In this document: positions 1 to 64,000 of the stretch, in pieces
Numbering within the stretch: position 1 is the first letter of the stretch
How the letters are laid out: each line of letters begins with the position of its first letter
From: an uncultured Candidatus Saccharibacteria bacterium
GTDB lineage: Bacteria > Patescibacteriota > Minisyncoccia > UBA6257 > GWB1-50-10
Assembly: GCA_964365955.1 (NCBI GenBank)
Contig: CAYISA010000003.1
Coordinates: 677-64,676, forward strand
Reading direction: 5' to 3'
DNA length: 64,000 nt
The notes under the pieces: model-generated
Told to the model about the DNA's origin: nothing
Databases searched by the model: none
Seen by the model: the letters and a program-made list of their open reading frames with translations, nothing else
Program-made: the position numbers and the translations under genes

Positions 1-1
1 G

Positions 2-934
2 AATCAAATTAACGAGATTACAAAAGCGGTTGATTTAAAACTAGGAGAGTCCACACGCGCCATGCGTGAACAATTTGGACAAAGCGCCACTATTATTCGC
101 GATGTCACCGAAAAGCTAACACGCCTCGACGAAACAAATCGTCAAGTCGTTAATTTTACCGACCAACTAAAAAATTTGCAGGATATTTTAAAAAATCCGA
201 AACAACGCGGAATCTTGGGCGAGTATTATCTGGAAACGGTGCTGAAAAATGTCCTACCGCCCGGCGCCTATCAGATGCAATACCCCTTTCGTGATGGAAC
301 TATTGTGGACGCGATCGTGCGCGTGGGTGAAAAAATTATTCCCATCGATTCAAAGTTTTCGCTCGAAAATTACAACCGGCTGGCAGGGGAGAGCGACCCC
401 GCGGAACGAGAGCGTCTTGAGAAGGCATTCAAAGCGGATTTGAAAAATCGCATCGACGAGACGGCAAAATACGTGAAGCCGGCGGAAGACACGATGGATT
501 TTGCATTCATGTTTATTCCGCATGAAGCCATCTATTATGATTTGCTGGTAAACGAGGTGGGGGCAGTCAAGGTAAATACCCGGGACTTGATCGAGTATGC
601 ATTTAAGGAAAAACACGTGATTATCGTCTCACCTACATCGTTTTTGGCGTATCTTCAAACCGTACTCCAGGGATTGCGCGCGCTTACGATTGAAGAAACG
701 GCTAAGGAAATCCGGAAAAACGTGGAGGCACTTGCGAAACATTTAGGAAGTTACGAAGAGTATATGAAAAAAATGGGGGTGCACCTTGGAACCACCGTCA
801 GTATGTACAATCAAGCGAATAAAGAATTCGGAAAAATCGATAAGGATGTGATGAGAATTACCGAAGGGGATTCAAAAATCGGGGTCGTTCCTATGGAACT
901 CGAAAAACCAAATCACAATGAAGTCGACGCATGA
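2..934 (+). CDS. rmuC: DNA recombination protein RmuC (5' end lies outside the window)
   Basis: The frame is open from the window edge. RmuC core motifs are present (DFAFMFIPHEAIYYDLL, HVIIVSPTSFLAYL). TGA stop at 932-934. Confidence 0.75.
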   Translation, partial: NQINEITKAVDLKLGESTRAMREQFGQSATIIRDVTEKLTRLDETNRQVVNFTDQLKNLQDILKNPKQRGILGEYYLETVLKNVLPPGAYQMQYPFRDGTIVDAIVRVGEKIIPIDSKFSLENYNRLAGESDPAERERLEKAFKADLKNRIDETAKYVKPAEDTMDFAFMFIPHEAIYYDLLVNEVGAVKVNTRDLIEYAFKEKHVIIVSPTSFLAYLQTVLQGLRALTIEETAKEIRKNVEALAKHLGSYEEYMKKMGVHLGTTVSMYNQANKEFGKIDKDVMRITEGDSKIGVVPMELEKPNHNEVDA

Positions 935-1823
935 CGACATTTTGGAGCTTCTCTCATTTTACCGCCGATTGGGACGGCCGCTTACGCGTTTTGAGATCCA
1001 TCGGCTTTTGCCCGCACCGGATGATACAGAACCATTGGAACTCGAAAATGCGCTTCTTGCGCTTGCCGATAACAATAAAATTTATGCGGAGGACGGATTC
1101 TATACCGTTGTGGACGCATCCCTTCCGAGTTTGAAACGACGGATGCAGGATCTGGTCTCGGATATGAAATGGAAGCGGTTTTTAAAATCGGTGCGCTGGC
1201 TACGCCATGTCCCATTTGTGGAATTTGCGCTTGCGAGCGGCTCGATGGCATTCGGGAATGTTACGCCAATGTCGGATTTTGATTTGCTGGTCGCGGTTCG
1301 GAAGGGGCGCATGTTTACCACCCGCTATCTCATCAATCTTCTTTTTACCGTGCTGGGGATGCGCCGTATGAATGACCTCCACGATGCGGACGCCGACAAG
1401 CTATGCTTCAACCATTTCATTACCGAAGCTACATTCGAAAAACAGCCCCATAATTTTTATCGCGGACAGCTCTATAAAAATTTTGTTCCCTTGCTCGGCA
1501 AGAAAAAAGCCATCGCCGCTTTCTTGAAAGCAAACCAATGGGCGAATCCTTCGGAACCCTTACTACGGGATAAACGTTTTTACGATGCGGGAGAAAACGG
1601 ATGGAAGCGGGCGGGGGGATGGATTTTGGGCGGCGTAGTCGGAGATTTACTTGAGCGCAACATTCTAAAACCTATTGCTACGCGACGTTTGGTGCATTAC
1701 ATCGCAAAAAAACCGAAAGACGGGCGCGTTGTGGTACAAGACGACGAATTGGAGTTCCATTTTGATCTCACGAAGGAAAAGAAATCTGGCAAACTTCCAT
1801 CCCGCTGGTGCTTGACCGGATAA
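918..1823 (+). CDS. Nucleotidyltransferase-fold protein (Pol-beta-type GS...DxD motif) with a winged-helix-like N-terminus
   Basis: GSMAFGNVTPMSDFDLLV matches the GS-x9-13-DhDh minimal NTase signature, as in kanamycin NTase. It overlaps the rmuC stop by 17 nt, which suggests operon coupling. Confidence 0.5.
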   Translation: MKSTHDDILELLSFYRRLGRPLTRFEIHRLLPAPDDTEPLELENALLALADNNKIYAEDGFYTVVDASLPSLKRRMQDLVSDMKWKRFLKSVRWLRHVPFVEFALASGSMAFGNVTPMSDFDLLVAVRKGRMFTTRYLINLLFTVLGMRRMNDLHDADADKLCFNHFITEATFEKQPHNFYRGQLYKNFVPLLGKKKAIAAFLKANQWANPSEPLLRDKRFYDAGENGWKRAGGWILGGVVGDLLERNILKPIATRRLVHYIAKKPKDGRVVVQDDELEFHFDLTKEKKSGKLPSRWCLTG

Positions 1824-2362
1824 AAAAACGGGTGCAAGCTAAAGATGGTTTTTTAAAAAACGAATTATCCAAAAATACTCGAGGAGTTGCGGTCTTATGG
1901 ATGCCGAACAACTTGTCCAACTTAGCTGGAAACGGTATGGTAGCGGCGCAATCAGTTTTGCGCATAATCCGAAAAACGGAATCGGAGATGCGAGGGGAGA
2001 AGACTTTTCAAGAGTTCGTCTTGGAGGATATGCCTTTCAGGTACCCTTCCAAATTAAAACCTCAAACAACGGAAAAACGATCGGACTTGTTCTGCCCTTT
2101 CGAGGGGGGGAGGAAAGAGAGTTTGCTGTCCCCCGAAATGAAAAACATGCTCAAAGAGCATCAAGAAAAACATAGCCATGTGAGGTGCCTCCTCTTCGTG
2201 GCAAAACCGTGCAAAATGATTCCGGAAGATGCGATTTTAAGGCGCGTCTGGATAGAAACCATACGGATCTTCCAAGAATTGGAACACCAGAAACATAAGA
2301 AACGCGGTAAAATCCGCCGACTTGTATTTTTACAACCGATATGCTATAATGCCTGTGGATGA
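1808..2362 (+). CDS. Hypothetical protein (184 aa), co-directional with and overlapping the NTase gene
   Basis: Six-frame ORF with a 16-nt overlap on the upstream gene. No recognisable motif. It is followed by a rho-independent terminator. Confidence 0.4.
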   Translation: MLDRIKKRVQAKDGFLKNELSKNTRGVAVLWMPNNLSNLAGNGMVAAQSVLRIIRKTESEMRGEKTFQEFVLEDMPFRYPSKLKPQTTEKRSDLFCPFEGGRKESLLSPEMKNMLKEHQEKHSHVRCLLFVAKPCKMIPEDAILRRVWIETIRIFQELEHQKHKKRGKIRRLVFLQPICYNACG

Positions 2363-2431
2363 ATGAGCTGTTTTCCTTGTCCCGGGTGTCCGAAAGGAAA
2401 CTCGGAAAATTCAAGGAAAGCTATCCAGATT

Positions 2432-2462
2432 CTCCCCCGACGAAAGTCGGGGGAGTTTTTTA
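2432..2462 (+). terminator. Rho-independent terminator
   Basis: ctcccccgac-gaaa-gtcgggggag hairpin followed by a TTTTTTA run. Confidence 0.6.
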
Positions 2463-2499
2463 TACAAAAAACCCCGCTAAAAAAGCGAGGTTTTGCAGG

Positions 2500-5400
2500 T
2501 CAGTATTCGATTTCGATACTCCACGCGGGATACCATGGGCCGCCGTTCAGATAATGGTATTCCTCAAACCGCAGGTAGAGGGGGAACCATCCAAAGATTC
2601 CCGTTTTTAGAGCGATTCCCCCGCGATGGGTAAATTGAAACGGATCATCGATCCAATTCGTAGTGCCGCCGTATAAAAATGGCGCCACACTGAAAGAGAA
2701 GAACCAAAACGGATTCCGATGCTCCCAGAATTCATAGTCCACAATAAAAGTGCGCAGGAATGGAAATCGCGCTTCGATAGTGTAGAGCAGAAACGTGTTG
2801 CCAAAATTCTTTTCCCACTCAAAATTCAGAAATCCCGGAGTGCGATACAGTTCCGGCAGAAAGAACGCATAGGGTTGATGTCCCCGCGAGATGCCGTATC
2901 CTGCTCGCATTGCGAGATATGCCCGCGATTGCCACGGCCGCCAATAATACCGCGCGTCGGCCGAGAGTGTCATATTAATGACACGGTTCCCGAATTTGCC
3001 AATTACGCCATTTGTGGTTACCAAAGACACGGTATAACGATGCCCGTGCCGTGTGGAGCGAAGATCGTCCAGGAAAGTTCCGTCCGAGACAAACACCGCA
3101 TTCAGTTGTACGAAAGGAAGTTCCAGAAATGCGGGTTGGGGAATCAATTGCTTCGTATTATTCAACGCTCCTCCAAGATTCTGTATCCCAGGCGCAACAC
3201 TATCAGGCGGTTGATGCAGGATAAATCCCGCACTCAATGCAACCGAGATTTTATTCTCAAGATCAAAGGGCCATGTAAAACGCCGCTCCACCTCCATAAC
3301 CCCCCGTTTCAGAACATCCACGCGTCCTGTTGCCGGAGAACGATAAAATTGCGGAGTCGCGCTCATCGTAATGCCTGTTTGTGTCATGAGCCGTTTTGAA
3401 AAATCAAACCAATGAACTCCCGTATTCGCGAACACCTGCTGTGTCCCAAGATAAAGGTGACCGGCGAACCCGTGTTCACCCGTTGCGTCCGTCGAAACAA
3501 TCTCACCCATTCCCGTGTACGTGTCTTCAGAAGAAAGCATGGTGCGGTAACGGCGACTCCGATCCGGCGCTTCCACGGGCAACGTGAAATTTCCACGCCG
3601 CACAAATGTCTGCATCTCCTCCATTCGAACCTCTGTTCCTTGAAGAGGGGAGGTATCGAATCGAATTTCCACAAACCTTCCGTTCGTGGCACTTTTACTC
3701 CGTGTTTCATGGAGCAGAAACGTTCCGTTTTTTCGAAAACCAATGAGTTGATCAACAAACGGGTACTGAATCGATTCCGTTTTTCCTTTTATACTTGTCC
3801 CATCGCCATAACGATACCGATACGCTCGGGAATCTCCGATCTTCCACAGATAAAGAAGCGGCACGCCATTTTCCTGAAGTATGCGCATCACCAGACGTGA
3901 AGAATCCGCAACCCACTGGTCGACAAAACCCGAAACAGAATCCAAACAAACGCGTTCGGATGTGCCGCGCATATTGGTCACCAGATAGTGCATGTCACGA
4001 AAACCGCCGCTCTCAATGTAGAAAAGAGAGCCGTTTACAAATCCCGGCGCGTCCTTCGCAAACGAATCATGCGTGAGTTTTTGCAATCCTTCGGTTGCCA
4101 GATTGAACGTGTAGATATTTTGCTCTCCGGTTGTATCGAACCCGACAAAGATCAAAGTGTCCCGCGACAAAAAACGGAGACCCTTTATCCACGGAAGCTC
4201 GGGAATGGAATATTCTCTTTCTTCATTGGACTTGCCGTTTTCCATCCGGTAAAGACGGATTGCGTTCCCGTCAATTTTTGATAGAACAATCGCAACGCGA
4301 TCTCCAAAAATGGCAGGCGGATTGCCGAGCCGATACCAAAGTGTTTTATCATCAAATTGGTGCGCGATCTCAATCTCGTCCCATGTCGTCTTGCTATATC
4401 CCGTATCAAAGCCGAAAGTGGCGACATCCACACCCCACTTTTTATTGGTGGACTCATAGAACACCATGCGCTCGGTTCGGGGGTCAAATCCGACGTTTCC
4501 GTCGGGCTGAACCAAAGAGATCCCAGCGGTTGTTTTTTCCGTCAGGATGCGTTTCGACACGCTGTCGGCAACCTGGAAGAAGGTTTGTCCGTAATATTTT
4601 TTCCGCATGGATACGTTCCATGCCGCTTCCGATACCGCGAGCGGCTCCTGAAACGTCGCTTCCCATACGCTGTCCTTGAACGGTTGATCGCGGGCCACAA
4701 GGCTGCGAAGACGGGCAAACACCGTAGAACCGAAACGCTCTGCCATAAAATGATGGAAATTGTATCCGAAAGAATAGTTCCCGAAATCTCTGGTGAGCGC
4801 GAGTAGTTCCAGGGACGGTTCCTCTTCATTCATGACAAAGATCACATTGCGCATTTCGGTTCGGGCACGGCGATAATCGTTTTGTTCCTGTAAAGAATCC
4901 AGATAAACGTCGCTTGATCCGTATTCCGCGAATCCTTCCGTGCTCCAAAGCGGCAATGTGGGCGACTCATCATAACGATAACCCATTTGCCGAAAACGTT
5001 CCGCTTGCTTTTTCACAAAGAATCGCTCAAACGCGTGCACAATCTCATGCGCCAGTGTCTGCCGAAATTCATGATCATTGCCGCCGTAGGGGAATGCAAT
5101 GCGCTCCGTAAACAACTCTGTAAATCCCAGGATACCGGGCGGGAGTATTATATGCACCAGCATCTGTTCGTTAAAACGTTGCGGGTTTGCGTAGAGCACT
5201 ATCACGAATGCCGAATCGGGTCTCCACGATTTTAACTCGTACGTCACAATCGGTTTCCCCAGTGAATCCCGCTTTATATCTTCACAACCAAGTGAATCTT
5301 TACGAACTACGAGCATGGAATCACGAAACAGCTTTTCGGAGTAGAGAGGGACAATAATTGCAAGTTCCGCACTCACTTCGCGCGCGATAGGTTCCATTCC

Positions 5401-5580
5401 GGTTGGGAAAAAAATACGGTATGCATTCTTTTCTCCGCGCAGCATGTGCCACTCAATCCCATTGCTCCATCGATTCCGCTGCGCATCCGCGTTCTCTGAT
5501 AACATGCCGAACAACAAAACAACAGCGAGTTTTATGCTCCAGTGTTTCATATCAATTACCTTCCATAATAAAATTGTCAA
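2500..5580 (-). CDS. Large secreted multidomain protein: HExxH zinc-metallopeptidase-like module, beta-propeller-like repeats and a putative C-terminal beta-barrel
   Basis: N-terminal signal peptide. LAHEIVHAFE is an HExxH motif. TolB/WD-like repeat region in the middle. The C-terminal ~300 aa is aromatic-rich with amphipathic strands and ends ...SIEIEY, an aromatic terminus typical of outer-membrane proteins. Confidence 0.65.
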   Translation of the reverse strand: MTILLWKVIDMKHWSIKLAVVLLFGMLSENADAQRNRWSNGIEWHMLRGEKNAYRIFFPTGMEPIAREVSAELAIIVPLYSEKLFRDSMLVVRKDSLGCEDIKRDSLGKPIVTYELKSWRPDSAFVIVLYANPQRFNEQMLVHIILPPGILGFTELFTERIAFPYGGNDHEFRQTLAHEIVHAFERFFVKKQAERFRQMGYRYDESPTLPLWSTEGFAEYGSSDVYLDSLQEQNDYRRARTEMRNVIFVMNEEEPSLELLALTRDFGNYSFGYNFHHFMAERFGSTVFARLRSLVARDQPFKDSVWEATFQEPLAVSEAAWNVSMRKKYYGQTFFQVADSVSKRILTEKTTAGISLVQPDGNVGFDPRTERMVFYESTNKKWGVDVATFGFDTGYSKTTWDEIEIAHQFDDKTLWYRLGNPPAIFGDRVAIVLSKIDGNAIRLYRMENGKSNEEREYSIPELPWIKGLRFLSRDTLIFVGFDTTGEQNIYTFNLATEGLQKLTHDSFAKDAPGFVNGSLFYIESGGFRDMHYLVTNMRGTSERVCLDSVSGFVDQWVADSSRLVMRILQENGVPLLYLWKIGDSRAYRYRYGDGTSIKGKTESIQYPFVDQLIGFRKNGTFLLHETRSKSATNGRFVEIRFDTSPLQGTEVRMEEMQTFVRRGNFTLPVEAPDRSRRYRTMLSSEDTYTGMGEIVSTDATGEHGFAGHLYLGTQQVFANTGVHWFDFSKRLMTQTGITMSATPQFYRSPATGRVDVLKRGVMEVERRFTWPFDLENKISVALSAGFILHQPPDSVAPGIQNLGGALNNTKQLIPQPAFLELPFVQLNAVFVSDGTFLDDLRSTRHGHRYTVSLVTTNGVIGKFGNRVINMTLSADARYYWRPWQSRAYLAMRAGYGISRGHQPYAFFLPELYRTPGFLNFEWEKNFGNTFLLYTIEARFPFLRTFIVDYEFWEHRNPFWFFSFSVAPFLYGGTTNWIDDPFQFTHRGGIALKTGIFGWFPLYLRFEEYHYLNGGPWYPAWSIEIEY

Positions 5581-5814
5581 AGATTAACTAGGGTCACTAT
5601 ATGCCTTCTTTTAAAAAACAACAACAGGAATGGCCTTGTTTCCTTATACTGATTTCTGGCATAATAAAAGCGCGACTTGGCCGCGCCTACAGATGGCTCG
5701 CGAGGGCGGTTATAAGGTTGCGCACTCATTCATTCAAATTAAAAATTTGGAGGTCACCACTTATAGCTGCCCTCCCGATCCGGCTGTCCTTCGCACGGCC
5801 GTTTGTTGTAACCC

Positions 5815-8310
5815 ATGAACTCAATTTTTCAAAAATGGTTTGGCGGCAACCCGCTTTTAAACTACGAAATCATCGTGGAGCGTATCGGCGCGTTCGAAAT
5901 CGACATAAAAAAACTCACCGATGATGAACTACAAAAAAAATCGCTGGAGCTGAAAAATCGGATAAAAAATGCGGACGACCCAAACGCGGAACTCACGGAA
6001 ATTTTGCCGGAAGCGTTTGCGCTTGTGCGCGAGGCGGCATGGAGAACACTCCACCAACGGCATTTTGATGTACAGTTGATCGGCGGTATGGTACTCCACG
6101 AAGGAAAAATCGCCGAGATGATCACCGGAGAGGGGAAAACTCTTGTAGCAACTCTCCCCACTTATTTGAATGCGCTTACCGAAAAAGGCGTGCACGTAGT
6201 AACCGTAAATGACTATCTGGCGAAGCGCGATGCGATTTGGATGGGGCAAGTCCATCACGCACTCGGGTTAAGCGTTGCATGCTTGGTGCATGACGCGGCG
6301 TATCTCTATGACCCGGAATTTGATAACCAGCCGATTGATGCTGAACGTGATGCCGTCGGGAGTTTTAAAGTGATCGAGAAGTTTTTGCGCCCGATTTCGC
6401 GTCGCGAAGCGTATGCGGCGGATATCACCTACGGGACCAATCATGAATTCGGCTTCGATTATCTGCGCGATAATTTGGTGTTGCGGCTCTCCGACCGCGT
6501 TCAGCGCCCGCATTATTTTGCGATCATCGACGAAGTCGATTCTATTTTGATTGACGAGGCACGCACGCCGCTCATTATCGCGGCACCCGATCGCCAGTCC
6601 AGCGAGTATTACAAAACATTCGCAAAGGTGGCGGAACATCTGGATGGAAAAATTGATTATGATCTGGATGAAAAACACCGCTCGGTTATCATCACGGATG
6701 CCGGCATTGAAAAAGTGGAGAAAATGCTCGGGCTTACCAATATCTTTGCCCCCGAAAATGCCCGCCTGGTCCATTTTTTGGAGGAAAGCTTGAAAGCGCA
6801 CGCGCTTTTTAAGCGCGACAAGGACTATGTGGTAAAAGACGGAGAAATTATCATTGTGGACGAATTCACCGGACGAATGCTTCAGGGGCGGCGTTTTTCG
6901 GGCGGATTGCATCAAGCGATCGAGGCAAAAGAGGACGTTTTAGTGAAAGAAGAAAACCGGACATTTGCGCAAATCACAATTCAAAATTATTTCCGGCTCT
7001 ATAAAAAAATCGCGGGGATGACCGGAACCGCGCAAACATCTGCCGAAGAATTTCATAAAGTCTACAACTTGGACGTGGTAAGCATCCCGCCTAATAAACC
7101 GCTGGTTCGGAACGATGCGACGGACTTGATCTATAAAACGAAGGAAATGAAACTACGCGCAGTCGTGGAAGAAGTAAAAAAACGCCACGCAGCAGGACAG
7201 CCCGTTTTGTTGGGGACCACATCCATCACCAACAACGAAGCGATTTCTTCGTCCCTGTATCAGGCGGGTGTCCCCCACGAAGTGTTGAACGCAAAAAATC
7301 ACGAACGGGAAGGGGAAATTATCGCGCAGGCAGGAAAACTGAAGGCCGTGACGGTTGCAACAAACATGGCGGGACGCGGCGTGGATATTGTGCTCGGCGG
7401 AAATCCCGCAACTCCTGAAACAGCCGCGAAAGTACGCGAACTGGGGGGCTTGCATGTATTAGGTACGGAACGCCACGAGGCGCGGCGCATCGATAATCAG
7501 CTCCGCGGCCGCGCCGGACGACAAGGTGATCCGGGGTCGTCGCAATTCTTTTTGTCGCTTGAGGACGACCTGGTGCGCATCTTCGGTGGCGATCGCATAA
7601 AAGGAATTATGGAGGCGGTAAAATTTCCCGACGACACGCCGATTGAATCCAAGATGGTTTCAAAATCCGTGAACCAGGCTCAACAGCGCGTGGAAGGCGC
7701 TAACTTCGATATGCGGAAACACTTATTGGATTTTGACGATGTTTTGAACAAACAGCGTTTTGCCACGTACACGCGCCGGACCGAGTATCTGGAAGAGGGG
7801 CAAGCCGGAACGATTCATGTGACACTTGGCGAAATCCTAAACCGGTTCTTAGCCGCAGTAACACAGGAAATCGAAACTTCAAGCGAAGAGGGCAAGGAGA
7901 AGAAAATAGCGCTCATTGAACAAAAAATAAAAAATATTCCGGAGATGCTGGAACCCGAACGTGCCATCATGGCAGGCCAGCATTTAGTGCGCATTTTGGA
8001 CTCGCTCTGGGTGGAGCACTTAGAAAATCTGGAGAGTCTCCGCGAAACGGTGAATATCCGTGCTTATGGCCAACACGAGCCGCTCGTGGAATATCGCAAA
8101 GAAGCACATTTTCTGTACCAGAAACTGAATGCACAGTTCGATTCGCTTGTGTTTAATACCATCTTCCCGATTTTTGAGATGGATCTCTCACAGATAAAAA
8201 ATGCGCCGCAACCGACTGAACAGAAACCACCTGACGCGAAGGAGCCGGGCCGCAACGACCCGTGCTGGTGCGGTAGCGGAAAAAAGTTCAAAAAATGTCA
8301 TGGGAGATAA
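5815..8310 (+). CDS. secA: Preprotein translocase ATPase SecA
   Basis: Walker A motif MITGEGKTLVATLP, DEAD-like helicase domains, and a C-terminal zinc finger CWCGSGKKFKKCHGR. 831 aa. Confidence 0.95.
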   Translation: MNSIFQKWFGGNPLLNYEIIVERIGAFEIDIKKLTDDELQKKSLELKNRIKNADDPNAELTEILPEAFALVREAAWRTLHQRHFDVQLIGGMVLHEGKIAEMITGEGKTLVATLPTYLNALTEKGVHVVTVNDYLAKRDAIWMGQVHHALGLSVACLVHDAAYLYDPEFDNQPIDAERDAVGSFKVIEKFLRPISRREAYAADITYGTNHEFGFDYLRDNLVLRLSDRVQRPHYFAIIDEVDSILIDEARTPLIIAAPDRQSSEYYKTFAKVAEHLDGKIDYDLDEKHRSVIITDAGIEKVEKMLGLTNIFAPENARLVHFLEESLKAHALFKRDKDYVVKDGEIIIVDEFTGRMLQGRRFSGGLHQAIEAKEDVLVKEENRTFAQITIQNYFRLYKKIAGMTGTAQTSAEEFHKVYNLDVVSIPPNKPLVRNDATDLIYKTKEMKLRAVVEEVKKRHAAGQPVLLGTTSITNNEAISSSLYQAGVPHEVLNAKNHEREGEIIAQAGKLKAVTVATNMAGRGVDIVLGGNPATPETAAKVRELGGLHVLGTERHEARRIDNQLRGRAGRQGDPGSSQFFLSLEDDLVRIFGGDRIKGIMEAVKFPDDTPIESKMVSKSVNQAQQRVEGANFDMRKHLLDFDDVLNKQRFATYTRRTEYLEEGQAGTIHVTLGEILNRFLAAVTQEIETSSEEGKEKKIALIEQKIKNIPEMLEPERAIMAGQHLVRILDSLWVEHLENLESLRETVNIRAYGQHEPLVEYRKEAHFLYQKLNAQFDSLVFNTIFPIFEMDLSQIKNAPQPTEQKPPDAKEPGRNDPCWCGSGKKFKKCHGR

Positions 8311-8314
8311 AACT

Positions 8315-8617
8315 ATGAAATACAACAAATTAGTACGAGATAAAATTCCTGAATATATTCGCAAGAAGGGCGGTAACCCAATAACGCATATTGCCGATGA
8401 CGCTGAATACTGGCGGAAGCTTAAAGAAAAGCTGAATGAGGAGCTGGAGGAATTCAAAAAGGATGAAAATATCGAAGAATTTGCTGATTTACTAGAAGTG
8501 ATAGACGCGATAGCTGATTACAAAAAGTTTGATCGAAATGAAGTAGAAATGGTCAAAGAAAAGAAAGTATCAGAACGAGGAGGATTTAAAGATAAGATAA
8601 TTTTAGATGAATCATAA
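8315..8617 (+). CDS. MazG-like nucleotide pyrophosphohydrolase (small all-alpha NTP-PPase)
   Basis: MKYNKLVRDKIPEYI...EELADLLEVIDAI is typical of the MazG-like family. ATG at 8315, immediately after the secA stop. AT-rich. Confidence 0.6.
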   Translation: MKYNKLVRDKIPEYIRKKGGNPITHIADDAEYWRKLKEKLNEELEEFKKDENIEEFADLLEVIDAIADYKKFDRNEVEMVKEKKVSERGGFKDKIILDES

Positions 8618-8727
8618 ACCCGCATAACATTTTTTATAAATCGTCCAATCTGGTAGTGTCACAGACGGAAAAACGCCTTAAAATATAGAAAATCCGTGTG
8701 TGCTAGTCAATAAAGCGTAAAAATGCC

Positions 8728-9144
8728 ATGGGAAATAATATAAGCAATAAAGACTTATTCCAAAGAGCAAAAGAGCTGAAATTACCTCTAGGCAAATATG
8801 CTTTATTTGGTAGCGCACCGCTCGGAATTCGCGGATTAAAAGATTGTCACGATATAGATATTATTGTGACGGAAGATTTATGGAATGGATATAAAGAAAA
8901 GAACTGGGAGATAAAAACGATGCCTCACGGAAGTCAATATCTCTGGAATGACGAGATTGAATTATGGAAAGATTGGAAACCTGGTCAGTGGGACATCTAG
9001 AAATTGATTGGCGAAGCGGAAATTATAGACGGACTTCCGTTTGTAAAACTGGAATACGTTGTTGAGTGGAAAAGACAGAATGGCAGAGAAAAAGATCTGA
9101 AAGATGTTGAAACTGTAGAAAAATTCTTAAGGACACAGAAATAA
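8728..9144 (+). pseudogene. Minimal nucleotidyltransferase (MNT-like) interrupted by an in-frame TAG at 8998-9000
   Basis: FGSAPLGIRGLKDCHDIDIIV matches the GS...DxD NTase motif. The same frame continues past the TAG for another 47 codons (KLIGEAEIIDGLPFVKLEYVVEWKRQNGREKDLKDV...) to a TAA at 9142-9144. Confidence 0.5.
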
Positions 9145-9158
9145 ATTCAAAAAATGTC

Positions 9159-10198
9159 ATGGGAAGTAAATTCAATAACGTTATCTTCTGGGTTCATGAT
9201 TATCTTCATGCGATACATAAACAAAGTTATGCATTTTTATACCGCAAACCACCGGCTCACTACCTTGGGTATGTAAAACATGACAAGAAACCAATAATTT
9301 TGATTCCCGGTGTATACGAAAAATGGCATTTTCTGAAGGCACTTGCTGACCCGCTTTCACGCATGGGGCACCCGGTGTACGCCCTAGAACATCTTGGATA
9401 TAACACAAAAGAAATTCATCGTTCCGCTCAATTAGTTCGTGAGCTGATAGACAAGCAGAACCTAAACAACATTGTCATTCTTGCACACAGCAAGGGAGGC
9501 CTTATCGGTAAGTATCTTCTCGCTTTTAATAATAAAAGACGATAGAATAAAAAGACTGATTACTATTGCCACCCCCCTTTGGCGGTAGCGCGGTCGCGCG
9601 CATTTTTCCACAGAAACACCTGAAGGAGTTTCATCCAGAGCACGAAACCGTCCAGAAGCTGAAGAAACAGGGTGCGATTAATAAGAACGTTGTTTCAATT
9701 TTTGGTGTTTTTGATAACCATGTTTGGCCAGTGGAAAGTTGCCGCCTTGATGGTGCAAAAAATATTCAAGTGAATAGCTTTGGTCATCATAAAATCCTTT
9801 TTGATAAAAAGGTAAAAGAAATTGTCTTGTCAGAAGTTGAAAAATACAAAAGTGTCATGGCAAATAAAACATATGTCTTGAGATTTCGCGCGATCAATCG
9901 TGATATTTTTTGGCGATTAAAAGTGGAAAGAATAGAGACCAGAGCCGCAACCCTACGATATCGGCACGTCAAGGTAGGGGACGGGGTAAAATTGATCTGC
10001 GGGAAAAGTACATTTCAGAAAAAAGTGAAAAGAATAAAAACTTTCCGGACCATTCCTGCGATGCTTAAAGTCTATCGAGTCAAAGAAATCAATCCCAACA
10101 CCAGTTCCGCAAAGGAGTTAAAGGAACTCTATCTTAGTTTTCCGGGATATAAGGAAAAAATAAAGAAATTCGGTCTGATAGCTCTAGAATTAAAATGA
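9159..10198 (+). pseudogene. LipA-like alpha/beta-hydrolase lipase disrupted by two frameshifts; the C-terminal ~115 aa may be a separate ORF
   Basis: The N-terminal ORF carries the AHSKGG nucleophile elbow (compare Bacillus LipA AHSMGG). The C-terminal ORF carries CRLDGAKNIQVNSFGHH (compare LipA SRLDGARNVQIHGVGH). The joining peptide RIKRLITIATP is only readable in the third frame across an A4 and a C6 run at about 9530-9580. A possible separate ORF starts at MANKTY (9857). Confidence 0.55.
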
Positions 10199-10761
10199 GC
10201 TGCGTCTTCATTAGTGGAATCCCTGCGGCAGGAAAAAGCTATTTAGCAGAAAGGGTAGCGAGAGCTTGCGACGCTCGGCACGCCAAAATTGACGATTGGG
10301 TTGAGGAATTTCGAAGCGACCCAAAACTTGAACCTTGGGTAGATTTTTATTGGAATCAGGACGAAAAAAAGTATTTTAAAAACACTACATGCGAGAAGCA
10401 GTGGGAAAATCTGAAAAAACAATCGGAGATGTTATGGCCGGCCATCTTAGAAAAAATAAGAGAGGTCGAGGATTCGGACAAAGACACTATTTTTGAAGGA
10501 GTGAATATTTTGCCCCGTCTGGCAAGGCGCGATTTGGATTTTGACGGAATTGTTCTTCTGGGCGAATCCTACGAGCTGATTTTGGACCGGAATAAAAAAA
10601 GTCCACGCTGGGGCGAAACGGAAGAGCTGCAAATTTTGGAGGCAAGCACATTTTGGAATTGCGAACGGCTCTATTATGAAACAGAGGCTAAGAAATACGG
10701 GTTTAAAACTTTTTCTGACACCATTGTTGCCGAAAAGGAGTTGCTGCGGTTATTGAGTTAA
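10195..10761 (+). CDS. P-loop NTPase / putative kinase
   Basis: Walker A motif GIPAAGKSYLA. ATGA overlap with the upstream ORF. Confidence 0.55.
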   Translation: MSCVFISGIPAAGKSYLAERVARACDARHAKIDDWVEEFRSDPKLEPWVDFYWNQDEKKYFKNTTCEKQWENLKKQSEMLWPAILEKIREVEDSDKDTIFEGVNILPRLARRDLDFDGIVLLGESYELILDRNKKSPRWGETEELQILEASTFWNCERLYYETEAKKYGFKTFSDTIVAEKELLRLLS

Positions 10762-10763
10762 AA

Positions 10764-11720
10764 ATGCAGAAGAGTATTCTGATCATATTTATTTTATTCG
10801 CTATTCTTGTCAGCGGTTATTATTTTTTTGCGAACACACCAAACCCCGGTGCCGGACCAGAACGTTTTATCGTGCCGCGCGATAGGGGAGCGGATGTCTC
10901 TGCTCTTTTAAAAGAACAAGGATTTGTGCGAAGCGCTTGGATTACAAAATTATTCTTAAGTGTCAAAAGTGGGGATACGACGCCGGGCGGCTATAAACTA
11001 TCCAAAGGGATGAACGCGTGGGAAATTGCGGGTGTTTTAACGCAAGCGCCGTATATGCGCTGGGTTACGATACCCGAAGGGCTTAGAAAAGAAGAGACCG
11101 CGGAGGTTTTGGGTGCGTCTCTTATGTGGCAAGAAGCACAATCCAATGATTTTTTGAATGCATATAAAACCATCGGAGCCCAGTATAGAGAGGGTTATTA
11201 TTTTCCGGAAACGTATTTGATACCGACCGACGAAGACGGCGCCGTGGTCGCAAAACGAATGATTGATAAATTCAACGAAAACTTTTCTCCGTATTACGCC
11301 ATGTTCCTCAAAGAAAATATAAAAGAGGGGACAGCGATAAAAATCGCATCGCTCATCGAGCGCGAGGCCGCAGGACACAATGATATGCCGCTTGTTGCGG
11401 GAATCATTTGGAATCGGCTCTTGCAAAACATGAAGCTGGATATTGATGCGACTCTCCAGTACGCGCAAGGGAAAGTAGGGGACTTGTGGTGGGCGCCGAT
11501 TCACGGTCCGGATGCGCGGAAATTAGAGTCGCCTTATAACACGTATCTGCACAAAGGACTTCCGCCTACCGCAATCTCAAATCCAGGATCAGCCGCGATT
11601 GAGGCGGCGCTTCATCCCGCAAAAACAGATTGTCTGTACTATCTCCACGACAAAACCGGACAGATCCACTGCACCAAAACCTACCCCGAACACCAGAGAA
11701 ATATTCAACTCTACCTCTAG
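10764..11720 (+). CDS. mltG: Endolytic murein transglycosylase MltG (YceG family)
   Basis: N-terminal TM segment. YceG hallmarks include EGYYFPETY. 318 aa, TAG stop. Confidence 0.9.
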   Translation: MQKSILIIFILFAILVSGYYFFANTPNPGAGPERFIVPRDRGADVSALLKEQGFVRSAWITKLFLSVKSGDTTPGGYKLSKGMNAWEIAGVLTQAPYMRWVTIPEGLRKEETAEVLGASLMWQEAQSNDFLNAYKTIGAQYREGYYFPETYLIPTDEDGAVVAKRMIDKFNENFSPYYAMFLKENIKEGTAIKIASLIEREAAGHNDMPLVAGIIWNRLLQNMKLDIDATLQYAQGKVGDLWWAPIHGPDARKLESPYNTYLHKGLPPTAISNPGSAAIEAALHPAKTDCLYYLHDKTGQIHCTKTYPEHQRNIQLYL

Positions 11721-11842
11721 CGGTTTTTTCCGCCGCTTTGCTAAGTTCAGGTGATTTTTTCGGCTTCAAAAATGTCGCCTATGAGACAAAATTGAAGTCA
11801 CCCAGATTGTGCCATATTTGCAATGAACATTACCGCTCTAAT

Positions 11843-11871
11843 TTGACAGCACGGGGGGAAAACGCTATTAT
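11843..11871 (+). promoter_or_regulatory. Sigma70-like promoter (TTGACA-17-TATTAT)
   Basis: Consensus -35 at 11843-11848 and -10 at 11866-11871 with a 17-nt spacer, about 35 nt upstream of the ATG at 11907. Confidence 0.4.
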
Positions 11872-11906
11872 AAAGAAAGTATTTTTTAATATTATTGGGG
11901 TTCCAA

Positions 11907-12266
11907 ATGAAAATTCCACAAATGCGACTGTCTGATTTTACCTATGAGGTTTTCCAAAAAATCGTGGATGTATACGATCGTGCGCGACGTGGCCGCGGAA
12001 GCTCTACATTAATTTCTCCCGAAATGTTGGGGAGAGGAATAGACGAACTTAAAATGCGGCGCCCCGTTGAGTGGCGTTTTCACGGCACAAAATTGTGGGT
12101 GGAGCATGTTCCGTTTTATGAGACCAACTCCGAAGAAATGCTGATACGCTTCCGGTTTGATGGCGATGAGGCATTGAGCAAAAAAGAAGCGAATCGAATT
12201 GAGGAAGTCTTCAACGGGGAGGTTACAAAATTTCTCACAACCCGAGGTCTTATCACTGGGAACTAA
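11907..12266 (+). CDS. Hypothetical protein (120 aa)
   Basis: ORF with an ATG start (MKIPQMRL); the tabulated ORF begins at a TTG 12 nt upstream. A promoter lies upstream and a terminator-like hairpin downstream. Confidence 0.45.
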   Translation: MKIPQMRLSDFTYEVFQKIVDVYDRARRGRGSSTLISPEMLGRGIDELKMRRPVEWRFHGTKLWVEHVPFYETNSEEMLIRFRFDGDEALSKKEANRIEEVFNGEVTKFLTTRGLITGN

Positions 12267-12270
12267 ATTC

Positions 12271-12300
12271 CCGACCGTCAAAGTATCGGCGGTTTTTTTA
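12271..12300 (+). terminator. Putative rho-independent terminator
   Basis: ccgaccg/cggcgg stem with a one-nucleotide bulge, followed by TTTTTTT. Confidence 0.35.
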
Positions 12301-12311
12301 TTTCTTTTACT

Positions 12312-12509
12312 AAATCTCTAAAATCCCTTTTAGTGAATATCGCCGAGGAAGCGTAAAAATAACCGAGCGCGGAGGAAGGACGTAGGAATTCGCCGCTGTC
12401 TGAATCCCGACTCCGCTAGTCGGCGGAGAGGTTGAGTTCGGAGAATTACGTTATGTCCAACAAGAAGTGAGAGTTATTTTAGCGAGCGAGGATATGAACG
12501 AAAGGGGAT
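12312..12509. repeat. Non-coding element flanked by 14-bp perfect inverted repeats (atctctaaaatccc ... gggattttagagat)
   Basis: IR arms at 12312-12325 and 12496-12509. The ~170-nt interior has a nested hairpin (ccgactccgc-tagt-cggcggag) and degenerate cgagcgNgagga repeats, and no ORF. Confidence 0.45.
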
Positions 12510-12510
12510 T

Positions 12511-13275
12511 TTAGAGATACCCAACTTTCTTCAACCATTCAACATTTTCCCATTCCCATAATTTCTTTGCGCCCAAAAATGCCTCAAAGTCCTCTTTCCA
12601 GTAGGGGAATTCCTGGAGTTCAATACGCCCCTCGGTCTGCCCCCATTCATGCGTACAAGCCTGCATAAACGGGTTCCCGCGCTGGGTTTTGACCTGATGC
12701 TTGCCGCCCTTGCTTCGCAAGGTAGCTCCGCAATGGACACAGCGACGATCCTGGTCGATACGCAGTATCCAACGCGTCTCGAGACCCTTTACGGAATCCT
12801 TCATCGCCGCCAAGTACGCGGACGTTTGCAGGTTATAATCCCGATAAATTTCTTTGGAGGTTTTGATGTCCAAAATTCCCAATTTTCCGCCAATCAGCGC
12901 CACCGCATCCAGTGTGCCCGCGTACCGATGTTCATAATTCACCAAGCGGTGCTCCACGTATGCGGGATCAACCTGGATTTTGTTTGCAAGCATAAATTCC
13001 AAAAATGCTTTTACGGACGGCTGGATAAGCGAAGGGATTTCCGGTTTTTTTCCGACCAAGATTGCCTCCACGGCTTCATGGATCATCGTCCCTTCGGTGG
13101 CAGACTGATTTTTCACGCGTTCGCCCTCGGCAAAACTCCCCATGCGTCCATAAAAATGATAGAGAGCCGGTTTTGCCTTTATGTCCACGATCTTCGTGAC
13201 GCGCGGATACCACGTTCCGTTTATGTTATAGCCGCTTTTTGTTTTAAAATCTTCAGGAGTTTTGTATAAATCCAT
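12511..13275 (-). CDS. PD-(D/E)XK family nuclease with a C-terminal CxxC...C cluster
   Basis: GTLDAVALI...ILDIKTSKEIY gives a D...D-x-K core. A CVHCGAT...C...H metal-binding-like cluster lies near the C-terminus. Confidence 0.5.
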   Translation of the reverse strand: MDLYKTPEDFKTKSGYNINGTWYPRVTKIVDIKAKPALYHFYGRMGSFAEGERVKNQSATEGTMIHEAVEAILVGKKPEIPSLIQPSVKAFLEFMLANKIQVDPAYVEHRLVNYEHRYAGTLDAVALIGGKLGILDIKTSKEIYRDYNLQTSAYLAAMKDSVKGLETRWILRIDQDRRCVHCGATLRSKGGKHQVKTQRGNPFMQACTHEWGQTEGRIELQEFPYWKEDFEAFLGAKKLWEWENVEWLKKVGYL

Positions 13276-13532
13276 TGTCAGATGTTTCCTTATCGTATCA
13301 GTATTTCAAAAACCTCTCAACGAACGAGTGTTGGTTTAAACACTGGGTCCCGGGTTGCTTAACATATTTAGGCTCATACACAAAAAACAGGGCTGAAATG
13401 GTCAATTTTGAGCCAAAAAGACTTATTCTGGACCTCAATCCGGTAGAGGAGTAGTCCTTGCCGGCTTTTATTTTAATCTAGTATCTGTCGCACAATATAT
13501 CTTTTGCGACATGATATATATCTGAAATAAGC

Positions 13533-13973
13533 TCAAAGTTTGGCTATCGCCCACACCACAATCTCTTTCACAATATCGATTACGTATAAAAACAAACTCC
13601 CTATCGCTTTCACGATCTGCCGCAGATCGAATCCGATTTTTGACCGCATCCAGTCGTTTATTCTCTGCCACCACGATCCCGAGTCCCGCAGAATCTCCGC
13701 GGGGTTTCCTACCGCCCCTTTTACGCTCTGAATGGCCGCTTTGAGCTTCGGAAATTGGTTTAGGTCTATCTGTGTGCCTCGTGCTTTATTTGCAAAATCC
13801 TTAATCGGCTGCGGGATAATAGTTTGAAAATTAATATCGTTTATTTTCGCGTTTCCAGGAGGAAGGATTTCCGCAAAAAGATTGGGCGGTGTTTGTGCAT
13901 AAGTAAATCCTGTACCTATAAGAATCATGCCGATTGTTATCGCCGCTATTTTCCCCATACTGTTATTATACAA
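13533..13973 (-). CDS. Small secreted hypothetical protein
   Basis: N-terminal signal peptide (IAAITIGMILIGTGFTYAQT). 146 aa. Confidence 0.45.
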   Translation of the reverse strand: MYNNSMGKIAAITIGMILIGTGFTYAQTPPNLFAEILPPGNAKINDINFQTIIPQPIKDFANKARGTQIDLNQFPKLKAAIQSVKGAVGNPAEILRDSGSWWQRINDWMRSKIGFDLRQIVKAIGSLFLYVIDIVKEIVVWAIAKL

Positions 13974-13982
13974 TAACTTTAT

Positions 13983-15293
13983 TTAAAGATAAAGTGTGGG
14001 ATCGATATGCCCGCCGATGGGCATTAAACCACATTGGCGCGATGGTTGCGAACCTTCCGGAACCCCTGCGCGCGCGGGCGAAAGCGTTTGATTCGCGAAT
14101 ACGGTGAAATGAAGATGGGGACCTGTGGCATATCCCGTGCGGCCCAAAAATCCGATAATCTGTCCCCTCTCAACCCGGTCGCCGGCATTCACGATGTAGC
14201 GGGAAAGATGACCATAGAGCGTAGCGAGTCCATTTTCATGTTTGATCTCCACAAATTTCCCGTAAGCGCCTTTCCGGCAGAATTTATCCTGATCTCCGGA
14301 ATTGATCACAACACCTGACTCCGCCGCAAGAATCGGCGACCCCACGGGGACACCTCCTAGATCCACTCCGTTATGAAAACGTCCACGGTAATTCCGAAGC
14401 GCAAATGCCGTAGAGCCGTAGCCTTGAGTCAGCCGGGCACCCAAGACCGGCCACAGAAAAAGGCCCTTCCGCGCAATCGGTAACAGATTAGGATCGATGC
14501 TTTTCCGCAATACGGATTCGATTTTTTCAACCTCCGCGGAAATCTCATCTTGTACTTTTTCAAGCGCTGAAAGCTGTTGTTGATAGACGCGTTCGCGATT
14601 TTTTGTCTGTTCCAATAGCCGTTGACGCTCTTCTTTTTGGTCTTTGACGATGTATTGCTGGCCAACCAGCGTAATGCGTTCTTGTTCTTTGCTTGTTTTT
14701 TTCGTCCGCGCCTCGTCCAATTTATTATTCATCTCTTCCTGTAGTGAACGCAGGCGTCCCATATTCTCCGTAAGGGATGAGCTAAGCGATGAAATGGAGC
14801 GGATTTCGGAAACGGCTTCGCTCAACCGAGCGTTCCGTAAAATAGATGTAAGCGGATTTTCGTGATCCTTTTCCTGCAGTTCAATAAATAATTTTGCCAC
14901 TGTCGCCTGCTGGTTCACGATGCTGCCATGAAGCCCCGTAATCTGATCGCCGAGCGATCCTATTTCATCTGAAAGTTTTTCAATATTCAGGCGACTTGCC
15001 TTGATGGAAAGATTTAATTGACCGATGTTCGAATCCAATACATTGATCTCGCGATTCAAGGAATTTTTGGATTGGAGCACGGTGTCTAAATTTTTCTGCA
15101 CCACGTTTTTCTGATCCTGAATTTTTTGCAATTCCTCGGCTTTTTTCTGAAGCGAGTCGCGCAATGTCGTCGTGGCCCCTCCGCCAGAGGGCGGCACGGA
15201 AATCTGCGCGTACGTCAAAAATACGCCCGTGGCTGAAAGGATAATAGATAGCGCAATTAAAATACGAAGACTGTATAGAGGAATAGATTCCAT
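13983..15293 (-). CDS. M23 family peptidoglycan endopeptidase with a coiled-coil N-domain (EnvC-like)
   Basis: TM/signal segment, a long coiled coil, then a LytM domain (HNGVDLGG, YGHLS, GPHLHF). The ATG (MESIPLYSL) lies 12 nt after the gltX stop. Confidence 0.8.
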   Translation of the reverse strand: MESIPLYSLRILIALSIILSATGVFLTYAQISVPPSGGGATTTLRDSLQKKAEELQKIQDQKNVVQKNLDTVLQSKNSLNREINVLDSNIGQLNLSIKASRLNIEKLSDEIGSLGDQITGLHGSIVNQQATVAKLFIELQEKDHENPLTSILRNARLSEAVSEIRSISSLSSSLTENMGRLRSLQEEMNNKLDEARTKKTSKEQERITLVGQQYIVKDQKEERQRLLEQTKNRERVYQQQLSALEKVQDEISAEVEKIESVLRKSIDPNLLPIARKGLFLWPVLGARLTQGYGSTAFALRNYRGRFHNGVDLGGVPVGSPILAAESGVVINSGDQDKFCRKGAYGKFVEIKHENGLATLYGHLSRYIVNAGDRVERGQIIGFLGRTGYATGPHLHFTVFANQTLSPARAGVPEGSQPSRQCGLMPIGGHIDPTLYL

Positions 15294-15304
15294 GGCCTGA
15301 TGAT

Positions 15305-16714
15305 TTATACCGTTAGTTTCAGAAGCGCCTGATCGATACGGCGGAGAGATTCGTCCTTGCCTAAAATATCCAATAACTCGACCGGTCCGGGCGACGCTTC
15401 CGATCCGGAGAGAGCTACGCGCAAGGGCCACAAAACGTCTCCCCTCCCCTTGGCCTCCGCAAATGGCATGAGAACCGCCGTTAATTTTTCTTTTGAAAAA
15501 TCGTGTTCGGGAACATCCTGAAGAATATCGCGCGCGCCGCGCATCATCTCTGCCGTTTTTGCCGGCTCGCTCCCCTTCCAGGCAAGAAGCGCTCCTGTAT
15601 AACTCGGTAATTCAAAAAACATTTTTGCAAGTGAAACAAAATCCGACAGAGTGCGCATCCGTTCCCGCTCCACTTTCAAAACTTTTTTCACGAATGCCTT
15701 TTTGTAGAGCCATTCCGGCGGTAAAAAGGGCGCAAGATGGTGGATGAGGTTTTCGATGGGAAGATGTTTTATGTAATACCCATTCAGCCAGTTAAGTTTT
15801 TCCTCATTAAAAACGCCGCCTGATTTTTGAACCCGCTTGATTTCAAATTCTTTGACCATTTCCGCAATCGAAATGACTTCACGATCGACGAGAGGGTGCC
15901 AACCAAGCAAGACCAGAAAATTCAGGATGGACTCCGGCAAATATCCCCCATTTCGATAGGTGTCGATGGAGGTCGAAACGAACCGCTTTGAAAGTTTTTT
16001 CTTATCTAGGCCCAAAATAAGCGGCAGATGGGCGTAATGCGGAATTTTGAATCCCAGCGCCTCCTGGAGTGCTATCTGTTTGGGGGTATTGGACAAATGA
16101 TCTTCACCGCGAATCACATGGCTGATCTCCATCTCTTCGTCATCCACGACCACCGCAAAGTTATAAAGCGGTTCCGTAAGACTTTTCGCAATGATAAAAT
16201 CACCCGAAAGCGCCACGTTAAATTCGGTCTTCCCGCGCACTAGATCGGTAAAAGCGATTTTCTTGTCCGGAACGCGAAAACGGATGACCGCCGGCATGGT
16301 CGCGTGTTTCTCTTCTGCCGCTTCCGACGAAAGCGCCCGGCATCGGCCACTATACTTCGGCGACAATCCTTGGCTTAACTGCGCCTGCTGTTCAGCTTCT
16401 AGTTCCTCTTCTGTGCAAAAACAATAATATGCTTTTCGTTCATCGATGAGTTTTTGAAGGAATTTTCTGTAGACGGCTATCCGGTCACTTTGACGGACTT
16501 CTTTTTCGTCCCAATCAAGTCCTAACCACTCCAAACTCTTAAAAATCCCCTCTTCGTACTCCTTTTTGGAACGTGTCGTGTCGGTGTCTTCAATGCGCAA
16601 TAAAAACTTCCCTCCTTCATGGCGGGCGAAAAGCCAATTAAATAATGCGGTCCGCACAGTCCCCAAATGCAGAGAACCCGTGGGAGAGGGCGCAAACCTT
16701 ACTCTCACTACCAT
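15305..16714 (-). CDS. gltX: Glutamyl-tRNA synthetase
   Basis: HIGH-region PSPTGSLHLG and KMSKS-like KLSKR. 469 aa. Confidence 0.95.
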   Translation of the reverse strand: MVVRVRFAPSPTGSLHLGTVRTALFNWLFARHEGGKFLLRIEDTDTTRSKKEYEEGIFKSLEWLGLDWDEKEVRQSDRIAVYRKFLQKLIDERKAYYCFCTEEELEAEQQAQLSQGLSPKYSGRCRALSSEAAEEKHATMPAVIRFRVPDKKIAFTDLVRGKTEFNVALSGDFIIAKSLTEPLYNFAVVVDDEEMEISHVIRGEDHLSNTPKQIALQEALGFKIPHYAHLPLILGLDKKKLSKRFVSTSIDTYRNGGYLPESILNFLVLLGWHPLVDREVISIAEMVKEFEIKRVQKSGGVFNEEKLNWLNGYYIKHLPIENLIHHLAPFLPPEWLYKKAFVKKVLKVERERMRTLSDFVSLAKMFFELPSYTGALLAWKGSEPAKTAEMMRGARDILQDVPEHDFSKEKLTAVLMPFAEAKGRGDVLWPLRVALSGSEASPGPVELLDILGKDESLRRIDQALLKLTV

Positions 16715-16747
16715 ACACCTATTATAGGCATAGTTCGAGGATTTTGG

Positions 16748-17872
16748 CTACCTCCAACCGAGTAAAAGCACTTCTTTTGCAATGATTTCCGCAGCTTCTG
16801 GCGTGAAAAAATGTTTTGCCGCGTCGATCATTTTTTGCCGCCGTTCGGGCTTTTCGAGAATTTCCTTCAACTTGGCTGTGAAAAGATGGATTCCGAGATT
16901 ATTTTCTTCGAAAACAGCCGCCGCGCCTGCAAGCGAATAGGCGTAGGCATTCGCTCTCTGGTGGTCGTTTGCGGAACCCGTAAGCGGGATTAGAATCGCC
17001 GGTTTTCTGAAGGACGCGATCTCGTAAATAGCTCCGGATCCCGCACGCGATAGGATAACGTCCGCCGCGGAAAATGCTTTGACGGTCTCCGAAAGCTCCA
17101 GATACGGAATCATTTTGTAGCGCACCCAGAGCGCAGCATCGATCGTTGCAAGCGCGGGAGTTAAAAAATCCTGTACAACCCTTGCGTTCGTGGCACCCAC
17201 CTGATGATAAACCTGTGTTACACTCAAAATCTCCTTAAGATGTTCGGCAATAAACGTATTGATTTTCATTGAACCCTGCGAACCTCCGACTACCACCAAA
17301 AGAGGAAGTTCAGAATTGAATCCCAGGTTTTTTTTCGCGGTCATTTGTTCTGGGCGATCCTCCAAAAGTGCGGCACGGATGGGATTTCCGGTAAAGGCAA
17401 TTTTTCTTTTTGGGAAAGATTCCGCGGCGGAAGAAAATGCAAGCGCAATTTTAGCGGCAAGATAGCCCGATAAACGATTGGTAAGCCCCGGGACGGCATC
17501 CGACTCATGAATGACGACCGGGATGCGATAGAACCAGGCCGCCAGGACAACCGTGAAGGCCCCGGGTCCGCCTTTCGAAAAAACAACATCCGGCATCTCG
17601 ATATAGAGCCAAAAGAGCGACTGAAAAATACTGACAAAGAATTTCGGGATGTCAAACATATTCCGAATATCGGCGTAGCGCCGTATCTTACTGGATAAGA
17701 TAGAGCGGATGCGGATTGCCCGATCGGTAAACTCTTTATTCAACGGGGAATGCGGGCCGATATATGAAAAATCAACCGGAGCCTTCGCTAATGTTTTGAT
17801 TGTGTCCGCAACCGCAAGAAGCGGATAGATATGCCCGCCCGTTCCCCCGCCGGTGAGTGTAATGCGCATCAT
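16748..17872 (-). CDS. murG: UDP-GlcNAc:undecaprenyl-PP-MurNAc-pentapeptide GlcNAc transferase MurG
   Basis: MMRITLTGGGTGGHIYPLLAV glycine-rich loop and GT-B fold. The ATG is 1 nt after the ftsW stop. Confidence 0.9.
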   Translation of the reverse strand: MMRITLTGGGTGGHIYPLLAVADTIKTLAKAPVDFSYIGPHSPLNKEFTDRAIRIRSILSSKIRRYADIRNMFDIPKFFVSIFQSLFWLYIEMPDVVFSKGGPGAFTVVLAAWFYRIPVVIHESDAVPGLTNRLSGYLAAKIALAFSSAAESFPKRKIAFTGNPIRAALLEDRPEQMTAKKNLGFNSELPLLVVVGGSQGSMKINTFIAEHLKEILSVTQVYHQVGATNARVVQDFLTPALATIDAALWVRYKMIPYLELSETVKAFSAADVILSRAGSGAIYEIASFRKPAILIPLTGSANDHQRANAYAYSLAGAAAVFEENNLGIHLFTAKLKEILEKPERRQKMIDAAKHFFTPEAAEIIAKEVLLLGWR

Positions 17873-17873
17873 G

Positions 17874-18986
17874 TTATGTTCTCGTTCGATATTTTGAAAT
17901 ATTAACGACAATGCCCGCCATCGTCAAAAAAATCGTGAGTGCCGTGCCTCCATAACTCACAAATGGAAGAGGAACTCCGGTGATCGGAATAATTTTTGTC
18001 ATGGCTGCGATATTGATAAATGTCTGGATTCCGACAAGGGAAACGAAGCCCGTCACAAACAACCGCCCGAACACGTCGGGAGCGTGGCTTGCGATGCGCA
18101 GTCCGGTGAGTAAAAGAAATAGAAACAACAAAACCAGCGCCACCGTCCCTGTAAAACCAAGCTCCTCCCCGATTACCGCAAAAATAGAATCCCCAATCGG
18201 CTCCGGAAGGGTCTTGAGTTTTGTGGTCGATTTCCCGAACCCCACACCGGTCGCTCCGCCCGATCCGATCGCCATCAGAATCTGGTTTATTTGATAGGAT
18301 TTTCCGAGTGTATCGGTTTCCGGATGCAAAAATGACGTGAAGCGCTCTGACCGGTATGGCGTCACATAAATCAACGCTGCGACAACGCCCACGCCCACCA
18401 GAATTGCGACCGCGATATACCACCACTTCGCGCCGGCAATGAAATAAACAGCAAACGCCGCACCCAAAATAATGACGGCGATGGACGTAGCGGGTTGTAT
18501 AAACAAAAGTCCCGCTGTGAGTCCCAAAATAAGCAAAAAGGGAATAAGACCGTTTTTGAGACTTTTCACTCGAGCGGCGTTCTTTCCAAGCCATGCCGCC
18601 AAAAAAAGAAAGAATGTCAGTTTTAGAACTTCTCCCGGCTGGAATGTGATGGGTCCCACGCTCAACCACCGCTCACTGCCTTTTGTACCGAATCCCAGGG
18701 GGGAAAAGACGAGGATCAGAAGGAGAAGGCTTGCGGCAAAAAGCCACGGCGCCCATTTTTCCCATCGGCGATAGTACACCATCATGCCGATAAAAAATCC
18801 CAAAAGTCCCGTACCGAATCCAAAAAGAAGCTGGTGCTTCAAAAAATAAAGACTGTCGCCAAAGCGGGCTTTCGCCATATCGGAAGATGCGCTCGTGAGC
18901 ATCACAAAACCAAAGACGATCAAAAGTGCCAAGAGCACGATGAATACCAAATCGGGTGAGGATGCACGGGGGGTTCGTGTTGCCAT
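17874..18986 (-). CDS. ftsW: SEDS-family peptidoglycan glycosyltransferase FtsW/RodA
   Basis: About 10 TM segments and conserved SEDS motifs. It sits between murG and mraY. Probable start at MATRTP. Confidence 0.85.
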   Translation of the reverse strand: MATRTPRASSPDLVFIVLLALLIVFGFVMLTSASSDMAKARFGDSLYFLKHQLLFGFGTGLLGFFIGMMVYYRRWEKWAPWLFAASLLLLILVFSPLGFGTKGSERWLSVGPITFQPGEVLKLTFFLFLAAWLGKNAARVKSLKNGLIPFLLILGLTAGLLFIQPATSIAVIILGAAFAVYFIAGAKWWYIAVAILVGVGVVAALIYVTPYRSERFTSFLHPETDTLGKSYQINQILMAIGSGGATGVGFGKSTTKLKTLPEPIGDSIFAVIGEELGFTGTVALVLLFLFLLLTGLRIASHAPDVFGRLFVTGFVSLVGIQTFINIAAMTKIIPITGVPLPFVSYGGTALTIFLTMAGIVVNISKYRTRT

Positions 18987-18994
18987 ATGCGGGT

Positions 18995-20500
18995 TCACGC
19001 AGTGCGTTTTAGAACTGCTCCGGACAATAAGCGTTGGGGAATGGAGTCCTTTAAAGCCCAACCGCCGTTCACAAACACATGCAGGGGCTTAAAATCGGAA
19101 GCGAGTACAGCGAGATCGGCATAATATCCTTCTTTCACCAACCCGCGCTGTTTGATACGATATTTCTCCGCTGGCAGTGACGTTGCTTTCTGCACCGCAG
19201 TTTCGAGGGGCATTAATTTCTTTTTCTCCGAGCGCTCAAAAAAGGTCGGAAATGCCCAATCATTGCGTCGGTGTTTATACCCCCCCTCCCTTAAACTAGC
19301 TCCGTTCGAAGCGATGATCGCTTGGCGATGCGCCATTGCACGATCGAGCGCACTCCCATCGATGTCGCTATAAAACAATGTCCCCAAAAGACGCGTCATG
19401 CGCATCAAGCGAAGCAATGCCTCCGGCATGCCGCAGTTCTGATTTTTCGCGAATTCTTCGATTGTTTTCCCTTCCAAAAAGCGGAACGATGCATCCTGCA
19501 TGTGACCGATAATAATTTCCTTGCGCGCATATCGTTTAAAATATTCCAACAATCTTTCCTCACTCGCGCCCGAAAGAATTTGCTCGCGCATAACCGGCAT
19601 CCCACCTTCTTGTAACCACTTCGGCAAAAACATATACATGGAAAGCGCGAGTGTTTCGAATGGATAGACATCAAAGTGGATGCGACTATCGGAAGATGTG
19701 CGTTCGATCGCCTCAAAGACCGTCTCATAGAGCGGGGCAAAACTTTGGCGCGGCTCCAAATGGCTGATCTCTGTATTGACTCCGGTTGTTTTCGCCACTG
19801 TAATCGCCTCTTCGGCCGCTTCCAAAATCCCCACTTCCGAATCCCGTAGATGTGTCGCATATACGCGGTCATAGCGAGCCGCGACCGCCGCCAATTTTTT
19901 TATTTCATACAGCGGTGTCCCGCGAGAATGCGCGTAACTTAATCCTGTTGAAAATCCGAACGCTCCTTCCTGAAAGGCGCTTTCTAGCAACCGCGCGAAC
20001 ATCGCAAGTTCACCCTCGGTCAAGTCGCGGAGCGTATCCCCGAGCATGCCGCGCCGTATTGTTGCGTGTCCTACCAGTGTTCCGAAGTTCACCCCGAGTT
20101 TATTTTTTCGAAGGATGGAAAGGAACTCCCCTACCGTGCGCCAGTTAATATTGATATGAGATGGGTCTCCCCATTTCATGATGGATTCCAGGGAATTTTT
20201 TAAAAGCGGGGCAAGTGACGAACCGCAATTCCCGCCGATAATGGTTGTAACGCCCTGTTTTAAAAAATCGCTCTGGAGAGGGTCTGTAAAAAGCGAAAGA
20301 TAATGGTCGGAGTCCGTGTTGATATCCACAAAACCGGGCATCACAAACACGCCTGTTGCATCCACCGTGGTGTCCGCACGCTGTTTTGAAAGATCGCCTA
20401 CCCGGATAATCTTGTCGTTTTGGACAAGAACGCTTGCGGGTCGCGCTGCAGCTCCGCTTCCGTCAAAAAGTGTCCCATTTTTTATGAGAATCGTTGCCAT
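18995..20500 (-). CDS. Amidohydrolase, N-acyl-D-amino-acid deacylase (D-aminoacylase) family, with a degenerate metal-binding motif
   Basis: Amidohydro_3-like N-terminus (ILIKNGTLFDGSG...VMPGFVDINTDSDHY). The usual DxHxH motif reads NTD. It occupies the slot between mraY and ftsW. Confidence 0.65.
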   Translation of the reverse strand: MATILIKNGTLFDGSGAAARPASVLVQNDKIIRVGDLSKQRADTTVDATGVFVMPGFVDINTDSDHYLSLFTDPLQSDFLKQGVTTIIGGNCGSSLAPLLKNSLESIMKWGDPSHININWRTVGEFLSILRKNKLGVNFGTLVGHATIRRGMLGDTLRDLTEGELAMFARLLESAFQEGAFGFSTGLSYAHSRGTPLYEIKKLAAVAARYDRVYATHLRDSEVGILEAAEEAITVAKTTGVNTEISHLEPRQSFAPLYETVFEAIERTSSDSRIHFDVYPFETLALSMYMFLPKWLQEGGMPVMREQILSGASEERLLEYFKRYARKEIIIGHMQDASFRFLEGKTIEEFAKNQNCGMPEALLRLMRMTRLLGTLFYSDIDGSALDRAMAHRQAIIASNGASLREGGYKHRRNDWAFPTFFERSEKKKLMPLETAVQKATSLPAEKYRIKQRGLVKEGYYADLAVLASDFKPLHVFVNGGWALKDSIPQRLLSGAVLKRTA

Positions 20501-20521
20501 CTCTCTTTTATTATACTCCAC

Positions 20522-21568
20522 CTAAAGAAAACGATAGAGGAAAAAAACCACTAACCCCACCGTGCTCATGACCGCCGAGATAATCCAAAACCGCATCGTA
20601 ATCTGACTTTCGGGCCAACCTAAACCCTCAAAATGATGATGAATGGGCGTCGAAAGAAAAATTTTTTTCTTCCTGATTTTTTTGCTTATGACCTGTACGA
20701 TCACTGAAAGGGATTCTATCATGGGGATAAACGCGAAAAACGGGAGTAGGAGCGCGGTGTTCGTGAGCATCGCCATCACTCCGAGTGTAATTCCAAGCGA
20801 CATCGAGCCCGTGTCTCCCATAAAAAAACGCGCAGGATAAATATTGAACCATAAGAATGCCAGAAGCGCACCCAAAATGACGCCGTTCAGCGCGGCCAAA
20901 TCATACCGATGCAGAACAAATGACACCACCGCAAGCGCGGCAAAAGCGAAAAAAAGTGTGCCTCCGGCAAGACCGTCCAGCCCATCCGCTTCATTCGCGG
21001 AAAATGCCGTAGCGGCGAGGATGAAGATAAAAATGGGGATATACCACCACCCTACTTCTACGCCACCGACAAACGGGATGTAGAATGTTGTCCACGAAAG
21101 CCGGAAATAGAACCACCATGCACCGATTGTTGCGACTAAAAAATAGAGTCCCAACTTTTGAACGATACTCAATCCTCCACCCTTCGGCCCCTTTCCCAAA
21201 ATGCCGAACATGTCGTCCGCGAGCCCCACGATAGCGGAAAAGAAAAGCGCGGCGAGCGGCAAATATGTTTCGGCGCGGTTCACAAAATCAAAATAGGACG
21301 CGAACCCATCGAACAATTTTGCGAATATAAAAAAGATCAGCGCGAGCCCTACGATCGTTCCCCAGACGATGATGCCTCCCATGGTAGGGGTGTTCGCTTT
21401 TCCTTTGTGGAATTGGTTGAAAACAGGAGCGGTGATTTCATCGCGGATATTTTTTTTGCGCAGATTGAATCGCAAAAGAAAATGCGTGATAAATGGCGTA
21501 ATAAAAAGCGCGGCAACAAAGGCGAGAGCGAATAGGATCAAAATGCGAATCGCTTCAAATACTTCCAT
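20522..21568 (-). CDS. mraY: Phospho-N-acetylmuramoyl-pentapeptide transferase MraY
   Basis: Polytopic membrane protein with characteristic MraY loops. 348 aa. Confidence 0.95.
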   Translation of the reverse strand: MEVFEAIRILILFALAFVAALFITPFITHFLLRFNLRKKNIRDEITAPVFNQFHKGKANTPTMGGIIVWGTIVGLALIFFIFAKLFDGFASYFDFVNRAETYLPLAALFFSAIVGLADDMFGILGKGPKGGGLSIVQKLGLYFLVATIGAWWFYFRLSWTTFYIPFVGGVEVGWWYIPIFIFILAATAFSANEADGLDGLAGGTLFFAFAALAVVSFVLHRYDLAALNGVILGALLAFLWFNIYPARFFMGDTGSMSLGITLGVMAMLTNTALLLPFFAFIPMIESLSVIVQVISKKIRKKKIFLSTPIHHHFEGLGWPESQITMRFWIISAVMSTVGLVVFFLYRFL

Positions 21569-21572
21569 AGTA

Positions 21573-22532
21573 TCACCACTGATAAGCTTCCTCGACCCAT
21601 TTTAAAATTTCGCGTGCGGTGCGCATGCGGTCACGACTTCCTAAAATAATCATCGCGATGCGCTGGTTATGGAACGAAAAGAGCGCTACGAGATTTTCCC
21701 GCGCGGCAGGCGATGTTCCGGTTTTCCCCCCTAAGAAATTTTTCTCCGTCACAAGCGGATCGATATTCTCGATCGTTTTGATTGTGGTTGAATTGAGCGG
21801 TTGTACGACCACCACTGGAAGTCGGGTCCAGCTGAAAATGTCGGGATGGCGTTCCACAATATATCGAACCAGTTTAAGAAGATCATTTGCAGTCCCCACG
21901 TTCGTGTCGGAAAGTCCCGAAGCATCTTTCAACACCACGCGGTTCATCGCGATGGCTTTCGCTTTTTCCGCAAGCTGCGACACAAACTTTTCCTTTCCAC
22001 CGCCGTATTCTTCAAAGGCGACTGCGGCATCGTTCGAAGAAACCATGAGAAGGATTTTTAAAAGATCTTCGGCACTATAAACCTCTCCGCTTTTCAATTC
22101 TCCCGAAAATCCTTCCGTCTCGACCGCTGTTTCGCTGATCGGAATTTTTTTGTTGCTCCCCATATCTTCCAGAACCGTGACGGCTGTCAACAATTTTGTG
22201 AGCGATGCCATGGGCCATTCGGTATAGGTATTCAGCCGGAAAAACGGAAAATCGGTGTCGAGCGACTGTACTAAAAGTGCTTCCGCATCCACCCGAGGAT
22301 CCAGAACATCCCATTTGCGACGCGGAAATTGAGGATCCGCCGCTACGGAAGCGCCTACGGATGCGCGCAGATCGAAGGTTGTGTTTTGAACGGTTCGGGG
22401 CTGGCCGCTATCCGAAACGGAGACATTATCCGCCGCACTGAAGGCGGGCGCAGAAATCTGCGTCCGTGTAATCGCAACGGAAATAAGAATGATAAGCACC
22501 AAAAGCAGTGCTTGTATGCGCGTGGTCATCAT
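21573..22532 (-). CDS. D-alanyl-D-alanine carboxypeptidase (S11 / PBP5-like)
   Basis: Signal peptide. SxxK (SLTKLLTA), SxN (SSND) and KTG (KTGTS) motifs. Confidence 0.8.
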   Translation of the reverse strand: MMTTRIQALLLVLIILISVAITRTQISAPAFSAADNVSVSDSGQPRTVQNTTFDLRASVGASVAADPQFPRRKWDVLDPRVDAEALLVQSLDTDFPFFRLNTYTEWPMASLTKLLTAVTVLEDMGSNKKIPISETAVETEGFSGELKSGEVYSAEDLLKILLMVSSNDAAVAFEEYGGGKEKFVSQLAEKAKAIAMNRVVLKDASGLSDTNVGTANDLLKLVRYIVERHPDIFSWTRLPVVVVQPLNSTTIKTIENIDPLVTEKNFLGGKTGTSPAARENLVALFSFHNQRIAMIILGSRDRMRTAREILKWVEEAYQW

Positions 22533-23143
22533 GCAGCTGGAGAAATTGGATCCGCCATCGAAACATTCTCGATGGATTGCGACTCAACCGACTGTGCTTC
22601 AAAGCGTTTGAGAATGGTGTGGAAATGATCGAATTCCGGCAAATCGCCTGTTTTTTCAATCCCCATATGCTTTAGAAAAGCGAAGCTGGGCCGATAGGAA
22701 TACATATTCCCCTCCTGATCGCGATCAATAAGTCCTCGCATCACAAGATTCCGCAATGTGAAACTGGAATTCACCCCACGGATATAATCCACCGTAGAAC
22801 GCGGCAAAGGACCCAAGTACGCAACCAGCGCCAGCGTCTCGAGAGTTGCGGGGGTGAGATTTTCACGAATTTCCTCTTTCAATACTTTTTCGCCGATGTC
22901 TTTGAGCTCGGATTTTGTCACTAGCTGGACCATGTCGTCTGAATGTAGCAAGGCGACACCGCGGGAACCGCTATTTTTTAGTGCCGCCTCCCACTCGAGA
23001 AGCGCCGCTTCACACTCATCTTTTTTGATCCCCAGCACGTTCGCCATTTTTTTTATCGGAATCGGCTCTCCGTAATAAAAAAGAAGCGCCTCCATTTTTG
23101 CGTGCAGATCCAGCCCCGGTGTCATATTTTTTTCTTCGTCCAT
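22529..23143 (-). CDS. scpB: Segregation and condensation protein B
   Basis: ScpB winged-helix repeats. 4-nt overlap with the downstream gene. Confidence 0.85.
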   Translation of the reverse strand: MDEEKNMTPGLDLHAKMEALLFYYGEPIPIKKMANVLGIKKDECEAALLEWEAALKNSGSRGVALLHSDDMVQLVTKSELKDIGEKVLKEEIRENLTPATLETLALVAYLGPLPRSTVDYIRGVNSSFTLRNLVMRGLIDRDQEGNMYSYRPSFAFLKHMGIEKTGDLPEFDHFHTILKRFEAQSVESQSIENVSMADPISPAA

Positions 23144-23161
23144 AAAAACAACAGTTTTATT

Positions 23162-23878
23162 TTACGTAACGGGAGACTTTTTCGCAATCGTGATAGCGCC
23201 GAACTGCGCGTCCTGTACCGCGTGCACAAACTGGTCCTTGATCAAATGGAGAACAGCAAGGAAGAGCACTACGATCTCCTCGCGCCCCTTTCCTTTCTGA
23301 AGCGCATTGAATTGTGTGGGTAGTTCCGTAAGCCGCGCGAGCACTTCCTCGATTTTCTGCTTCAAGTGCAAAATTTCCCGACGCACGGTTGCCGTGGGGC
23401 GGAATACTTTTTCCAGCTCCCCTACCATGCGTGCGAGCGTATCGCGTAAAAATTCCGGCCCCATATTCGCCGGAGGATAAAAAATAGGTTCCGTTGTCAT
23501 TAAAAATTCCCGCGAAAACATCTGTGATGTTTCATCCCATGTGGAACGAATCATCTGATGCGTCGCTTTGAGTTCGTGATATAACTTGAGCCGTATCTCC
23601 AAACTTTTAATATCGGTTTCTTCTTCTGCGGTCAGTTGGAGCGACGGCAGGAGTGCTTTGGATTTGATAAGAATGAGCCGCGATGCCACCACCAAAAAAT
23701 CCGCCATGGATTGCTGTGCAAACGCCTCACCTTCAAGCGTTTTGATGTAGTTCAAAAAATCCGCAGTCACGTCCGCCAAACTTAACTGCGTAATTTCAAG
23801 CTTCTTTTCCTCAATTAATTCAAGGAGTTTTTCGAGCGGACCCTTAAACTGTTCGTTTTTGACCTCGTAGGGAGCCAT
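23162..23878 (-). CDS. scpA: Segregation and condensation protein A
   Basis: ScpA (kleisin) family. 238 aa. Sits upstream of scpB. Confidence 0.85.
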   Translation of the reverse strand: MAPYEVKNEQFKGPLEKLLELIEEKKLEITQLSLADVTADFLNYIKTLEGEAFAQQSMADFLVVASRLILIKSKALLPSLQLTAEEETDIKSLEIRLKLYHELKATHQMIRSTWDETSQMFSREFLMTTEPIFYPPANMGPEFLRDTLARMVGELEKVFRPTATVRREILHLKQKIEEVLARLTELPTQFNALQKGKGREEIVVLFLAVLHLIKDQFVHAVQDAQFGAITIAKKSPVT

Positions 23879-23905
23879 TTCTTTAATACTATACTAACCT
23901 GCGTA

Positions 23906-23950
23906 GAAACCCAAAAAATAAGCTCCCATACCAAGCAATGGTACGGGAGC
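23906..23950 (-). terminator. Rho-independent terminator (minus strand)
   Basis: Minus-sense gctcccgtacc-attgcttg-ggtatgggagc hairpin followed by TTATTTTTT. Confidence 0.5.
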
Positions 23951-24305
23951 GGGGTCCTTGATGCGGCGATAAATATGCCTATTGGCACGGGGTTTGGTTA
24001 CTGGCTGAAGAATTTCAGCAAGAATGCAAACCGAAATCGAGATGCGCCGTGATCAAGGAAAAAGGTGGGGTGGTTGGGGTCACGGGAGCGATATTATTCC
24101 ATCCGGTTAAGATTGGCGGAAATGTACACGCCGGTGTACTTATCGATTGCTCCTGCTTAGCACTATGCTTTGCGCCATGGGGTCACATCGGTACCGGTAT
24201 CCGACTATGGACGCCAACCACCCACATTCAATGCACTAGTGTTCAGTATACTTCCCTCTCATTCATTTGTCAAATCACCGTCATTGACGGACTGGTCCGC
24301 CTACC
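23951..24305 (-). ncRNA. Candidate structured non-coding RNA (family not identified)
   Basis: No credible ORF. GC-rich, with a long-range 12-bp pairing (gtgggtggttgg / ccaaccaccccac) and internal hairpins (gtacac-cggc-gtgtac). It ends at the terminator above. Confidence 0.3.
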
Positions 24306-25301
24306 TTACCCGTGGCGGATAACCAACACATCCCCGTCCTGCACGATATAATCCTTCCCCTCCAAACGGAGCCAGCCCTTTTGCTTTGCCTTATTCCATC
24401 CGCCGGCTTCCAATAGTTTTTGCCAGTTCACAACTTCCGCGCGGATAAAATTATGCTCAAAATCCGTATGAATGGTCCCCGCCGCCTGCGGTGCTTTGTC
24501 GCCGTGCATAATCGTCCACGCTCGCGTTTCGTCTTCTCCTGTCGTAAAAAAACTGATGAGATCCAGAATTTCGTATGCTTTTTTGATGAGCGAATCGAGC
24601 ACAAGCGTGTTTGCCAGATTCACGATCACGTAATCCGATTTCTGTCCCTTAATATAGATTTTAATCTCATCCGTTACATCACTTTCTTCGCCATTTAATA
24701 AAAAAATCTGCTTTTTAGCGGTTAATAACTGGAGTTCTTTTACGATCGGCTCATGCACAAAATCGGATATAAAATTCCCCCTCTCGATCTCTGATTTTAC
24801 CCCTTTCAAAATTTCAACGTCTTTGAGCGCCCTTTTATCCCCCGTTCTGCCTTGCGCTTCCGCCTTACCCAAACGGCGTTCCACCGTGTCCAGATCTTTA
24901 AGCCCAAGCTCTGCCTTGATGATCTCCATATCGCGGATGGGGTTCGTTGTACCTTCTACGTGCGTTATATCGCTTCCCCCAAAACAGCGCACTACTTGAA
25001 CAATCGCTTTACAGTCGCGGATGGTCGCCAAAAACTGATTGCCGAGCCCCTCGCCTTTGTTAGCCCCCTTAACCAGCCCTGCAATATCGTAAAATTCCAC
25101 AACCGCCGGAACCACTTTTTTAGACTTTTCGAGCTCCGCCAGTTTGGAAACGCGTTCGTCGGGTACGGTTACTACGCCTACATTCGGATCGATTGTTGCA
25201 AACGGATAATTGGCGATATGCACTTCTAGTTTTGTAAGCAGTTTAAACAGCGTGGATTTCCCCACATTCGGTAGTCCTACAATTCCTATTGACAATTTCA
25301 T
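24306..25301 (-). CDS. ychF: Ribosome-binding ATPase YchF
   Basis: GLPNVGKSTLF G1 motif, with C-terminal TGS domain. Probable start MKLSIGIVG. Confidence 0.9.
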   Translation of the reverse strand: MKLSIGIVGLPNVGKSTLFKLLTKLEVHIANYPFATIDPNVGVVTVPDERVSKLAELEKSKKVVPAVVEFYDIAGLVKGANKGEGLGNQFLATIRDCKAIVQVVRCFGGSDITHVEGTTNPIRDMEIIKAELGLKDLDTVERRLGKAEAQGRTGDKRALKDVEILKGVKSEIERGNFISDFVHEPIVKELQLLTAKKQIFLLNGEESDVTDEIKIYIKGQKSDYVIVNLANTLVLDSLIKKAYEILDLISFFTTGEDETRAWTIMHGDKAPQAAGTIHTDFEHNFIRAEVVNWQKLLEAGGWNKAKQKGWLRLEGKDYIVQDGDVLVIRHG

Positions 25302-25362
25302 ATCTTTATTTGTATAATGCCCACAGTAATTTAACTTCATCTTACAGGAAAGGGAACGGGTT

Positions 25363-25989
25363 GTGAAATTCTCTGAATGGTTCGAAAAGCTGTTTGAGAC
25401 GAAAGATGATTGCTTGGCGACAAAAGCGGATGTAATTATCGCTATCGGAACGGATGTTTCTGCTGATGGATGGTTGCCCAGCCCCCAATCACAGGCAATC
25501 GCGATAAAAACGGCAACGCTCTATCAAAACAGGCGTGCGGACACTATTATTTTTTGTGGTGGCTACGCCACACGCGGATTAACAGAAGCAGAACGAATGT
25601 GGAACTGTGTAAAAAACAGGGTTCCGTTTCCGTCGGGACGTTACACCACGGATGGACAATGTTTTTTAGAAACGAAAAGTACTCGTACCTATATGAACGC
25701 GGACAATACGCTCGCGATCATGAAAGAAAACGGCTGGAAATCCGCAATTATTGTAGCCCAGCAGTGGCACGCACGTCGTGTTCGAGCAACGTTCTGGCGA
25801 CGCTGGAACAAACGACATAAGTTTTTCTGGCGTAAAAAATGCACCGGACCGTATCAAATAGCTGTTGTGAAAGCACGCTCGGAATATACCGGCAATAATT
25901 CTCAAAGCCGTTTGGGAACGTTCTGGAAATTTTTCCTCACGTGGGATACTCCTGCTTTTATCCTGTCGTGGTTGAAAGGATGGTGCTAG
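25363..25989 (+). CDS. DUF218 / YdcF-SanA-ElyC family protein
   Basis: GTG start. IIFCGGYATRG...AIIVAQQWHARR motifs of the DUF218 family. Confidence 0.55.
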   Translation: MKFSEWFEKLFETKDDCLATKADVIIAIGTDVSADGWLPSPQSQAIAIKTATLYQNRRADTIIFCGGYATRGLTEAERMWNCVKNRVPFPSGRYTTDGQCFLETKSTRTYMNADNTLAIMKENGWKSAIIVAQQWHARRVRATFWRRWNKRHKFFWRKKCTGPYQIAVVKARSEYTGNNSQSRLGTFWKFFLTWDTPAFILSWLKGWC

Positions 25990-25995
25990 AAGATT

Positions 25996-26023
25996 GCCCC
26001 CTCACAAAAGGGGGCTTTTATTT
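25996..26023 (+). terminator. Rho-independent terminator
   Basis: gccccct-cacaaa-agggggc hairpin followed by TTTTATTT. Confidence 0.6.
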
Positions 26024-26089
26024 GACATTAAATACTACGAGGCGCACACTGTAATTAGTTTCTTTTGTTAAAATCCTAGAGAGTAGGCC

Positions 26090-26242
26090 ATGGATGCTCT
26101 GAAACAATTTTGGGAAAGTTTTGATATCTTCTCCGAACTCATTACTCTCGTCACGGTTGTCATTGTGGGACTTCTGATCTCACCTCGATGCTGTAAACTA
26201 ATGAAACTTCCTACCAAAACCTCCAGCGATGAACCGGAATAA
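26090..26242 (+). CDS. Small hydrophobic peptide (50 aa)
   Basis: MDALKQFWESFDIFSELITLVTVVIVGLLISPRCC... Too short for the ORF track, but it lies between two terminators. Confidence 0.25.
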   Translation: MDALKQFWESFDIFSELITLVTVVIVGLLISPRCCKLMKLPTKTSSDEPE

Positions 26243-26270
26243 TCCCTACCTCTGTGGGGATTTTTATTTT
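26242..26270 (+). terminator. Rho-independent terminator, bidirectional with the mpg 3' end
   Basis: atcccta-cctctg-tggggat stem with a G-U pair, followed by a T run. Confidence 0.4.
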
Positions 26271-26815
26271 TCGATATAAAACCTATATTTCTTTTTCGCC
26301 CATACTCGACCGGCATACTCTACTCCAATGCGCGCTACGCGCTTGATCTGTGATTTTTGAATGCGCTCCTTTCTATCTTCAATCCATAAACCACTTTGGC
26401 GGTTTGCGAGTTTTGTATTGAGTGATTTTCCGATCTTGAAAAACTTTGTGACGCGCGCGGTACCGGTTATTCGCCGATTGGCAGATTCCACACCCCGAAT
26501 AAGAACCGCTGCCGGGTGGCCAACTTTTCCGGTGACGATATTCAGCATCCAGTGCATGCCGTATGTAAAATAGACGTACCAGTACCCCGCCGGACCAAAC
26601 ATCACCGCGTTGCGATGTGTCTTCCCCCGCGCGGCGTGCGATGCTTTGTCATGCGGACCGTCGTAGGCCTCGACATCGGTGATCATCGCCGCAATAACTC
26701 TTCGACCGTATTTTCGGCATAGATACATTCCCAAAAGCGACTGTGCCATTCGTACTGTCGGTTCTTCGAAAAACCGCGACAAAAGGATGCTCTGTTTTCC
26801 TGTTGACTTCCGCAC
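26264..26815 (-). CDS. mpg: DNA-3-methyladenine glycosylase (Mpg/AAG family)
   Basis: Conserved AAG-family core (TDVEAYDGPHDKASHA..GYWYVYFTYGMHWMLN). Confidence 0.85.
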   Translation of the reverse strand: MRKSTGKQSILLSRFFEEPTVRMAQSLLGMYLCRKYGRRVIAAMITDVEAYDGPHDKASHAARGKTHRNAVMFGPAGYWYVYFTYGMHWMLNIVTGKVGHPAAVLIRGVESANRRITGTARVTKFFKIGKSLNTKLANRQSGLWIEDRKERIQKSQIKRVARIGVEYAGRVWAKKKYRFYIEK

Positions 26816-26870
26816 ACTTCAATTTTAAACTACAAATAGGTATTTTAGAAACTTCCCAGAAAGGAGTTGG

Positions 26871-27083
26871 ATGGAACGACGCGAATGGACCCCGAAAACC
26901 GCGCTCATCATTCTTTTGATTTGCGCGTGTATTACGTCGATTGCTACTGCATTATTTCAATGGTTTGATCTTGATGCTGGCATTCTATGGATATTCTATG
27001 CTGTGGTAGCGCTCGCTATTTTCCGGAATATTAAATTTCCGCCTAGTGGATCTTCCGGTCACGGCCCTCCGCCTGCTATTTAA
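26871..27083 (+). CDS. Small membrane protein
   Basis: Strong SD (aaaggag). Two predicted TM segments. It is followed by a perfect terminator. Confidence 0.5.
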   Translation: MERREWTPKTALIILLICACITSIATALFQWFDLDAGILWIFYAVVALAIFRNIKFPPSGSSGHGPPPAI

Positions 27084-27086
27084 GTA

Positions 27087-27120
27087 AATCCTCCGCATAT
27101 GCGGAGGATTTTTGTGTTTT
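27087..27120 (+). terminator. Rho-independent terminator
   Basis: aatcctccgc-atat-gcggaggatt hairpin followed by a T run. Confidence 0.65.
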
Positions 27121-27255
27121 TAGAGAATCTGTCCGAATTTTTTCTGTAACGGATATCCATCGCATCCATTCCGGATAAAAGTTACAAGCGCAAAGCTGTA
27201 TTTTTCGATTAACCCCTGTTGCTGTTTTCTTGCCAATCCCACAGCCATGGCGTAC

Positions 27256-27657
27256 TCAATAAACTCCCCGATAGGACTTAAAACCGTCTGTCAAAACGAC
27301 ATTAGAATCAATCGTCTGCCGAGCAAATATAAGCACGCTATCAATCATATTGCGTATCTGCGGAGGAGCTGAGGAAAAACAAGATATTCTAAGATGCAGA
27401 AGCTTAAGATGTAAGTCTTCCAACTGCTTTCGCGTTTGACGTAAACCTCCGATTTCATGCTCTCGGCGAATGAGTTCTAAAACTGCTTCCTGTTGTGTTC
27501 GGTCTAGAACCTGGCCGGGCTCCACTGCAGATTTATTCCCCTCTTTTGTAACCCGATCAACCTTCTTGTCTGTATCCCCACACCCCGTCAGAAACCACAG
27601 CAGAAATAACGTACTGAGTCCGATAATCAAGATCCACAAGCTGGATTTACAACGCAT
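27256..27657 (-). CDS. Putative lipoprotein
   Basis: Signal peptide with an LTGC lipobox. Confidence 0.45.
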   Translation of the reverse strand: MRCKSSLWILIIGLSTLFLLWFLTGCGDTDKKVDRVTKEGNKSAVEPGQVLDRTQQEAVLELIRREHEIGGLRQTRKQLEDLHLKLLHLRISCFSSAPPQIRNMIDSVLIFARQTIDSNVVLTDGFKSYRGVY

Positions 27658-27746
27658 AACCTATCTCCTATGACGTTTAAAGAAAACTGTTTCTAGAGTA
27701 CCGCTCGCCATGCCAGACGTCAAACGATAACCCCTTTGTGGGGATT

Positions 27747-28130
27747 TTATAGCAGTTGCTGGACTTCACGAAGTATCTCCTGCGGAACAGGGTCGCGCTC
27801 GGGACTCTCGCCCGGATAGCGCCACGCCGTGATGATTTTTATGCGCGCATTGTTGGGTTGCCATTTCTTGAACGGCGTTTCTTCCGTTCCCAGTTTCTTA
27901 TTGATCGTTTCCTGCTTTTTCTCCAGTCGATACATCACCCACAACTCCTGCGGATGTTTGCCGTCGGATTTTTGCATCACCGCGACCGTGTCGGGCGCAA
28001 TACCTTCTTCGGTGCGCTTCGGATACCGGATAATGCGCTTAATCCGGCTCTCCGAGAGTCCGTAATACTGCATCTTTTCGAACACATGGTGTGTCCAGGA
28101 ATACCGCGCGTCATCCTTCGGAATCTTCAT
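27747..28130 (-). CDS. Hypothetical protein (127 aa)
   Basis: ORF with plausible codon usage and no recognisable motif. Confidence 0.4.
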   Translation of the reverse strand: MKIPKDDARYSWTHHVFEKMQYYGLSESRIKRIIRYPKRTEEGIAPDTVAVMQKSDGKHPQELWVMYRLEKKQETINKKLGTEETPFKKWQPNNARIKIITAWRYPGESPERDPVPQEILREVQQLL

Positions 28131-28157
28131 GGTTAATCTCTAACGGGATTCATGATC

Positions 28158-28613
28158 TTACTTCCGTTCGTAGATGCCGGTAATCGAGGTCTTCGCCAAA
28201 ATATGCCCCGCGATCGCATCTTCAAGTTCCGCACGCTTTGCGCCCGCCGCCAACGTTAATATTGTATCGAGCGCATAGAGCGTAAACCGATAGTGATGAG
28301 GATCGTTTCCCCGCGGCGGACACGGGCCTCCCCATTTAGAGTGTCCCGCGCCGCTTAGGCCTTGAAAGGCGCCCGCAGGAATACTGTCCTCCGACAGGTA
28401 CTGGGTTTTTCCGTCGATGTTCCATACAAGCCAATGATCCCAAACTCCGCCGGGTGCATCGGGATCATCCACAATCAGCGCAAAGCTTTTTGTGTTGGGG
28501 GGAGCATCCCGGATTTCCAAAAAGGGATTTACGTCGTCTCCGTCGCAGGTGTGACGCGCGGGAATAATTCCACCATCCTTGAACGCAGTACTTTTAAGCG
28601 CAAAATTTCCCAT
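28158..28613 (-). CDS. YbhB/YbcL family protein (PEBP / Raf-kinase-inhibitor-like)
   Basis: DPDAPGG..HW..WNI and HHYRFTLYALD signatures of the PEBP family. Confidence 0.85.
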   Translation of the reverse strand: MGNFALKSTAFKDGGIIPARHTCDGDDVNPFLEIRDAPPNTKSFALIVDDPDAPGGVWDHWLVWNIDGKTQYLSEDSIPAGAFQGLSGAGHSKWGGPCPPRGNDPHHYRFTLYALDTILTLAAGAKRAELEDAIAGHILAKTSITGIYERK

Positions 28614-28658
28614 GCACCCACTATAACAAAAACCCCTTGGTATCCCAAGGGGTAAGCG

Positions 28659-29228
28659 TTAATCATCTACCACGCGAAACTGTGTGGCTCGTATCCCGGT
28701 CGGATCTGCGCGCACGAATTCGAATAACTTCAGCATGTCGGGAATTGAAATCCCTACGCATCCTTTTGAGATCGCCTGGCCGATGGTTTCACTGCATGTT
28801 ACGGAGTGGATACTAAATCGCTCTTCTCCTTCTGTTTTCAGATGGCGCCGTTCCACTATTTTACGGGGCAGAAAAATGAAATCATAATGCAACATCAGTG
28901 CGCGCATTTTCTTATAATTCACGCGAACCTTGCCACCGGCACACTCTGCCGAATCCACCAGTTGGCCCTGCTTCGGTCCAGGATCCACAAACCGAAAGAT
29001 GGGGCGGTTCCTCTTTTCGCCGATGTACCCACATCCGAGCGGCGTAGGAAAGTTTCTTTTCCCCACGCGGACAGGAGCGGCAAAAACAATGGAATCGTTT
29101 CTTACAAACTCCAAAAAACGGCTTTTCCGATGAATAACAATCGTTCCGTATCCACCCGCCTTTGCGACTTCACACAGCGCAACAAAAACCAGAACGCAAA
29201 TAACATACATCCGCACTCTTCGCCACAT
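28659..29228 (-). CDS. L,D-transpeptidase family protein (YkuD-like)
   Basis: Signal peptide. YGTIVIHRK...SKGCVGI resembles the YkuD catalytic His/Cys region. Confidence 0.5.
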   Translation of the reverse strand: MWRRVRMYVICVLVFVALCEVAKAGGYGTIVIHRKSRFLEFVRNDSIVFAAPVRVGKRNFPTPLGCGYIGEKRNRPIFRFVDPGPKQGQLVDSAECAGGKVRVNYKKMRALMLHYDFIFLPRKIVERRHLKTEGEERFSIHSVTCSETIGQAISKGCVGISIPDMLKLFEFVRADPTGIRATQFRVVDD

Positions 29229-29285
29229 ATCTTCCTTTCCCGCCAGTTTTTAAATGTAATAGAACTCTTATAATTATAACTGATT

Positions 29286-30389
29286 ATGGCGCTCGCAATC
29301 TACCGAAAATATCGTCCCACAACGTTTGAGGATTTATTGGGGCAAGAAATCACCGTGCGGATTTTGAAAGAAGCAGCTCGGCAAGACAAGCTGGCGCATG
29401 CGTATTTATTTGCGGGTCCGCGCGGCACGGGCAAAACGACCACTGCGCGCCTTGTCGCAAAAATCGCGAACTGCGAAAAACGCGCGAGTGATAAAAAGTT
29501 CAAAGAGATCGGGGAACCGTGCAATCTATGCGCCGCTTGCAAAGCTATTGATGAGGGCCGCGCTCTGGACGTAATCGAAATTGACGCCGCAACCAACCGC
29601 GGCATTGATGAAATTCGGGAACTGAAAGAAAATATCCGCGTTGCTCCTTCCCTGCTCCGCTATAAGGTATTTATCATCGACGAGGCACACCAACTTACCA
29701 AGGAGGGCTCTAATGCGCTTTTAAAGACGCTCGAGGAACCGCCCGCGCACGCGCTTCTTATCCTTGCAACCACGGATCCCGAAAAATTATTGGCAACGAT
29801 CGTATCGCGTACCCAGCAGTTTTATTTCAAACGCGCTCCAGTAGGTCAGATCGCCATAAAATTAAAACGTATCGCGCAAAAAGAAAAAGTGGAGATAACG
29901 CCTGACGCGCTTGAGTTGGTTGCTTCTTCCGCCGAAGGTAGCTTCCGCGACGCCGAATCCCTATTTGACCAGCTCATCGCGTTCGGCGATCAGAGAATAA
30001 CGCTTTCGGATGTGGAATCCATGATCGGCAAAGTCGGCTTCGATACGCTTTCTGCGTTTGCGGAACTCCTTTTCCGGAAAAAAATGCCCGAAGCCATCCA
30101 CGAACTTTCCCGTATTTTTGATGGTGGCCACAACATCGTGCAGTTCACAAAAGACCTGATTGAGTACGTCCGGCGTGTGGCGGTATTAAAATATAACCCA
30201 CGTATGGTGGAGATGTTCAAAAACGAGCTGATGGAGGAACATATCGGAAAAATGATCGAACACGCGAAACTTTTTACTGACGCGCATCTCACACTCCTAA
30301 AATCGCTTATCCATGCCTATTCCCAGATGCGCTATAGCCAGTTTCCGATTATTCCGCTCGAAGTGGCAATTATTGAAACGTTAAAGTAG
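29286..30389 (+). CDS. dnaX: DNA polymerase III subunit gamma/tau (short form, 367 aa)
   Basis: AAA+ Walker A GPRGTGKTT, DEAH-like IIDEAH, sensor motifs. It lacks the tau C-terminal domains. Confidence 0.9.
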   Translation: MALAIYRKYRPTTFEDLLGQEITVRILKEAARQDKLAHAYLFAGPRGTGKTTTARLVAKIANCEKRASDKKFKEIGEPCNLCAACKAIDEGRALDVIEIDAATNRGIDEIRELKENIRVAPSLLRYKVFIIDEAHQLTKEGSNALLKTLEEPPAHALLILATTDPEKLLATIVSRTQQFYFKRAPVGQIAIKLKRIAQKEKVEITPDALELVASSAEGSFRDAESLFDQLIAFGDQRITLSDVESMIGKVGFDTLSAFAELLFRKKMPEAIHELSRIFDGGHNIVQFTKDLIEYVRRVAVLKYNPRMVEMFKNELMEEHIGKMIEHAKLFTDAHLTLLKSLIHAYSQMRYSQFPIIPLEVAIIETLK

Positions 30390-30402
30390 GATAAATATCG
30401 TT

Positions 30403-30473
30403 TGGGGGGTGGTGTAAAGGTAGCACGTCAGGCTTTGAACCTGAAAATTGGGGTTCGACTCCCTGCCCCCCAG
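30403..30473 (+). tRNA. tRNA-Gln (anticodon UUG)
   Basis: Cloverleaf: acceptor t/gggggg..cccccc/a, U8, anticodon stem tcagg/cctga with loop cTTTGaa, T-arm tgggg-TTCGACT-ccctg. CCA is not encoded. Confidence 0.8.
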
Positions 30474-30641
30474 CACTTAGTTTTTCTTAGCGAAGAATGA
30501 GTTTAGAAAAACAAGCGCTCCGATTGATCCGCCGGCTGGCGGAGAGCATCGGAGCCAACTCGTGATAGGTTATCCCGCTCGAGACGCGTCGAGGGAAATT
30601 TACTGTGATTTTTTGTCACAGAAGTGTAAAATCAAATTGTT

Positions 30642-31352
30642 ATGGACGCTCCAAACAAAGGTAAAAATAACGGCGGCATAGTCTATATTTTGACTAATGA
30701 GGCAATGCGTGGCTACATCAAAATTGGAAAGACAACAACCTCCGTCGAACAAAGAATCTTGGAACTATCTCGGTCATCAGCGGTTCCGTTACCGTTTGAG
30801 TGTTATTACGCCGCTCGCGTTTCTGATATGAATGATATTGAAGAAGCACTCCACGATGCTTTTGGGGATCATCGCATAAACCCAAGAAGGGAATTTTTTG
30901 ACATCGCCCCAGAACGCGTTGTGGCTATTCTTAGACGTTTTGCAACTGAGGAAGTAACCCCTTCTCGTACGGCAGGCATAGAATCTAGAGAAGATGCTGT
31001 TGCGCTTGAAAAAGCAAAGAAAAGAAAGTCCGCTTTTAACTTTAAGATGTTGGATATTCCAGCTGGTACAGAGCTGAAATTTATACGCGATGAGAAGGTT
31101 ACGTGCAGTGTAGCTCCAGACCAAAAACACGTGATTTTTAAAGAAAAAGAAATGTCCTCTTCTGAGGCTGCAGCGCAAGTGTTGGGAAGTAAATGGTGGC
31201 CCGCAGGATCAGATTATTGGACATATGACGGTGAAATTTTAAGTGAACGACGGATACGTCTGGAAGAGGGCGATGAACCCTCAGAGGCCGAAATTGATGC
31301 TGCTGGCGATGCTTGGATACAAAACCAGCTCGATCAAGAAAGAGGGAAATAA
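30642..31352 (+). CDS. GIY-YIG / T5orf172-domain protein with a C-terminal DUF4357-like region
   Basis: GGIVYILTNEAMRGYIKIGKTT matches the T5orf172/GIY-YIG core. AT-rich. Lies 170 nt downstream of tRNA-Gln. Confidence 0.6.
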   Translation: MDAPNKGKNNGGIVYILTNEAMRGYIKIGKTTTSVEQRILELSRSSAVPLPFECYYAARVSDMNDIEEALHDAFGDHRINPRREFFDIAPERVVAILRRFATEEVTPSRTAGIESREDAVALEKAKKRKSAFNFKMLDIPAGTELKFIRDEKVTCSVAPDQKHVIFKEKEMSSSEAAAQVLGSKWWPAGSDYWTYDGEILSERRIRLEEGDEPSEAEIDAAGDAWIQNQLDQERGK

Positions 31353-31356
31353 TTTT

Positions 31357-31966
31357 ATGCACAATTCAACTCCCTACAAAGGCAAACCAACTTCCGAATG
31401 GCTTTCCATCACAAAAAATCTTATTGAAGCACATCCACTTAATTCAAAGGATATTGTTTCAATTGTTCAAAGATCCTGGGATCAAATATTCTCGGGTAAA
31501 ATTGGTGGGGTAATTAAAATCGGAGAAGAAATTACCTTAACTCCTCAAATGGTGGGTAATTTTTTGCATGTACTTGTAGCTCATAACTTATCCACAGAAG
31601 CACCAAAATTATGGAGAATAGAAGCTACAACCGATGAAAAGGACATTGTTTATATACCTGATAGTTTCTTCTCATTTGAAATGAAAAGCTCTTCTAGTAA
31701 AAATGATATTTATGGTAATAGGAGTTACGGACAACAATTAACAAACGCTAATAGCAAAAAAAGCGAAGGATGGGTACTATCTCTCTGTTAATTTTACAAA
31801 GCCAATCAAAGGTGAGAAGTCGTATATAACAAAGATAAAGTTTGGTTGGCTAGATCACACAGATTGGATAGCTCAAACAGCCGCAACTGGTCAACAATCA
31901 AGACTTACTCCGGAGGCGAAAAAGCAATCGTGGCTTACGGGTACGCCAAGAGTGCTACTCCCATAA
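31357..31966 (+). pseudogene. PD-(D/E)XK endonuclease-like protein, frameshifted in an A7 run (or a sequencing error)
   Basis: IVYIPDSFFSFEMK gives D-x6-E-x-K. The ORF stops at 31791, but the +1 frame continues coherently (KDGYYLSVNFTKPIKGEKSYITKIKFGWLDHTDW...) from the A7 run at 31756-31762 to a TAA at 31964-31966, where a terminator follows. Confidence 0.45.
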
Positions 31967-31968
31967 AG

Positions 31969-31992
31969 AACTTCCCGCGCGGGAGTTTTTTG
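31969..31992 (+). terminator. Rho-independent terminator
   Basis: cttcccgc/gcgggag palindrome followed by TTTTTT. Confidence 0.5.
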
Positions 31993-32005
31993 TTATACTC
32001 AAGAC

Positions 32006-32203
32006 ATGAAAAGAAAATCACTGGGCGACGTCCTTGAAATTGACGACGTAGAATATCTCATTACCGCCGATGCACTTGAGGCGCTAGCGAAAGATGCGGA
32101 ATTAATTCCTTTAGTAAGGCTTTTCGATAAAGAAATATTTATGATTACGAAAGAAAAACTCGAAAAGACTCCGGTGATTGATCACCTGGATCGAAAGTCC
32201 TGA
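32006..32203 (+). CDS. Small hypothetical protein (65 aa)
   Basis: ORF only, with no clear RBS. Confidence 0.25.
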   Translation: MKRKSLGDVLEIDDVEYLITADALEALAKDAELIPLVRLFDKEIFMITKEKLEKTPVIDHLDRKS

Positions 32204-32254
32204 CTTTTTTGCGGGCATAGCTCAAGTCGGCCAGCCACTCTACATAAAGCAGGT

Positions 32255-34333
32255 CTATTCCGCCCGTTCGAATCGCTCCATCTCCCATACTTCCTCGCCG
32301 ATATGTTTTTTTACCGACTCCAGATCTTCAAGGAGTTTTCTCTCGCGCTTTTTTTCTTCTTCCGCAAATGTTCCTTTCAACCTTAACCGGTGAATTACGG
32401 CGAGTTCCGATTCGATATCGCGGCGCACAATCGCAAATCCGCGTCGGATGGACTCTTCCGCCTCTTTTATCTTTTGTAAAAGCAAACGGCGCTTTTTATG
32501 TCCTGCGCGAAAATGGTAAAAAATAAACGCAACAACTCCCAATAAAATCAGAAGGAGCACCAACGAGATAACCAGGTACACAACCTCCGCGCTGAAACGG
32601 GACGCACCCAGATGCAAGGATGTGCGCGAAACGGTCAGTTGAAACTGGGGACTCGGCGGACTTAGATCATTTCCTATTTTCGCCTGCATCCATAACAAAT
32701 ACTTGCCCGCGGCTAAAAAGGTTGGATGGGAATAGAACCAGTTGCCTACTTTATCGGCGGTGACGGTTTCGCTTAAAACCTCCCCGCTCTGCGGATTTTG
32801 AAGATACACAATTACATCACTGCGCGGCGCTTCCGTTTTACCGCCGATGTAGAATAGCTCTTCATCCGAAACATCTTTTGAAAAAACGTTCACAAGTGGC
32901 GGAGCAATCGGGGAATCGGACTGCGCATTTGCAAATCGCCCCCACATAATAAACGAGCCAGCGATCAGGAGAATAAGAATGGCTTTTGCATACTCTTTTT
33001 GTTTCGCCTTCAACTGCGCCATACGGTCTTTAATAATCGGGTCATCCAAAATATTGGAATTTAACTTAAAATGTGCGTGATGATGACTACGCCAAACTTT
33101 CCACGCAATCCACCCGAACAAAACCAGTAGCACGCCGATGATCATCCACAAGGTTGCCCATGAAATCGTGATGACCCCGCCCTGAACCAAAAGACCTTCG
33201 CTGTTTACAAACTGAAATATTGAATTCACCATTTCAAGCCGGAGCGTGGAGTCGGTGATGTTCCCCGCATGATCCGTTACGCGCACAATTACGTCATAGT
33301 TTCCAAGCGCCAGCTCCGGCATATAAGGACTGGAGGTTTCGATAAAAAACGTTTGGTCGCCTCCGTTCACATTCGGTTTCAAAATAGAATTTTGCGCGTT
33401 GGTGAGGGAGATGATTTTTATTTCATAGTGATCGACGCCGGATAAATTATCGGTGGTAATGAAAGAAAGGATGGGTTTGGTATCTGACGTACGCCGACTC
33501 GGGGAAACTTCGATGGGGAATTGCGCCGGCGGAGTCGCATCTATTTTTACCGCGTAATGCGTGGCACCTCCCCATACGCCGTCCCGCAGTGTCTTAATGT
33601 GAAAATAATAGACACTGTCCGGAACGTTTTTAAAGGAAACACTCCGCCGCGTGCCTTCAGAAATATCGTCCGGAACATCGGTCGGATTCCGGTTGAGGAT
33701 ATAACTTACCTCTCCTACCGCTTCGTTATTCCCTCCCCAATTGAAAGAGATATTGTTGGAGTTGTACCACCTCTCCTGATCCGGATGCGTGGGAGAAACA
33801 ACGATTGGACCTTCTGGCGGTGGCAAGGTCAGTGTATAAATCCCGTTCGTGGTTTTATTCAAAATATCCGTTCCGCGTCCGTCATTCAGCAGTACGCGAG
33901 ATTTGTCGGAAAATTTGATAAGAACCGTTCCGGCCGATTTTACACGGAACGTTACGGTAGAAATAAGACCGGCGTCCGTATTGATGCCGGGCGCGGGAAC
34001 GACTCCTTGAAAATGTAGTGAACCCTGCGCGTTCGAAAACGTAGGAGCCACCATCCACACCTGAATGAAAGATGAAGCGGCGGACGGTGAGACCACTTGG
34101 AGTTTATCGGGAGGAAACAAAATTTCCGCATCTACCGCGTTAATAAAATGGTCGGCGGTATTCAAATAAAACGAAATACTGAACGTGTTCCCTACCGTAA
34201 AAGAACCCGAAGCGGGCGCGATATAAAGAGAGGCGCCATTTTTAGTATCCGCTCCAAATGAAATAGCCGGTAGAAAAAAAACGACGCTAAATACAATGAG
34301 GAATACCCTGCCCCAGAACTTCATTGATTCCAT
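32255..34333 (-). CDS. Cohesin-domain cell-surface protein with internal TM segments
   Basis: Signal peptide. Cohesin-like module (LYIAPASGSFTVGNTFSISFYLNTADHFINAVDAEILFPPDKLQVV). Ig/fibronectin-like repeats. Two TM helices and a coiled-coil tail. Confidence 0.55.
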   Translation of the reverse strand: MESMKFWGRVFLIVFSVVFFLPAISFGADTKNGASLYIAPASGSFTVGNTFSISFYLNTADHFINAVDAEILFPPDKLQVVSPSAASSFIQVWMVAPTFSNAQGSLHFQGVVPAPGINTDAGLISTVTFRVKSAGTVLIKFSDKSRVLLNDGRGTDILNKTTNGIYTLTLPPPEGPIVVSPTHPDQERWYNSNNISFNWGGNNEAVGEVSYILNRNPTDVPDDISEGTRRSVSFKNVPDSVYYFHIKTLRDGVWGGATHYAVKIDATPPAQFPIEVSPSRRTSDTKPILSFITTDNLSGVDHYEIKIISLTNAQNSILKPNVNGGDQTFFIETSSPYMPELALGNYDVIVRVTDHAGNITDSTLRLEMVNSIFQFVNSEGLLVQGGVITISWATLWMIIGVLLVLFGWIAWKVWRSHHHAHFKLNSNILDDPIIKDRMAQLKAKQKEYAKAILILLIAGSFIMWGRFANAQSDSPIAPPLVNVFSKDVSDEELFYIGGKTEAPRSDVIVYLQNPQSGEVLSETVTADKVGNWFYSHPTFLAAGKYLLWMQAKIGNDLSPPSPQFQLTVSRTSLHLGASRFSAEVVYLVISLVLLLILLGVVAFIFYHFRAGHKKRRLLLQKIKEAEESIRRGFAIVRRDIESELAVIHRLRLKGTFAEEEKKRERKLLEDLESVKKHIGEEVWEMERFERAE

Positions 34334-34358
34334 AATAACACAAGCAACTGGTGGTGTA

Positions 34359-35300
34359 CTAACCTCTTTTTTGTGCTCTGTAAAACCGTCTTAATCCCCA
34401 CAAACCTACTGTGATGAGCAGAAAAATGCTCGTTCCCAAAGCCCAAAGAGAAGAAACCTTCTCCGCTTCTCCGTTTCTCGGTGGAAGCTCTACTACTCTT
34501 TCATCCCCCGCAAAATCAACAGCGCGAACATAAATATAACTTTTAAGCGTCTGATCTAAAAGGATGACGGGGCTCGTTGCTTGATTCCAAACCTTCTCCC
34601 CAATCCCTTGCATGCGTCGAGGAGACTCTGCGATTGCATACGACGCTACTCCGCTTTCTTTGTCATGAGTTTGAAATACAACAAACCATTTCCCTTCTGC
34701 CACTGTTTCGTCCCTGCTAATTTTAGGTATAAAACTTTCCGGAGGATTTTTGTCGGGGGGAATACTCTCTGTCGGCAACACAAGAGTATAACTCGGTGAA
34801 TCTACGCGAACCGAAATAATGCGCGGTCCAAAAGAAATGGCAGTACCCTTTCCGTCGTTTAAAAATACCTTTGTCGCTTCCGTACGTATTGTGCCCAGCC
34901 CCCGCTGTACTGCCTCAAAAACGAGTGTAAATAGTCCCCCTGGTAATAGCCCCGTACGGTAGGGGTCTTGCACGCCAAGAAACCCCCCCGAAAAAATACC
35001 GCCCCACTCCACCGTATCGCCACCCGAAAGACGCGGCGAAACAATCCACGCGCTCACCATAGAACCTCCGGTTTCCACTCGCACCAAACGAAAAAGATCC
35101 GATGGGAATACAACACGCCCTTCTGTGGCGTTAATATTTTGCTGTTCAGGATCGAGCGCAACCTTAACACGTAACACACCGCCTACCTCCGTGCTAGACG
35201 CGGAAGAATCCAGCGCAACACTAGCTGCATATACCGAAGAACTCGAAAAAATGGCCAGTGCGCCCATAAAAACGATGCCAATATATGATAGTTTACTCAT
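34359..35300 (-). CDS. Cohesin-like surface protein with a C-terminal TM anchor
   Basis: Signal peptide (MSKLSYIGIVFMGALAIFSSSSVYA). VLRVKVALDPEQQNINATEGRVVFPSDLFRLV resembles a cohesin. C-terminal TM plus basic tail. Confidence 0.5.
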   Translation of the reverse strand: MSKLSYIGIVFMGALAIFSSSSVYAASVALDSSASSTEVGGVLRVKVALDPEQQNINATEGRVVFPSDLFRLVRVETGGSMVSAWIVSPRLSGGDTVEWGGIFSGGFLGVQDPYRTGLLPGGLFTLVFEAVQRGLGTIRTEATKVFLNDGKGTAISFGPRIISVRVDSPSYTLVLPTESIPPDKNPPESFIPKISRDETVAEGKWFVVFQTHDKESGVASYAIAESPRRMQGIGEKVWNQATSPVILLDQTLKSYIYVRAVDFAGDERVVELPPRNGEAEKVSSLWALGTSIFLLITVGLWGLRRFYRAQKRG

Positions 35301-35304
35301 AACA

Positions 35305-36387
35305 TTATCCGGTCCAATAAAAAGCGAGAATGCTAAAATCTGCCATTGTGATTTTTCCGTCTTTATCAAAATCAATTTTTGAGGGCGGCGCCAAACGTTG
35401 ATACCAGTATGCCAGAATAGAGAAATCGGTAATATCAACGTGTTTATCTCCATTCATATCCCCTTGTGGCACGCCAGAACCGGAAACGATGTTCTTCGTT
35501 TCTGATCCTACGGAAAATTGAACCATTATACTGTCTGCACTCATTTCTTCCGAAAAACGGCTCTTTGTGCGAATGGCATAGTTCCCGTTTTTCAAAGCGG
35601 AAGTGCCAACGGAATAGATGTAATTCCCTTCCGTATCGGAAACTACAGTGAATGCTTTTTCCGTGTCGGACAAGAACGAAATAATAACCTCGCTATTAGG
35701 AAAACTCTTTCCCCGAACGGTTACATTGTCTCCGCGACGTACTTCACTGCGATCAATCGCGATCGTGGGTGAAAGAAAAATATTTGCCACATTCGTGACA
35801 GCACCCGGCGTTACCACAAGAGAAAGCGAAAACAAACCGGAGTGCATCTCTTGGTTATCTTCCGCACTCACCCCAAAAAGATATGTCCCTTTCGGCAACT
35901 CGCTCATCAAAAATCGAAATTGTGCATCATTCCCCGCAATCGTTGTGGTCGCCACACTGCCATCTTTTAACAAGTGCACGCGACTGCGCGGATAAGCACG
36001 TCCCGTAAAAACAACCGTACCTTTTGCTGTCGTGTCCAAAACAACTCCTACACCACGCGGCGCGGGCAAGGAAACTCCGGACTCGTCGTTATCGTTTGAA
36101 TCGACACAATCACTGTCCGCAGGATAGTCAATCGCGCCATCGCCGTCATTATCACTGCCGTCAGAACATTGCGGCATGGTGACCGTGACAGAAATAATCG
36201 CGGTGGATGCAGAGGCCGGCAAGGAAAAATAAATTCCGTTCTGTGCGATAAAAAAACCGAACGCTACCATCGCGACTAGGATGAACGCATAGATTCCCCC
36301 AAAACGAATTTTATGCACCTTTTCGTCTTCGGATGAACCAGATCGCCCCGATAAGAAGGACAAGAACGCCGCCACCCAATTCTGCAT
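35305..36387 (-). CDS. Dockerin-containing surface protein
   Basis: The C-terminus carries two Ca-binding dockerin repeats (DMNGDKHVDITDFSIL / DFDKDGKITMADFSIL). There is a D-rich CSDGSDNDGDGAIDYPADSDCVDSNDND segment and Ig-like modules. Confidence 0.6.
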   Translation of the reverse strand: MQNWVAAFLSFLSGRSGSSEDEKVHKIRFGGIYAFILVAMVAFGFFIAQNGIYFSLPASASTAIISVTVTMPQCSDGSDNDGDGAIDYPADSDCVDSNDNDESGVSLPAPRGVGVVLDTTAKGTVVFTGRAYPRSRVHLLKDGSVATTTIAGNDAQFRFLMSELPKGTYLFGVSAEDNQEMHSGLFSLSLVVTPGAVTNVANIFLSPTIAIDRSEVRRGDNVTVRGKSFPNSEVIISFLSDTEKAFTVVSDTEGNYIYSVGTSALKNGNYAIRTKSRFSEEMSADSIMVQFSVGSETKNIVSGSGVPQGDMNGDKHVDITDFSILAYWYQRLAPPSKIDFDKDGKITMADFSILAFYWTG

Positions 36388-37192
36388 ACAATGTGTAATT
36401 TACCTTTTTCTTTTCGAGAACATTAAAAATCGTTCGAAGCTCTTTTACGGAATTTCCATCGCGATATAGATTCACCGAGCCCCAATACTCTCCCCTGCTC
36501 AACGCGATATCAATGGGGAATGTAAGCGTAAATGTTTTTGTCTCAAAGGGCTGAATCTCTGGAATGTCTTCTGCCTGCGCGAACCCCAACCGTATTTCGC
36601 CATATTTATCAAAGAGATCAAACGTGGCGCGTTCCGGGGCAATCGGCACATTCCCGGTGTTTTCGATCGTTACTTCTATCGCAGGATCGTCACCCTCGTG
36701 AACGTCTAAAATATTGATTTTCCTAACATTGAAATCCGCTACTACATTTTCCCCTACCGTAAAATTGATATCAATACGAGCGCCTACTGAAATCGCAATT
36801 TGTTGTCCTTCTGCACGTTTCGGAACCGTATTAATACGCAAAAAACCTTTATAACTGCCGAAATCTGTGTCTTTCGGTACCGTAACCGCCACTTTGATGG
36901 GGAACTGCTGGACACCTGCGGGAATAATAAAACTTTCGCCTTTATCAACCGTGAGCCAATCTTTGATTTTAACCGGTAGATCGAATTCCGCTTTCACTTC
37001 AAGATCTTCCGTTGGCTGGCCTTGAACGAGATAAATCACCGTTTCAAAACGCGAACCTTTCACCAAGCGGGAATTGGTGACAAACGGAGGCGACACACCA
37101 AAAGCACCGGCAGAAAATGGCAATGCAAAATAAAGAAGGCTGACGAAAGACAAGAGGACGACGGGCTTCTTGAAAATGGCCATAATCCCCAT
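36311..37192 (-). CDS. Secreted protein with a C-terminal TM anchor
   Basis: Signal peptide, beta-rich body, C-terminal TM plus RRRKGA tail. Confidence 0.5.
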   Translation of the reverse strand: MGIMAIFKKPVVLLSFVSLLYFALPFSAGAFGVSPPFVTNSRLVKGSRFETVIYLVQGQPTEDLEVKAEFDLPVKIKDWLTVDKGESFIIPAGVQQFPIKVAVTVPKDTDFGSYKGFLRINTVPKRAEGQQIAISVGARIDINFTVGENVVADFNVRKINILDVHEGDDPAIEVTIENTGNVPIAPERATFDLFDKYGEIRLGFAQAEDIPEIQPFETKTFTLTFPIDIALSRGEYWGSVNLYRDGNSVKELRTIFNVLEKKKVNYTLYAELGGGVLVLLIGAIWFIRRRKGA

Positions 37193-37209
37193 TCTACATG
37201 AACCCTATA

Positions 37210-38151
37210 TTAATTGGAAGAATAGACTGCGGTGAATGTATTGGTTCCCGTATAAGAGCCCGCTACTTGTCCGTTCGGGATCGCAATACCCCAGAATGTC
37301 CCTTGCGTGGAAGGAGTAGAAGACGATGTGGCTTTTACGATATTAATGTCGCGTGCGGTTGCTGTCGTTGAAAGATTAAATGTTAGCGACGCGTAGGTCA
37401 CCGAAGATGTGGCATATTTTTGCTGTGTGGCATTAATGGTATTACTACCATCCGTCATATTTGTTCCGGAAAACTCCGAATCAATTTTGAAGTTTCCTGT
37501 ATTCGTGACAGTGGCGGTTTGGTTCGAAGCGCCCGTATCCGCGCCTGCGGCGACCGAGCCATAACTAATACTTCCCGTAATGTTTAAAGCATAGAGAGAA
37601 TTAAGTTCGGTAGCGGCGGTCGACGTCGCGGTGGAACTGGCACTTGCAAAGTCGCTTGCTTTCACAAATGCCACCCACCACTGTGTTGGAAATGTAGAAC
37701 TGGCGTCGGTAGCTTCCGCAAAGTACTGCATCGGGACCGTTCCTGAAGCATTACCGGATGTATCCGTACCTCCCGTACACGTACCGCCGGTGTCCACAAG
37801 TGTGATACTTCGATAACAATTACTGTCGTCCGCAGTACACGATGATGTTGCCGCAACGCCCGAGCGATACAGAACCGCGCTAATAGTTCCGCTTGAAAAC
37901 ACGTCACTGCATCCGTTCCCATCACTGATCGTTGCGGTTATGGTAACGGTTGTCGTTGTATTTTCCGTAAGCGTGATAGGATCGGAGCTGATGACAACGT
38001 TAGAAACTGCCGGTGTGGCGTTCACAACGGATACGCTCGTACCTGAACTGTCCGCTGATACCAATTGCAAGTGCAAGAAAACACCTAAAAATACGGCAAT
38101 AAAAGCCGCCGACAGGAGATAAGAACGAAACAGAATAGAGGAAATTTTCAT
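37210..38151 (-). CDS. Ser/Thr/Gly-rich secreted protein (paralog A)
   Basis: Signal peptide and low-complexity S/T/G-rich body. Conserved C-terminus ...SYTGTNTFTAVYSSN shared with the next gene. Confidence 0.5.
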   Translation of the reverse strand: MKISSILFRSYLLSAAFIAVFLGVFLHLQLVSADSSGTSVSVVNATPAVSNVVISSDPITLTENTTTTVTITATISDGNGCSDVFSSGTISAVLYRSGVAATSSCTADDSNCYRSITLVDTGGTCTGGTDTSGNASGTVPMQYFAEATDASSTFPTQWWVAFVKASDFASASSTATSTAATELNSLYALNITGSISYGSVAAGADTGASNQTATVTNTGNFKIDSEFSGTNMTDGSNTINATQQKYATSSVTYASLTFNLSTTATARDINIVKATSSSTPSTQGTFWGIAIPNGQVAGSYTGTNTFTAVYSSN

Positions 38152-38223
38152 GTCTTCAGTATACCACACTTTAAATTTTTACAGTATGTTATCCACATTT
38201 ACAATAATATAGAACGACTCTTT

Positions 38224-39813
38224 TTAATGAGTAACGGCCGTAAACGTGTTGGTTCCTGTATAGTTTCCTGAAGGATTTGTCCCAACGGAAAGACCCCAAA
38301 AAACATCCCTTGTGCTCGGAGTCACGGAGGTAGGTTTTGTGACATTTAAAATATACTGCGTGGGCGTTGTGGAAAGAGCGGTGCAGACCGTACAGCTTGA
38401 ATACGTAAAAGTGCTGGTGGCGTATTTTTGATTGCCGACAGCGATTGTGTTGGAGCCGGATATAAGGTCCGTACCGGAAAGGTTGACATCAATAGCGCCG
38501 TTCCCTGTGTTCGTAACCGTGGTGGTTTGGTTCGCGGCTCCAGTAGTTCCGCCGGGAGAAATAGAGCCATAACTGATGGACGCTGTTACATTCAGTGCAA
38601 GGAGCGTGTTCAGTTCCACACCGGACGCGGACGTGGCGGAACCAGACGCGCCCGCCTGATCCACTCCTGTGATTGATGCCTGCCATGTTTCTGCCGCGTA
38701 GGTTCCCGCGTCTGTCGGTTCCGCAAAAAATTGAACCGGCACGGAACAGGTGGCGGTGCAACTATTCCCTACACAAGAACCAAGAGGGCAACTGGACGAT
38801 GCTAATCGATAACAATTATTTTGATCAGCGGCGCATGCCGCACCAACACCCGACCGGTACAAAGTTCCGGTGGCATACGCAATATCCGCAAATCCATCTG
38901 TGTCGGTGACGGTTCCTGCAAAACTTATACTTGTGCTTGTATTTTCCGTAAGCGTGATCGCCGCGCTTCCGTTCACGGTAACCGCAGAGACCACCGGAGT
39001 TGCATTCGCGGCGCTTGCAAGCGTCACCGTGGGATATCGCGTATAAACAAAATTGGTTGCGGACCCTGTGTTCGTAACGCGAAAGCAATATGTGCCGCTC
39101 GATGTTGCGGCGGTAAGCGCTTGGACGGCATATTCAAGTTCCACAAACTTATCGCTCGCAAGCGTAAGCGCGCCAGTCTGACTTGTGGTTTCGCGTTGAC
39201 CTCCGTTTGGAGAAAGGAACTGCGCATTCGCGTCCGTTACGCCACCCGATACCCACGCGATATTCGTCGTGTCACCTCCTTCTGTAAGTTGTGACGCACC
39301 CATATCCCAATCGCCACCCACTATCCCGACGTCGGTATAGGTCGCCGCCGCACATGTGGATTCCAAAAAACCGTACTCGATCTGAAATTGCTGTGTTGAA
39401 AATCCTTCCCGCGTGCCTCCAGCATTGGTTATCTCCACGCGCAATCGTGTCACGATATTTTTTGAAAGATTGGAAAGGGTCGTATCCTCTATTTCTCCTG
39501 TTGCAGAGGTAGCCTGCGATTCGACATTATCGTCGTTGCGCCAATGAAAATGAATCTGCGTATATTGAGGTTTTATGTCCCTTAACAAACTGAACAAATG
39601 CCCCGAAAAAACTTTAAAGGCGCTTGAGGTTGAGATGCCAAACCCCGACTGTCCCCCGCCACTCCGATTTTGAAATGTCGTTGAGGTGCTTAATCCCGTA
39701 ATGGTTTGAACGTCCTGACGCACGAAAAAAGATGTGGATGTTGCATCCCATGCAAGCACCGTAAGAGGAAACGCGATTCCTAAAATTCCCGCTATAAGAA
39801 TTTTCTTACTCAC
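38224..39813 (-). CDS. Ser/Thr/Gly-rich secreted protein (paralog B)
   Basis: Signal peptide and S/T/G-rich body with Cys pairs. C-terminus ...NYTGTNTFTAVTH is paralogous to 37210-38151. Confidence 0.5.
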   Translation of the reverse strand: MSKKILIAGILGIAFPLTVLAWDATSTSFFVRQDVQTITGLSTSTTFQNRSGGGQSGFGISTSSAFKVFSGHLFSLLRDIKPQYTQIHFHWRNDDNVESQATSATGEIEDTTLSNLSKNIVTRLRVEITNAGGTREGFSTQQFQIEYGFLESTCAAATYTDVGIVGGDWDMGASQLTEGGDTTNIAWVSGGVTDANAQFLSPNGGQRETTSQTGALTLASDKFVELEYAVQALTAATSSGTYCFRVTNTGSATNFVYTRYPTVTLASAANATPVVSAVTVNGSAAITLTENTSTSISFAGTVTDTDGFADIAYATGTLYRSGVGAACAADQNNCYRLASSSCPLGSCVGNSCTATCSVPVQFFAEPTDAGTYAAETWQASITGVDQAGASGSATSASGVELNTLLALNVTASISYGSISPGGTTGAANQTTTVTNTGNGAIDVNLSGTDLISGSNTIAVGNQKYATSTFTYSSCTVCTALSTTPTQYILNVTKPTSVTPSTRDVFWGLSVGTNPSGNYTGTNTFTAVTH

Positions 39814-39814
39814 G

Positions 39815-40213
39815 TTACTTTAAATACAGCATTACCGGAGAGGCCGGGGAAATCGGTTGCCAATACAACACTTGCGCTCGGTTCAAAAATATCTCCAAAC
39901 TGCGAAATACGGGAATATAACGCACTTCGGGTTCAATTCCTCCATTTAAACCGAATGCGGAAGAAGAAGCGGAGGCCTCCGGACTGGGTCGTGTGAATTT
40001 TTCCGGCACATATACATTCGTAAGTTTTATAGTATCTCGCGTAACACCGGAAAGGACGCCATAAAATAACTCTCCGTTTGTAAGATTCGCCGCAATCCAC
40101 ACATCGGGTAAGGGAGTGTGGAGTTGCCAATACAACACGCCACGCTCAAAACCAAACCATGTGCCTGCGGTGAGAAAAATAAAAACAATGATCCAGAAAA
40201 CAATGCGCATCAT
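39815..40213 (-). CDS. Membrane-anchored hypothetical protein
   Basis: N-terminal TM segment. 132 aa. Confidence 0.4.
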   Translation of the reverse strand: MMRIVFWIIVFIFLTAGTWFGFERGVLYWQLHTPLPDVWIAANLTNGELFYGVLSGVTRDTIKLTNVYVPEKFTRPSPEASASSSAFGLNGGIEPEVRYIPVFRSLEIFLNRAQVLYWQPISPASPVMLYLK

Positions 40214-40680
40214 TTGGGATTATACCACACCCCTTTTATCCCCTGGTCCGCAGAAATTACGTAATACGTTCCTTCGGCAAGATTTTTTAGATCCGAAAGC
40301 GCGAACTCATAGAAAAATATTTTGTTCTGTGGACATGGGATTGCGCGATTTACCAAAGCCCGTGAAGGGTCCTGCCGATAATCAATGCGCGAAGAAAAAA
40401 TTAACAGCGCGACATACGCGTCGCTGCACCGCCCTTTAAACGTGAGTGTGTTTTCTTTTGAAACAAAACCGTCCTTAAAAACAAACGTGCGAAATGTTGA
40501 CGGATCCGGATAGGTGCGGAATATGTCTTCAAGAGCAACCTGCGGTGAGCCCGCCATGGGCGATTTTGAGGATGGAGAACTGTTCCCCTTCCACCAAAAT
40601 CCCGCGATACTTAACAAAAAAATAAGGAGCGCGAGCCCAAGAATGCGATAGCTCCGCTCGCGCTCCGTCCGTACTTTCAT
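40210..40680 (-). CDS. Membrane-anchored hypothetical protein
   Basis: N-terminal TM segment. 156 aa. 4-nt overlap with the downstream gene. Confidence 0.4.
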   Translation of the reverse strand: MKVRTERERSYRILGLALLIFLLSIAGFWWKGNSSPSSKSPMAGSPQVALEDIFRTYPDPSTFRTFVFKDGFVSKENTLTFKGRCSDAYVALLIFSSRIDYRQDPSRALVNRAIPCPQNKIFFYEFALSDLKNLAEGTYYVISADQGIKGVWYNPK

Positions 40681-40681
40681 A

Positions 40682-41194
40682 CTAATTCTTGACCACGCGA
40701 AGCTCGACCAGCATATCGGAGATCACATTCCAGTAATGCTGTTGCGCAAACTGCCGCGCCTCTTCGGATTTTTTATCCCACGGAGGATTAAAGAACACTA
40801 CCATGTTTATTACGTCGAAATTGCATTTGATCGGATAGTGATCCAGTTTGTTTGCCTTGAGCCAATTTTGGTTGTAATACATCCATGTCGCCTCCGAAAG
40901 CGCGCGCGTATGCGTGGGATCCTGCCACGCTCGGATGGACGCGTAATAAGGACCGACAATTGTGACTTTCGCTCCATCGCAACAAACACGATACACCTCA
41001 TTCATAAACTTCATCAGATCTTTAGTGTGCTCCGCGTAGTGACTCACATGGACTTCCGTTACGGAATCATTTTTGATTGGTTCCCACGGAAATTGCTCCA
41101 AATCCCAGACAAAATCAACATCGGGTCCTGGCGCAATATCGATTCCTTTAAATCCCTTCTGTTTGTTCTGCCCGCAGGCAATATCTAGCTTCAT
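40682..41194 (-). CDS. Class I SAM-dependent methyltransferase
   Basis: Motif I LDIACGQNKQKGFKGIDI and an acidic post-I motif (DVDFVWDLE). Confidence 0.6.
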   Translation of the reverse strand: MKLDIACGQNKQKGFKGIDIAPGPDVDFVWDLEQFPWEPIKNDSVTEVHVSHYAEHTKDLMKFMNEVYRVCCDGAKVTIVGPYYASIRAWQDPTHTRALSEATWMYYNQNWLKANKLDHYPIKCNFDVINMVVFFNPPWDKKSEEARQFAQQHYWNVISDMLVELRVVKN

Positions 41195-41203
41195 AATAGT
41201 TAA

Positions 41204-42004
41204 TTAGTAAATAATTTCAGTTTGAAAATCCAGATGGCCACACCGAATATTAGTATCTACACAAATCTTGTATCCTAATTTCTTAATTTTCTCGTAGAAA
41301 TACAGGTCTTGAGTATAAACACGCGCTACACCATCTTTTATTTCGTTTACGGTTCGAAAAAAAGGTTTTTCTATACGCGGATCTTCGAAAATTGCGCGCT
41401 TCATTAAGGTCATGCCCATGCCGCAGCCATTCACCTCTACAATATCGCCCGGTTGCCAATTCATATTAACTTCAAAAGGATTGGGCACGTTAAAATTACC
41501 GGTCCCGTAAGTTAATGGTAGAGATGGTTCTCCTTTCAACCAGTACAAACCGGAAGCCACATCAAATTTCCCCATATGCTTGTAAAGCTCGATAAGTGGC
41601 CCAAAACTGTTATCCATAAATGGCACTATGATATCGTCTTCAAGGAAGAGAATGTGTCGAAAATTCTTCAGCTCTGGTTGACCCAGAATCTGCCCCACGG
41701 CCTTCTCGTAGGCATCCCCGACCTCATAACCAGAAACGATCATTTCCATCGTCGGAATATTCATCGGTTTGATGAAACGTTTCCATGATTCTACCACCCA
41801 TGGGTGGAATCCAACGTAATGTTCTACCTCAAAAGAGTGGTCACAATGTGGACACTTGGCGCGGGTACTGCTTTTTCCACGAGTAGCAATTACGATGATG
41901 GTGGAAAAATTCTTATACGTATCGCCTTTTAATATCTTACTTTCCCACTGCTTGGCACGGGCATTGCCCAAAAGCTCATCTATGTCTAACTTTTGAGGTT
42001 CCAT
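41204..42004 (-). CDS. Putative GT-A-fold glycosyltransferase (DxD motif)
   Basis: ILFLEDDIIVP matches a DxD motif in a Rossmann-like context. CPHCDH near the N-terminus. The assignment is tentative. Confidence 0.35.
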   Translation of the reverse strand: MEPQKLDIDELLGNARAKQWESKILKGDTYKNFSTIIVIATRGKSSTRAKCPHCDHSFEVEHYVGFHPWVVESWKRFIKPMNIPTMEMIVSGYEVGDAYEKAVGQILGQPELKNFRHILFLEDDIIVPFMDNSFGPLIELYKHMGKFDVASGLYWLKGEPSLPLTYGTGNFNVPNPFEVNMNWQPGDIVEVNGCGMGMTLMKRAIFEDPRIEKPFFRTVNEIKDGVARVYTQDLYFYEKIKKLGYKICVDTNIRCGHLDFQTEIIY

Positions 42005-42005
42005 G

Positions 42006-42944
42006 TTAATTATTTATGACATAATCATAGACCATCCTGGATATTGTTTTCATAAACTCATTTGCCTTTTCTTCGTTTCCACCATTAAAACCGGCACATA
42101 AAATATAATTGCGGTTTGGGGCGTAAACAATTCCGCAATCCGAGAATGTCTCGTCATTTTTGGAAACCCCTATTTTATGGGCGACCAAAATGGAGTTTGG
42201 AACGCCATCCCTTATCTTCTCGTTGAAAGGAGTGTTTGTTAAGTAATCGAGAATTTGCTGAGAATTCGCGGCATTTATGTATTTGACATTATATAAAGCT
42301 AAAAACATATTGGAGAGGGTTTTGAGGTTGATCTTCGTGAAATTTGGATTTTCTCCGAAATCAAACGTCCAACCGAAACTTTCGTAAACCGGCTGGAGCG
42401 GATTTTTTATTCCTAATTGTTCGAGAGAATTCAATAAAGCGTTTTTTGCGGTATTGTCCGAGTGCTCCAACATTATTTTTGCCAATTCGCGAACGGTTAG
42501 TGATTCGCCCGGACCAACCATGTAAAGATCTCCAAAATTTTTGTCTAAATCCGATGCATCTAAAGTATAGACATCCTCAAAATTTATTTTCCCCTCCTCG
42601 ACCGCCTTAAAAAGGGAGATTGCGAGTGGCACTTTGGTCGTACTAGCTGCCGTAAATTCGTCCCGTTCATTCAATCCTATCCAAGACCCGCTATTGAGGT
42701 ACAAAAAATAAACGTAGGTTTTTTGAGGGTACATTTTCTGAACTTTTTCCAACTCCACCCTAAGCGGTTTGAAATTTATGATAAAGTGCTTGTTGAGATC
42801 GCTTAAAATAGTCGGATTGATAAGAGGAAATTGAGATTTATTTTCTACTATCGCTACTGTTCTTGAATCAGATTTTATCGAAAATCCTAAAACAAATCCC
42901 ACTACAAAAATCACCGTTAAAGCGAATATTTTTTTGGTGTTCAT
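42006..42944 (-). CDS. Serine hydrolase, class A beta-lactamase/PBP-like
   Basis: N-terminal TM/signal. SxxK (ASTTKVPLA), SDN (EHSDNTAKN) and KxG (HKIGVS) motifs. Confidence 0.6.
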   Translation of the reverse strand: MNTKKIFALTVIFVVGFVLGFSIKSDSRTVAIVENKSQFPLINPTILSDLNKHFIINFKPLRVELEKVQKMYPQKTYVYFLYLNSGSWIGLNERDEFTAASTTKVPLAISLFKAVEEGKINFEDVYTLDASDLDKNFGDLYMVGPGESLTVRELAKIMLEHSDNTAKNALLNSLEQLGIKNPLQPVYESFGWTFDFGENPNFTKINLKTLSNMFLALYNVKYINAANSQQILDYLTNTPFNEKIRDGVPNSILVAHKIGVSKNDETFSDCGIVYAPNRNYILCAGFNGGNEEKANEFMKTISRMVYDYVINN

Positions 42945-42947
42945 GAC

Positions 42948-44420
42948 TTAGTTTAAATCCAGGTTGGTAAATAAAATCCAAGGCTTGCGGTTCCAAGTAG
43001 TTCCGGTGCCACCCTTTATATTGGTTATAGCTATAGAGGTTGGCATGGCTGTGGTAAAACTAGCATTACTATAAATACCCAAACCCAACTCCGCTTGACG
43101 GGAAGAGTTGGCGGCAATGCCAAAATTGCCGGAAAATGCAGCCGTTGTACCACCTCCACCCATAATAGAAACTAATCCGTTGTTGCTACTACGCATCCAG
43201 ACCGCATACCAATAGTCACCGGGCGTTAAGTTCAAGTTTAATGGAACCGAAAGTCTACGCATGCCAAAAGCCAGAGAAGTTTGAGAACTCGCGTAAGCAA
43301 AAGATTGGGAACCGGAAGAAAGCAGTGAAAGAGTACTGACGTTACGAGTATAGAGTCCTAAGCTAACGCTATAAGTACCACTAGAGTTAGTATTGCCGCT
43401 AATCGAGGCCATCATCATCGCACGAGTGGCGGTTAATTGTTCTCCTAAATTGAATGGTACGACACTCATTACCGCGTTAGAATAAGCTCCGAGCTGGCTA
43501 GTCGCGCCTAAAGGAAAAATGAAATTGCTTAATGTTTGGCCACCTCCGCCACCTGCTGCAGTGATGCTTGCGGTAATGGTCGAACCATTCAGACCAAACG
43601 TTACGTTGTTAGAATTTGAAAACACCACGGTTCCGATTGAAACCGGTGTGGAAGCATTCACCCCGACTGCTGAAATAGTTGTTGAAGAATTCGATACGGG
43701 TTGAATGGTTCCGTTTTCACAGAGAAGCGCACGTGTATTTGCGGAATTATACCAAAGCGACCCATTATCTGTGCAAGCACTCCCGAGCGCATCCACTATG
43801 TTTTTTACATCGAGAGACAATAACGTTTGCCCCGAAGCAACGCCGGCGCCTGTTCCAACCTGTACTTTTGTGCTGGTCGGCGTGCGAAGTGCACTGCCAT
43901 ACACGTTACTTGCGCTCAACGCAAACCCCGAAGCAACAACCTGCTGACGCGGCGCAAGTGTTTCCCATGTGCCTCCGCAGGTGCTGGTCGTCTGGTTTAC
44001 TTCTACATTCAGATATACCGTACTGGTCGAGACAAAGTCGTAGGTTAAGGGGTCCATACGGCCGATCTGATCCGAAAACACCCCATCCACCACGGTAGTA
44101 GTGGAATTTGAAGCGGTCCCCGCGGGCCAAAGCTTGTTTCCCGCAGTCTGCGCATCGTAAAGTGAGTAACGGAAACAATAAACGGTGCCCGTGCCACCCA
44201 AAGGATTTCCGGATGCGTCCGTAAGCCGCCCTTGATAAGACAGAAGGGACGGGATGCCCGCCGCGGACTCTGCCGGTGGGGAATCAAACACGTGCTGGGC
44301 AAGAGAAAGATAAAGAAAAAAGGTAAAAATCGCTTCAAGGGTAATAAGCGCGACAAGAAATATCGCGCTCTTTTTTTCCTTAGGACGCTCGAATTTAACT
44401 CCGTCTTTACAAATAGACAT
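42948..44420 (-). CDS. Large membrane-anchored surface protein (Gly/Ser/Thr-rich beta-strand repeats)
   Basis: N-terminal TM segment. 490 aa of low-complexity body. No enzymatic motif. Confidence 0.45.
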   Translation of the reverse strand: MSICKDGVKFERPKEKKSAIFLVALITLEAIFTFFLYLSLAQHVFDSPPAESAAGIPSLLSYQGRLTDASGNPLGGTGTVYCFRYSLYDAQTAGNKLWPAGTASNSTTTVVDGVFSDQIGRMDPLTYDFVSTSTVYLNVEVNQTTSTCGGTWETLAPRQQVVASGFALSASNVYGSALRTPTSTKVQVGTGAGVASGQTLLSLDVKNIVDALGSACTDNGSLWYNSANTRALLCENGTIQPVSNSSTTISAVGVNASTPVSIGTVVFSNSNNVTFGLNGSTITASITAAGGGGGQTLSNFIFPLGATSQLGAYSNAVMSVVPFNLGEQLTATRAMMMASISGNTNSSGTYSVSLGLYTRNVSTLSLLSSGSQSFAYASSQTSLAFGMRRLSVPLNLNLTPGDYWYAVWMRSSNNGLVSIMGGGGTTAAFSGNFGIAANSSRQAELGLGIYSNASFTTAMPTSIAITNIKGGTGTTWNRKPWILFTNLDLN

Positions 44421-44424
44421 AAAA

Positions 44425-45054
44425 TTATAATGCCAACCCCCCGATCGTGTGGTCGAGATTTCTATAGCTCCCCTTCATGATTGTAGCAAATTCTTCCATT
44501 CTGGGGAGTGCGCGAACACGCAAATGTTTATTAAAATGAACGGCAAGTTCGAGTGGAGCGGTAATTTTTACAAAGTATCCCTCGAGCGATCCATCCCCCA
44601 TACCTACCGTCCACTGCCATCCGAAATCCAGAAGAGAGTCCCCGAGCATTTTGGGTGTGGGATGCAGACGCGAAAAGATTTCCTCAAGGCGGATCACATC
44701 GGAAAATTGATAATAGAGATCGAAATTAGCGCCTACTCCTTCCAACGCTTCTTTTTTTTCGGGAAATAATTTTTCAAAGATATCCCACGCGCTCTTAAAA
44801 AGAGACGATTCATCCGGTTCTTGATTTTTTTTATCTTCAATGCGCAAACGCCGTCCTTCCCAAAAAACCTGCACGTTTTGCGACGGAACATCGAGCATTT
44901 TCGTACCAATCGCCGTATCATCCAATAAGTGCACTCCACGCGAAGCATCTCCTTGGAATAAACCAATAAGCGCTTCATTCGAAGGAGGCGTGATAATTCC
45001 CTCTCTGAAAAGAAAGACGATATTCATCCCATGTAACGATTTTGATCGAATCAT
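44425..45054 (-). CDS. Hypothetical cytoplasmic protein
   Basis: Start taken at MIRSKS so that the overlap with the upstream gene is 4 nt. Confidence 0.4.
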   Translation of the reverse strand: MIRSKSLHGMNIVFLFREGIITPPSNEALIGLFQGDASRGVHLLDDTAIGTKMLDVPSQNVQVFWEGRRLRIEDKKNQEPDESSLFKSAWDIFEKLFPEKKEALEGVGANFDLYYQFSDVIRLEEIFSRLHPTPKMLGDSLLDFGWQWTVGMGDGSLEGYFVKITAPLELAVHFNKHLRVRALPRMEEFATIMKGSYRNLDHTIGGLAL

Positions 45055-46565
45055 GGAAGTGTGGAAGTGACGGTATACATTGTGATGCGTTGCATGGAAC
45101 TGCGTGGAGTCCACGTACCGCGTTTTTCTTGGTCCCCTAAAAGCAGAAAATAATCTCCATCCGCAAATGCTGTGGGGATAAGCGCCGTTGTTATCGTAAA
45201 CTCAAATCGTTGATCCACACAAGATGTTGCGCGATTCACAATCGCACGCGCAGGATCCCGCGTAGCATCTTCCTCTTTGCGAAAAAGGAGCGCGGCAACA
45301 TAGGGAGTCTCACACAAGCCGGAAATTACAAGAGAATCCCCCGCGCCATTCACGGTGATCATTATAGATGCATCCTGTTGGTGTTGGTTTTCAAACGAGA
45401 ATTTTCGAATTGATTCAACGCGTATCTCCTGATTCTGCACCGGAACGGTAAGCACAACGCTTGTTACTTCAATCGGAGGATTCTCGAAAAAATCCGAGAC
45501 ATTTTGGACTCCCGCTTCTACGGCGTCCGCAACCACATTTGGAATATCAGAAATTGCGGAGGTAATTGCCTCAAAAGCAGAAGACGATGTAGGCGCCTCC
45601 GAAGGCGTATTTTCTTCGGGCACATAGGTTGTTTCAAACCATAGTGCGTCAAGATAAATTTCAGGAAGTCCTTGACCTTCCCGCAACGTGGTAACGCGTA
45701 TCTTTACTTTCTGAAGATCACCTAAATCTGCAAACGGCATCTCAAGTTCACTGTTGTTTACGGGTTCCCACCGTTCTCCATCTAATGTGTATTCAATGTT
45801 CAAAAAATTTTCAATACCGTTAAAAATTAACGCCGCACTTACCAAAGGCACCCCCTCTACATTTTTATCGTTTTGCGCAAAAACCGTTTTGATAAAAAAC
45901 TTATGCCACGCACTCGACGAAGTGCTTTCTGTGGCGGGAATAAAAGGAGGAGAAATAATTTCCGGAACCGGTTCCTGCAACGTTGTGCTTGGTGAAACGG
46001 TTTCTGTTGTTGTGGGAACTTCCATTATAGGAGTATCCGTAGCGGGGGTTTCTCCCGCGGGTGATAACGATTCAGGAGAAGCTGCCGCCCCTGATACACT
46101 AGGCGCAATCACAGAAGGCGTCTTGAACATCCACGATAAATGCAGACGCACCCGGAGAATCCTTCCGGGAGTAACGTCACTTCCAAAATTTCCGCAAATG
46201 ATTGTTTTATTAGCGCCGCTTTTCCACACCGCAGAATTAGATTCTGTAAATTGCGCCGCATCCGTCGGATCTGCGACCTCCGATGCGCCCACGGACGCTT
46301 CAGGACGATCCCAATCCCCATTGCACTGCGACGGATAAAATCGCGCAATCTCCGCGCGCACAATAACATTCCCTACCCACACAATAACCAGAAGCACCAA
46401 AAAAGAACCTAGGGTGATCTTGACCGGCTTTTTGTTCCAGAAAACCAAAAAGGAGCGAAAGAATTTTATCCCCGATATTTTTTTTATGGGTATTTTTGAT
46501 ATATTTCTTTGCCGAATATCCTCGATATTTCTCGTTTTTGCATGTTTCATCCATCGCTCTTTCAT
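45051..46565 (-). CDS. Membrane-anchored surface protein with a Pro/Thr/Ser-rich linker
   Basis: N-terminal TM (ITLGSFLVLLVIVWVG), a PTS-rich linker, and a beta-rich C-terminal domain. Confidence 0.45.
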   Translation of the reverse strand: MKERWMKHAKTRNIEDIRQRNISKIPIKKISGIKFFRSFLVFWNKKPVKITLGSFLVLLVIVWVGNVIVRAEIARFYPSQCNGDWDRPEASVGASEVADPTDAAQFTESNSAVWKSGANKTIICGNFGSDVTPGRILRVRLHLSWMFKTPSVIAPSVSGAAASPESLSPAGETPATDTPIMEVPTTTETVSPSTTLQEPVPEIISPPFIPATESTSSSAWHKFFIKTVFAQNDKNVEGVPLVSAALIFNGIENFLNIEYTLDGERWEPVNNSELEMPFADLGDLQKVKIRVTTLREGQGLPEIYLDALWFETTYVPEENTPSEAPTSSSAFEAITSAISDIPNVVADAVEAGVQNVSDFFENPPIEVTSVVLTVPVQNQEIRVESIRKFSFENQHQQDASIMITVNGAGDSLVISGLCETPYVAALLFRKEEDATRDPARAIVNRATSCVDQRFEFTITTALIPTAFADGDYFLLLGDQEKRGTWTPRSSMQRITMYTVTSTLP

Positions 46566-46623
46566 ACTCCATCATTCTACACAAAAAACAGAATTTGTGC
46601 ACAAAACAACGGAGGAAAATTGC

Positions 46624-47091
46624 TTATTCCTTGGTATATGCCAAGCGAATCTCTTCCAAATCCTTGAGTGGAATCTGATCCGCCGGCCCAGAATAAAGTT
46701 TTCCGTCCACCGTTACAACCAGCGTGTATTCATCACGAATAATCGGGCGATCCCAAACACTGAAAAAATCGCCAAGTGTGTATGTGCGGCTGTCTTGGGA
46801 TTCCACATGGATAACCCCGCGCGCGACATCGTCTGCGTGTGTGTGCACAGCGCGCTCGCAGGAAGGCGAAAGTCCAATGCCTGCAGGGATCGTCTCTGCG
46901 ACGCCGTCCACAAGAATGGGTAGGGTCGGATGAATATGCTGGACCAGCGGAAGTCCTTCGCGAAGACAAGGAACGCTGTCCTCTAACCCTGTGCCAACAG
47001 ACCCACCAAAAATCCGCGGAAGCGAAAACCCAGCGATAAGAACCACCACAATCCCGATCCCCCACACAACCGTTTTCTTATCTTTCAGCAT
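46624..47091 (-). CDS. Membrane-anchored His-rich hypothetical protein
   Basis: TM segment (VVWGIGIVVVLIAGF). HIHPTL and VHTHADD motifs may bind metal. Confidence 0.4.
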   Translation of the reverse strand: MLKDKKTVVWGIGIVVVLIAGFSLPRIFGGSVGTGLEDSVPCLREGLPLVQHIHPTLPILVDGVAETIPAGIGLSPSCERAVHTHADDVARGVIHVESQDSRTYTLGDFFSVWDRPIIRDEYTLVVTVDGKLYSGPADQIPLKDLEEIRLAYTKE

Positions 47092-47181
47092 ACTTATTAT
47101 CTTACCGAACCGCACCATAAAACACAAAAGCGATCCTAACAGAAAGGTTTTCAATCGGGAATGGTAGAATAAATAATAAGG

Positions 47182-48207
47182 ATGGGCTCAAAACTTTTGC
47201 GGGTTTATATTTTAGGTGGGTTGGTTCTTCTTGTAATCGTAGCGGGGGGCGGTTTTTATTATGCGTTTGAGTCATCGCTCCCCGATCTGCCACCCGCAAA
47301 ACAACTTGTGGTCGGTGCGCCGTATTCCGAACCCATACCCGAAACGCCAAAAAATCCGGAGTTCAATATCCGCATCAAAGATAAGCACACAGTGATTGTG
47401 GAGTGGCGCTATCTTCCTTCGCTTACCACGCATATCAATATCTTTCGCGGGAAAAACGCGAATGCGGCTTTCGCATTCTGGGAATCCCTGACGCTTGCCA
47501 ATTCGGACCTAGCGGCCGGTTCGCGCGAGCTTGCACTTTTACCCGGTGAAAATTCCGCATCTTATTTTTATTATCTAGCAACATTTGGAACAAATGGCGA
47601 CCCCATTTGGACATCGTCGAGCACTGTCGCAACGTCTACATCCATTTTGGATACCCCGCCTCCGAACACCGACGGAATACCGCCTATGATCACCCCAACT
47701 TCTACCACGACTATACCGCCTACAACGACCACATCGACCGCTACCTCCACTACCACATCCACTCCTCCCGTAACCAGCACGTCCACAACGACAAGTACGG
47801 AACCCACACCAACTTCCACTAGCACGCCGCCTACGCCAACATCTTCCAATCCTTTCTCTTATCCGCCGGGCGCCATTTTGTTCTATTCGCCCTCGGGACA
47901 GATTACGGGGTACATTGTCCCCGTGGATTATAACTTCTGGGCGCAGTATGTGAACAAAAATATTGAGCTGAACTGGCAGAGCATGCCCACCGCAACGGAT
48001 GCTATCTACGTCTATCGCTCCACAACCAACACGGGCCCGTGGATAGAACTTTTGATCCAATATAACCCGCCTATAGGAGCTCCGGGATCCATTAAAATCA
48101 TAGACGAGACGGTCACACAACCGTTTTATTACCGGATGGAGGCGCGACAGGGTTCCCAGATTCTGGGGATTTACGGACCGGTGTTTCTCGCCGGCCTTAC
48201 CCAGTAA
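47182..48207 (+). CDS. Membrane-anchored protein with a Thr/Pro/Ser-rich repeat linker
   Basis: N-terminal TM. About 70 aa of degenerate TSTTTSTPP-type repeats, encoded at roughly 47640-47860. Confidence 0.5.
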   Translation: MGSKLLRVYILGGLVLLVIVAGGGFYYAFESSLPDLPPAKQLVVGAPYSEPIPETPKNPEFNIRIKDKHTVIVEWRYLPSLTTHINIFRGKNANAAFAFWESLTLANSDLAAGSRELALLPGENSASYFYYLATFGTNGDPIWTSSSTVATSTSILDTPPPNTDGIPPMITPTSTTTIPPTTTTSTATSTTTSTPPVTSTSTTTSTEPTPTSTSTPPTPTSSNPFSYPPGAILFYSPSGQITGYIVPVDYNFWAQYVNKNIELNWQSMPTATDAIYVYRSTTNTGPWIELLIQYNPPIGAPGSIKIIDETVTQPFYYRMEARQGSQILGIYGPVFLAGLTQ

Positions 48208-48675
48208 CTAGCGTGTTATCGAAATAACTTTTCCCGCCTCCGCAAATGGAGCAGAAATAGTGATTACACCGCTTGAAGCGTTCCGAATAATATAATATGC
48301 GGAATCATAATCCGTCGTCCCCCCGTAATGAGCGCCCGACGCGGATGGATCGAACGGCATTTTTTGCAGATAGACAGGGACAAGACAGGGCCCGATATCG
48401 TACGTGGTTGTCGCCCCGGCCGTTGCCATGCGGACCGTTGTGGTTGGGATAGAACCGGCGGAACAAGAAAATCCGCTTCGATTGTCGGAGATGTTCTGAC
48501 GAACGACATTCATCAGCGTATTGATATGAGAATTGCGCTGAGAGTTTCTTCCGCGTGCAAGTTGTCCGGCGGGATTTAGCATCGTAATTCCGATAACCGC
48601 CACCACCACAAACACCATCACACCAATAGTGATTTCCGCAATCGTAAATCCACGTTGTTTTTTTCTTTGGTGCAT
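48208..48675 (-). CDS. Type IV pilin / prepilin-type N-terminal cleavage-methylation domain protein
   Basis: KKQRGFTIAEITIGVMVFVVV is a class III signal peptide with the GFT..E motif. Confidence 0.7.
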   Translation of the reverse strand: MHQRKKQRGFTIAEITIGVMVFVVVAVIGITMLNPAGQLARGRNSQRNSHINTLMNVVRQNISDNRSGFSCSAGSIPTTTVRMATAGATTTYDIGPCLVPVYLQKMPFDPSASGAHYGGTTDYDSAYYIIRNASSGVITISAPFAEAGKVISITR

Positions 48676-48680
48676 TTCTC

Positions 48681-50117
48681 CTATTTTACCTCATCCCAGG
48701 AAATCTGAACGTATTGGTCTCCCGTCAACGGAAAATTCGGTGGCGGACCGAACAGCAAATTTCCGTCGTACGTGATATTCCGAATTTGATACCCCGTTCC
48801 ATTCGTATATGCAAACCCATAGCGCAAACTTGAGGCAATCATTCCGTACAGTGTCAAGGTATTACGAATATATCCAGTCCCGCAATTAGACCCATAGTAG
48901 TACCGCCCCGCACGTCCGCTCTGTGCGATTAGCGCCGCATCGATACGCTCAACATCCGCGCTGCCGAGTCCCGTATTGATGTTATATTCCGCGATCAGTC
49001 CGATCACGTCCGTTCCGTCATAATTCGTATACAACAGGTTATTGTTGAGGGTAATGCTCCCGGTACCAAGCGCGTTACGGGCCCCCACGACAAGGCGCGC
49101 TCCGTTAATTTGTCCCCGAATCCACGCGTGATCTTCCAAAAAAATGATTCCGTTTGCGGGGAACGGGTAATTTCCCAATGAGGTCGTCGCGAAAATAGTC
49201 CACGTCCCCCACCCCGATTGATTTTGCGAGTTTGTACAATACTGCGGAGCTACGGTAAGCGACGTAACCTTGTATAAATCGAATGTGTCGTCCGTTTTAA
49301 AAACAATCTCATATCCGTACGCGGTCGATGACGCCCGGTAAAACCCGGAGGCCTGTGCATCGGTGCTCATCTGCGAAAGCGTTTGTGTAATGCCCACAAA
49401 ATCCACGGGGGGCACGCCGACCTGACGACCGGACATAAAGATAGTTGGCTGCGACGGCATGGCGGCAGGAGGAAATGGATCAACGGGTGTGTGTGTATGC
49501 ACCCCGAATTCCCGATTAACGTCCGGATGCCAGGAATGATCCGGGCTGTCGACGTCGTCATGATCGGGATCATCGTAGGATGTTAGAACACTACTGATAA
49601 GATTGTGCGCTACACCATCGAAACGGATACCCTTGTTGGAATGAATAGGTCCGAACACTTCCGTTCCGGCTCCAAACCTCACATTGTCGTTCATCGCAAC
49701 CGCATATTTTGCGAGCGACGGAACGCCCAGACGCACCTCGATAATTTTTTCGATTGATGTATCGGTAAGAAGTTTTCCCGTGCTCCTTATTTTTACGACA
49801 CGGGAGCCCACCGGTGGTGGCGTGATATCAAGCGTAAATGTTCCGATTAGACTTCCCGATTTATCGTAGTAGTCGTGCACATAAGGCCCGGCTGTGCCCG
49901 TTCCGTCCTGATAATCAAGCGGCGCGTGTGCCAAGTGCCAGCGATAATATTCGATGCCCGCCTCGGCAACATTGAACGCCAGAAGCTTTCTAAAGTCCCG
50001 GACGGAAGAATTCAGAAGCGATGATGACCACACCACAAACCCGATTACCGCGGACAGTGCCACGGTGGAAAAAACGAGAAGTTGAAGAGAAATTTGGCCG
50101 GCCGAGCGTTTTCGCAT
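48681..50117 (-). CDS. Putative pilus-associated protein (PilX-like minor pilin/adhesin)
   Basis: N-terminal hydrophobic helix and a large beta-rich extracellular domain. It sits inside the pilin operon. Confidence 0.45.
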   Translation of the reverse strand: MRKRSAGQISLQLLVFSTVALSAVIGFVVWSSSLLNSSVRDFRKLLAFNVAEAGIEYYRWHLAHAPLDYQDGTGTAGPYVHDYYDKSGSLIGTFTLDITPPPVGSRVVKIRSTGKLLTDTSIEKIIEVRLGVPSLAKYAVAMNDNVRFGAGTEVFGPIHSNKGIRFDGVAHNLISSVLTSYDDPDHDDVDSPDHSWHPDVNREFGVHTHTPVDPFPPAAMPSQPTIFMSGRQVGVPPVDFVGITQTLSQMSTDAQASGFYRASSTAYGYEIVFKTDDTFDLYKVTSLTVAPQYCTNSQNQSGWGTWTIFATTSLGNYPFPANGIIFLEDHAWIRGQINGARLVVGARNALGTGSITLNNNLLYTNYDGTDVIGLIAEYNINTGLGSADVERIDAALIAQSGRAGRYYYGSNCGTGYIRNTLTLYGMIASSLRYGFAYTNGTGYQIRNITYDGNLLFGPPPNFPLTGDQYVQISWDEVK

Positions 50118-50120
50118 GGA

Positions 50121-50729
50121 TTAATTGGATTTTAAATTCCGAATAGTAACCAATGTGGACAGTGTGATGGAGCGGGGCGTGGTGGTTGTACTTATGTCGG
50201 CGGTGAACATAACCATAACGGAACGGATTGCCGTCACGTCTACGGGATATACGAGTGGGGCACCGGTGCCTGTATAATTCGTATCATAATAAGCGAACGA
50301 GCTCTGAGACCCGAGTAAATTTGTCACGGGAACAGAAACCGTTTCGGAGGATGATGGGTACGTTATCGGGTTGCCTACCGGACGGATTACGCCTTTTTGA
50401 AGCGTACCGGAAGCAATCGTGTATCGGACATGTTCCATAAGACCGTCACGGTCAATGTCACTAAAAAACGTAAACGTTGTGGAACTTGCGGCTTCGATGG
50501 GAAACGCTCCCGCGCTCGATTGGCCGATAGACCGGATCTCAACCACGGCCGTCTGCAAGGCCTGCTCCACATCCGCTTGGGTCGGAAGTTTTGCATCCAA
50601 ATATTTCTGAATATTCGTTATAATCCCTACAAATTGTGTGAGAATCACAACCAAAATAACCGAAATAGCCGCCCCCAAAATAAGTTCAAGAAGAGAAAAG
50701 CCGTTTTGTGAACCAAACTGTTTTTTCAT
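50121..50729 (-). CDS. Prepilin-type pseudopilin
   Basis: ATG at MKKQFGSQNGFSLLELILGAAISV, a prepilin motif. It starts 1 nt after the upstream stop. Confidence 0.65.
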   Translation of the reverse strand: MKKQFGSQNGFSLLELILGAAISVILVVILTQFVGIITNIQKYLDAKLPTQADVEQALQTAVVEIRSIGQSSAGAFPIEAASSTTFTFFSDIDRDGLMEHVRYTIASGTLQKGVIRPVGNPITYPSSSETVSVPVTNLLGSQSSFAYYDTNYTGTGAPLVYPVDVTAIRSVMVMFTADISTTTTPRSITLSTLVTIRNLKSN

Positions 50730-50730
50730 G

Positions 50731-52494
50731 TTACGGCGACAAATTGATTTCGGCCTGCGTCCATTCTCCCGAAACGGAGATGGAGCTTGTTGCCGGTAAA
50801 TACCCGGGAACCGTGGCTTCGGCAAAATAGGTACCCGCAGAAAGATTCTGGAAAAGAACCTGGCCCAATGGAACACAGGGACCCGAAAAGTATACCGTAA
50901 GATCCCGTAACTCCGGCGTTGTGCCCGCATCTTCCGTAGACAGCAGCACTTTGTATCGGAAATAGCGATTATTAGTTAAAGACGCGTGCAGTGCCACGGA
51001 AGAAGAGGTATAAAATGTCCCCGCGGTTCCGTCCGGACCGATAAAATTCCATGTCGTGTCATCGCTATTTGCCGCAAACTGAAGCCGGAGGCTGTCGGCT
51101 CCCGTTGAACCGGGCTGTGATGCCGGATTCCATAGAACGTTCCCGTAGGTGGTGGAGGTCGCTCCAAAATCCAACGTCTCCGAAATCAGATATGCGACGC
51201 TCGTTGTACTGTACCCACCCGCGCCGTACGCCATCGTAATTATTCCGGGAGTTCCGACGGGATCGACTCCCGATTGCTCCGAATAAGTCCCCGCGCTCCA
51301 GTCGGTCTGTGAACGATAAAATTCGCCAGTTTTCTTTGCCCCGGAAAATCCTGTTTTGGTAAGCTCCACGGTTGCACCCGGAATAGGGGCTCCGCTTACC
51401 CCTTCTTTGACGGTTATAAGAAGTGAGTTGGGGTCGGCTGCCCTCAAAATGAATGCAAAAACCGCGTTGGTAGCTGGCGCGATATATGCGGGAGTTAGAG
51501 GAAGAGTCCCTAGTAAATCGTACCCACCAGAATAAGAGAAGGCGTGACTCCCCCACTCGATTCCGGCATATACTTTCGTTCCGTCCACGCCGGTCTGCGA
51601 GCTGGTCGAGAATTTTATTATGTCCGGATCCGTACCGATCAGCTTGCTGCCGGTTATTACAAAGGGCTGACTGCCCACGCCGGCACAAAACGCATCTTTT
51701 GTTTCCATGACAAAAGGGGCGAGTAAATCGATCTGAAAGGTGACGGGGGTGAGCGTCTGTGCCAGGACGGACAGATGCCCGACAATCGGATTGGGATTTG
51801 CCGGAACACCCACGGGATAAGTTTGATCCGTAGAATACCCCACTTTGGTAACCGTAACTTGGTACCCTTGAGTGCTGGTCGGGACTCCCACCAGCTGCAG
51901 CACGCCATTCTGGTTGGTGGTATCCGTCAGATCGATCGCAGGAGTTGTGCTGGTGTTCACAACATGAACGCTTGCGCCAGGAACCGGAGCCCCGCCGGCG
52001 TTGATAACATTCACGAACAGCGATCCGCTATTCGCGCTGCTTTCCAGATTTTTAGGAGCAATGCGCGCCGTAAGGATAAGGGGGATAAAATTCGGACAGG
52101 TGGTACAGGTTGCTTCAAGCTCCACCAATTTATAATCGGCGGGTGCGGTATCATTCGGATTGCCACCCAAAATTCCGTCGAACGGATCGTCTATATTCCG
52201 CACCGTCGTTTTGATGGCAAACACTCTGTCTGTGGTAGTGGTCGCTATTTTAATCTGCTGCAACACCCCGCTCGGAATTCCGCCCTGCGTTCCCACCTGG
52301 TCAAACGGAAGATTCCGAACCGTCTCCATTTCCTTGTTCAAAATCGCCGTTCCCATCGTACGAAGATCGGTGTTGCTTAAAACGTCCACAACGGAACGAT
52401 AAAAAAGGAAGAGTCCGCCGAACAGCATAAAAATAAGTCCCACGCCAAGGACTACTTCAATGAGTGTTGCACCTCGGTTCCGTTTTTTTTGCAT
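50731..52494 (-). CDS. Large prepilin-type protein (minor pilin with a carboxypeptidase-regulatory-like beta-sandwich domain)
   Basis: RGATLIEVVLGVGLIFMLFGG prepilin N-terminus. 587 aa. Confidence 0.65.
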   Translation of the reverse strand: MQKKRNRGATLIEVVLGVGLIFMLFGGLFLFYRSVVDVLSNTDLRTMGTAILNKEMETVRNLPFDQVGTQGGIPSGVLQQIKIATTTTDRVFAIKTTVRNIDDPFDGILGGNPNDTAPADYKLVELEATCTTCPNFIPLILTARIAPKNLESSANSGSLFVNVINAGGAPVPGASVHVVNTSTTPAIDLTDTTNQNGVLQLVGVPTSTQGYQVTVTKVGYSTDQTYPVGVPANPNPIVGHLSVLAQTLTPVTFQIDLLAPFVMETKDAFCAGVGSQPFVITGSKLIGTDPDIIKFSTSSQTGVDGTKVYAGIEWGSHAFSYSGGYDLLGTLPLTPAYIAPATNAVFAFILRAADPNSLLITVKEGVSGAPIPGATVELTKTGFSGAKKTGEFYRSQTDWSAGTYSEQSGVDPVGTPGIITMAYGAGGYSTTSVAYLISETLDFGATSTTYGNVLWNPASQPGSTGADSLRLQFAANSDDTTWNFIGPDGTAGTFYTSSSVALHASLTNNRYFRYKVLLSTEDAGTTPELRDLTVYFSGPCVPLGQVLFQNLSAGTYFAEATVPGYLPATSSISVSGEWTQAEINLSP

Positions 52495-52497
52495 ACC

Positions 52498-53604
52498 TTA
52501 GCGGCTGATCCCTTGCGATATTGAATAGATCGGAACCACAATGGAAATCGCGACAAACCCTACAATCAATCCCATGATAACCAAAATAAGAGGCTCGATA
52601 AACGCCGTCAGATTTTTAAGCGAATTATCGGTCTCTTCGGTAAAATATTCCGAAAGATACGTGAGATTTTCTTCCAAATTTCCCGTGGTTTCCCCGATTT
52701 CTATCATACCGGTTAAAATAGGCGGGAACATTTTCTGATTCCCCCCGAGCATCTTCGCGAGCGGATTTCCCTGTCGAATTCCCTCGGCCGCGTCCAAAAG
52801 GCGTTTGCGGTATACTAGATTGTCGGCGGTGTTGCTGGTGATGGTAATGGCTTCCACAATTTTGATCCCGCCTTTCAGCAACACTCCCAGCACGCGCGTA
52901 AAATTCGCCGTACCCACATCAATGGTAAATTTGGAAAAAACAGGCAACAGCAGAATCACCCGGTCGATGGCATAACGAACTTTCTCGATTTTTAAAAGTA
53001 GACGGAACAGGACGATAAATGCGACAGCTCCTCCAACCAGAATAAAGAAATACTCGCGTACAAACCCGAGCACGGAAATTAAAATGCGGGTTGTGACAGG
53101 GAGTTTGATATTCAAATTTTCAAACGCGGTAATCAGTTTCGGAAAAATGAAAAATGCCAGAAACGCGTTCACGATGATGGTCATCACGAACAAAATGCCG
53201 GGATAAATCATTGCGGACTTTACTTTGCCGCGCAGTGATTTCGCTTTTTTCATCTCGTCAGACAGGTACAGCAGGTTTTCCGCGAGCGTTCCGCTCGCCT
53301 CGCCAACTTCCACAATACTAATGAAAAAATCGCCAAAAATGCTTTTGAATTTTTTGAAGCTCTTCGCAAGCGCCTGCCCATTATTAATATCTTCAATCAA
53401 CTGGTTCGTGATGCGCCGCAAACCGCGCGATTTTGTCTGTGCCTGAACGATTTTGAGCCCCTCGAACATCGGGAGCCCTGATTTGATAATAATCGAAAGA
53501 TGCCGCGAAAAATCAATTTTTTCCTGAAGCGAAACACGCGAAAATAGAGGAAGTTGGTTTTCCTTTTCGGCATTCACTTTCTTTAAAACAGGATTCTCAC
53601 TCAT
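52498..53604 (-). CDS. pilC: Type IV pilus assembly platform protein PilC (GspF family)
   Basis: Two GspF repeats and three TM segments. Its ATG overlaps the pilB 3' end by 8 nt. Confidence 0.85.
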   Translation of the reverse strand: MSENPVLKKVNAEKENQLPLFSRVSLQEKIDFSRHLSIIIKSGLPMFEGLKIVQAQTKSRGLRRITNQLIEDINNGQALAKSFKKFKSIFGDFFISIVEVGEASGTLAENLLYLSDEMKKAKSLRGKVKSAMIYPGILFVMTIIVNAFLAFFIFPKLITAFENLNIKLPVTTRILISVLGFVREYFFILVGGAVAFIVLFRLLLKIEKVRYAIDRVILLLPVFSKFTIDVGTANFTRVLGVLLKGGIKIVEAITITSNTADNLVYRKRLLDAAEGIRQGNPLAKMLGGNQKMFPPILTGMIEIGETTGNLEENLTYLSEYFTEETDNSLKNLTAFIEPLILVIMGLIVGFVAISIVVPIYSISQGISR

Positions 53605-54832
53605 GGATAATACGGAGAACTTCATCGATACTGGTCAAACCCTCAAGAGCTTTCTCAAGTCCGTCTTTCAACATCGTCGTCATCCCACCTTTCACGGCCG
53701 CTTCTTTGATGTCTTGCGCGCTTGAACGTTGCATTACGAGTTCGCGGATCTCATCATCCAGCAATAACGCTTCTCGAATCCCCAGACGCCCCTTGTACCC
53801 GGTGTTGCCACACGACGCGCATCCCACCGGCGCGTAGAAAGATCGTTTCTCTTTTTCAACGTACGGGATGAGCTCACCCAGACTTTCCACCTCGGCGATT
53901 GTCAGTGTTTTCTTTTTTTTGCAGTCCGGGCAAAGCCGCCGCACCAACCGTTGACCCATCGCGATATTTACGGTGGACGCCACCAAAAACGGCGGAATCC
54001 CCATATCCATAAGCCGCGGAAACGTAGTCGCCGAATCATTCGTGTGAAGCGTGGAAAGCACCAAGTGTCCGGTTAAGGCAGCATTCACCGCAATGCGGGC
54101 AGTTTCTTCGTCGCGGATTTCCCCTACCATCACAATATTCGGATCTTGCCGCAAGATGGAACGCAGTCCGCTTGCGAACGTAAGTCCGACCTGCGTATTC
54201 ACTTGAATCTGTGTGGTTCCTTCGAGCGAATACTCGATTGGGTCTTCGATCGTAATAATGGAGACTTCGGGCTTGTTCAGTTTTCGCAGAATGGAATAAA
54301 GCGTTGTTGTCTTCCCCGATCCTGTAGGACCGTTCGCTAAAATCATGCCGTAGGGACGCTTAATGGCGGCAAGCACCTGCCGCAGATCGGCCGGTGAAAA
54401 ATCCTGCGTTTCCAGATCCAGTGTGCGGTTTGCCGCCAAAATACGCATCACAATATTTTCTCCATAATACGTGGGAATAATCGAAACGCGCACGTCCACA
54501 TTCCCCAGGACTTCCGCCGTTACCCGAAACCGCCCGTCCTGCGGAACCAAATGTTCGTCGGTACGGAGACCCGCCACCACTTTGATACGCGCCACCAGTT
54601 CCCCGCGCACGTCTTTAGGAATCGGATTTTTGGGAAACATATCGGTTAGATTGCCGTCAATGCGAAAGCGAATGCGCATTCCCTTCTCGTCGGGGTCCAT
54701 ATGAACATCGGACGCCCGCGCCACATAAGCGTACTCGATAATAAGATCCACCAGCTTCACCACCGATACTTTTTCCGAAGGATATTTCAGCTGTTTCAGG
54801 ATTTCTTGTTCAATAATTTTGATATCGTACAT
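53597..54832 (-). CDS. pilB: Type IV pilus assembly ATPase PilB (GspE family)
   Basis: Walker A GPTGSGKTTT, Asp/His boxes, and a tetracysteine CPDC...CASC motif. Confidence 0.9.
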   Translation of the reverse strand: MYDIKIIEQEILKQLKYPSEKVSVVKLVDLIIEYAYVARASDVHMDPDEKGMRIRFRIDGNLTDMFPKNPIPKDVRGELVARIKVVAGLRTDEHLVPQDGRFRVTAEVLGNVDVRVSIIPTYYGENIVMRILAANRTLDLETQDFSPADLRQVLAAIKRPYGMILANGPTGSGKTTTLYSILRKLNKPEVSIITIEDPIEYSLEGTTQIQVNTQVGLTFASGLRSILRQDPNIVMVGEIRDEETARIAVNAALTGHLVLSTLHTNDSATTFPRLMDMGIPPFLVASTVNIAMGQRLVRRLCPDCKKKKTLTIAEVESLGELIPYVEKEKRSFYAPVGCASCGNTGYKGRLGIREALLLDDEIRELVMQRSSAQDIKEAAVKGGMTTMLKDGLEKALEGLTSIDEVLRIIHE

Positions 54833-54876
54833 GACTCTATTATAGTATATTTAACACATAGGCGTATCATTACACG

Positions 54877-55074
54877 ATGGATATTATCTCGCACGAACTC
54901 TGGGGAGACATCGCGGTGGGACCCTTTTCGAACTATGAGTTTGATGGGATCTCGTGGGGACATCCGTCTATTTTTATTCCGAACGTGATGCTCCTTATTG
55001 CCGTGTATGCTCTTTTCTTCTTCTATCGCTACAAAACCGCAAAAAAATTATTCCTGAAAGAAAAACATGTTTGA
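54877..55074 (+). CDS. Small membrane protein (65 aa)
   Basis: ORF with one TM segment. Low confidence. Confidence 0.25.
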   Translation: MDIISHELWGDIAVGPFSNYEFDGISWGHPSIFIPNVMLLIAVYALFFFYRYKTAKKLFLKEKHV

Positions 55075-55534
55075 CGTAACTCTGTGTTTTCTTACGCGTC
55101 CGAATGAGGTTCTTCTCGCTATAAAAAAGCGGGGATTCGGCGCAGGAAAATGGAATGGGATCGGCGGAAAGGTAATACCCGACGAAACAATCCCCGCGGC
55201 CGCATGCCGTGAGATACAGGAGGAAATCGGCGTCATTGTCCGAAAAGAAGACTTGGAGTCGCGCGGCACGATTGAGTTTTTCTTTCCGCACAAGCCCGAA
55301 TGGAATCAGCGTCTTCATATCTTTTTTGTAAAGTCATGGGAATTGGAACCGCAGGAATCCGAAGAAATGCGTCCGCTCTGGTATGCGCACGACCAAATTC
55401 CCTACAATGAAATGTGGGTAGATGACTTCCACTGGCTTCCGCGGGTACTTGCCGGAAAATCCATTCGCGCAACCTTTCGTTTCAAGCACGGCTTTGACAA
55501 CGAGTTGGAACAAATGGATATAAAGGAAATATAA
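55067..55534 (+). CDS. NUDIX hydrolase
   Basis: Nudix box GGKVIPDETIPAAACREIQEEIGV. Confidence 0.8.
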   Translation: MFDVTLCFLTRPNEVLLAIKKRGFGAGKWNGIGGKVIPDETIPAAACREIQEEIGVIVRKEDLESRGTIEFFFPHKPEWNQRLHIFFVKSWELEPQESEEMRPLWYAHDQIPYNEMWVDDFHWLPRVLAGKSIRATFRFKHGFDNELEQMDIKEI

Positions 55535-55535
55535 A

Positions 55536-55566
55536 AACCCGCATCTACAAGGTGCGGGTTTTAAAA
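55536..55566. terminator. Bidirectional rho-independent terminator
   Basis: cccgc-atctacaaggt-gcggg hairpin with an A run upstream and a T run downstream. Serves NUDIX (+) and the DUF378 gene (-). Confidence 0.5.
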
Positions 55567-55576
55567 AATCAAAACC

Positions 55577-55804
55577 TTACTTCGCCATTGGCTGTGCGGA
55601 CATATTTTTTTTCTCACACATCTTGCAATTTTTCGCGTGCGTTACGACTTCATAAATCGCGGAAAGTCCCACGAGGACATAGACAACTTTCATAAACAAA
55701 CCCCACCCGTCACTCATCGACCAGTCACCAAGACCGACATTAAACACTTCAAGCAACCAGTTCAAGCCACCGATCACAAGAAGAATAAACGTAACTTTAT
55801 GCAT
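55577..55804 (-). CDS. DUF378-family small membrane protein
   Basis: ILLVIGGLNWLLEVFNV...VYVLVGLSAIY resembles DUF378. Confidence 0.5.
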   Translation of the reverse strand: MHKVTFILLVIGGLNWLLEVFNVGLGDWSMSDGWGLFMKVVYVLVGLSAIYEVVTHAKNCKMCEKKNMSAQPMAK

Positions 55805-55869
55805 AATTTTAAATCAAACTTCTGTCGACCTTTCGACTCTTCTATTTTATCACATTCGCACTACCAATT

Positions 55870-56406
55870 TTATCCACCAAAAGGCGCGGAGTGAGCTTTC
55901 ACCGCAATTTCCTCCGTGTTGGCGCGCTTCATCAATTCCTGTTGCAATCGTTCCGCGAAAGTGTGTTCGAGCGCGGGTAAAATAATCGGTTTTTGCGACG
56001 CTCGGGTCGGATCCTCTCCTTCTGCATGCGCAATCGAAAAACTCACATCACTTGTCCCAATCAACTGATCCACAATCCCCCGTTCAATCACCACATTTTG
56101 AACTCTACGAAACGGGACCACTACTTCCGTTTGGCGCAGAATGCCGCGCGTGATCGCAATAGAATCTTTCCCGAGCTCGATGCGATAGCGAATGTAATCA
56201 AACCAACCGATAAAAATGGAGATGAGTAGAACAAATACGCTTATCCCAACCCCCGCAAGCGTAATGCTCCCGAGCGTGGGCACCGAACCAATCACGCTAT
56301 TCGCCGCAAGCATAACCCCGAGCAGAAAAACACCGAGCCCAATGCGGCGCATCAGGAGTAGAAAAAAAGTCCTGGGACCCAACTGTTGGAATACGCGTTC
56401 TTCCAT
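55870..56406 (-). CDS. Membrane protein with a bacterial PH domain (YdbS/YdbT-like, bPH_2)
   Basis: Two TM helices followed by a PH-like fold (ITRGILRQTEVVVPFRRVQNVVIERG). Confidence 0.5.
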   Translation of the reverse strand: MEERVFQQLGPRTFFLLLMRRIGLGVFLLGVMLAANSVIGSVPTLGSITLAGVGISVFVLLISIFIGWFDYIRYRIELGKDSIAITRGILRQTEVVVPFRRVQNVVIERGIVDQLIGTSDVSFSIAHAEGEDPTRASQKPIILPALEHTFAERLQQELMKRANTEEIAVKAHSAPFGG

Positions 56407-56457
56407 CTGTTTTATTCTACACTATTCTTTGTGCATGCTTTCGTCTACGCAGGATAC

Positions 56458-56485
56458 TTGCAAAATAAAACGGATATGGTACAAT
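56458..56485 (+). promoter_or_regulatory. Sigma70-like promoter (TTGCAA-16-TACAAT)
   Basis: Sits about 100 nt upstream of the RRM gene. The intervening leader carries a gcactgc/gcagtgc long-range pairing. Confidence 0.35.
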
Positions 56486-56583
56486 AGCACTGCCTGTTTT
56501 TACATCCTTCGTGGAATGGACGACGTCAGTCGTAGGAAGCGCGTGGGGGTAAGGTCGAGCAGTGCGTTATATATTTTTTAGAA

Positions 56584-56901
56584 ATGAAAAAGATTTATGT
56601 AGGAGGACTTCCCTACTCTACGACCGATGCAGAAATGAAGGATCTGTTTGCAAAGTACGGTGCGGTATCTACGGCGAGCGTCCTTATGGACAAGTTCACC
56701 GGCCGCAGCCGCGGATTTGGTTTCGTGGAAATGGAGAACGATACGGAGGCACAAGCCGCCATCGATGCCTTGAACGGCACCGATTTCGGGGGACGCAAAA
56801 TCATTGTGAATGAAGCGCGCCCCTTGAGTGAGCGTCCGCCCCGCCGTGACTTCGGTGGTGGTCGTCGCGACTTTGGTGGTGGTGGTCGTCGCGAATACTA
56901 G
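56584..56901 (+). CDS. RNA-binding protein with an RRM domain and an RGG tail
   Basis: RNP-2 IYVGGL, RNP-1 RGFGFVEM, and an RRDFGGGRRDFGGGGRR tail. Confidence 0.9.
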   Translation: MKKIYVGGLPYSTTDAEMKDLFAKYGAVSTASVLMDKFTGRSRGFGFVEMENDTEAQAAIDALNGTDFGGRKIIVNEARPLSERPPRRDFGGGRRDFGGGGRREY

Positions 56902-56910
56902 TCCTTATAA

Positions 56911-56948
56911 AAACACCGCCCTGGTAAATGCCGGGGCGGTGTTTTTTA
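56911..56948. terminator. Bidirectional rho-independent terminator
   Basis: acaccgccc-tggtaaatgccg-gggcggtgt hairpin flanked by an A run and a T run, between convergent genes. Confidence 0.6.
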
Positions 56949-56952
56949 TATC

Positions 56953-57297
56953 CTATTTTTTATCGCGAACCCGTAATCGATCCCCGACAGCTCGTTCCTT
57001 AAAATCAAGAATCCTGCTCTTGAGGCTGTCTTTCAATAAATCGACAGCCGCGTGGAAATCTTCGTGGAATTCTTTCACAAATAGGGCCTTATGTGGAAAA
57101 GCAAGCGCTGCAGAAACGGAGAAACCATTCCCCTGCCGATGGTGTCTGCTCGGTTGCGTAACTTCTATCATCACCTGGGTTTCTCTTACCGTCTCGAAAC
57201 GTTTTATAAATCGCGCAAGCGTACCAATTTTCACCTCGATATACTCCCGCATCATGGGCGTGAGTTTGATCTCTGCTTTCCCAATCGTAATGTTCAT
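56953..57297 (-). CDS. hpf: Ribosome hibernation promoting factor (RaiA/YfiA family)
   Basis: S30AE-fold consensus (MNITI.G....L.R.I). Confidence 0.8.
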   Translation of the reverse strand: MNITIGKAEIKLTPMMREYIEVKIGTLARFIKRFETVRETQVMIEVTQPSRHHRQGNGFSVSAALAFPHKALFVKEFHEDFHAAVDLLKDSLKSRILDFKERAVGDRLRVRDKK

Positions 57298-57299
57298 CC

Positions 57300-59687
57300 T
57301 TATAGTTTAAGCTTTGCTTCCACGCGCTTCAATAAAACCGCATTGGTCGCGACAATAATTGAGGACGCAGACATTAAAAGCGCTGCGATTTCTGGCCGGA
57401 GCAAAAGACCGAATGACTTATAAAATACTCCCGCCGCGATGGGAATAGAAAGAACGTTATAGATTGCGGCCCAAAAAAGGTTCTGTTTCATCTTTCGCAC
57501 CGTTGCTTTACTTAACCGGATTGCCGCAACAATGTCATACGGATCGGATTTCATTAAAACGATGCTGCCTGTTTCGATCGCCACATCCGTACCGGCTCCA
57601 ATCGCGATGCCAATGTCGGCTTGCGCAAGCGCCGGCGCATCATTGATCCCGTCCCCCACCATAGCAACGAATTTTCCCTCGCTTTGAAGTTGCTTCACGT
57701 GCTTCGCTTTATCACCAGGAAGCACTTCCGCAAAAATCCGATCAATGCCGAGTTCTTTACCGATCGCTTCGGCAACTTTTTGGTGGTCACCTGTGATCAT
57801 GGCGACTTCAATGCCGAATTCTTTAAAACGTGCGACGGCATCTTTCGCATTCGGTTTTACGGTATCCGCAACCGCCACCACGCCCGCGAGTTTTCCGTCC
57901 ACCGAAAGTAGGCTTAATGTTTTTCCGCTCGCCGCAAGCTGACCAACCAAAACTTGTGACGTACCGAAAAGCACGCGGTTGTCTTTCATTAATTTTTCTG
58001 TTCCTGCGAGAATCGTTTTTCCGTTTACCACCGCCCGCAAGCCGTACCCGGCGAGGGATTCGAATTTTTCAACCATCTCAAATTTGGAAATATTTCTGTT
58101 CCTCGCTTCTTCCATGATCGCCTTCGCAATCGGGTGGTTTGACCCCGATTCGATACTAGCTTCATACTTCACGACATCGGCTTCACTAAACCCCTCGAAT
58201 GCCACCACATCCGTCACGCGCGGCTTGCCTTCGGTGAGCGTTCCGGTTTTATCAAGCACAATCGCATTGATTTTTGACGTATTTTCAAGCGTTGCGGCGT
58301 CTTTGATAAGAATGTTGTGTTTTGCACCGATCCCTGTGCCCACCGCAACCGCAGTGGGCGTTGCAAGCCCGAGCGCGTCGGGACAAGCGATCACAACCGT
58401 GGAAACAGCAAAAGTTAGCGCCACAATAAAGGTTGCCCCCGCGACAAAATACCACCCCAAAAATGCCGCGAGCCCGGAACCGATTGCAAGAACGACAAGA
58501 TACCCCGCCGCTTTGTCCGCAAGACGCTGGCCCGGCGCTTTGGAGTTTTGCGCAGTTTCAACCAGTTTGATGATCTGCGCAAGAACGGTTTCCGATCCAA
58601 CCTGTGTCGCCCTGAATTTAAGTGTTCCTGTTTGGTTGACCGACCCGCCCGTGACTTTGTCGCCCGGTTTTTTTAAAACTGGCAGCGATTCCCCCGTCAC
58701 CAATGATTCATCAATTGCACTTTCGCCTTCTATTACTTCGCCGTCCACCGGTACTTTGTCGCCCGGACGCAATACAACAATATCTCCATGAACGATTTCC
58801 GCGCTTGGAACTGCAACTTCTTTTCCATTACGGATCACATTCGCCTGCGGCGGCACAAGGTCAAATAACGCGCGGAGCGACTCCGAAGTTCCACGCCGCG
58901 ATTTCATCTCCATCCAATGGCCAAATAAAACGAACGTGACCAAAAGAGCCGCGGCTTCATAGAAGGTTTCGGACTCCGGATGAATGGCGGTAAGGAATAC
59001 GCTGAAAAGATATGCGGCCAGAACACCGGTAGCGACCAAAACCGCCATGTTGAGTTTTTTTGCCTTCAGGGAATAATAGGTCCCCGTAATAAAAATAGAG
59101 CCAGTCCAGAACACAATGGGCGTTGTGAGGATCAGAAGAAACCAATTAACTGGGATCGGTGCGGACAGATTTAATTTAAAAAAATTGATGCCGACCAGCG
59201 AATAGAGGAAAATCGGAATCGAGAGGAAAAGAGAGATCAGAAACCGGCGGCGCATATCCGCTTCCATCGCCTTTGCGATCTGCGGGTTGGTCATCGCCGC
59301 CTCGTGATCGGCATGACTCTTTTTTTGCATGTCGTGGCCCTTATAGTTATCCGTTCCTTCCCCAGGTTCGCCCGCTGAAATTTTTGCGGATGTGGGAATC
59401 AGCTCCATCCCACAGGCAGGACAGCGACCCGGCTCACTTTTCCGAACCTGCGGATGCATGGGGCAGGTGTAAATCATTTTCTCCCCTTCGATTACTTTTT
59501 CCGAAGAGGCTTTGGGGGCGTGCTCCGCGTGGCAACACATTTTTTCTATCGGGAACTCAAATTGCTTTGCCTCCATAGCACATCCACAGGTAATAGATAA
59601 TTTATCTGCGGAACAACTAAAGCACTCCTTACCGCATGCGCAGTTTTTTTGTCGAACAGGCGCGGGATTGTGATGATTGTGGTTCAT
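57300..59687 (-). CDS. copA: Copper-type P1B heavy-metal translocating ATPase
   Basis: N-terminal Cys/His-rich region and YTCPMHP...CPACGM metal-binding domain. DKTGTLT and GDGINDAPAL motifs. The TM6 motif reads CPD (VIACPDALGLATP) rather than CPC. Confidence 0.9.
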   Translation of the reverse strand: MNHNHHNPAPVRQKNCACGKECFSCSADKLSITCGCAMEAKQFEFPIEKMCCHAEHAPKASSEKVIEGEKMIYTCPMHPQVRKSEPGRCPACGMELIPTSAKISAGEPGEGTDNYKGHDMQKKSHADHEAAMTNPQIAKAMEADMRRRFLISLFLSIPIFLYSLVGINFFKLNLSAPIPVNWFLLILTTPIVFWTGSIFITGTYYSLKAKKLNMAVLVATGVLAAYLFSVFLTAIHPESETFYEAAALLVTFVLFGHWMEMKSRRGTSESLRALFDLVPPQANVIRNGKEVAVPSAEIVHGDIVVLRPGDKVPVDGEVIEGESAIDESLVTGESLPVLKKPGDKVTGGSVNQTGTLKFRATQVGSETVLAQIIKLVETAQNSKAPGQRLADKAAGYLVVLAIGSGLAAFLGWYFVAGATFIVALTFAVSTVVIACPDALGLATPTAVAVGTGIGAKHNILIKDAATLENTSKINAIVLDKTGTLTEGKPRVTDVVAFEGFSEADVVKYEASIESGSNHPIAKAIMEEARNRNISKFEMVEKFESLAGYGLRAVVNGKTILAGTEKLMKDNRVLFGTSQVLVGQLAASGKTLSLLSVDGKLAGVVAVADTVKPNAKDAVARFKEFGIEVAMITGDHQKVAEAIGKELGIDRIFAEVLPGDKAKHVKQLQSEGKFVAMVGDGINDAPALAQADIGIAIGAGTDVAIETGSIVLMKSDPYDIVAAIRLSKATVRKMKQNLFWAAIYNVLSIPIAAGVFYKSFGLLLRPEIAALLMSASSIIVATNAVLLKRVEAKLKL

Positions 59688-59766
59688 AATTATTTCTTAC
59701 AAAAAATTAAAGATTCGACCGTCGGATCAACAACGTACATGATGAGTATATACAATTCTATTTTTA

Positions 59767-60453
59767 TTATAACCGTTCGCGATGATCGTGGGAGGCAATG
59801 ATGCCCTGGTTTTTCTTAAGACGTGGAATACACATTGGAGTGCGCGCCTTATACATGTCCCATTGTGCCCCAAACGTCGCGCGTGATTCTTTCTCTTCGC
59901 GCCGCGCGAGACGCACATACATCCACACAAGCACCGGGAACATAAGAAGCGTGATAAGCGTAGGCCATTGGAACAAAAACCCGAACATGATAAGGATAAA
60001 CGCTACATACTGCGGATGACGGATTCGGGCATAGGGACCGGTTGTGGCAAGCGTGGAACCCCGTTGCGCTTTATAAAGCACCTTCCATGCGTTCGCGAGC
60101 AAAAGAAATCCATATCCGATAAGAATGTAACTTGCGATATGAAACGGCCCAAAATGCGGATCGCCGCCCCAACCAAATAGGTCTTCAAAAAGATGCCCGG
60201 AATTATGGATGAAGGGATCAATACCGGGGATCCATTTCACAAGCCAACCCAAAGCAAGATAGATTGTGAGCGGGAATCCGTACATCTCGAAAAACAGCGC
60301 AATGACGAATGCGGAAAATGCGCTGAACGACCTCCAATCGCGAGAAGTTTTCGGTTTTGTGAAGCTAAACGCAAACACAATAAAGACAGCGGAATTGATG
60401 ATGACAAGCGGCCAGAGACCATAGGCATTTTCCATAGCGATTAATGGCAACAC
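59767..60453 (-). CDS. Isoprenylcysteine carboxyl methyltransferase (ICMT/PEMT) family membrane methyltransferase
   Basis: TTGPYARIRHPQYVAFIL signature with multiple TM helices. Confidence 0.7.
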   Translation of the reverse strand: MLPLIAMENAYGLWPLVIINSAVFIVFAFSFTKPKTSRDWRSFSAFSAFVIALFFEMYGFPLTIYLALGWLVKWIPGIDPFIHNSGHLFEDLFGWGGDPHFGPFHIASYILIGYGFLLLANAWKVLYKAQRGSTLATTGPYARIRHPQYVAFILIMFGFLFQWPTLITLLMFPVLVWMYVRLARREEKESRATFGAQWDMYKARTPMCIPRLKKNQGIIASHDHRERL

Positions 60454-60722
60454 GAATGATCTCCCTTCTCATCTTTCACAGACTCGGTGACCGCAACAGA
60501 ATCCGCCTTCGGTTCGTGATCATCGGCATGATTTTTTTGAGATGAAGTATGCCCACGCCGCATCATCCAGAGATGTACCCCAACCATAGCGCCGATAAGG
60601 ATAAAGGAGGGCCACGATTGAAAAGCGCCACCTCCGGCAAACACGATAAAACCAAAGATAAGAAGACACGACACCATCATCCACATCATTGAGAATTTAT
60701 TTTTATTGTTGTGATTGTGCAT
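60441..60722 (-). CDS. Small His-rich membrane protein (DUF2933-like), C-terminal HSCCH
   Basis: MHNHNNKNKF..., two TM helices, His/Asp-rich tail ending in CCH. Internal ATG start chosen; the tabulated ORF extends to 60779. Confidence 0.4.
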   Translation of the reverse strand: MHNHNNKNKFSMMWMMVSCLLIFGFIVFAGGGAFQSWPSFILIGAMVGVHLWMMRRGHTSSQKNHADDHEPKADSVAVTESVKDEKGDHSCCH

Positions 60723-60723
60723 T

Positions 60724-60990
60724 TTACTCCTTGTCGCGCACCAAACTTGTGTTGTGCATCCAGACCATATACCACGCAAAAATCCACGCGAACGCGAACA
60801 TATAAACTACTCCAAGAAGAAAACTTCCAAACGTGAGCCATATAAATCCGGGTAATGTCTCAAACAGAGCGTGATGGATCTCGATGGCCCGGCCCGTACG
60901 CCACGGAAGAAGTTCGCCTAAAAGACACAGGAAGTAAAGGACCTCTGACCCCAGAACACACAACCATCCATACCGTTTTAATGAAAGCAT
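60724..60990 (-). CDS. Small two-TM membrane protein
   Basis: ORF in the same operon, between the repressor and the small His-rich protein. Confidence 0.35.
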   Translation of the reverse strand: MLSLKRYGWLCVLGSEVLYFLCLLGELLPWRTGRAIEIHHALFETLPGFIWLTFGSFLLGVVYMFAFAWIFAWYMVWMHNTSLVRDKE

Positions 60991-61046
60991 AATAACTATT
61001 TTTTAGTTGACTGTATTCATCTCTCGACCTTTCAAGACGTGTCCGA

Positions 61047-61319
61047 TTATTTTTGTTTAGACAATCGATACAACGATAGGATTTCCTCTACGGCTTTTTT
61101 CGATTGGCCCGACTTCATCTGCTGGACCACATGAGTTGATAAATGGTTTTTTAAAATGAAACCTTCGAAACTGGACAGGGCTTCTTTAATCGCGAGCGAT
61201 TGGTAGAGAATATCGATACAATATTTATCCTCTTCCACCATTTTTTCTAATCCTTTAATCTGACCCGCTACTATCCGCAAACGGCGGATTGCCCGTACTT
61301 TGTCAGTAATGTGTTTCAT
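61047..61319 (-). CDS. CsoR/RcnR/FrmR-family metal-sensing transcriptional repressor
   Basis: DKYCIDILYQSLAIKEAL helix, conserved Cys in the W-X-Y-Z fingerprint, and HLSTH. 90 aa. Confidence 0.75.
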   Translation of the reverse strand: MKHITDKVRAIRRLRIVAGQIKGLEKMVEEDKYCIDILYQSLAIKEALSSFEGFILKNHLSTHVVQQMKSGQSKKAVEEILSLYRLSKQK

Positions 61320-61323
61320 ACCA

Positions 61324-61347
61324 GGGTATGATACCCAGGGGGGGTAT
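61324..61347. promoter_or_regulatory. Candidate CsoR/RcnR-type operator: GGGTAT-g-ATACCC-aGGGG-GGGTAT (G-tract flanked by inverted repeats)
   Basis: Overlapping palindromes lie 5-28 nt upstream of the repressor start codon. This resembles the TACT-G6-N-AGTA / TACCC-N-GGGTA type sites of this family. Confidence 0.45.
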
Positions 61348-61353
61348 CATATG

Positions 61354-61806
61354 TCAAGAACGAATTATCCACAGAAATGTTCGTCCTTCTACGCCTCCTA
61401 CTTTGCCCACAACCAACTGGAGTGTTTTGGGTAGCGGAGCAATAGAGCCGAACATCAGTAGCCCGTTGCGATGGTGACCTCCCGGGGGATCACCCTCCCA
61501 GCGCACGGGCTTATATTCTTTACCATTTTCGTCCTTGAGCATAACCGTCTGGGTTAGATCGGCACTCAAATCTTCGGAATGTGTATCAAGCGCCACCTCA
61601 AAAGCAACTTCAGAAGAAAGGTTCGGGGTTATTTTTACGGTAACCGATCCTTCGCTATTCGTTTGCATTTCAAGCGCCGGAAGCAATTCGGTAGAAAGTT
61701 GGGACCCCGGCACTTGCTGTTTAGTAGACTGCTTTCCTCTGCTACCAAAAATCAAAAGTGTGGCGACCGTTAAAACAATCGTACCGACGATATATATTCT
61801 TTTCAT
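61354..61806 (-). CDS. Secreted hypothetical protein
   Basis: Signal/TM (IYIVGTIVLTVATLLIFG). 150 aa. Confidence 0.4.
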   Translation of the reverse strand: MKRIYIVGTIVLTVATLLIFGSRGKQSTKQQVPGSQLSTELLPALEMQTNSEGSVTVKITPNLSSEVAFEVALDTHSEDLSADLTQTVMLKDENGKEYKPVRWEGDPPGGHHRNGLLMFGSIAPLPKTLQLVVGKVGGVEGRTFLWIIRS

Positions 61807-62240
61807 GATATTTTTAGTTTAATGATACGGCGAGTGATCAATCCGATCCCCAGAATATTGAACGCGATGCCGACCCAGAACAGCTTCACTTGATACTGTG
61901 CGGCAAACGTCACGATTCCAGTAGCTCCTAAGACCGGGAGAATGTTCACAAGATAGTGAGCGCAACAGGAGACCATCGCGGCGGTGGAGGTCGTTCCCGT
62001 CGCCGCTACTACCTTCCCTGACATACTACCCTGGTGCACAACACTCTTCAGATAAGCATAGAGCCCAACCTGAATCCCAAATCCTAAGGCGAGTGCCACC
62101 ACAAAATACCAGAACTGCACGAACTGATTTGCCGTGAAATTCCATCCCGACACAAGAGACAGCGCCGCAAAATAGGCGCCGAGAAGCGTAAACGTAGCCG
62201 CAGATCCCTTCATAATGGACGTGATGATAGATCGTGACAT
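61803..62240 (-). CDS. Polytopic membrane protein (unknown function)
   Basis: Four predicted TM helices and a CC pair (MVSCCAHYL). Confidence 0.4.
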   Translation of the reverse strand: MSRSIITSIMKGSAATFTLLGAYFAALSLVSGWNFTANQFVQFWYFVVALALGFGIQVGLYAYLKSVVHQGSMSGKVVAATGTTSTAAMVSCCAHYLVNILPVLGATGIVTFAAQYQVKLFWVGIAFNILGIGLITRRIIKLKIS

Positions 62241-62241
62241 A

Positions 62242-62862
62242 CTAATTTAATTTTTCGAGTTCCGCGAAAACACGATCGTTGTCAATCCCCATAGTTGGGT
62301 CATCGAACGCGTCGCGAACAATTCCCTGTTTATCAATTAAGATAAAACTATGTCCGGGGAATGCGCCATAATGCATTGAGGAGGGCAGGGTGAGCATGCC
62401 GAGCGCCTGTGAAACTGATTTATCGCTGTCGAAAAGTACTGTCGCCTTTCCAAGCTCCGGCATTTTCTGAATTGCGCTCTGCCAATCGGAAGGAGGATCA
62501 ATCACCACGGAGAGCACAGCCGTATCCGCGTTATTGAATCGCGGGTCGGTCGCAAGCGCGACCATCTGATTCCAGCAAGCGGGATAGCACATAATGCCTT
62601 CGCTGAAAAAGAGCGCGATTTTTTTCCCTTTGAGACCAATCGCAGAATATTCGGTGCCGTTCCGATCGCGGAGCGAAAAATCCAGCATCGGTTTTCCGAT
62701 TAAATTATTGAGCGACCCCGGATCCCCTGCAACCGGCGTATGCATGGGGTCAGAACCACTTAGTTGCGACCCTTTACCATTGCGGCCCAGAAAAAAGAGC
62801 CCGCCGAGAACAAAAATAATTATAACAATTAGTGCGATCGTAGTGAATTTATTTTTTTTCAT
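62242..62862 (-). CDS. Thioredoxin-fold protein, SCO1/SenC- or redoxin-like (CxxxC)
   Basis: N-terminal TM. GKKIALFFSEGIMCYPAC motif with a downstream HS, reminiscent of the SCO family. Confidence 0.5.
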   Translation of the reverse strand: MKKNKFTTIALIVIIIFVLGGLFFLGRNGKGSQLSGSDPMHTPVAGDPGSLNNLIGKPMLDFSLRDRNGTEYSAIGLKGKKIALFFSEGIMCYPACWNQMVALATDPRFNNADTAVLSVVIDPPSDWQSAIQKMPELGKATVLFDSDKSVSQALGMLTLPSSMHYGAFPGHSFILIDKQGIVRDAFDDPTMGIDNDRVFAELEKLN

Positions 62863-63734
62863 GATGTTATTGTTGATTTTTTAGACTGTCGTATGGCAAT
62901 CGTGATAAGCCAAGTAAAGATTCCTATGAATAGAATTGCCCAGACGTATTGCGGGATGCCGCCGATAAATTGATCCAGCCATTGCTGAAACTTTGTGAGG
63001 TAGATGTTTACGTTAATTTGCAACTCGGAATGCATGGCGAGATTCCCGGTAAAGGCCCAGATAAACGTAAGAATGCCCATCACGGTGAATGTTACCCCCG
63101 CAAGAAGATCCGAGATTCGCACCGCCATTTCCTTCCCGAAGAGGCGCAGTCTAAATGGTTCCCGGGCAATAAACAGCCGTTCCGTAAGACGGGAGCGATC
63201 GAGAATGAAGGACAATACAAAGAGCGGAGTCACCATACCGAGTACATATGCGAGAGTATAGACGATCCCCCAAAGGAAAGACCCCGGGAGAATCGAGAGC
63301 GCAAGCGCCCCTGCAAGCACCGGCGCACAACATGTGGTTGCAGTTCCAGAAAAAATTCCAAGCACGAATATGGCTACCGCGCTTTCCTTTCCGGTGTATT
63401 CCCGCTTAGAGCGAAGGCTTTTAGGCAATGCGAACCGTTTCCCCAGAAGTAGCGAGACGCCCAACCCAAACAGCAGTAGTCCGACCGCTATGAAGATTTC
63501 GCGATGGTAACGGCTGAAGATTTGGCCCAATACCGATATCCCGAGCCCGAGTGGAAGAAAAACTGTCAGGATTCCCAGAAAGAAAATAAAAGTCATTAGA
63601 AATACTTTCCTTCTTGTTCGGAAGATCGAGCCAAAATAAGAGGGCAGAAGAACGGTCACGCAACAAGGCGCGAAGAGTGCGGCAATTCCTGCAATGAATG
63701 CGGCAAGAAGCGATGTGCTAATAAGTATTTCCAT
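62859..63734 (-). CDS. ccdA: Cytochrome c biogenesis / thiol-disulfide transporter CcdA (DsbD-like TM domain)
   Basis: LFAPCCVTVLLP and a second TTCCAP cysteine pair. About 8 TM helices. Probable start MEILISTS. Confidence 0.65.
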   Translation of the reverse strand: MEILISTSLLAAFIAGIAALFAPCCVTVLLPSYFGSIFRTRRKVFLMTFIFFLGILTVFLPLGLGISVLGQIFSRYHREIFIAVGLLLFGLGVSLLLGKRFALPKSLRSKREYTGKESAVAIFVLGIFSGTATTCCAPVLAGALALSILPGSFLWGIVYTLAYVLGMVTPLFVLSFILDRSRLTERLFIAREPFRLRLFGKEMAVRISDLLAGVTFTVMGILTFIWAFTGNLAMHSELQINVNIYLTKFQQWLDQFIGGIPQYVWAILFIGIFTWLITIAIRQSKKSTITS

Positions 63735-64000
63735 AAAATTAGATGCCGCAACCGCCCTGTGGGGCGTAAGGTGTCTGTTCGTTTTGTTGCGGGATTTTAA
63801 TTGCCCCCGCATTCCTATCAGCTTTTAGGCCCGCGATATAAATCCACGTGATTGAAATAACGAATGCGGAGATAAGAATGCTCACCGAAATAGAATGATC
63901 TTTATTTTGTTTTTTTCTGTATTTTCCATGTTGGTGTTTCCCCCGTTTGAAACTAAAAAACCGCGAACGATGCGGCGGGAGCTACAAGCAGAAAAGTACG

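Follow-up and report, generated by a model that had tools for sequence, protein, structure and literature searches.

The SEC-C tail of secA as a probable integration site in Patescibacteria, and an array of secA-tail copies in a Candidatus Saccharibacteria genome

The ends of tRNA and tmRNA genes are among the sites where prophages and genomic islands integrate, the element carrying a replacement copy of the gene end. In Streptococcus thermophilus, the 3' end of fda (ICESt1/ICESt3) is a site of tandem accretion and of cis-mobilizable elements (CIMEs), and the proposed mode of growth for its arrays is that elements integrate again and again into an att copy already in place. In the hypervariable islands of Prochlorococcus, partial copies of tRNA 3' ends recur and are taken to be scars left by repeated phage integration, often where no integrase is present. 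The attC sites of integrons are imperfect palindromes of 55-140 nt that follow each ORF, and Xer/dif (pdif-type) modules are flanked by dyad-symmetric, dif-like sites of 28 bp whose orientation alternates. Integration of prophages and islands at conserved gene ends has also been described for the dusA-specific integrases (PMC4482086), and ffs is the integration site of phage phiEf11 (PMC12540744).

In this work, we analysed a 64-kb stretch of DNA from an uncultured Candidatus Saccharibacteria bacterium of the Patescibacteria or CPR (the window, 64,000 nucleotides in full), in which four copies of the secA 3' end, the functional one included, are found from secA towards mltG. The system studied here resembles integration at tRNA/tmRNA genes, dusA and ffs in that a tyrosine integrase adjoins attP, attP mimics the host gene end, the gene stays intact and direct repeats flank the insert; unlike in those cases, the gene end is that of secA with its SEC-C zinc-finger tail, for which we found no paper describing it as an integration site, and the window holds a four-copy array with no element genes left. 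Among the marks of att scars, co-oriented gene-end repeats with an intact target were observed, together with attP, attL and attR forms in relatives and empty or varied sites; in the window itself, no integrase gene adjoins a repeat and no mobile-element genes lie in the inserted DNA.

As with the CIMEs at fda, co-oriented putative att copies lie behind one protein-coding gene and bound segments that lack an integrase, and an integrase family is found in CPR genomes and phages; unlike those CIMEs, the segments of the window are single, apparently promoterless ORFs flush with the att copies, and the att copy also contributes the start codon of the gene behind it. The islands of Prochlorococcus likewise contain multiple att-like fragments of the target gene scattered through the island, whereas here the target is protein-coding, the scars are in register with gene starts and the island measures only 2.4 kb. 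With integron arrays the locus shares co-oriented, tightly packed single-ORF units, each bounded by a copy of a putative recombination site and located downstream of a fixed insertion point, the newest nearest to that point. It differs from them in that no intI lies beside the array among the ORFs examined, the insertion point is the secA end, and the site, which phage-type XerD-like integrases use, mimics a coding sequence; furthermore, an inverted-repeat scan of 8200-10900 revealed neither attC-type imperfect palindromes nor a recurring hairpin at the tail copies. Modules of the pdif type were rejected as a counterpart, all window copies having the same orientation and showing no dyad beyond CCATGG in their alignment.

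Copies of the secA end and the genes of the secA-mltG island

The degenerate secA end AARTGYCATGGNARNTAA occurs at four sites (8293, 8721, 9152 and 9850), the first being the true secA end, against an expectation of 0.03, and four matches were obtained in no shuffle. An earlier note on this DNA had counted three tail copies, the one at 9850 having been missed; the perfect 19-bp repeat that it had reported was recovered as an exact match of TTCAAAAAATGTCATGGGA at 8287-8305 and 9146-9164 (0.07 matches expected by chance), and its near-copy at 8719-8738 was identified as tail copy 2 in both motif and profile searches. A profile built from 28 secA tails retrieved copies 2-4, on the + strand throughout; all copies are on this strand and downstream of intact secA, and they form the top direct-repeat family of the entire 64 kb. 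They are coding-sequence fragments of 20-32 nt whose sequences differ from one another, with the secA 3' end motif KCHG[RK] followed by a stop, and the stop codon of secA is retained in all four, as had been claimed for the three then counted. Further, the ORF behind each of copies 2-4 takes its start codon, an ATG within the His-Gly codons (CATGG), from that copy, which agrees with what had been noted for the nucleotidyltransferase and lipase genes and extends to the gene behind copy 4.

It is very improbable that these copies, instead of being scars, each have a function of their own, either as small SEC-C zinc-finger peptides or as a convergent translation-start motif. Phages and proteins other than SecA do carry SEC-C tails, one relative (L108) has another complete SEC-C ORF after secA, and in two others (L039, L043) the end of an ORF of cluster c116 is an in-frame SEC-C-like tail. 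However, frame analysis has already largely refuted this explanation: read in the secA frame, copies 2-4 comprise only 5-12 codons and lack the first two cysteines, and copy 2 cannot encode a zinc finger because a stop codon stands immediately upstream in that frame. Moreover, 19 nt of exact identity and the secA stop in all four copies would be unexpected under convergence.

Table 1. Features of the secA-mltG region (positions within the window)
Feature	Position	Strand	Remarks
secA, 831 aa	5815..8310	+	ORF list; ends in SEC-C zinc-finger tail ...CWCGSGKKFKKCHGR and stop
secA tail copy 1	8279..8310	+	Functional secA end, proposed attB/attL-type site; exact 19-mer 8287-8305
100-aa gene, MKYNKLVRDKIPE family	8315..8617	+	Homologues 55-77% identical
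Non-coding spacer, ~100 nt	8618..8718	.	No ORF; between 100-aa gene and copy 2
secA tail copy 2, AAAAATGCCATGGGAAATAA	8719..8738	+	secA frame stop-KCHGK-stop; gives ATG of nucleotidyltransferase gene
Nucleotidyltransferase pseudogene	8728..9144	+	Starts at ATG in copy 2; in-frame TAG 8998-9000
secA tail copy 3	9138..9169	+	FKKCHGK-stop in secA frame; 19-mer 9146-9164; profile E 0.003
Alpha/beta-hydrolase (lipase-like) pseudogene	9159..9856	+	Two frameshifts near 9536-9575 (three-frame translation)
secA tail copy 4, AAAAGTGTCATGGCAAATAA	9842..9867	+	QKCHGK-stop; motif and profile searches
113-aa gene	9857..10198	+	Starts at ATG in copy 4; clusters with L043 10361 and L076 13290
P-loop kinase-like gene, 188 aa	10195..10761	+	ORF list; weak AAA_18 and nucleoside-kinase matches
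mltG/YceG, conserved right flank	10764..11720	+	YceG E 1e-66

According to the ORF list, the island genes (Table 1) are co-oriented and tightly packed, and their promoter-like and terminator-like sites do not exceed the shuffled expectation. The island (8311-10761) has a GC content of 39.2%, the lowest of any 2.45-kb segment in the 64 kb, as compared with 49.9% in secA and 47.3% in mltG; thus, the low GC previously described against flanks of about 50% was upheld, whereas the value of about 37% was not. The secA gene is 43-71% identical to those of relatives, and Pfam recognizes the SecA domains and SEC-C on an identical secA gene (L073). The 100-aa gene most likely starts at 8315 (MKYNKL...), as its homologues do, the embedded ATG at 8300 being in frame with it; these homologues lie directly after secA in L009 and behind a tail relic in L023, L043 and L070. 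Its description as a MazG-like NTPase found no support, since Pfam, NCBIfam and PDB sequence searches returned no match, and the spacer that follows shows no similarity to the fetched phage loci.

Two genes were said to be disrupted, and the lesions were verified in the nucleotidyltransferase (one in-frame TAG) and in the lipase-like gene (two frameshifts). The former is 61% identical over its full length to a homologue in L135 (12270-12671), the C-termini being equally long and Met1 of the homologue aligning with Ile5 of the window, and its NTP_transf_2 match is weak. This gene is flush with relics at both ends, within 1 nt; such an arrangement would not be expected if a 30-kb prophage had decayed at random. 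The lipase-like pseudogene, 53% identical over its full length to L022 8450-9136 and matching Abhydrolase_1, has no stop codon of its own, and its final codons run into copy 4. As for the 113-aa gene, its homologues display weak ASCH-domain matches (E 0.001-0.01), and no ASCH match was obtained for the window protein itself. The start of the kinase-like gene overlaps the preceding stop (ATGA), and no tail copy stands ahead of it.

The lesions of both pseudogenes are also present in independent assemblies from other samples, which bears on the scarcely credible option that the array is an assembly or binning artefact, namely a chimera at a short repeat in a metagenome-assembled genome. The source is indeed such a genome, and breaks occur in some Logan contigs, both at the end of secA and within the nucleotidyltransferase gene. 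Nevertheless, the gene order, pseudogene fragments included, was assembled independently in several samples and by different assemblers, and the repeats are mutually different and shorter than the usual assembly k-mers. Among six to eight contigs with an identical secA or mltG protein, no strain-level presence/absence polymorphism of the array was seen.

No phage or element genes were found between the tail copies; the cassette genes are ordinary small metabolic genes, and their proteins have no homologues in the fetched phage and island loci. The earlier note had also stated that the window lacks an integrase. In agreement with this, tblastn with two members of the integrase family described below as queries found no homologue in the 64 kb, nor did tblastn in 152 fetched secA loci, and Pfam scans of the island genes and ten further ORFs detected no recombinase of any kind.

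A CPR integrase family with secA-tail mimics, and the secA loci of relatives

The integrases in question constitute a tyrosine-integrase family (PF00589, E about 1e-27) with 355 homologues, for which all organism names given by the sources are CPR groups; INPHARED contained no phage record with this integrase. Of the 16 integrase loci examined, 15 have a non-coding mimic of the secA tail next to the integrase gene: 8 of the 9 from IMG/VR (E down to 4e-10) and each of 7 further, distinct contexts. These mimics are not gene ends, merely 20-29 codons being open, and tail copy 1 of the window belongs to the same sequence class.

Three arrangements of the mimic were recognized. In the free phage contigs L191, L193 and L196, lysis genes, int and a small HTH gene are located on one side of it and ATPase and replication genes on the other; since phage genes flank both sides, the mimic is read as attP. 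The attL form is found in L105, where a prophage starts directly after the secA stop with homologues of the ATPase and replication gene of the attP contigs, followed by a terminase. The attR form occurs in L187, L229, L237 and L238, where the integrase-adjacent relic is followed by genes that directly follow secA in relatives; for instance, L229 and L237 display int, the relic, small genes and SecD-SecF, and the order secA, small genes, secDF is that of L088, L092, L103 and L131. The attL and attR junctions found do not include a matched pair derived from a single integration event. Judging from these gene orders and sequence similarities, the secA tail is most likely the attachment site of this CPR-specific family.

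Extra secA tails downstream of the gene are present in 8 of 30 CPR secA loci as compared with 1 of 80 other loci (Fisher p = 1e-4), and beyond them a single match with E<1 was found upstream of secA or on the opposite strand. A comparison with the secA loci of relatives, suggested earlier as a check, indeed yielded empty or differently filled sites. L064 is an empty site for a 1.8-kb insertion in L006, in which 15-19 nt are duplicated, and the gene behind the tail is common to both. The true secA end of L022 overlaps with the lipase homologue, which uses the same embedded ATG; on this gene order, the lipase is an old neighbour of secA and not a recent arrival. A deaminase lies directly after secA in L078 and behind a relic in L187. 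Further, mltG is probably an ancient direct neighbour of secA, as it begins at an ATG embedded in a SEC-C-like relic in L039 and also lies downstream of secA in L043. Overall, gene content after secA varies among CPR loci, and relic lengths range from ~19 nt to >110 nt with no single fixed boundary.

Formation of the array and its significance

The window repeats most likely mark successive insertions at the secA end. We regard it as probable that the secA tail is an integrase attachment site and that repeated insertions there built the array, and the comparative evidence supports the earlier proposal of successive site-specific insertions at the secA 3' end, each regenerating the target; it also fits an integrase encoded elsewhere. 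In CPR, the chromosomal attachment site would be the last 8-15 codons of secA (the SEC-C zinc-finger tail), used by two-domain tyrosine integrases borne by temperate phages and genomic islands. The element would bring a non-coding tail mimic, stop codon included, next to its integrase gene; recombination inside the tail sequence would leave secA intact, and a second tail copy would remain at the far end of the insert, ahead of the gene formerly after secA. In these compact genomes that gene would often start at the ATG in the His-Gly codons (CATGG), and the displaced copy would be kept because it is the translation start region of the following gene.

Repeated rounds at the secA-proximal end would produce the array of the window, namely secA, the 100-aa gene, copy 2 with the nucleotidyltransferase, copy 3 with the lipase, copy 4 with the ASCH-like gene and the kinase, and mltG. 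Copy 3 is interpreted as the former secA/lipase junction, and the 19 identical bases that copies 1 and 3 still have in common would mark the block 8306-9164 as the latest arrival. Since no element gene lies between the copies, we infer the role of the integrase in the window's own insertions from the shared site; the single genes may either remain from larger elements that suffered deletions or be small units that lack an integrase and were mobilized in trans.

A more doubtful explanation involves no recombinase, foreign genes entering by homologous recombination anchored in the conserved secA while the other end joins illegitimately or via the short conserved tail. Only events duplicating the overlap of secA and its neighbour would survive, because both secA and the neighbour's start codon are needed, and deletion bias would trim the relics to the start region. 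This would fit the continuous relic lengths (HMM start positions 8 to 41, and >110 nt in L070), the host-like rather than element-like nature of the cassette genes, ORFs that abut the relics as tightly as ordinary neighbouring genes do in these compact genomes, and the full relic of L070, whose tail type is not that of the secA end now present there, as would follow from an exchange of the entire 3' end. Conversely, the most recent duplications are short, with sharp boundaries (19 nt in the window, 15-19 nt in L006), GC3 of secA is flat up to the stop and therefore gives no sign of an imported 3' segment, and the direct-repeat scan found no junction duplications comparable to the secA-tail repeat elsewhere in the window. 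Furthermore, the tail duplication is already explained, because the same lineage has a dedicated integrase family with the tail mimic and its attP, attL and attR forms.

Integrase-mediated insertion at the secA tail, the reading preferred here, could also be taken further, to the rather unlikely case that secA-tail arrays are an integron-like cassette system of Patescibacteria served in trans by phage or island integrases. The unit would be a promoterless ORF flush with a secA-tail mimic of 25-45 nt, and the mimic would serve as the recombination site, restore the secA stop, and give the following gene both its start codon and its translational coupling. Excision would release the units as small circles, for instance a two-gene circle of 859 bp from 8306-9164, and the units would re-insert at the secA end of other genomes. 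If this were true, the region after secA would be a shared, shuffled pool of small 'house-cleaning' genes, and mobility of the small genes as units would make this a cassette system that does not belong to the integrons.

The genomes of Patescibacteria are tiny and tightly packed, and to our knowledge little has been described of their gene acquisition routes and phage integration sites. What is new here is a large CPR-specific tyrosine-integrase family with a secA-tail mimic, and with it a specific, widely used CPR integration site would be the zinc-finger tail of the essential secA, its integrase family being identified. As a marker, the secA tail may help to find prophage and island boundaries in CPR genomes, to link uncultured phages to CPR hosts and to read the order in which accessory genes after secA were acquired. 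The scars would persist because the genes behind them start within them, and it is unusual for a recombination site to be put to use in this way as a signal for translation.

Copies of the secA end in the window

The direct repeats after secA described in the earlier note were confirmed, with a fourth copy that its count had overlooked: the degenerate secA end (KCHG[RK]*) occurs four times in the window (0.03 occurrences expected), and the 19-mer of the secA end has two exact matches (chance expectation 0.07). These tail copies, of which copy 1 is the true secA end (putative recombination core AARAARTGYCAYGG...), constitute the top direct-repeat family of the entire window. Copies 2-4, all on the + strand, were recovered with a profile derived from the nucleotide sequences of 28 secA tails; they hold only 5-12 open codons in the secA frame, the first two cysteines are missing, and they cannot encode a zinc finger. 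The island downstream of secA displays a GC content of 39.2%, the lowest of any 2.45-kb stretch in the 64 kb, with 49.9% in secA.

Coordinates of the secA-tail array and of other features in the window and in comparison loci
Feature	Location	Positions	Remark
secA	window	5815-8310	C-terminal end ...CWCGSGKKFKKCHGR*
19-mer TTCAAAAAATGTCATGGGA	window	8287-8305; 9146-9164	exact, copies 1 and 3
Degenerate secA end AARTGYCATGGNARNTAA	window	8293; 8721; 9152; 9850	copies 1-4
Island	window	8311-10761	
Block, putative latest arrival	window	8306-9164	
First gene (100 aa)	window	8315-8617	
Spacer	window	8618-8720	
Nucleotidyltransferase (NTase)	window		starts in copy 2, MGNNISNK...
alpha/beta hydrolase (lipase)	window		starts in copy 3, MGSKFNN...
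ASCH-like 113-aa protein	window		starts in copy 4, MANKTYV...
Fifth 'copy'	window	8883-8915	rejected
9-mer TAAATTCAA	window	9142-9150; 9167-9175	directly before and after copy 3 core
Possible decayed relic	window	~10750-10775	at mltG start; not claimed
Low-GC patches	window	30642-31352; 42006-42944	GC ~0.40; ~0.38
Contig breaks (L241 end, L242 end, L243 start)	window	~8353; 8838-8866	equivalent positions
Tandem relics	L070	4446-4640	first contains GRNAPCRCGAKHADGRPMKYKRCHRK
Longest relic	L070	4446-4556	full long-type tail + linker
Conserved stretch after secA	L025; L040; L014	2074-2165; 1473-1606; 8572-8640	hairpin AGCGGAGTCCCGCCG
SEC-C-like ORF end (c116)	L039; L043	9783-9829; 9986-10033	KKMCPCGQNKKF[IV].CH..*
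Second complete SEC-C motif	L108	10895-11257	
Defence island	L233	1-11400	

Other candidates within the array were discarded. The fifth 'copy' (67% identity, inside the NTase gene) was taken as chance and is not detected by the profile, which gave no match at the mltG start either; the bases 'GGCACAG' on the left of copy 3, at first sight a phage signature, correspond to the native NTase C-terminus, according to the homologue in comparison locus L135. The spacer ahead of copy 2 showed no similarity to phage att flanks, recurring hairpins were absent from the secA-mltG interval, and terminator-like sites there were not above shuffled expectation. The 9-mer pair around copy 3 may have arisen by chance, the sequence being A/T-rich, or may be a remnant of junction formation. 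Elsewhere in the window, the two low-GC patches, with a T5orf172/MUG113-domain gene and a beta-lactamase-family gene, may represent further acquired genes.

Cassette genes, relatives and order of insertion

The ATG within the His-Gly codons (C-ATG-G) of copies 2, 3 and 4 opens the next ORF, including the NTase and lipase ORFs for which the earlier note gave this start. The NTase homologue in L135 is 61% identical, its Met1 aligns with Ile5 of the window protein and both proteins end equally, so that the window gene directly abuts a tail copy at each end and would depend on the embedded ATG. The first gene has its own ATG 5 nt past the secA stop, like its homologues; no indication of its function came from sequence searches of Pfam, NCBIfam and PDB, and its viral homologues are distant, with no tail or integrase near them. 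Two array genes are disrupted, as the earlier note had it: the NTase gene by an in-frame TAG, and the hydrolase gene by two frameshifts, the latter having no stop codon and reading on into copy 4. These lesions and the gene order recur identically in independent assemblies of other samples, and are therefore regarded as real.

The window matches the Patescibacteria MAG GCA_038061425.1, and the nearest secA relatives belong to Paceibacteria- and Liptonbacteria-type MAGs (identity up to ~70%). Judging by the match coordinates, the corresponding 50,217-bp NCBI contig would end near window position 49,619, and the final 14 kb (about 49620-64000) seem to lie past that record. A metagenome scan with the secA C-terminus retrieved distant secA genes only (identity <=48%), whose loci served as control set. 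Same-strand extra tails were found downstream of secA in L002, L006, L023, L025, L039, L040, L043 and L070, which makes 8 of 30 CPR loci, compared with 1 of 80 loci from other groups (Fisher p = 1e-4); beyond these, a single match at E<1 lay upstream of secA or on the opposite strand. The genes that follow CPR secA constitute a recurring pool of small enzymes, including HAD hydrolases, Nudix, glyoxalase, ASCH, HD, histidine phosphatase and alpha/beta hydrolases. No integrase was among the 25 (of 164) families listed in a Pfam census of 150 such genes. Where tandem tails enclose no gene (L023, L025, L040, L066), the intervening spacers displayed no similarity to phage att flanks.

Several loci show further tail-like sequences. 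In L070, the first of two tandem relics (i.e., displaced secA-tail copies) differs in tail type from the present secA end of that genome, and is followed by a perfect 14-bp hairpin and a short relic ahead of the MKYNKL gene; two DUF3850/ASCH gene copies lie at the bounds of the 3.7-kb insert. The secA genes of L025, L040 and L014 have a long-type tail (CPCGAK..DG...KYKHCHG), and the stretch directly after them resembles a tail that has decayed ((K/E)R(S/N)PAE...DGSGK), with a GC-rich hairpin, its conservation being unusually high for a scar. An ORF of ~230 aa in L039 and L043 (cluster c116) ends in-frame with a SEC-C-like tail, either a scar fused to the gene or a genuine SEC-C tail. The second SEC-C motif of the high-GC, non-CPR locus L108, ~300 nt past the secA end, resembles a small SEC-C protein in its own right more than a scar.

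Empty or differently filled sites, the comparison suggested in the earlier note, were indeed found among relatives. The MENNLEERV... gene overlaps the secA end in L064; in L006 it is found 1.8 kb farther down and preceded by a relic, 15-19 nt being duplicated and the insert encoding a membrane protein and a hydrolase. Similarly, a deaminase gene directly follows secA in L078 and lies behind a relic in the prophage contig L187. An intact homologue of the window hydrolase overlaps the true secA end via the embedded ATG in L022, which points to copy 3 as a former secA/hydrolase junction. Given that copies 1 and 3 are identical over 19 nt and the enclosed copy 2 differs, the block between them would be the latest arrival. 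In L039 the mltG start is an ATG embedded in a SEC-C-like relic (inside the c116 tail), which suggests that secA and mltG were formerly adjacent. Such nesting is consistent with insertions on the secA-proximal side. Breaks in three short-read Logan contigs of the same population, located just past the secA stop and within the NTase gene, could reflect k-mers common to other CPR genomes or unresolved array variants.

An integrase family paired with the secA tail

A tail-motif scan of viral contigs revealed orphan tails adjoining tyrosine integrases in L174/L187 and L166/L196, which match Phage_integrase (E ~1e-27) and are 55% identical to one another. Eleven viral integrase loci were fetched, nine of them with sequence after the integrase, and in 8 of these 9 a same-strand tail mimic lies 0.3-1 kb downstream (E down to 4e-10); the mimics are not gene ends, having 20-29 open codons and no start codon. 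The family comprises 355 homologues at E <= 1e-30, and organism names, wherever given by the sources, are all of CPR groups. The mimic recurred in 7 of 7 distinct further contexts, downstream of the integrase gene in L229, L233, L235, L237, L238 and L239, and upstream in L230. In L233 the integrase lies at one end of a defence-type island (Fic, a type I restriction-modification system, an SMC-like ATPase), not a phage; its neighbours in L230 are a serine recombinase, a Replic_Relax protein, an rve transposase and an NTase/HEPN pair. This integrase was absent from INPHARED phage records, and the literature searches turned up no paper that names secA as a phage or island attachment site.

Three forms of the site were recognized. 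In the free-element form (attP; L191, L193, L196), the mimic sits between two phage gene sets, with lysis genes, integrase and a small HTH gene on one side, and ATPase and replication genes on the other. In the left-junction form (attL; L105), a terminator and small ORFs come after the real secA stop, then homologues of the attP-side ATPase (27-29% identical) and replication protein (~50%), and then a ParB-like gene and terminase, which is the order predicted for a left junction. The right-junction form (attR) in L187 runs from amidase, integrase and small ORFs to a relic, a glyoxalase, a second relic and the deaminase; the glyoxalase starts at the embedded ATG of its relic and is 75% identical to the gene behind the relic in L002, and the deaminase is 73% identical to its L078 counterpart. 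Small genes and then SecD-SecF come after the integrase-side relic of L229 and L237; in L088, L092, L103 and L131 the arrangement is secA, small genes, secDF. The element-side sites (L187-L196, L229-L239) also share CCNTGYGGCAC 18-26 nt upstream of AAGTGCCAYGG; their GGCAC and GTGCC are reverse complements, an inverted pair absent from real secA tails that may give attP an additional feature for integrase binding.

Origin of the array and relation to known systems

Empty and occupied sites, the integrase family and the attP, attL and attR forms together support the site-specific insertion at the secA end proposed in the earlier note. A recombinase-free route, with recombination anchored in secA and selection keeping the secA end and the neighbour's start, could account for relic lengths from ~19 nt to >110 nt. 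Moreover, the window holds no homologue of the secA-tail integrase family, in line with the integrase absence noted before, and the fetched element loci gave no homologue of its other cassette proteins; the loci and contigs searched yielded neither a matched attL/attR pair (the secA search of viral contigs had no match on the L187 contig) nor strain polymorphism, contigs encoding identical secA or mltG protein all having the same array. The length spread and the window negatives are therefore the reason to keep this route under consideration. However, we regard it as improbable: the integrase system is present in this lineage, the most recent duplications are short and have sharp boundaries, and secA GC3 is flat up to the stop codon.

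The lone ORF-flush genes between scars could be leftovers of larger elements after deletion, or could derive from transduction-like carry-over of the donor's secA neighbour; that they are small integrase-less units moved in trans seems rather unlikely.

In its workings the secA-tail system resembles classical integration at conserved gene ends, and its array is similar to the tandem accretion and CIME arrays at other genes. Its layout is also like that of integron arrays; however, it differs in what defines them, with no intI among the window ORFs examined and no attC. What is new here is the target, the SEC-C tail of secA, together with a CPR-wide pairing of integrase and att site, and scars that survive as start codons.

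Follow-up and report, generated by a model that had tools for sequence, protein, structure and literature searches.

Few gene arrangements in bacteria are as well conserved as the division and cell-wall cluster, and within it the position between mraY and ftsW is usually that of murD. In the locus described here this position is held by a protein with the fold of the D-aminoacylases, which we call X. Its closest described relatives are catalytic proteins, and its closest functional parallels may be catalytically dead ones.

The D-aminoacylases and related D-acylases make up subtype V of the amidohydrolase superfamily, in which a (beta/alpha)8 barrel is combined with an N/C-terminal beta-sandwich and an inserted alpha/beta domain. 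The catalytic zinc of the subfamily is held at the beta site by Cys96, His220, and His250, and not by the HxH motif (PMC12149444; PMC12017989). The general base is proposed to be Asp366 on strand 8, a residue present without exception in the D-acylases that one review covers (PMC12149444). Mutational data come from PpOngB, a GlcNAc1A deacetylase active in chitin catabolism (PDB 9KB1 and 9KB3). The H68A and H70A mutants of PpOngB are each without activity, and the two histidines of the HxH motif are thus needed even though they do not hold the catalytic metal (PMC12017989). The D368A mutant is likewise inactive and was used to obtain the substrate complex (PMC12017989; PDB 9kb3); the corresponding inactive mutant of D-aminoacylase, D366A, is represented by PDB 1rjq. 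PpOngB deacetylates GlcNAc1A, which shows that the fold has been adapted before to substrates that are not amino acids.

The wider superfamily also includes members that have lost catalysis and serve other proteins. PyrC' is an inactive dihydroorotase that is required for the aspartate transcarbamoylase of Pseudomonas, and the CRMP/DPYSL proteins are catalytically dead partner proteins with the amidohydrolase fold.

The Locus

The window, by which we mean the whole 64,000-nucleotide stretch of DNA analyzed here, carries on its minus strand a block of nine genes. At its head are scpA (23162-23878) and scpB (22529-23143), followed by the gene for an S11 D-Ala-D-Ala carboxypeptidase (21573-22532), which lies 5' of mraY (20522-21568; TIGR00445, 191.8 bits). 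X comes next (18995-20500), with ftsW, a member of the SEDS family, directly downstream (17874-18986), then murG (16748-17872), the glutamyl-tRNA synthetase gene gltX (15305-16714), and the gene for a coiled-coil M23 peptidase (13983-15293), the last two being conserved members of the block. The genes around X are tightly packed: 21 nt separate mraY from X, 8 nt X from ftsW, and 1 nt ftsW from murG. The best sigma-70-like site 5' of scpA, TTGACA-17-TATACT at 24245-24273 on the minus strand, was recognized by its consensus match alone and is a possible promoter of the block.

The longest open reading frame for X spans 18995..20521 on the minus strand and encodes 508 aa from a GTG at 20521. In the public gene call, X has 501 aa and starts at an ATG at 20500, which is preceded by the Shine-Dalgarno-like sequence AAGAGAG. 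Residues are numbered here according to the 508-aa frame. A first-pass annotation of the window had assigned the slot between mraY and ftsW to a protein of the D-aminoacylase family, about 500 aa long, and this is borne out, the coordinates of the public call (18995-20500) being identical.

Family, Fold, and Distribution

The closest solved relatives of X are D-aminoacylases, the match to 1m7j having an E value of 3e-48 (phmmer against the PDB). A profile of the X family matches D-aminoacylase structures more strongly still, at an E of about 1e-76 (2e-76 for 9g5m). An AlphaFold (AF2) model built with 47 relatives as input has a mean pLDDT of 93.8 and contains all three parts of the subtype V fold. 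In Foldseek comparisons the model superimposes with TM scores of 0.80-0.87, at 24-27% identity, on 9kb1 (PpOngB), 1m7j (D-aminoacylase), 9gv8 (a D-acylase of Klebsiella), and 3gip (an N-acyl-D-glutamate deacylase). PpOngB is the best of these matches (TM 0.82/0.87); other structures of the amidohydrolase superfamily score far lower, at about 0.55. The family names returned for X by Pfam, and by the best 25 of 54 NCBIfam matches, are exclusively those of amidohydrolase-superfamily families. The homology and the predicted structure together assign X to subtype V of the superfamily, in the D-aminoacylase family. X has no apparent signal peptide or transmembrane segment, the model being compact and globular, and no added domains were found in N- or C-terminal extensions.

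A protein search returned 1527 relatives of X. The best 120 of these are 42-93% identical to X over the full length; the residue counts below are based on 121 family members. Those of the best 120 that carry an organism name are labeled Patescibacteria, Paceibacterota, or simply 'bacterium'. In a scan of GTDB with one genome per species, a relative of X was present in at least 546 species. Among the best 80 are Harrison-, Lipton-, Brenner-, Jorgensen-, Wolfe-, and Colwellbacteria; three complete chromosomes, each about 0.83-0.90 Mb long (OY970175.1, OY970354.1, and OY970382.1), are also represented. The hosts of the family belong to the Paceibacteria, a large group of ultra-small groundwater bacteria. 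No relatives were found in viral contigs.

The open reading frames of the family are full length and intact in all of the homologues and loci examined. Across the 80 species, the median identity to the window protein is 43% for X, 44% for MurG, 50% for FtsW, and 63% for MraY. X thus diverges about as slowly as MurG, which indicates a constraint comparable to that on essential cell-wall proteins. X is under strong purifying selection and is no decayed gene.

The Active Site

The strand-1 motif of X, DINTDSDH (20303-20326, minus strand), aligns to DSHTHDDN of 1m7j. Within it, Asn68 replaces His67 of 1m7j, the first histidine of HxH, and Asp70 replaces His69, the second. The motif therefore reads N-T-D, as the first-pass annotation had noticed. 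The annotation had also taken HxH for the metal-binding motif. This part does not stand, since HxH is not the catalytic zinc site and the Cys/His/His site is intact in X; the two HxH histidines are nonetheless essential in PpOngB (PMC12017989). The zinc ligands are retained as Cys99 in GGNCG (20225-20227), His224 in YATHLR (19850-19852), and His254 in EISHLE (19760-19762), the equivalents of Cys96, His220, and His250, all on the minus strand. X also keeps the c-site for the carboxylate, Tyr286 and Arg419, and the n-site for the acyl group, Tyr196, which correspond to Tyr283, Arg377, and Tyr192 of 1m7j. A third replacement lies on strand 8, where Asn406 in IASNGA (19304-19306, minus strand) stands in place of the general-base residue Asp366 of the GSDG motif.

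X therefore resembles the subtype V D-acylases in its three-part fold (TM 0.80-0.86 at 25-27% identity), its GNCG...H...H zinc ligands, its c-site Tyr and Arg, and its n-site Tyr. It differs from them in the change of HxH to NxD and of the general-base Asp to Asn, and the X family adds a near-invariant His73. The settings differ as well: X is found in the division and cell-wall block of Paceibacteria and the D-acylases in catabolic loci, and some members of the X family have no metal site. PpOngB shares its fold with X, and its mutant data apply directly at the replaced positions; unlike X, it has kept His68, His70, and Asp368. The inactivity of H68A, H70A, D368A, and D366A indicates that the three positions replaced in X are individually essential in characterized relatives. 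Judging from these homologues, canonical catalysis by X has very probably been lost or changed. The same had been proposed from the HxH change, and the replacement of the general base by Asn406 strengthens the case.

The replacements are characteristic of the family and are not fixed in it. The dominant signature, D66 N68 D70 D72 H73 C99 Y196 H224 R226 H254 Y286 N406, is present in 73 of the 121 proteins. Position 68 is Asn in 100 of 121 and His in none. Position 70 is Asp in 89 (74%); the remaining members have His, Ser, Asn, Val, Ala, or other residues there. Position 406 is Asn in 101 and Asp in only two, and is almost never acidic. Such variation at positions 68, 70, and 406 is unlike the pattern expected of essential catalytic residues. 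Other parts of the site vary less: Asp72 is invariant, His73 is present in 120 of 121, about 93% of the family has the Cys/His/His zinc ligands, and Tyr196, Tyr286, and Arg419 are found in 102, 94, and 91 of the 121, respectively.

In one subclade the site has disappeared altogether. The three zinc ligands are lost together in eight of the best 120 homologues and in two of the 80 GTDB loci (L026 and L077), with Cys changed to Thr, Ser, Ala, or Gly, the first His to Gln or Asn, and the second His to Asn, Tyr, Arg, or Gln. The c-site Arg is absent from all eight of these homologues and the c-site Tyr from seven. One of them (P0075) nevertheless lies on the 585-kb contig Ga0315285_10000001 in the full block, scpA-scpB-S11-mraY-X-ftsW-murG-gltX-M23, and both GTDB loci keep the order X-ftsW. 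Since the active site is lost while the operon position is held, X appears to be kept for something besides the site, and ligand binding cannot be its sole conserved role.

Conservation of Gene Order

We determined the neighborhood of X in the best 80 of the at least 546 GTDB species. The gene directly 3' of X is ftsW in 79 of the 80 loci, and the remaining locus stops at a contig edge; ftsW thus follows X in all 79 loci where its position could be judged. The aligned ftsW segment begins a median of 18 nt after the stop codon of X. The two genes often overlap, and in most loci the spacing is 0-30 nt. Such an arrangement goes beyond chance. The first-pass annotation had named in advance, as the outcome that would tell against its reading, a random neighbor without conserved synteny, and the loci clearly contradict this. 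An apparent fusion of X and FtsW proved to be an artefact; in four loci the two genes lie in the same frame with a single stop codon between them.

The upstream side is less strict. Among the 64 loci with enough room to tell, mraY is upstream of X in 45 and directly adjacent in 28. The neighborhood of X has lost mraY, the S11 gene, and scpAB in 19 of the 64, and insertions separate mraY from X in 17 more. It is thus the X-ftsW link that is conserved, the one between mraY and X being weaker. No other neighbor matches the strictness with which X and ftsW adjoin. The nine-gene order as a whole recurs in metagenome contigs whose X homologues are 45-54% identical to the window protein. X is a previously unnoticed, fixed member of the division and cell-wall block in a large uncultivated lineage. 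Literature searches for an amidohydrolase associated with mraY or ftsW returned nothing relevant, and the X protein is not mentioned in the searchable literature.

Possible Functions of X

The conserved operon position is indirect evidence that X shares a function with the products of its neighbors, most likely FtsW and possibly MraY. The partnership with FtsW is proposed because ftsW is directly downstream in every locus that could be judged. In the model that we favor, and to which we give about an even chance, X is a conserved pseudoenzyme that works with FtsW or MraY and does not catalyze a reaction. X would have descended from a beta-mononuclear (subtype V) D-aminoacylase and would have lost the residues for amide hydrolysis through the changes His to Asn, His to Asp, and Asp to Asn. 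It would have been kept as a non-catalytic, cytoplasmic protein that assists peptidoglycan synthesis at its membrane steps, with FtsW as the most likely partner and possibly also MraY and MurG. As a structural or regulatory subunit, X would have a conserved function that is independent of the old active site. Most members, including X of the window, keep the zinc site and the pocket for a free carboxylate beside an acylated amine of D configuration, and may still bind zinc and a ligand that ends in an N-acyl-D-amino acid; candidates are the ...-D-Glu or ...-D-Ala-D-Ala ends of the UDP-MurNAc-peptide or of lipid I/II. Assembly around a protein of this block has a precedent, in that Mur enzymes are known to assemble on MurG (PMC6420597).

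The proposed role has parallels elsewhere in the superfamily. Like PyrC' and CRMP, X has retained its fold, lost catalytic or metal residues, remained under purifying selection, and kept its gene tied to that of a partner, which for X is putative. PyrC' and CRMP differ from X in belonging to another branch of the superfamily (TM about 0.57 for CRMP), and most X proteins keep the zinc site. Should X indeed be a non-catalytic partner of FtsW or MraY, the lipid II or divisome machinery would gain a new cytoplasmic component, and X would be a fresh case of an enzyme fold reused as a structural or regulatory subunit. Undescribed until now, the protein holds its fixed place in the cluster in no fewer than 546 species belonging to a major uncultivated lineage.

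A second possibility, less likely but the main rival, is that X is an active zinc amidohydrolase with a remodeled site, in which the Cys/His/His zinc would be served by Asp70 or His73 as the general base. Asp70, at the former place of His69, could in principle become such a base, and the presence of an acidic residue at position 70 in most members accompanies the loss of the residue equivalent to Asp366. The retention of the zinc ligands in the great majority of the family, and of Tyr286/Arg419 and Tyr196 in most members, also fits a working enzyme. NagA of E. coli is a precedent for an active beta-mononuclear amidohydrolase without HxH. An active X might release D-Glu from scavenged L-Ala-D-Glu or N-acyl-D-Glu and so feed MurD; the characterized relative 3gip cleaves N-acyl-D-Glu, and Bb3285 also cleaves L-Xaa-D-Glu dipeptides. 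Alternatively, it is possible that X trims the terminal D-Ala from UDP-MurNAc-pentapeptide and yields a tetrapeptide for the nearby L,D-transpeptidase of the YkuD family, which is encoded at 28659-29228. Against an active X, each of the replaced residues is essential in PpOngB, and NagA has the strand-8 Asp that X does not. Position 70 is Asp in only about three quarters of the family and position 406 is hardly ever acidic; the variability of position 70 does not fit an Asp70 base. The subclade that has neither the metal nor the carboxylate site stays at the same operon position as its relatives, which does not fit an enzymatic role either.

The inference of a loss of activity has a practical side. 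Relatives of X are labeled 'N-acyl-D-amino-acid deacylase' or 'amidohydrolase family protein' in databases. This annotation is probably misleading, and metabolic reconstructions that rely on it could credit these organisms with an activity that they probably lack.

It is unlikely that the function of X has nothing to do with the cell wall and that X adjoins ftsW through inherited gene order alone. Small genomes can conserve gene order without a functional link, and scpAB and gltX, which are not cell-wall genes, are also fixed in the block. The pairing of X with ftsW, however, outlasts both the loss of mraY, S11, and scpAB and the insertions between mraY and X described above, and no neighbor is kept as strictly; the spacing in most loci is 0-30 nt.

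Mur Ligases and the Position of murD

The first-pass annotation had seen no murD in the window and had suggested that X might stand in for MurD functionally. The absence from the window was confirmed. Searches with tblastn (E <= 1) for E. coli MurC, MurD, MurE, MurF, and DdlB gave noise alone in the 64 kb, phmmer found no Mur ligase or Ddl there, and no Mur-ligase Pfam family was found on the 17 open reading frames scanned, which included every one of at least 400 aa. Nor did another 10 kb of the source contig, which is 84,448 bp long (Hainich groundwater, ENA ERZ1292626), contain a Mur-ligase Pfam family. The protein encoded at the start of the window (62-934) is absent from public records.

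The search was extended to relatives. In 85 loci around X, no MurD was found with E. coli queries (tblastn and phmmer), and no Mur ligase adjoins X. In about 14 of the 85, murC lies downstream of the M23 gene, and in one of them (L037) murE is present too. The MurE of this locus scores 342 bits against a curated cut-off of 257, and its MurC 359 against 335. No MurD was found in 80 Paceibacteria murE loci that were fetched from metagenomes with this MurE. Altogether, the Paceibacteria DNA sampled near cell-wall genes came to 2.33 Mb and contained MurC and MurE and no MurD or MurF. Since MurF is equally unseen in this sample, the failure to detect MurD is a poor guide to what the remainder of the genome encodes. 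Canonical MurC and MurE in the relatives imply an ordinary D-Glu-adding step, and murD is expected to lie elsewhere in the genome. Searches of the literature on murD in Patescibacteria or Parcubacteria, and on the dcw cluster in CPR bacteria, found nothing relevant, and KEGG K01925 was not found in the supplements of papers on CPR bacteria from groundwater and sludge.

These results bear on the suggestion that X replaces MurD. X shares with MurD only its place between mraY and ftsW, together with a presumed affinity for a ligand of the N-acyl-D-Glu type. The two differ in that their folds are unrelated and X is without the ATP-binding P-loop and Mur-ligase domains; substitution is unlikely for the latter reason. 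A bypass would require that murD be truly absent from these genomes and that X take part in a MurD-independent attachment of D-Glu onto UDP-MurNAc-L-Ala, in which the deacylase reaction could be reversed or a terminal L-Glu epimerized in the manner of MurL. The exact coincidence of X with the normal place of murD speaks for such a role, as do the nature of the MurD product, an N-acyl-D-glutamate and thus of the ligand class of the X fold, the lack of MurD in the 2.33 Mb, and the fixed presence of gltX in the block. We nevertheless regard it as very improbable, and give as little credence to a route without a Mur ligase that could proceed without ATP or be coupled to Glu-tRNA. In the absence of ATP, condensation is thermodynamically uphill. 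Catalytic residues of X have been lost or vary, and in one subclade the active site is gone entirely. A homology between X and MurL appears unlikely: no family named for MurL was found among the Pfam hits or the best 25 of 54 NCBIfam matches to X, all of which name amidohydrolase families, and MurL is described as ATP-dependent (PMC8788868).

A sister lineage of Paceibacteria, with the same MurE, has the same slot without murD and without X there, and X is for these reasons probably no replacement for MurD. Because the slot lacks murD in the presence and in the absence of X alike, its occupancy is no evidence of replacement. The sister lineage apparently manages without X in this position, and what it has there varies. 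The S11 gene, mraY, and ftsW are directly adjacent in eight of its loci (L090, L107, L119, L130, L148, L152, L156, and L163). Five others (L105, L124, L133, L149, and L160) have gaps of about 2 kb or more between mraY and ftsW. In one locus (L122), a 634-aa ABC exporter resembling MsbA and PglK is encoded between mraY and ftsW.

Genes downstream of murG

In most relatives, as in the window (13983-16714), murG is followed by gltX and a gene for a coiled-coil M23 peptidase. Among the 80 GTDB species loci collected around the D-aminoacylase-fold gene (L007-L086), 60 carry gltX and 47 carry the M23 peptidase gene; many of the 80 end early at a contig edge. A FemAB-family gene often lies past the M23 gene (for example, L001, 16603-17583) or ahead of murE (metagenome locus L090, 8777-9706). 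A glutamyl-tRNA synthetase gene is a fixed member of a cell-wall block.

More cell-wall-related genes flank the block in the window, with Pfam labels taken from identical public contigs: YceG/MltG-like (10764-11720, plus strand), DUF218 (25363-25989, plus strand) and a YkuD L,D-transpeptidase (28659-29228, minus strand).

The mraY-ftsW interval and MurE in Paceibacteria

In the sister Paceibacteria lineage, which apparently lacks the D-aminoacylase-fold gene between mraY and ftsW, nothing separates the two genes in L090, L107 and L130, and L122 carries a 634-aa MsbA/PglK-like ABC exporter there (1693-3597), which could act as a flippase for lipid-linked precursors. The gap is about 2 kb or larger in L105, L133, L149, L160 and L124.

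Paceibacteria MurE (L037, 15351-16622; L090, 9983-11278; L122, 9983-11251) is only about 423-431 aa long, and clears the TIGR01085 cut-off despite its short length. It aligns with residues 94-491 of E. coli MurE and so apparently lacks the N-terminal UDP-binding domain. DNPR is the motif of the E. coli (DAP-type) enzyme; Paceibacteria MurE has EDPY at this site.

Other genes in the window

Four large ORFs (529, 490, 504 and 478 aa; 38224-50117, minus strand), which have no Pfam matches, adjoin type IV pilus genes, namely T2SSF (52498-53625) and T2SSE (53597-54832). At the window end (57300-59687 and 62242-63812, minus strand), the gene for an HMBD-containing copper/heavy-metal P-type ATPase lies close to those for a peroxiredoxin and a DsbD-like membrane protein, and the adjoining contig sequence encodes several small CsoR-like metal repressors (PF02583). 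Taken together, these genes suggest an island for metal and redox stress.

Follow-up and report, generated by a model that had tools for sequence, protein, structure and literature searches.

A candidate clade-restricted structured RNA gene downstream of ychF in Patescibacteria

Organization of the interval between ychF and scpA

The window, the whole stretch of DNA of 64 kb analyzed here, is from a Patescibacteria (CPR) genome and found its nearest counterparts in the loci of Patescibacteria/Minisyncoccia MAGs. The ScpA encoded in it shows 100% identity to a protein in NCBI that was annotated in a MAG of a "Patescibacteria group bacterium". On the minus strand, ychF (25340/25301 to 24306) is followed by a gap of 427 nt, scpA (23878 to 23162), scpB, a D-Ala-D-Ala carboxypeptidase-like gene, and mraY in this order. 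In an earlier reading based on the letters alone (termed the sequence-only reading below), the gap was described as an ORF-free, GC-rich region with a long-range helix, local hairpins, and a terminator on the minus strand. We found no ORF of at least 60 aa in 23906-24305, as claimed, except a GTG ORF of 100 aa (24049-24351, plus strand) that overlaps ychF in antisense and has no Pfam match. The local hairpins were present as well. On the other hand, the GC content of the region (0.495-0.505) lies within the range of the flanking genes (0.37-0.55), and the region is thus not GC-rich.

The claims on the helix and the terminator held in part. The arms of the long-range helix, designated as P1, were detected by a repeat finder at 24068-24081 and 24210-24223 (14 nt, 93% complementary, 128 nt apart). 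On the minus strand, GUGGGUGGUUGG and CCAACCACC(C)CAC form 10 contiguous pairs, with two more past a 1-nt bulge and three inner pairs past a C.C mismatch. The pairing is present, but the number of such repeats is within chance: the 64-kb window contains 16 exact long-range inverted repeats of at least 10 bp against 13.3 ± 3.7 in Markov shuffles. Likewise, an intrinsic terminator exists on the minus strand, approximately 356 nt past the stop of ychF (24306), but the count of terminators in 1.4 kb (one) matches the shuffle expectation (1.3). The folding z-scores of the region were modest (-2.46 and -4.09 for the minus and plus strands, respectively), with the minus strand no better than the other, and thermodynamic z-scores mostly did not discriminate between the strands. 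The helix and the terminator are singly at the chance level, and the case presented below is built on context and comparison.

Two characteristics had been missed in the sequence-only reading, namely a sigma-70-type promoter matching the consensus at 11 of 12 positions and the layout of the putative transcript in two domains (Table 1). The domain closed by P1 spans 24225-24065 of the minus strand and is followed by a U-run, Domain 2, and the terminator. The promoter and the terminator, both of which reside within the ORF-free interval, together delimit a unit of approximately 325 nt. The U-run may serve as a first termination site or as a linker.

Table 1. Features on the minus strand of the interval between ychF and scpA
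Feature	Coordinates	Strand	Basis or remark
Sigma-70-type promoter, TTGACA-17 nt-TATACT (11/12)	24273-24245	-	Promoter scan; 33 nt past the ychF stop
Predicted transcription start	near 24238, ±3 nt	-	
Short unpaired 5' leader UAGUGCAUUGAAU; relatives carry UAGAAACUUG	24226..24240	-	Sequence comparison
P1 5' strand: GUGGGUGGUUGG, C, GUC	24210..24225	-	Repeat finder and structural alignment
Hairpin H1: stem GUCGG(A)/(A)CCGAU, closing G.U pair, loop UACCGGU	24187..24205	-	Alignment
H1 loop CCGGU, 5' half of the proposed pseudoknot	24193..24197	-	Alignment
Diverged H2 region: GCUAAGCAGG kept, GAACCUUU block of the relatives lost, 13-nt insertion	24148..24186	-	
Conserved UUCCGC motif	24116..24121	-	4/5 lineages (absent in L025/L026)
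ACCGG of the CYGGA motif, 3' half of the proposed pseudoknot	24103..24107	-	Alignment
P1 3' strand: GAC, C, CCAACCACC(C)CAC	24065..24081	-	Repeat finder and structural alignment
U-run CUUUUUCC directly 3' of P1	24057..24064	-	5/5 lineages
Domain 2, Y-shaped, 8+5-bp closing helix and two hairpins	23955..24059	-	-38.8 kcal/mol, z = -5.5
Intrinsic terminator: 12-bp stem (23950-23922), 5-nt loop, then TTATTTTTT; tail UUAUUUUUU	23912..23950	-	Terminator scan
TATAGT, -10-like hexamer, 9 nt 5' of the scpA ATG (23878)	23888..23893	-	Sequence; weak -35

The folding energy of Domain 2 compares with -20.4 kcal/mol in shuffles. This domain corresponds to a gap of 104 nt in the alignment with locus L019 and is missing in L019, L025, and L027. 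L022 possesses an additional domain in this position, which partly matches Domain 2 and has similar flanks (CCUUG...AAGGAMCCC). The hairpin AACCC-GUGYC-loop-GRCAY is common to Domain 2 of the window and L022, with one compensatory pair.

Occurrence of the unit in related genomes

Genome and metagenome scans with ScpA yielded only the loci bearing ScpA of at most 58% identity, in which the gap showed no nucleotide similarity to that of the window (blastn and nhmmer). Closer relatives came to light when ScpA and YchF were used as protein queries and the contigs of the matches were looked up. We found the same unit, co-oriented downstream of ychF, in five relatives representing four further lineages: L019 (ScpA 94% identical to that of the window), L025 and L026 (regarded as one lineage; YchF 81% identical), L027 (YchF 77%), and L022 (YchF 75%). 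The contigs of L025 and L026 end before the next gene. The units of the relatives comprise a TTGACA-type promoter, a folded domain, a U-run, and a terminator. The equivalent promoters were called in L019 (12/12), L027 (11/12), and L025 (10/12), while the weaker one of L022 was recognized by eye only. The equivalent terminators were called in L019, L022, and L025; the scan called none in L027, where a stem with one mismatch was recognized by eye.

The surroundings of the unit differ among the relatives. In L019 and L022, a gene on the opposite strand lies between ychF and the RNA. In L027, where the element adjoins ychF, its other neighbor is a DNA-glycosylase gene in convergent orientation, and scpA is located on the other side of ychF. 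L020 (YchF 73%) retains the promoter and the terminator, with a degenerate body between them. In L024 (YchF 91%), the promoter precedes an unrelated sequence that is cut by the end of the contig, with a Shine-Dalgarno-like AAGGAG at the edge. The promoter at the same position in L097 drives a gene for a secreted protein of 91 aa. The element was absent in L021, L023, L028, and L092-L096; in the last five loci, ychF and scpA are only ~10 nt apart and apparently constitute one operon. Thus, the patchy distribution suggests that the RNA was acquired recently by one sub-clade and can be lost, and its absence in close relatives, together with the degenerate copy in L020, indicates that it is dispensable.

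The element occupies an orthologous position and has diverged in step with the host genes. When the window is compared with L019, the identity at the third codon positions of scpA and ychF is ~0.70, and that of the RNA body is 0.25-0.50 per window of 40 alignment columns, with P1 and H1 persisting. The P1 helices of the two loci differ by paired substitutions and a symmetric 2-bp indel, a pattern that selection on pairing would produce.

A second conserved structured element, unrelated to the one described here, was observed in the slot downstream of ychF in L004, L006, and L017, as well as at 12310-12520 of the window. The resemblance of the L004/L006 element to GCGAACC...UUUCCGC is not conserved in the orthologue L017, and we regard this element as a different family.

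Pairings maintained among the lineages

In the related genomes, P1 and H1 are kept by compensatory changes. P1 is common to the five lineages as a helix of 10-15 bp, in which the sequence differs and the complementarity is kept. H1 is also common to the five lineages (5-6 bp, closed by a conserved G.U pair; its loop ends in CCRRU), as is the CYGGA motif. The H2 block reads GAACCUUUnnGCUnAnCAG in the relatives, from which the window copy has diverged to ...GCUAAGCAGG.

In a structural alignment of the five independent lineages, which was fitted by hand, 93.5% of the cells were paired and both sides had changed in 15 of the 30 pairs. None of 500 shuffles reached the observed values, and sliding the register dropped the pairing to 28-50%. 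Both sides of H1 had changed in four of its six pairs across the relatives. RNAalifold, applied to the hand-made alignment, recovered P1 and H1 independently and suggested a covarying closure of H2 by 2 bp. Altogether, compensatory substitutions maintain the structure across the five lineages in the hand-fitted alignment. The conserved G.U and U.G pairs in H1 (5/6 sequences) turn into A.C mismatches on the other strand. As these pairs are strand-specific and both promoter and terminator read in the same direction, we regard the minus strand as the functional one.

A pseudoknot is proposed between the loop of H1 and the CYGGA motif, as 5 bp can be formed in each lineage: CCGGU/ACCGG in the window, CCGAU/GUCGG in L022, CCAGU/ACUGG in L027, CCGGU/GCUGG in L019, and CCGGG/UCCGG in L025. 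Double changes from G-C to A-U occurred independently at one position in L022 and at the neighboring position in L027. In an unguided alignment by MAFFT, both motifs fell into common columns in four lineages, while those of L025/L026 were offset by one column. On this alignment, 86.7% of the pseudoknot cells were paired, and 88 of 500 shuffles were as good, which is not significant. We estimate the chance of finding a 5-nt complement of the loop within ~70 nt to be about 0.5. Since such a complement is fairly likely to occur by chance, the support for the pseudoknot comes from the positional homology and the two double changes, and, given the weak statistics of the unguided alignment, we treat the pseudoknot as likely but not proven.

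A covariance model was built from all six sequences including that of the window, and the scores of the relatives (50-118 bits) and of the window copy (116.9 bits) are therefore matches by construction. Nothing else scored above 13.6 bits in the rest of the window or in the other 29 loci, indicating that the element is single-copy across the window and the 34 related loci.

Identity and possible role of the element

The element matched no known RNA family. With Rfam 15, nothing but one tRNA was detected in the whole window at the gathering thresholds, and the search of 23700-24500 at E<=10 returned a single match, in which the terminator hairpin resembled the PyrG leader at 20.6 bits (the gathering score is 65). 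At permissive E-values, nothing relevant was detected in 14 related loci (6S at E<=5 and E<=1 included). ARAGORN detected no tmRNA in the window, its only hit being tRNA-Gln at 30403. The sequence-only reading had found no signature of RNase P RNA, SRP RNA, or tmRNA, and Rfam and ARAGORN agreed with it. For RNase P RNA, the GGGAACCUUU block of the relatives is unlike CR-I/P4 (GAGGAAAGUCC-like) and is lost in the window; for SRP RNA, the AGCAG-like block varies among the relatives (ACCAG and ACCAA); for tmRNA, neither ARAGORN nor Rfam detected a candidate with a tRNA-like domain and a tag reading frame. The suggestion of a 6S-like RNA in the same reading was not borne out: no match to 6S was obtained even at E<=10, and the MFE structure, RNAalifold, and the covariation place P1 around a multi-branch junction with H1, H2, and further hairpins, in addition to the proposed pseudoknot, instead of a rod with a central bubble. 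The alternative suggestion in that reading, another structured non-coding RNA on the minus strand, agrees with the conserved promoter and terminator, the structure-preserving substitutions in the orthologues, and the strand-specific G.U pairs. The region is a genuine feature, of which the initial observation was confirmed in part and the initial interpretation supported in part.

Other identities were examined in the same manner. A MITE or another small mobile element was rejected, as the element is single-copy in the 64-kb window and all loci, P1 differs by lineage, and no direct repeat was seen on either side of the element. Neither tandem repeats nor a second copy of either domain was found in the window, and the phage and plasmid collections gave no match in the distant mode of blastn. 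A scan of viral contigs for the H2 motif returned 63 matches, all of which lacked the H1 hairpin and the pseudoknot context, and we thus regard them as chance matches. The leader motif UAGAAACUU was rejected as a seed specific to this family, because the same motif follows other promoters driving protein genes; it was found after the window promoter at 26803-26854 and after the L097 promoter.

We consider the element to be probably a stand-alone gene on the minus strand that encodes a folded non-coding RNA and is young, clade-restricted, and independently transcribed. It looks like a previously undescribed family restricted to the closest relatives, in which it is placed downstream of ychF in the same orientation. 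On this reading of the conserved signals, RNA polymerase would start ~7 nt past the TATACT box, near 24238. The domain of 160 nt closed by P1, containing H1 of which the loop would pair with the downstream CYGGA motif, would be made first, the U-run and the second, Y-shaped domain would come next, and transcription would stop at the strong terminator at 23950-23912. The predicted product would be ~325 nt in length, or ~180 nt if termination takes place at the U-run after P1.

The main rival of the independent RNA gene is a leader of the scpA-scpB-dac-mraY transcript resembling a riboswitch or an attenuator, which would comprise the promoter of the operon, a pseudoknotted sensor closed by P1, and a conditional terminator. 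The window, L019, L020, and L022 have promoter, folded domain, terminator, and co-oriented scpA in this order, as such a leader requires, and no promoter exceeded the scan threshold between the terminator and scpA in the window. As ychF and scpA apparently belong to one operon in the distant relatives, a terminator inserted between them would need to be bypassed. Moreover, the segment preceding the 3' strand of P1 (GCUCCCGU) is identical to the 5' strand of the terminator, and alternative pairings are possible. Nevertheless, such alternative pairings were found in single sequences (the GCUCCCGU repeat in the window) and none was conserved across the lineages, and we do not favor an antiterminator model. 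The position as a 5' leader, which holds in the four loci listed above, does not hold in L027 (L025 and L026 are uninformative, as their contigs end earlier): there the element stays with ychF and precedes a convergent gene while scpA is elsewhere, which argues against a leader of scpA. The window, L019, L020, L021, and L022 all have a -10-like hexamer that precedes the ATG of scpA by 4-9 nt. L021 retains this hexamer without having the RNA, and in L022 it belongs to a called promoter (TTCATA-16-TAAAAT) ending 7 nt before the ATG, suggesting a separate, nearly leaderless mRNA of scpA. TATAGT of the window may likewise belong to a separate promoter for such an mRNA. The extra domain of 104 nt between the proposed sensor and the terminator in the window, and the lack of a match to any known riboswitch class at E<=10, also disfavor the leader. 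From the layout in L027, the -10 of scpA, and the lack of a conserved antiterminator, we favor an independent RNA gene and regard the leader as unlikely. Less probable still is a structured 3' UTR of ychF, already suggested in the sequence-only reading, or an sRNA processed from one, in which the fold would stabilize or terminate the ychF mRNA. The element always comes immediately downstream of ychF in the same orientation and moved with ychF in L027, and the distant locus L001 has a different helix-closed element without a promoter 4 nt past the ychF stop. As no convincing terminator of ychF precedes the promoter, read-through from ychF may occur. On the other side, an internal promoter close to the consensus has been kept in four of the five lineages, and the gene on the opposite strand separates ychF from the RNA in L019 and L022; we hence rate the 3' UTR as quite improbable.

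Evolutionary debris, that is, a hairpin-forming insertion or a decaying remnant at a hot spot, with incidental transcription from a promoter that serves small accessory protein genes formerly or elsewhere, ranks between the leader and the 3' UTR and is improbable in our opinion. The promoters of L097 and L024, which precede a secreted-protein gene and an unrelated transcript, respectively, and the loss or degeneration of the element in near relatives agree with debris. Other hairpin insertions of 100-190 nt come and go at this spot (L001/L014 versus L012, and L006 versus L004, the loci compared being near-identical), and their 3' ends are complementary to the 5' flank; with many such insertions, mutation instead of selection may account for a long closing helix. 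In five lineages, however, P1, H1, and the loop-motif pairing carry compensatory substitutions, which indicate selection on RNA pairing, and the single copy, the lack of phage or plasmid similarity, the orthologous position, and the divergence parallel to the host genes are not what we expect of debris. The H2 block could alternatively belong to a small protein gene on the sense strand, as it reads M-[GR]-T-F-[RK]-L-[TSA]-[RKE] in four relatives, where sense ORFs of 54-75 aa cover it (L019, L022, L025, and L027), the R/K changes being conservative and those of Leu synonymous. However, the conservation ends at these eight residues, the frame of the window stops after 12 codons while the ORFs of the relatives vary in length, and neither a Shine-Dalgarno sequence nor a Pfam match was found. 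The A/G changes fit exchanges of G.U for A-U in a stem equally well, and the covariation of P1 and H1 falls outside the ORF; we thus reject a protein gene as very unlikely. We attach the lowest probability, next to none, to a highly divergent housekeeping RNA (6S, RNase P, SRP, or tmRNA). The size and the closing helix are superficially 6S-like, and Rfam models can miss CPR variants. The searches at E<=10 in the window and the relatives and that by ARAGORN were negative, though, the multi-branched fold has no central bubble, P4/CR-I, or domain IV motif, and the absence from close relatives is unexpected for a housekeeping RNA.

The independent RNA gene can be compared with several known systems. 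Orphan structured ncRNA motifs of bacteria, e.g., the raiA motif RNA, were found by comparative genomics. The RNA described here is similar to them in having its own promoter and terminator, a multi-helix fold of 150-300 nt with a proposed pseudoknot, conserved unpaired blocks, a neighboring gene for a ribosome-associated factor, and a function that cannot be deduced from the sequence. It differs in matching no Rfam family in sequence or structure and in being far narrower in distribution (five lineages in one sub-clade of Patescibacteria), fast-evolving, and dispensable. 6S RNA (Rfam RF00013) shares the character of a small abundant-type RNA of similar length, the 5'/3' closing stem, and the poor conservation in sequence, but the RNA of the window has no match to its model, an interior with multiple branches and a loop-motif pseudoknot, and no counterpart in close relatives. 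Terminating riboswitch leaders are comparable in the series of promoter, pseudoknotted P1-closed domain, U-rich linker, terminator, and, in four lineages, downstream operon. In contrast to them, the RNA belongs to no known class, has no downstream gene in L027 (the neighbor is convergent), lacks a conserved antiterminator, and has an extra domain before the terminator in the window, while scpA seems to own a -10 element. MicL and DapZ of enterobacteria are sRNAs embedded in 3' UTRs with internal promoters, depend on Hfq, and possess a seed region for base-pairing. Similar to these sRNAs, the RNA of the window directly follows a co-oriented protein gene, has its own promoter, and provides a terminator region for the upstream gene; unlike them, it has a compact two-domain fold with no evident seed, and another gene precedes it in L019 and L022.

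The closed multi-helix fold, the proposed pseudoknot, the unpaired conserved blocks, and the U-tail after P1 point to a binding-type RNA, with a protein or a small molecule as its partner, more than to an antisense regulator. From the compact, tertiary-looking fold, the conserved unpaired blocks, and the lack of a conserved antisense target, we infer that the RNA would act in trans by binding a protein or a ligand, and not simply by base-pairing with a target. Its linkage to ychF, which is constant, is the sole functional lead, and from this gene linkage one may speculate that the partner is YchF, a ribosome-associated ATPase with a predicted nucleic-acid-binding cleft. A bolder and rather doubtful view is that we see here the first representative of a new class of complex-folded functional RNA specific to a CPR sub-clade, which would sense a ligand or a protein (YchF?) or would be a new riboswitch gating scpAB-dac-mraY, and that the spot downstream of ychF is a slot of "promoter plus swappable cargo" for new structured RNAs and small secreted proteins.

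We know of almost no experimentally characterized ncRNA in CPR/Patescibacteria, and full-text literature searches for ncRNAs of these bacteria found no paper describing one. The small genomes of CPR leave little space for non-functional DNA. In the element, two helices and the loop-motif pairing are kept by compensation while the third codon positions of the neighboring genes are ~30% different, and a unit running from promoter to terminator with compensatory conservation at such divergence makes a credible new RNA gene. As the element is known from only five lineages and offers no clue to its function, we regard it as a solid candidate rather than a surprise. This credible new family of clade-restricted structured sRNAs gives metatranscriptomics and structure probing a concrete target. 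A young family that appears, decays, and is replaced in a narrow clade, together with the second element in the same slot, would provide a view of the birth of RNAs in reduced genomes.

Start regions of ychF and scpA

The mechanically called ychF ORF comprises 344 aa with its start at position 25340. Among the homologues listed, most are 331 aa long and the alignment begins at the internal ATG at 25301. Thus, we regard this ATG as probably the true start of ychF. For scpA, a -10-like hexamer was found 4-9 nt upstream of the ATG, and no Shine-Dalgarno sequence was detected upstream of the gene in several lineages. Judging from these sequence features, the scpA mRNA appears to be nearly leaderless.

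Features in the window and in related loci (L numbers)
Feature	Locus	Position	Strand or placement
Start of scpA with -10-like hexamer (TATAGT or TAAAAT)	window; also L020, L021, L022	23876-23893 (window)	upstream of scpA
Second conserved structured element, ~210 nt	window	12310-12520	+ strand; ORF-free gap
Motif TAGAAACTT (variant TAAGAACTTT)	window	26803-26854	+ strand
Same motif	L097	3620-3700	
CxxC-pair membrane protein gene, ~100-106 aa	L019	271-564	opposite to ychF
Same	L022	2155-2475	opposite to ychF
Same	L024	1977-2297	opposite to ychF
Palindromic segment, ~60 nt (CCCCGTTAGAG...CTCTAACGGGG)	L025	1680-1745	directly upstream of RNA promoter
Additional leader, ~105 nt, two hairpins	L027	3540-3645	between promoter and P1
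Insertion, pair 1	L001/L014 vs L012	~3750-3960 vs ~2925-2950	
Insertion, pair 2	L006 vs L004	3190-3375 vs ~2105-2125	

Second structured element and recurrent promoter-proximal motif

The second structured element is closed by a 14-bp helix (arms ATCTCTAAAATCCC and GGGATTTTAGAGAT) and carries the invariant blocks CTGT..GAATCCCGA and GAGGTTGAGTT. Its homologues lie directly 3' of ychF in two related loci, L004 and L006, while that of L017 is inverted and also directly downstream of ychF. Nothing in Rfam matched this element, which is unrelated to the RNA between ychF and scpA.

The motif TAGAAACTT (or TAAGAACTTT) was found 5-15 nt downstream of TTGAC-type promoters, repeatedly upstream of small protein genes; for example, the window copy precedes the ORF at 26871-27083, and that of L097 precedes the gene of a 91-aa secreted protein in the position downstream of ychF. 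The motif looks like a common leader or operator element rather than a component of the RNA family.

Additional segments around the RNA and insertions downstream of ychF

In three lineages, ychF and the RNA promoter are separated by an inserted CxxC membrane protein gene that the window lacks; the proteins share 29-30% mutual identity. The palindromic segment of L025 is bounded by a direct repeat of GGGGTTGAC, the second copy of which contributes the promoter -35, TTGACA. The extra leader of the L027 homologue was found in no other lineage.

Near-identical loci were distinguished by insertions of ~182-186 nt directly after ychF. The 3' ends of these insertions are the reverse complement of the 5' flank, generating closing helices of 17-19 bp followed by a U-run. 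Domain 2 of the window RNA (a 104-nt Y-shaped module) shares this property, its 3' end being complementary to the 5' flank. Possible mechanisms for these differences downstream of ychF are inverted duplication, mobility of a hairpin element and deletion by microhomology.
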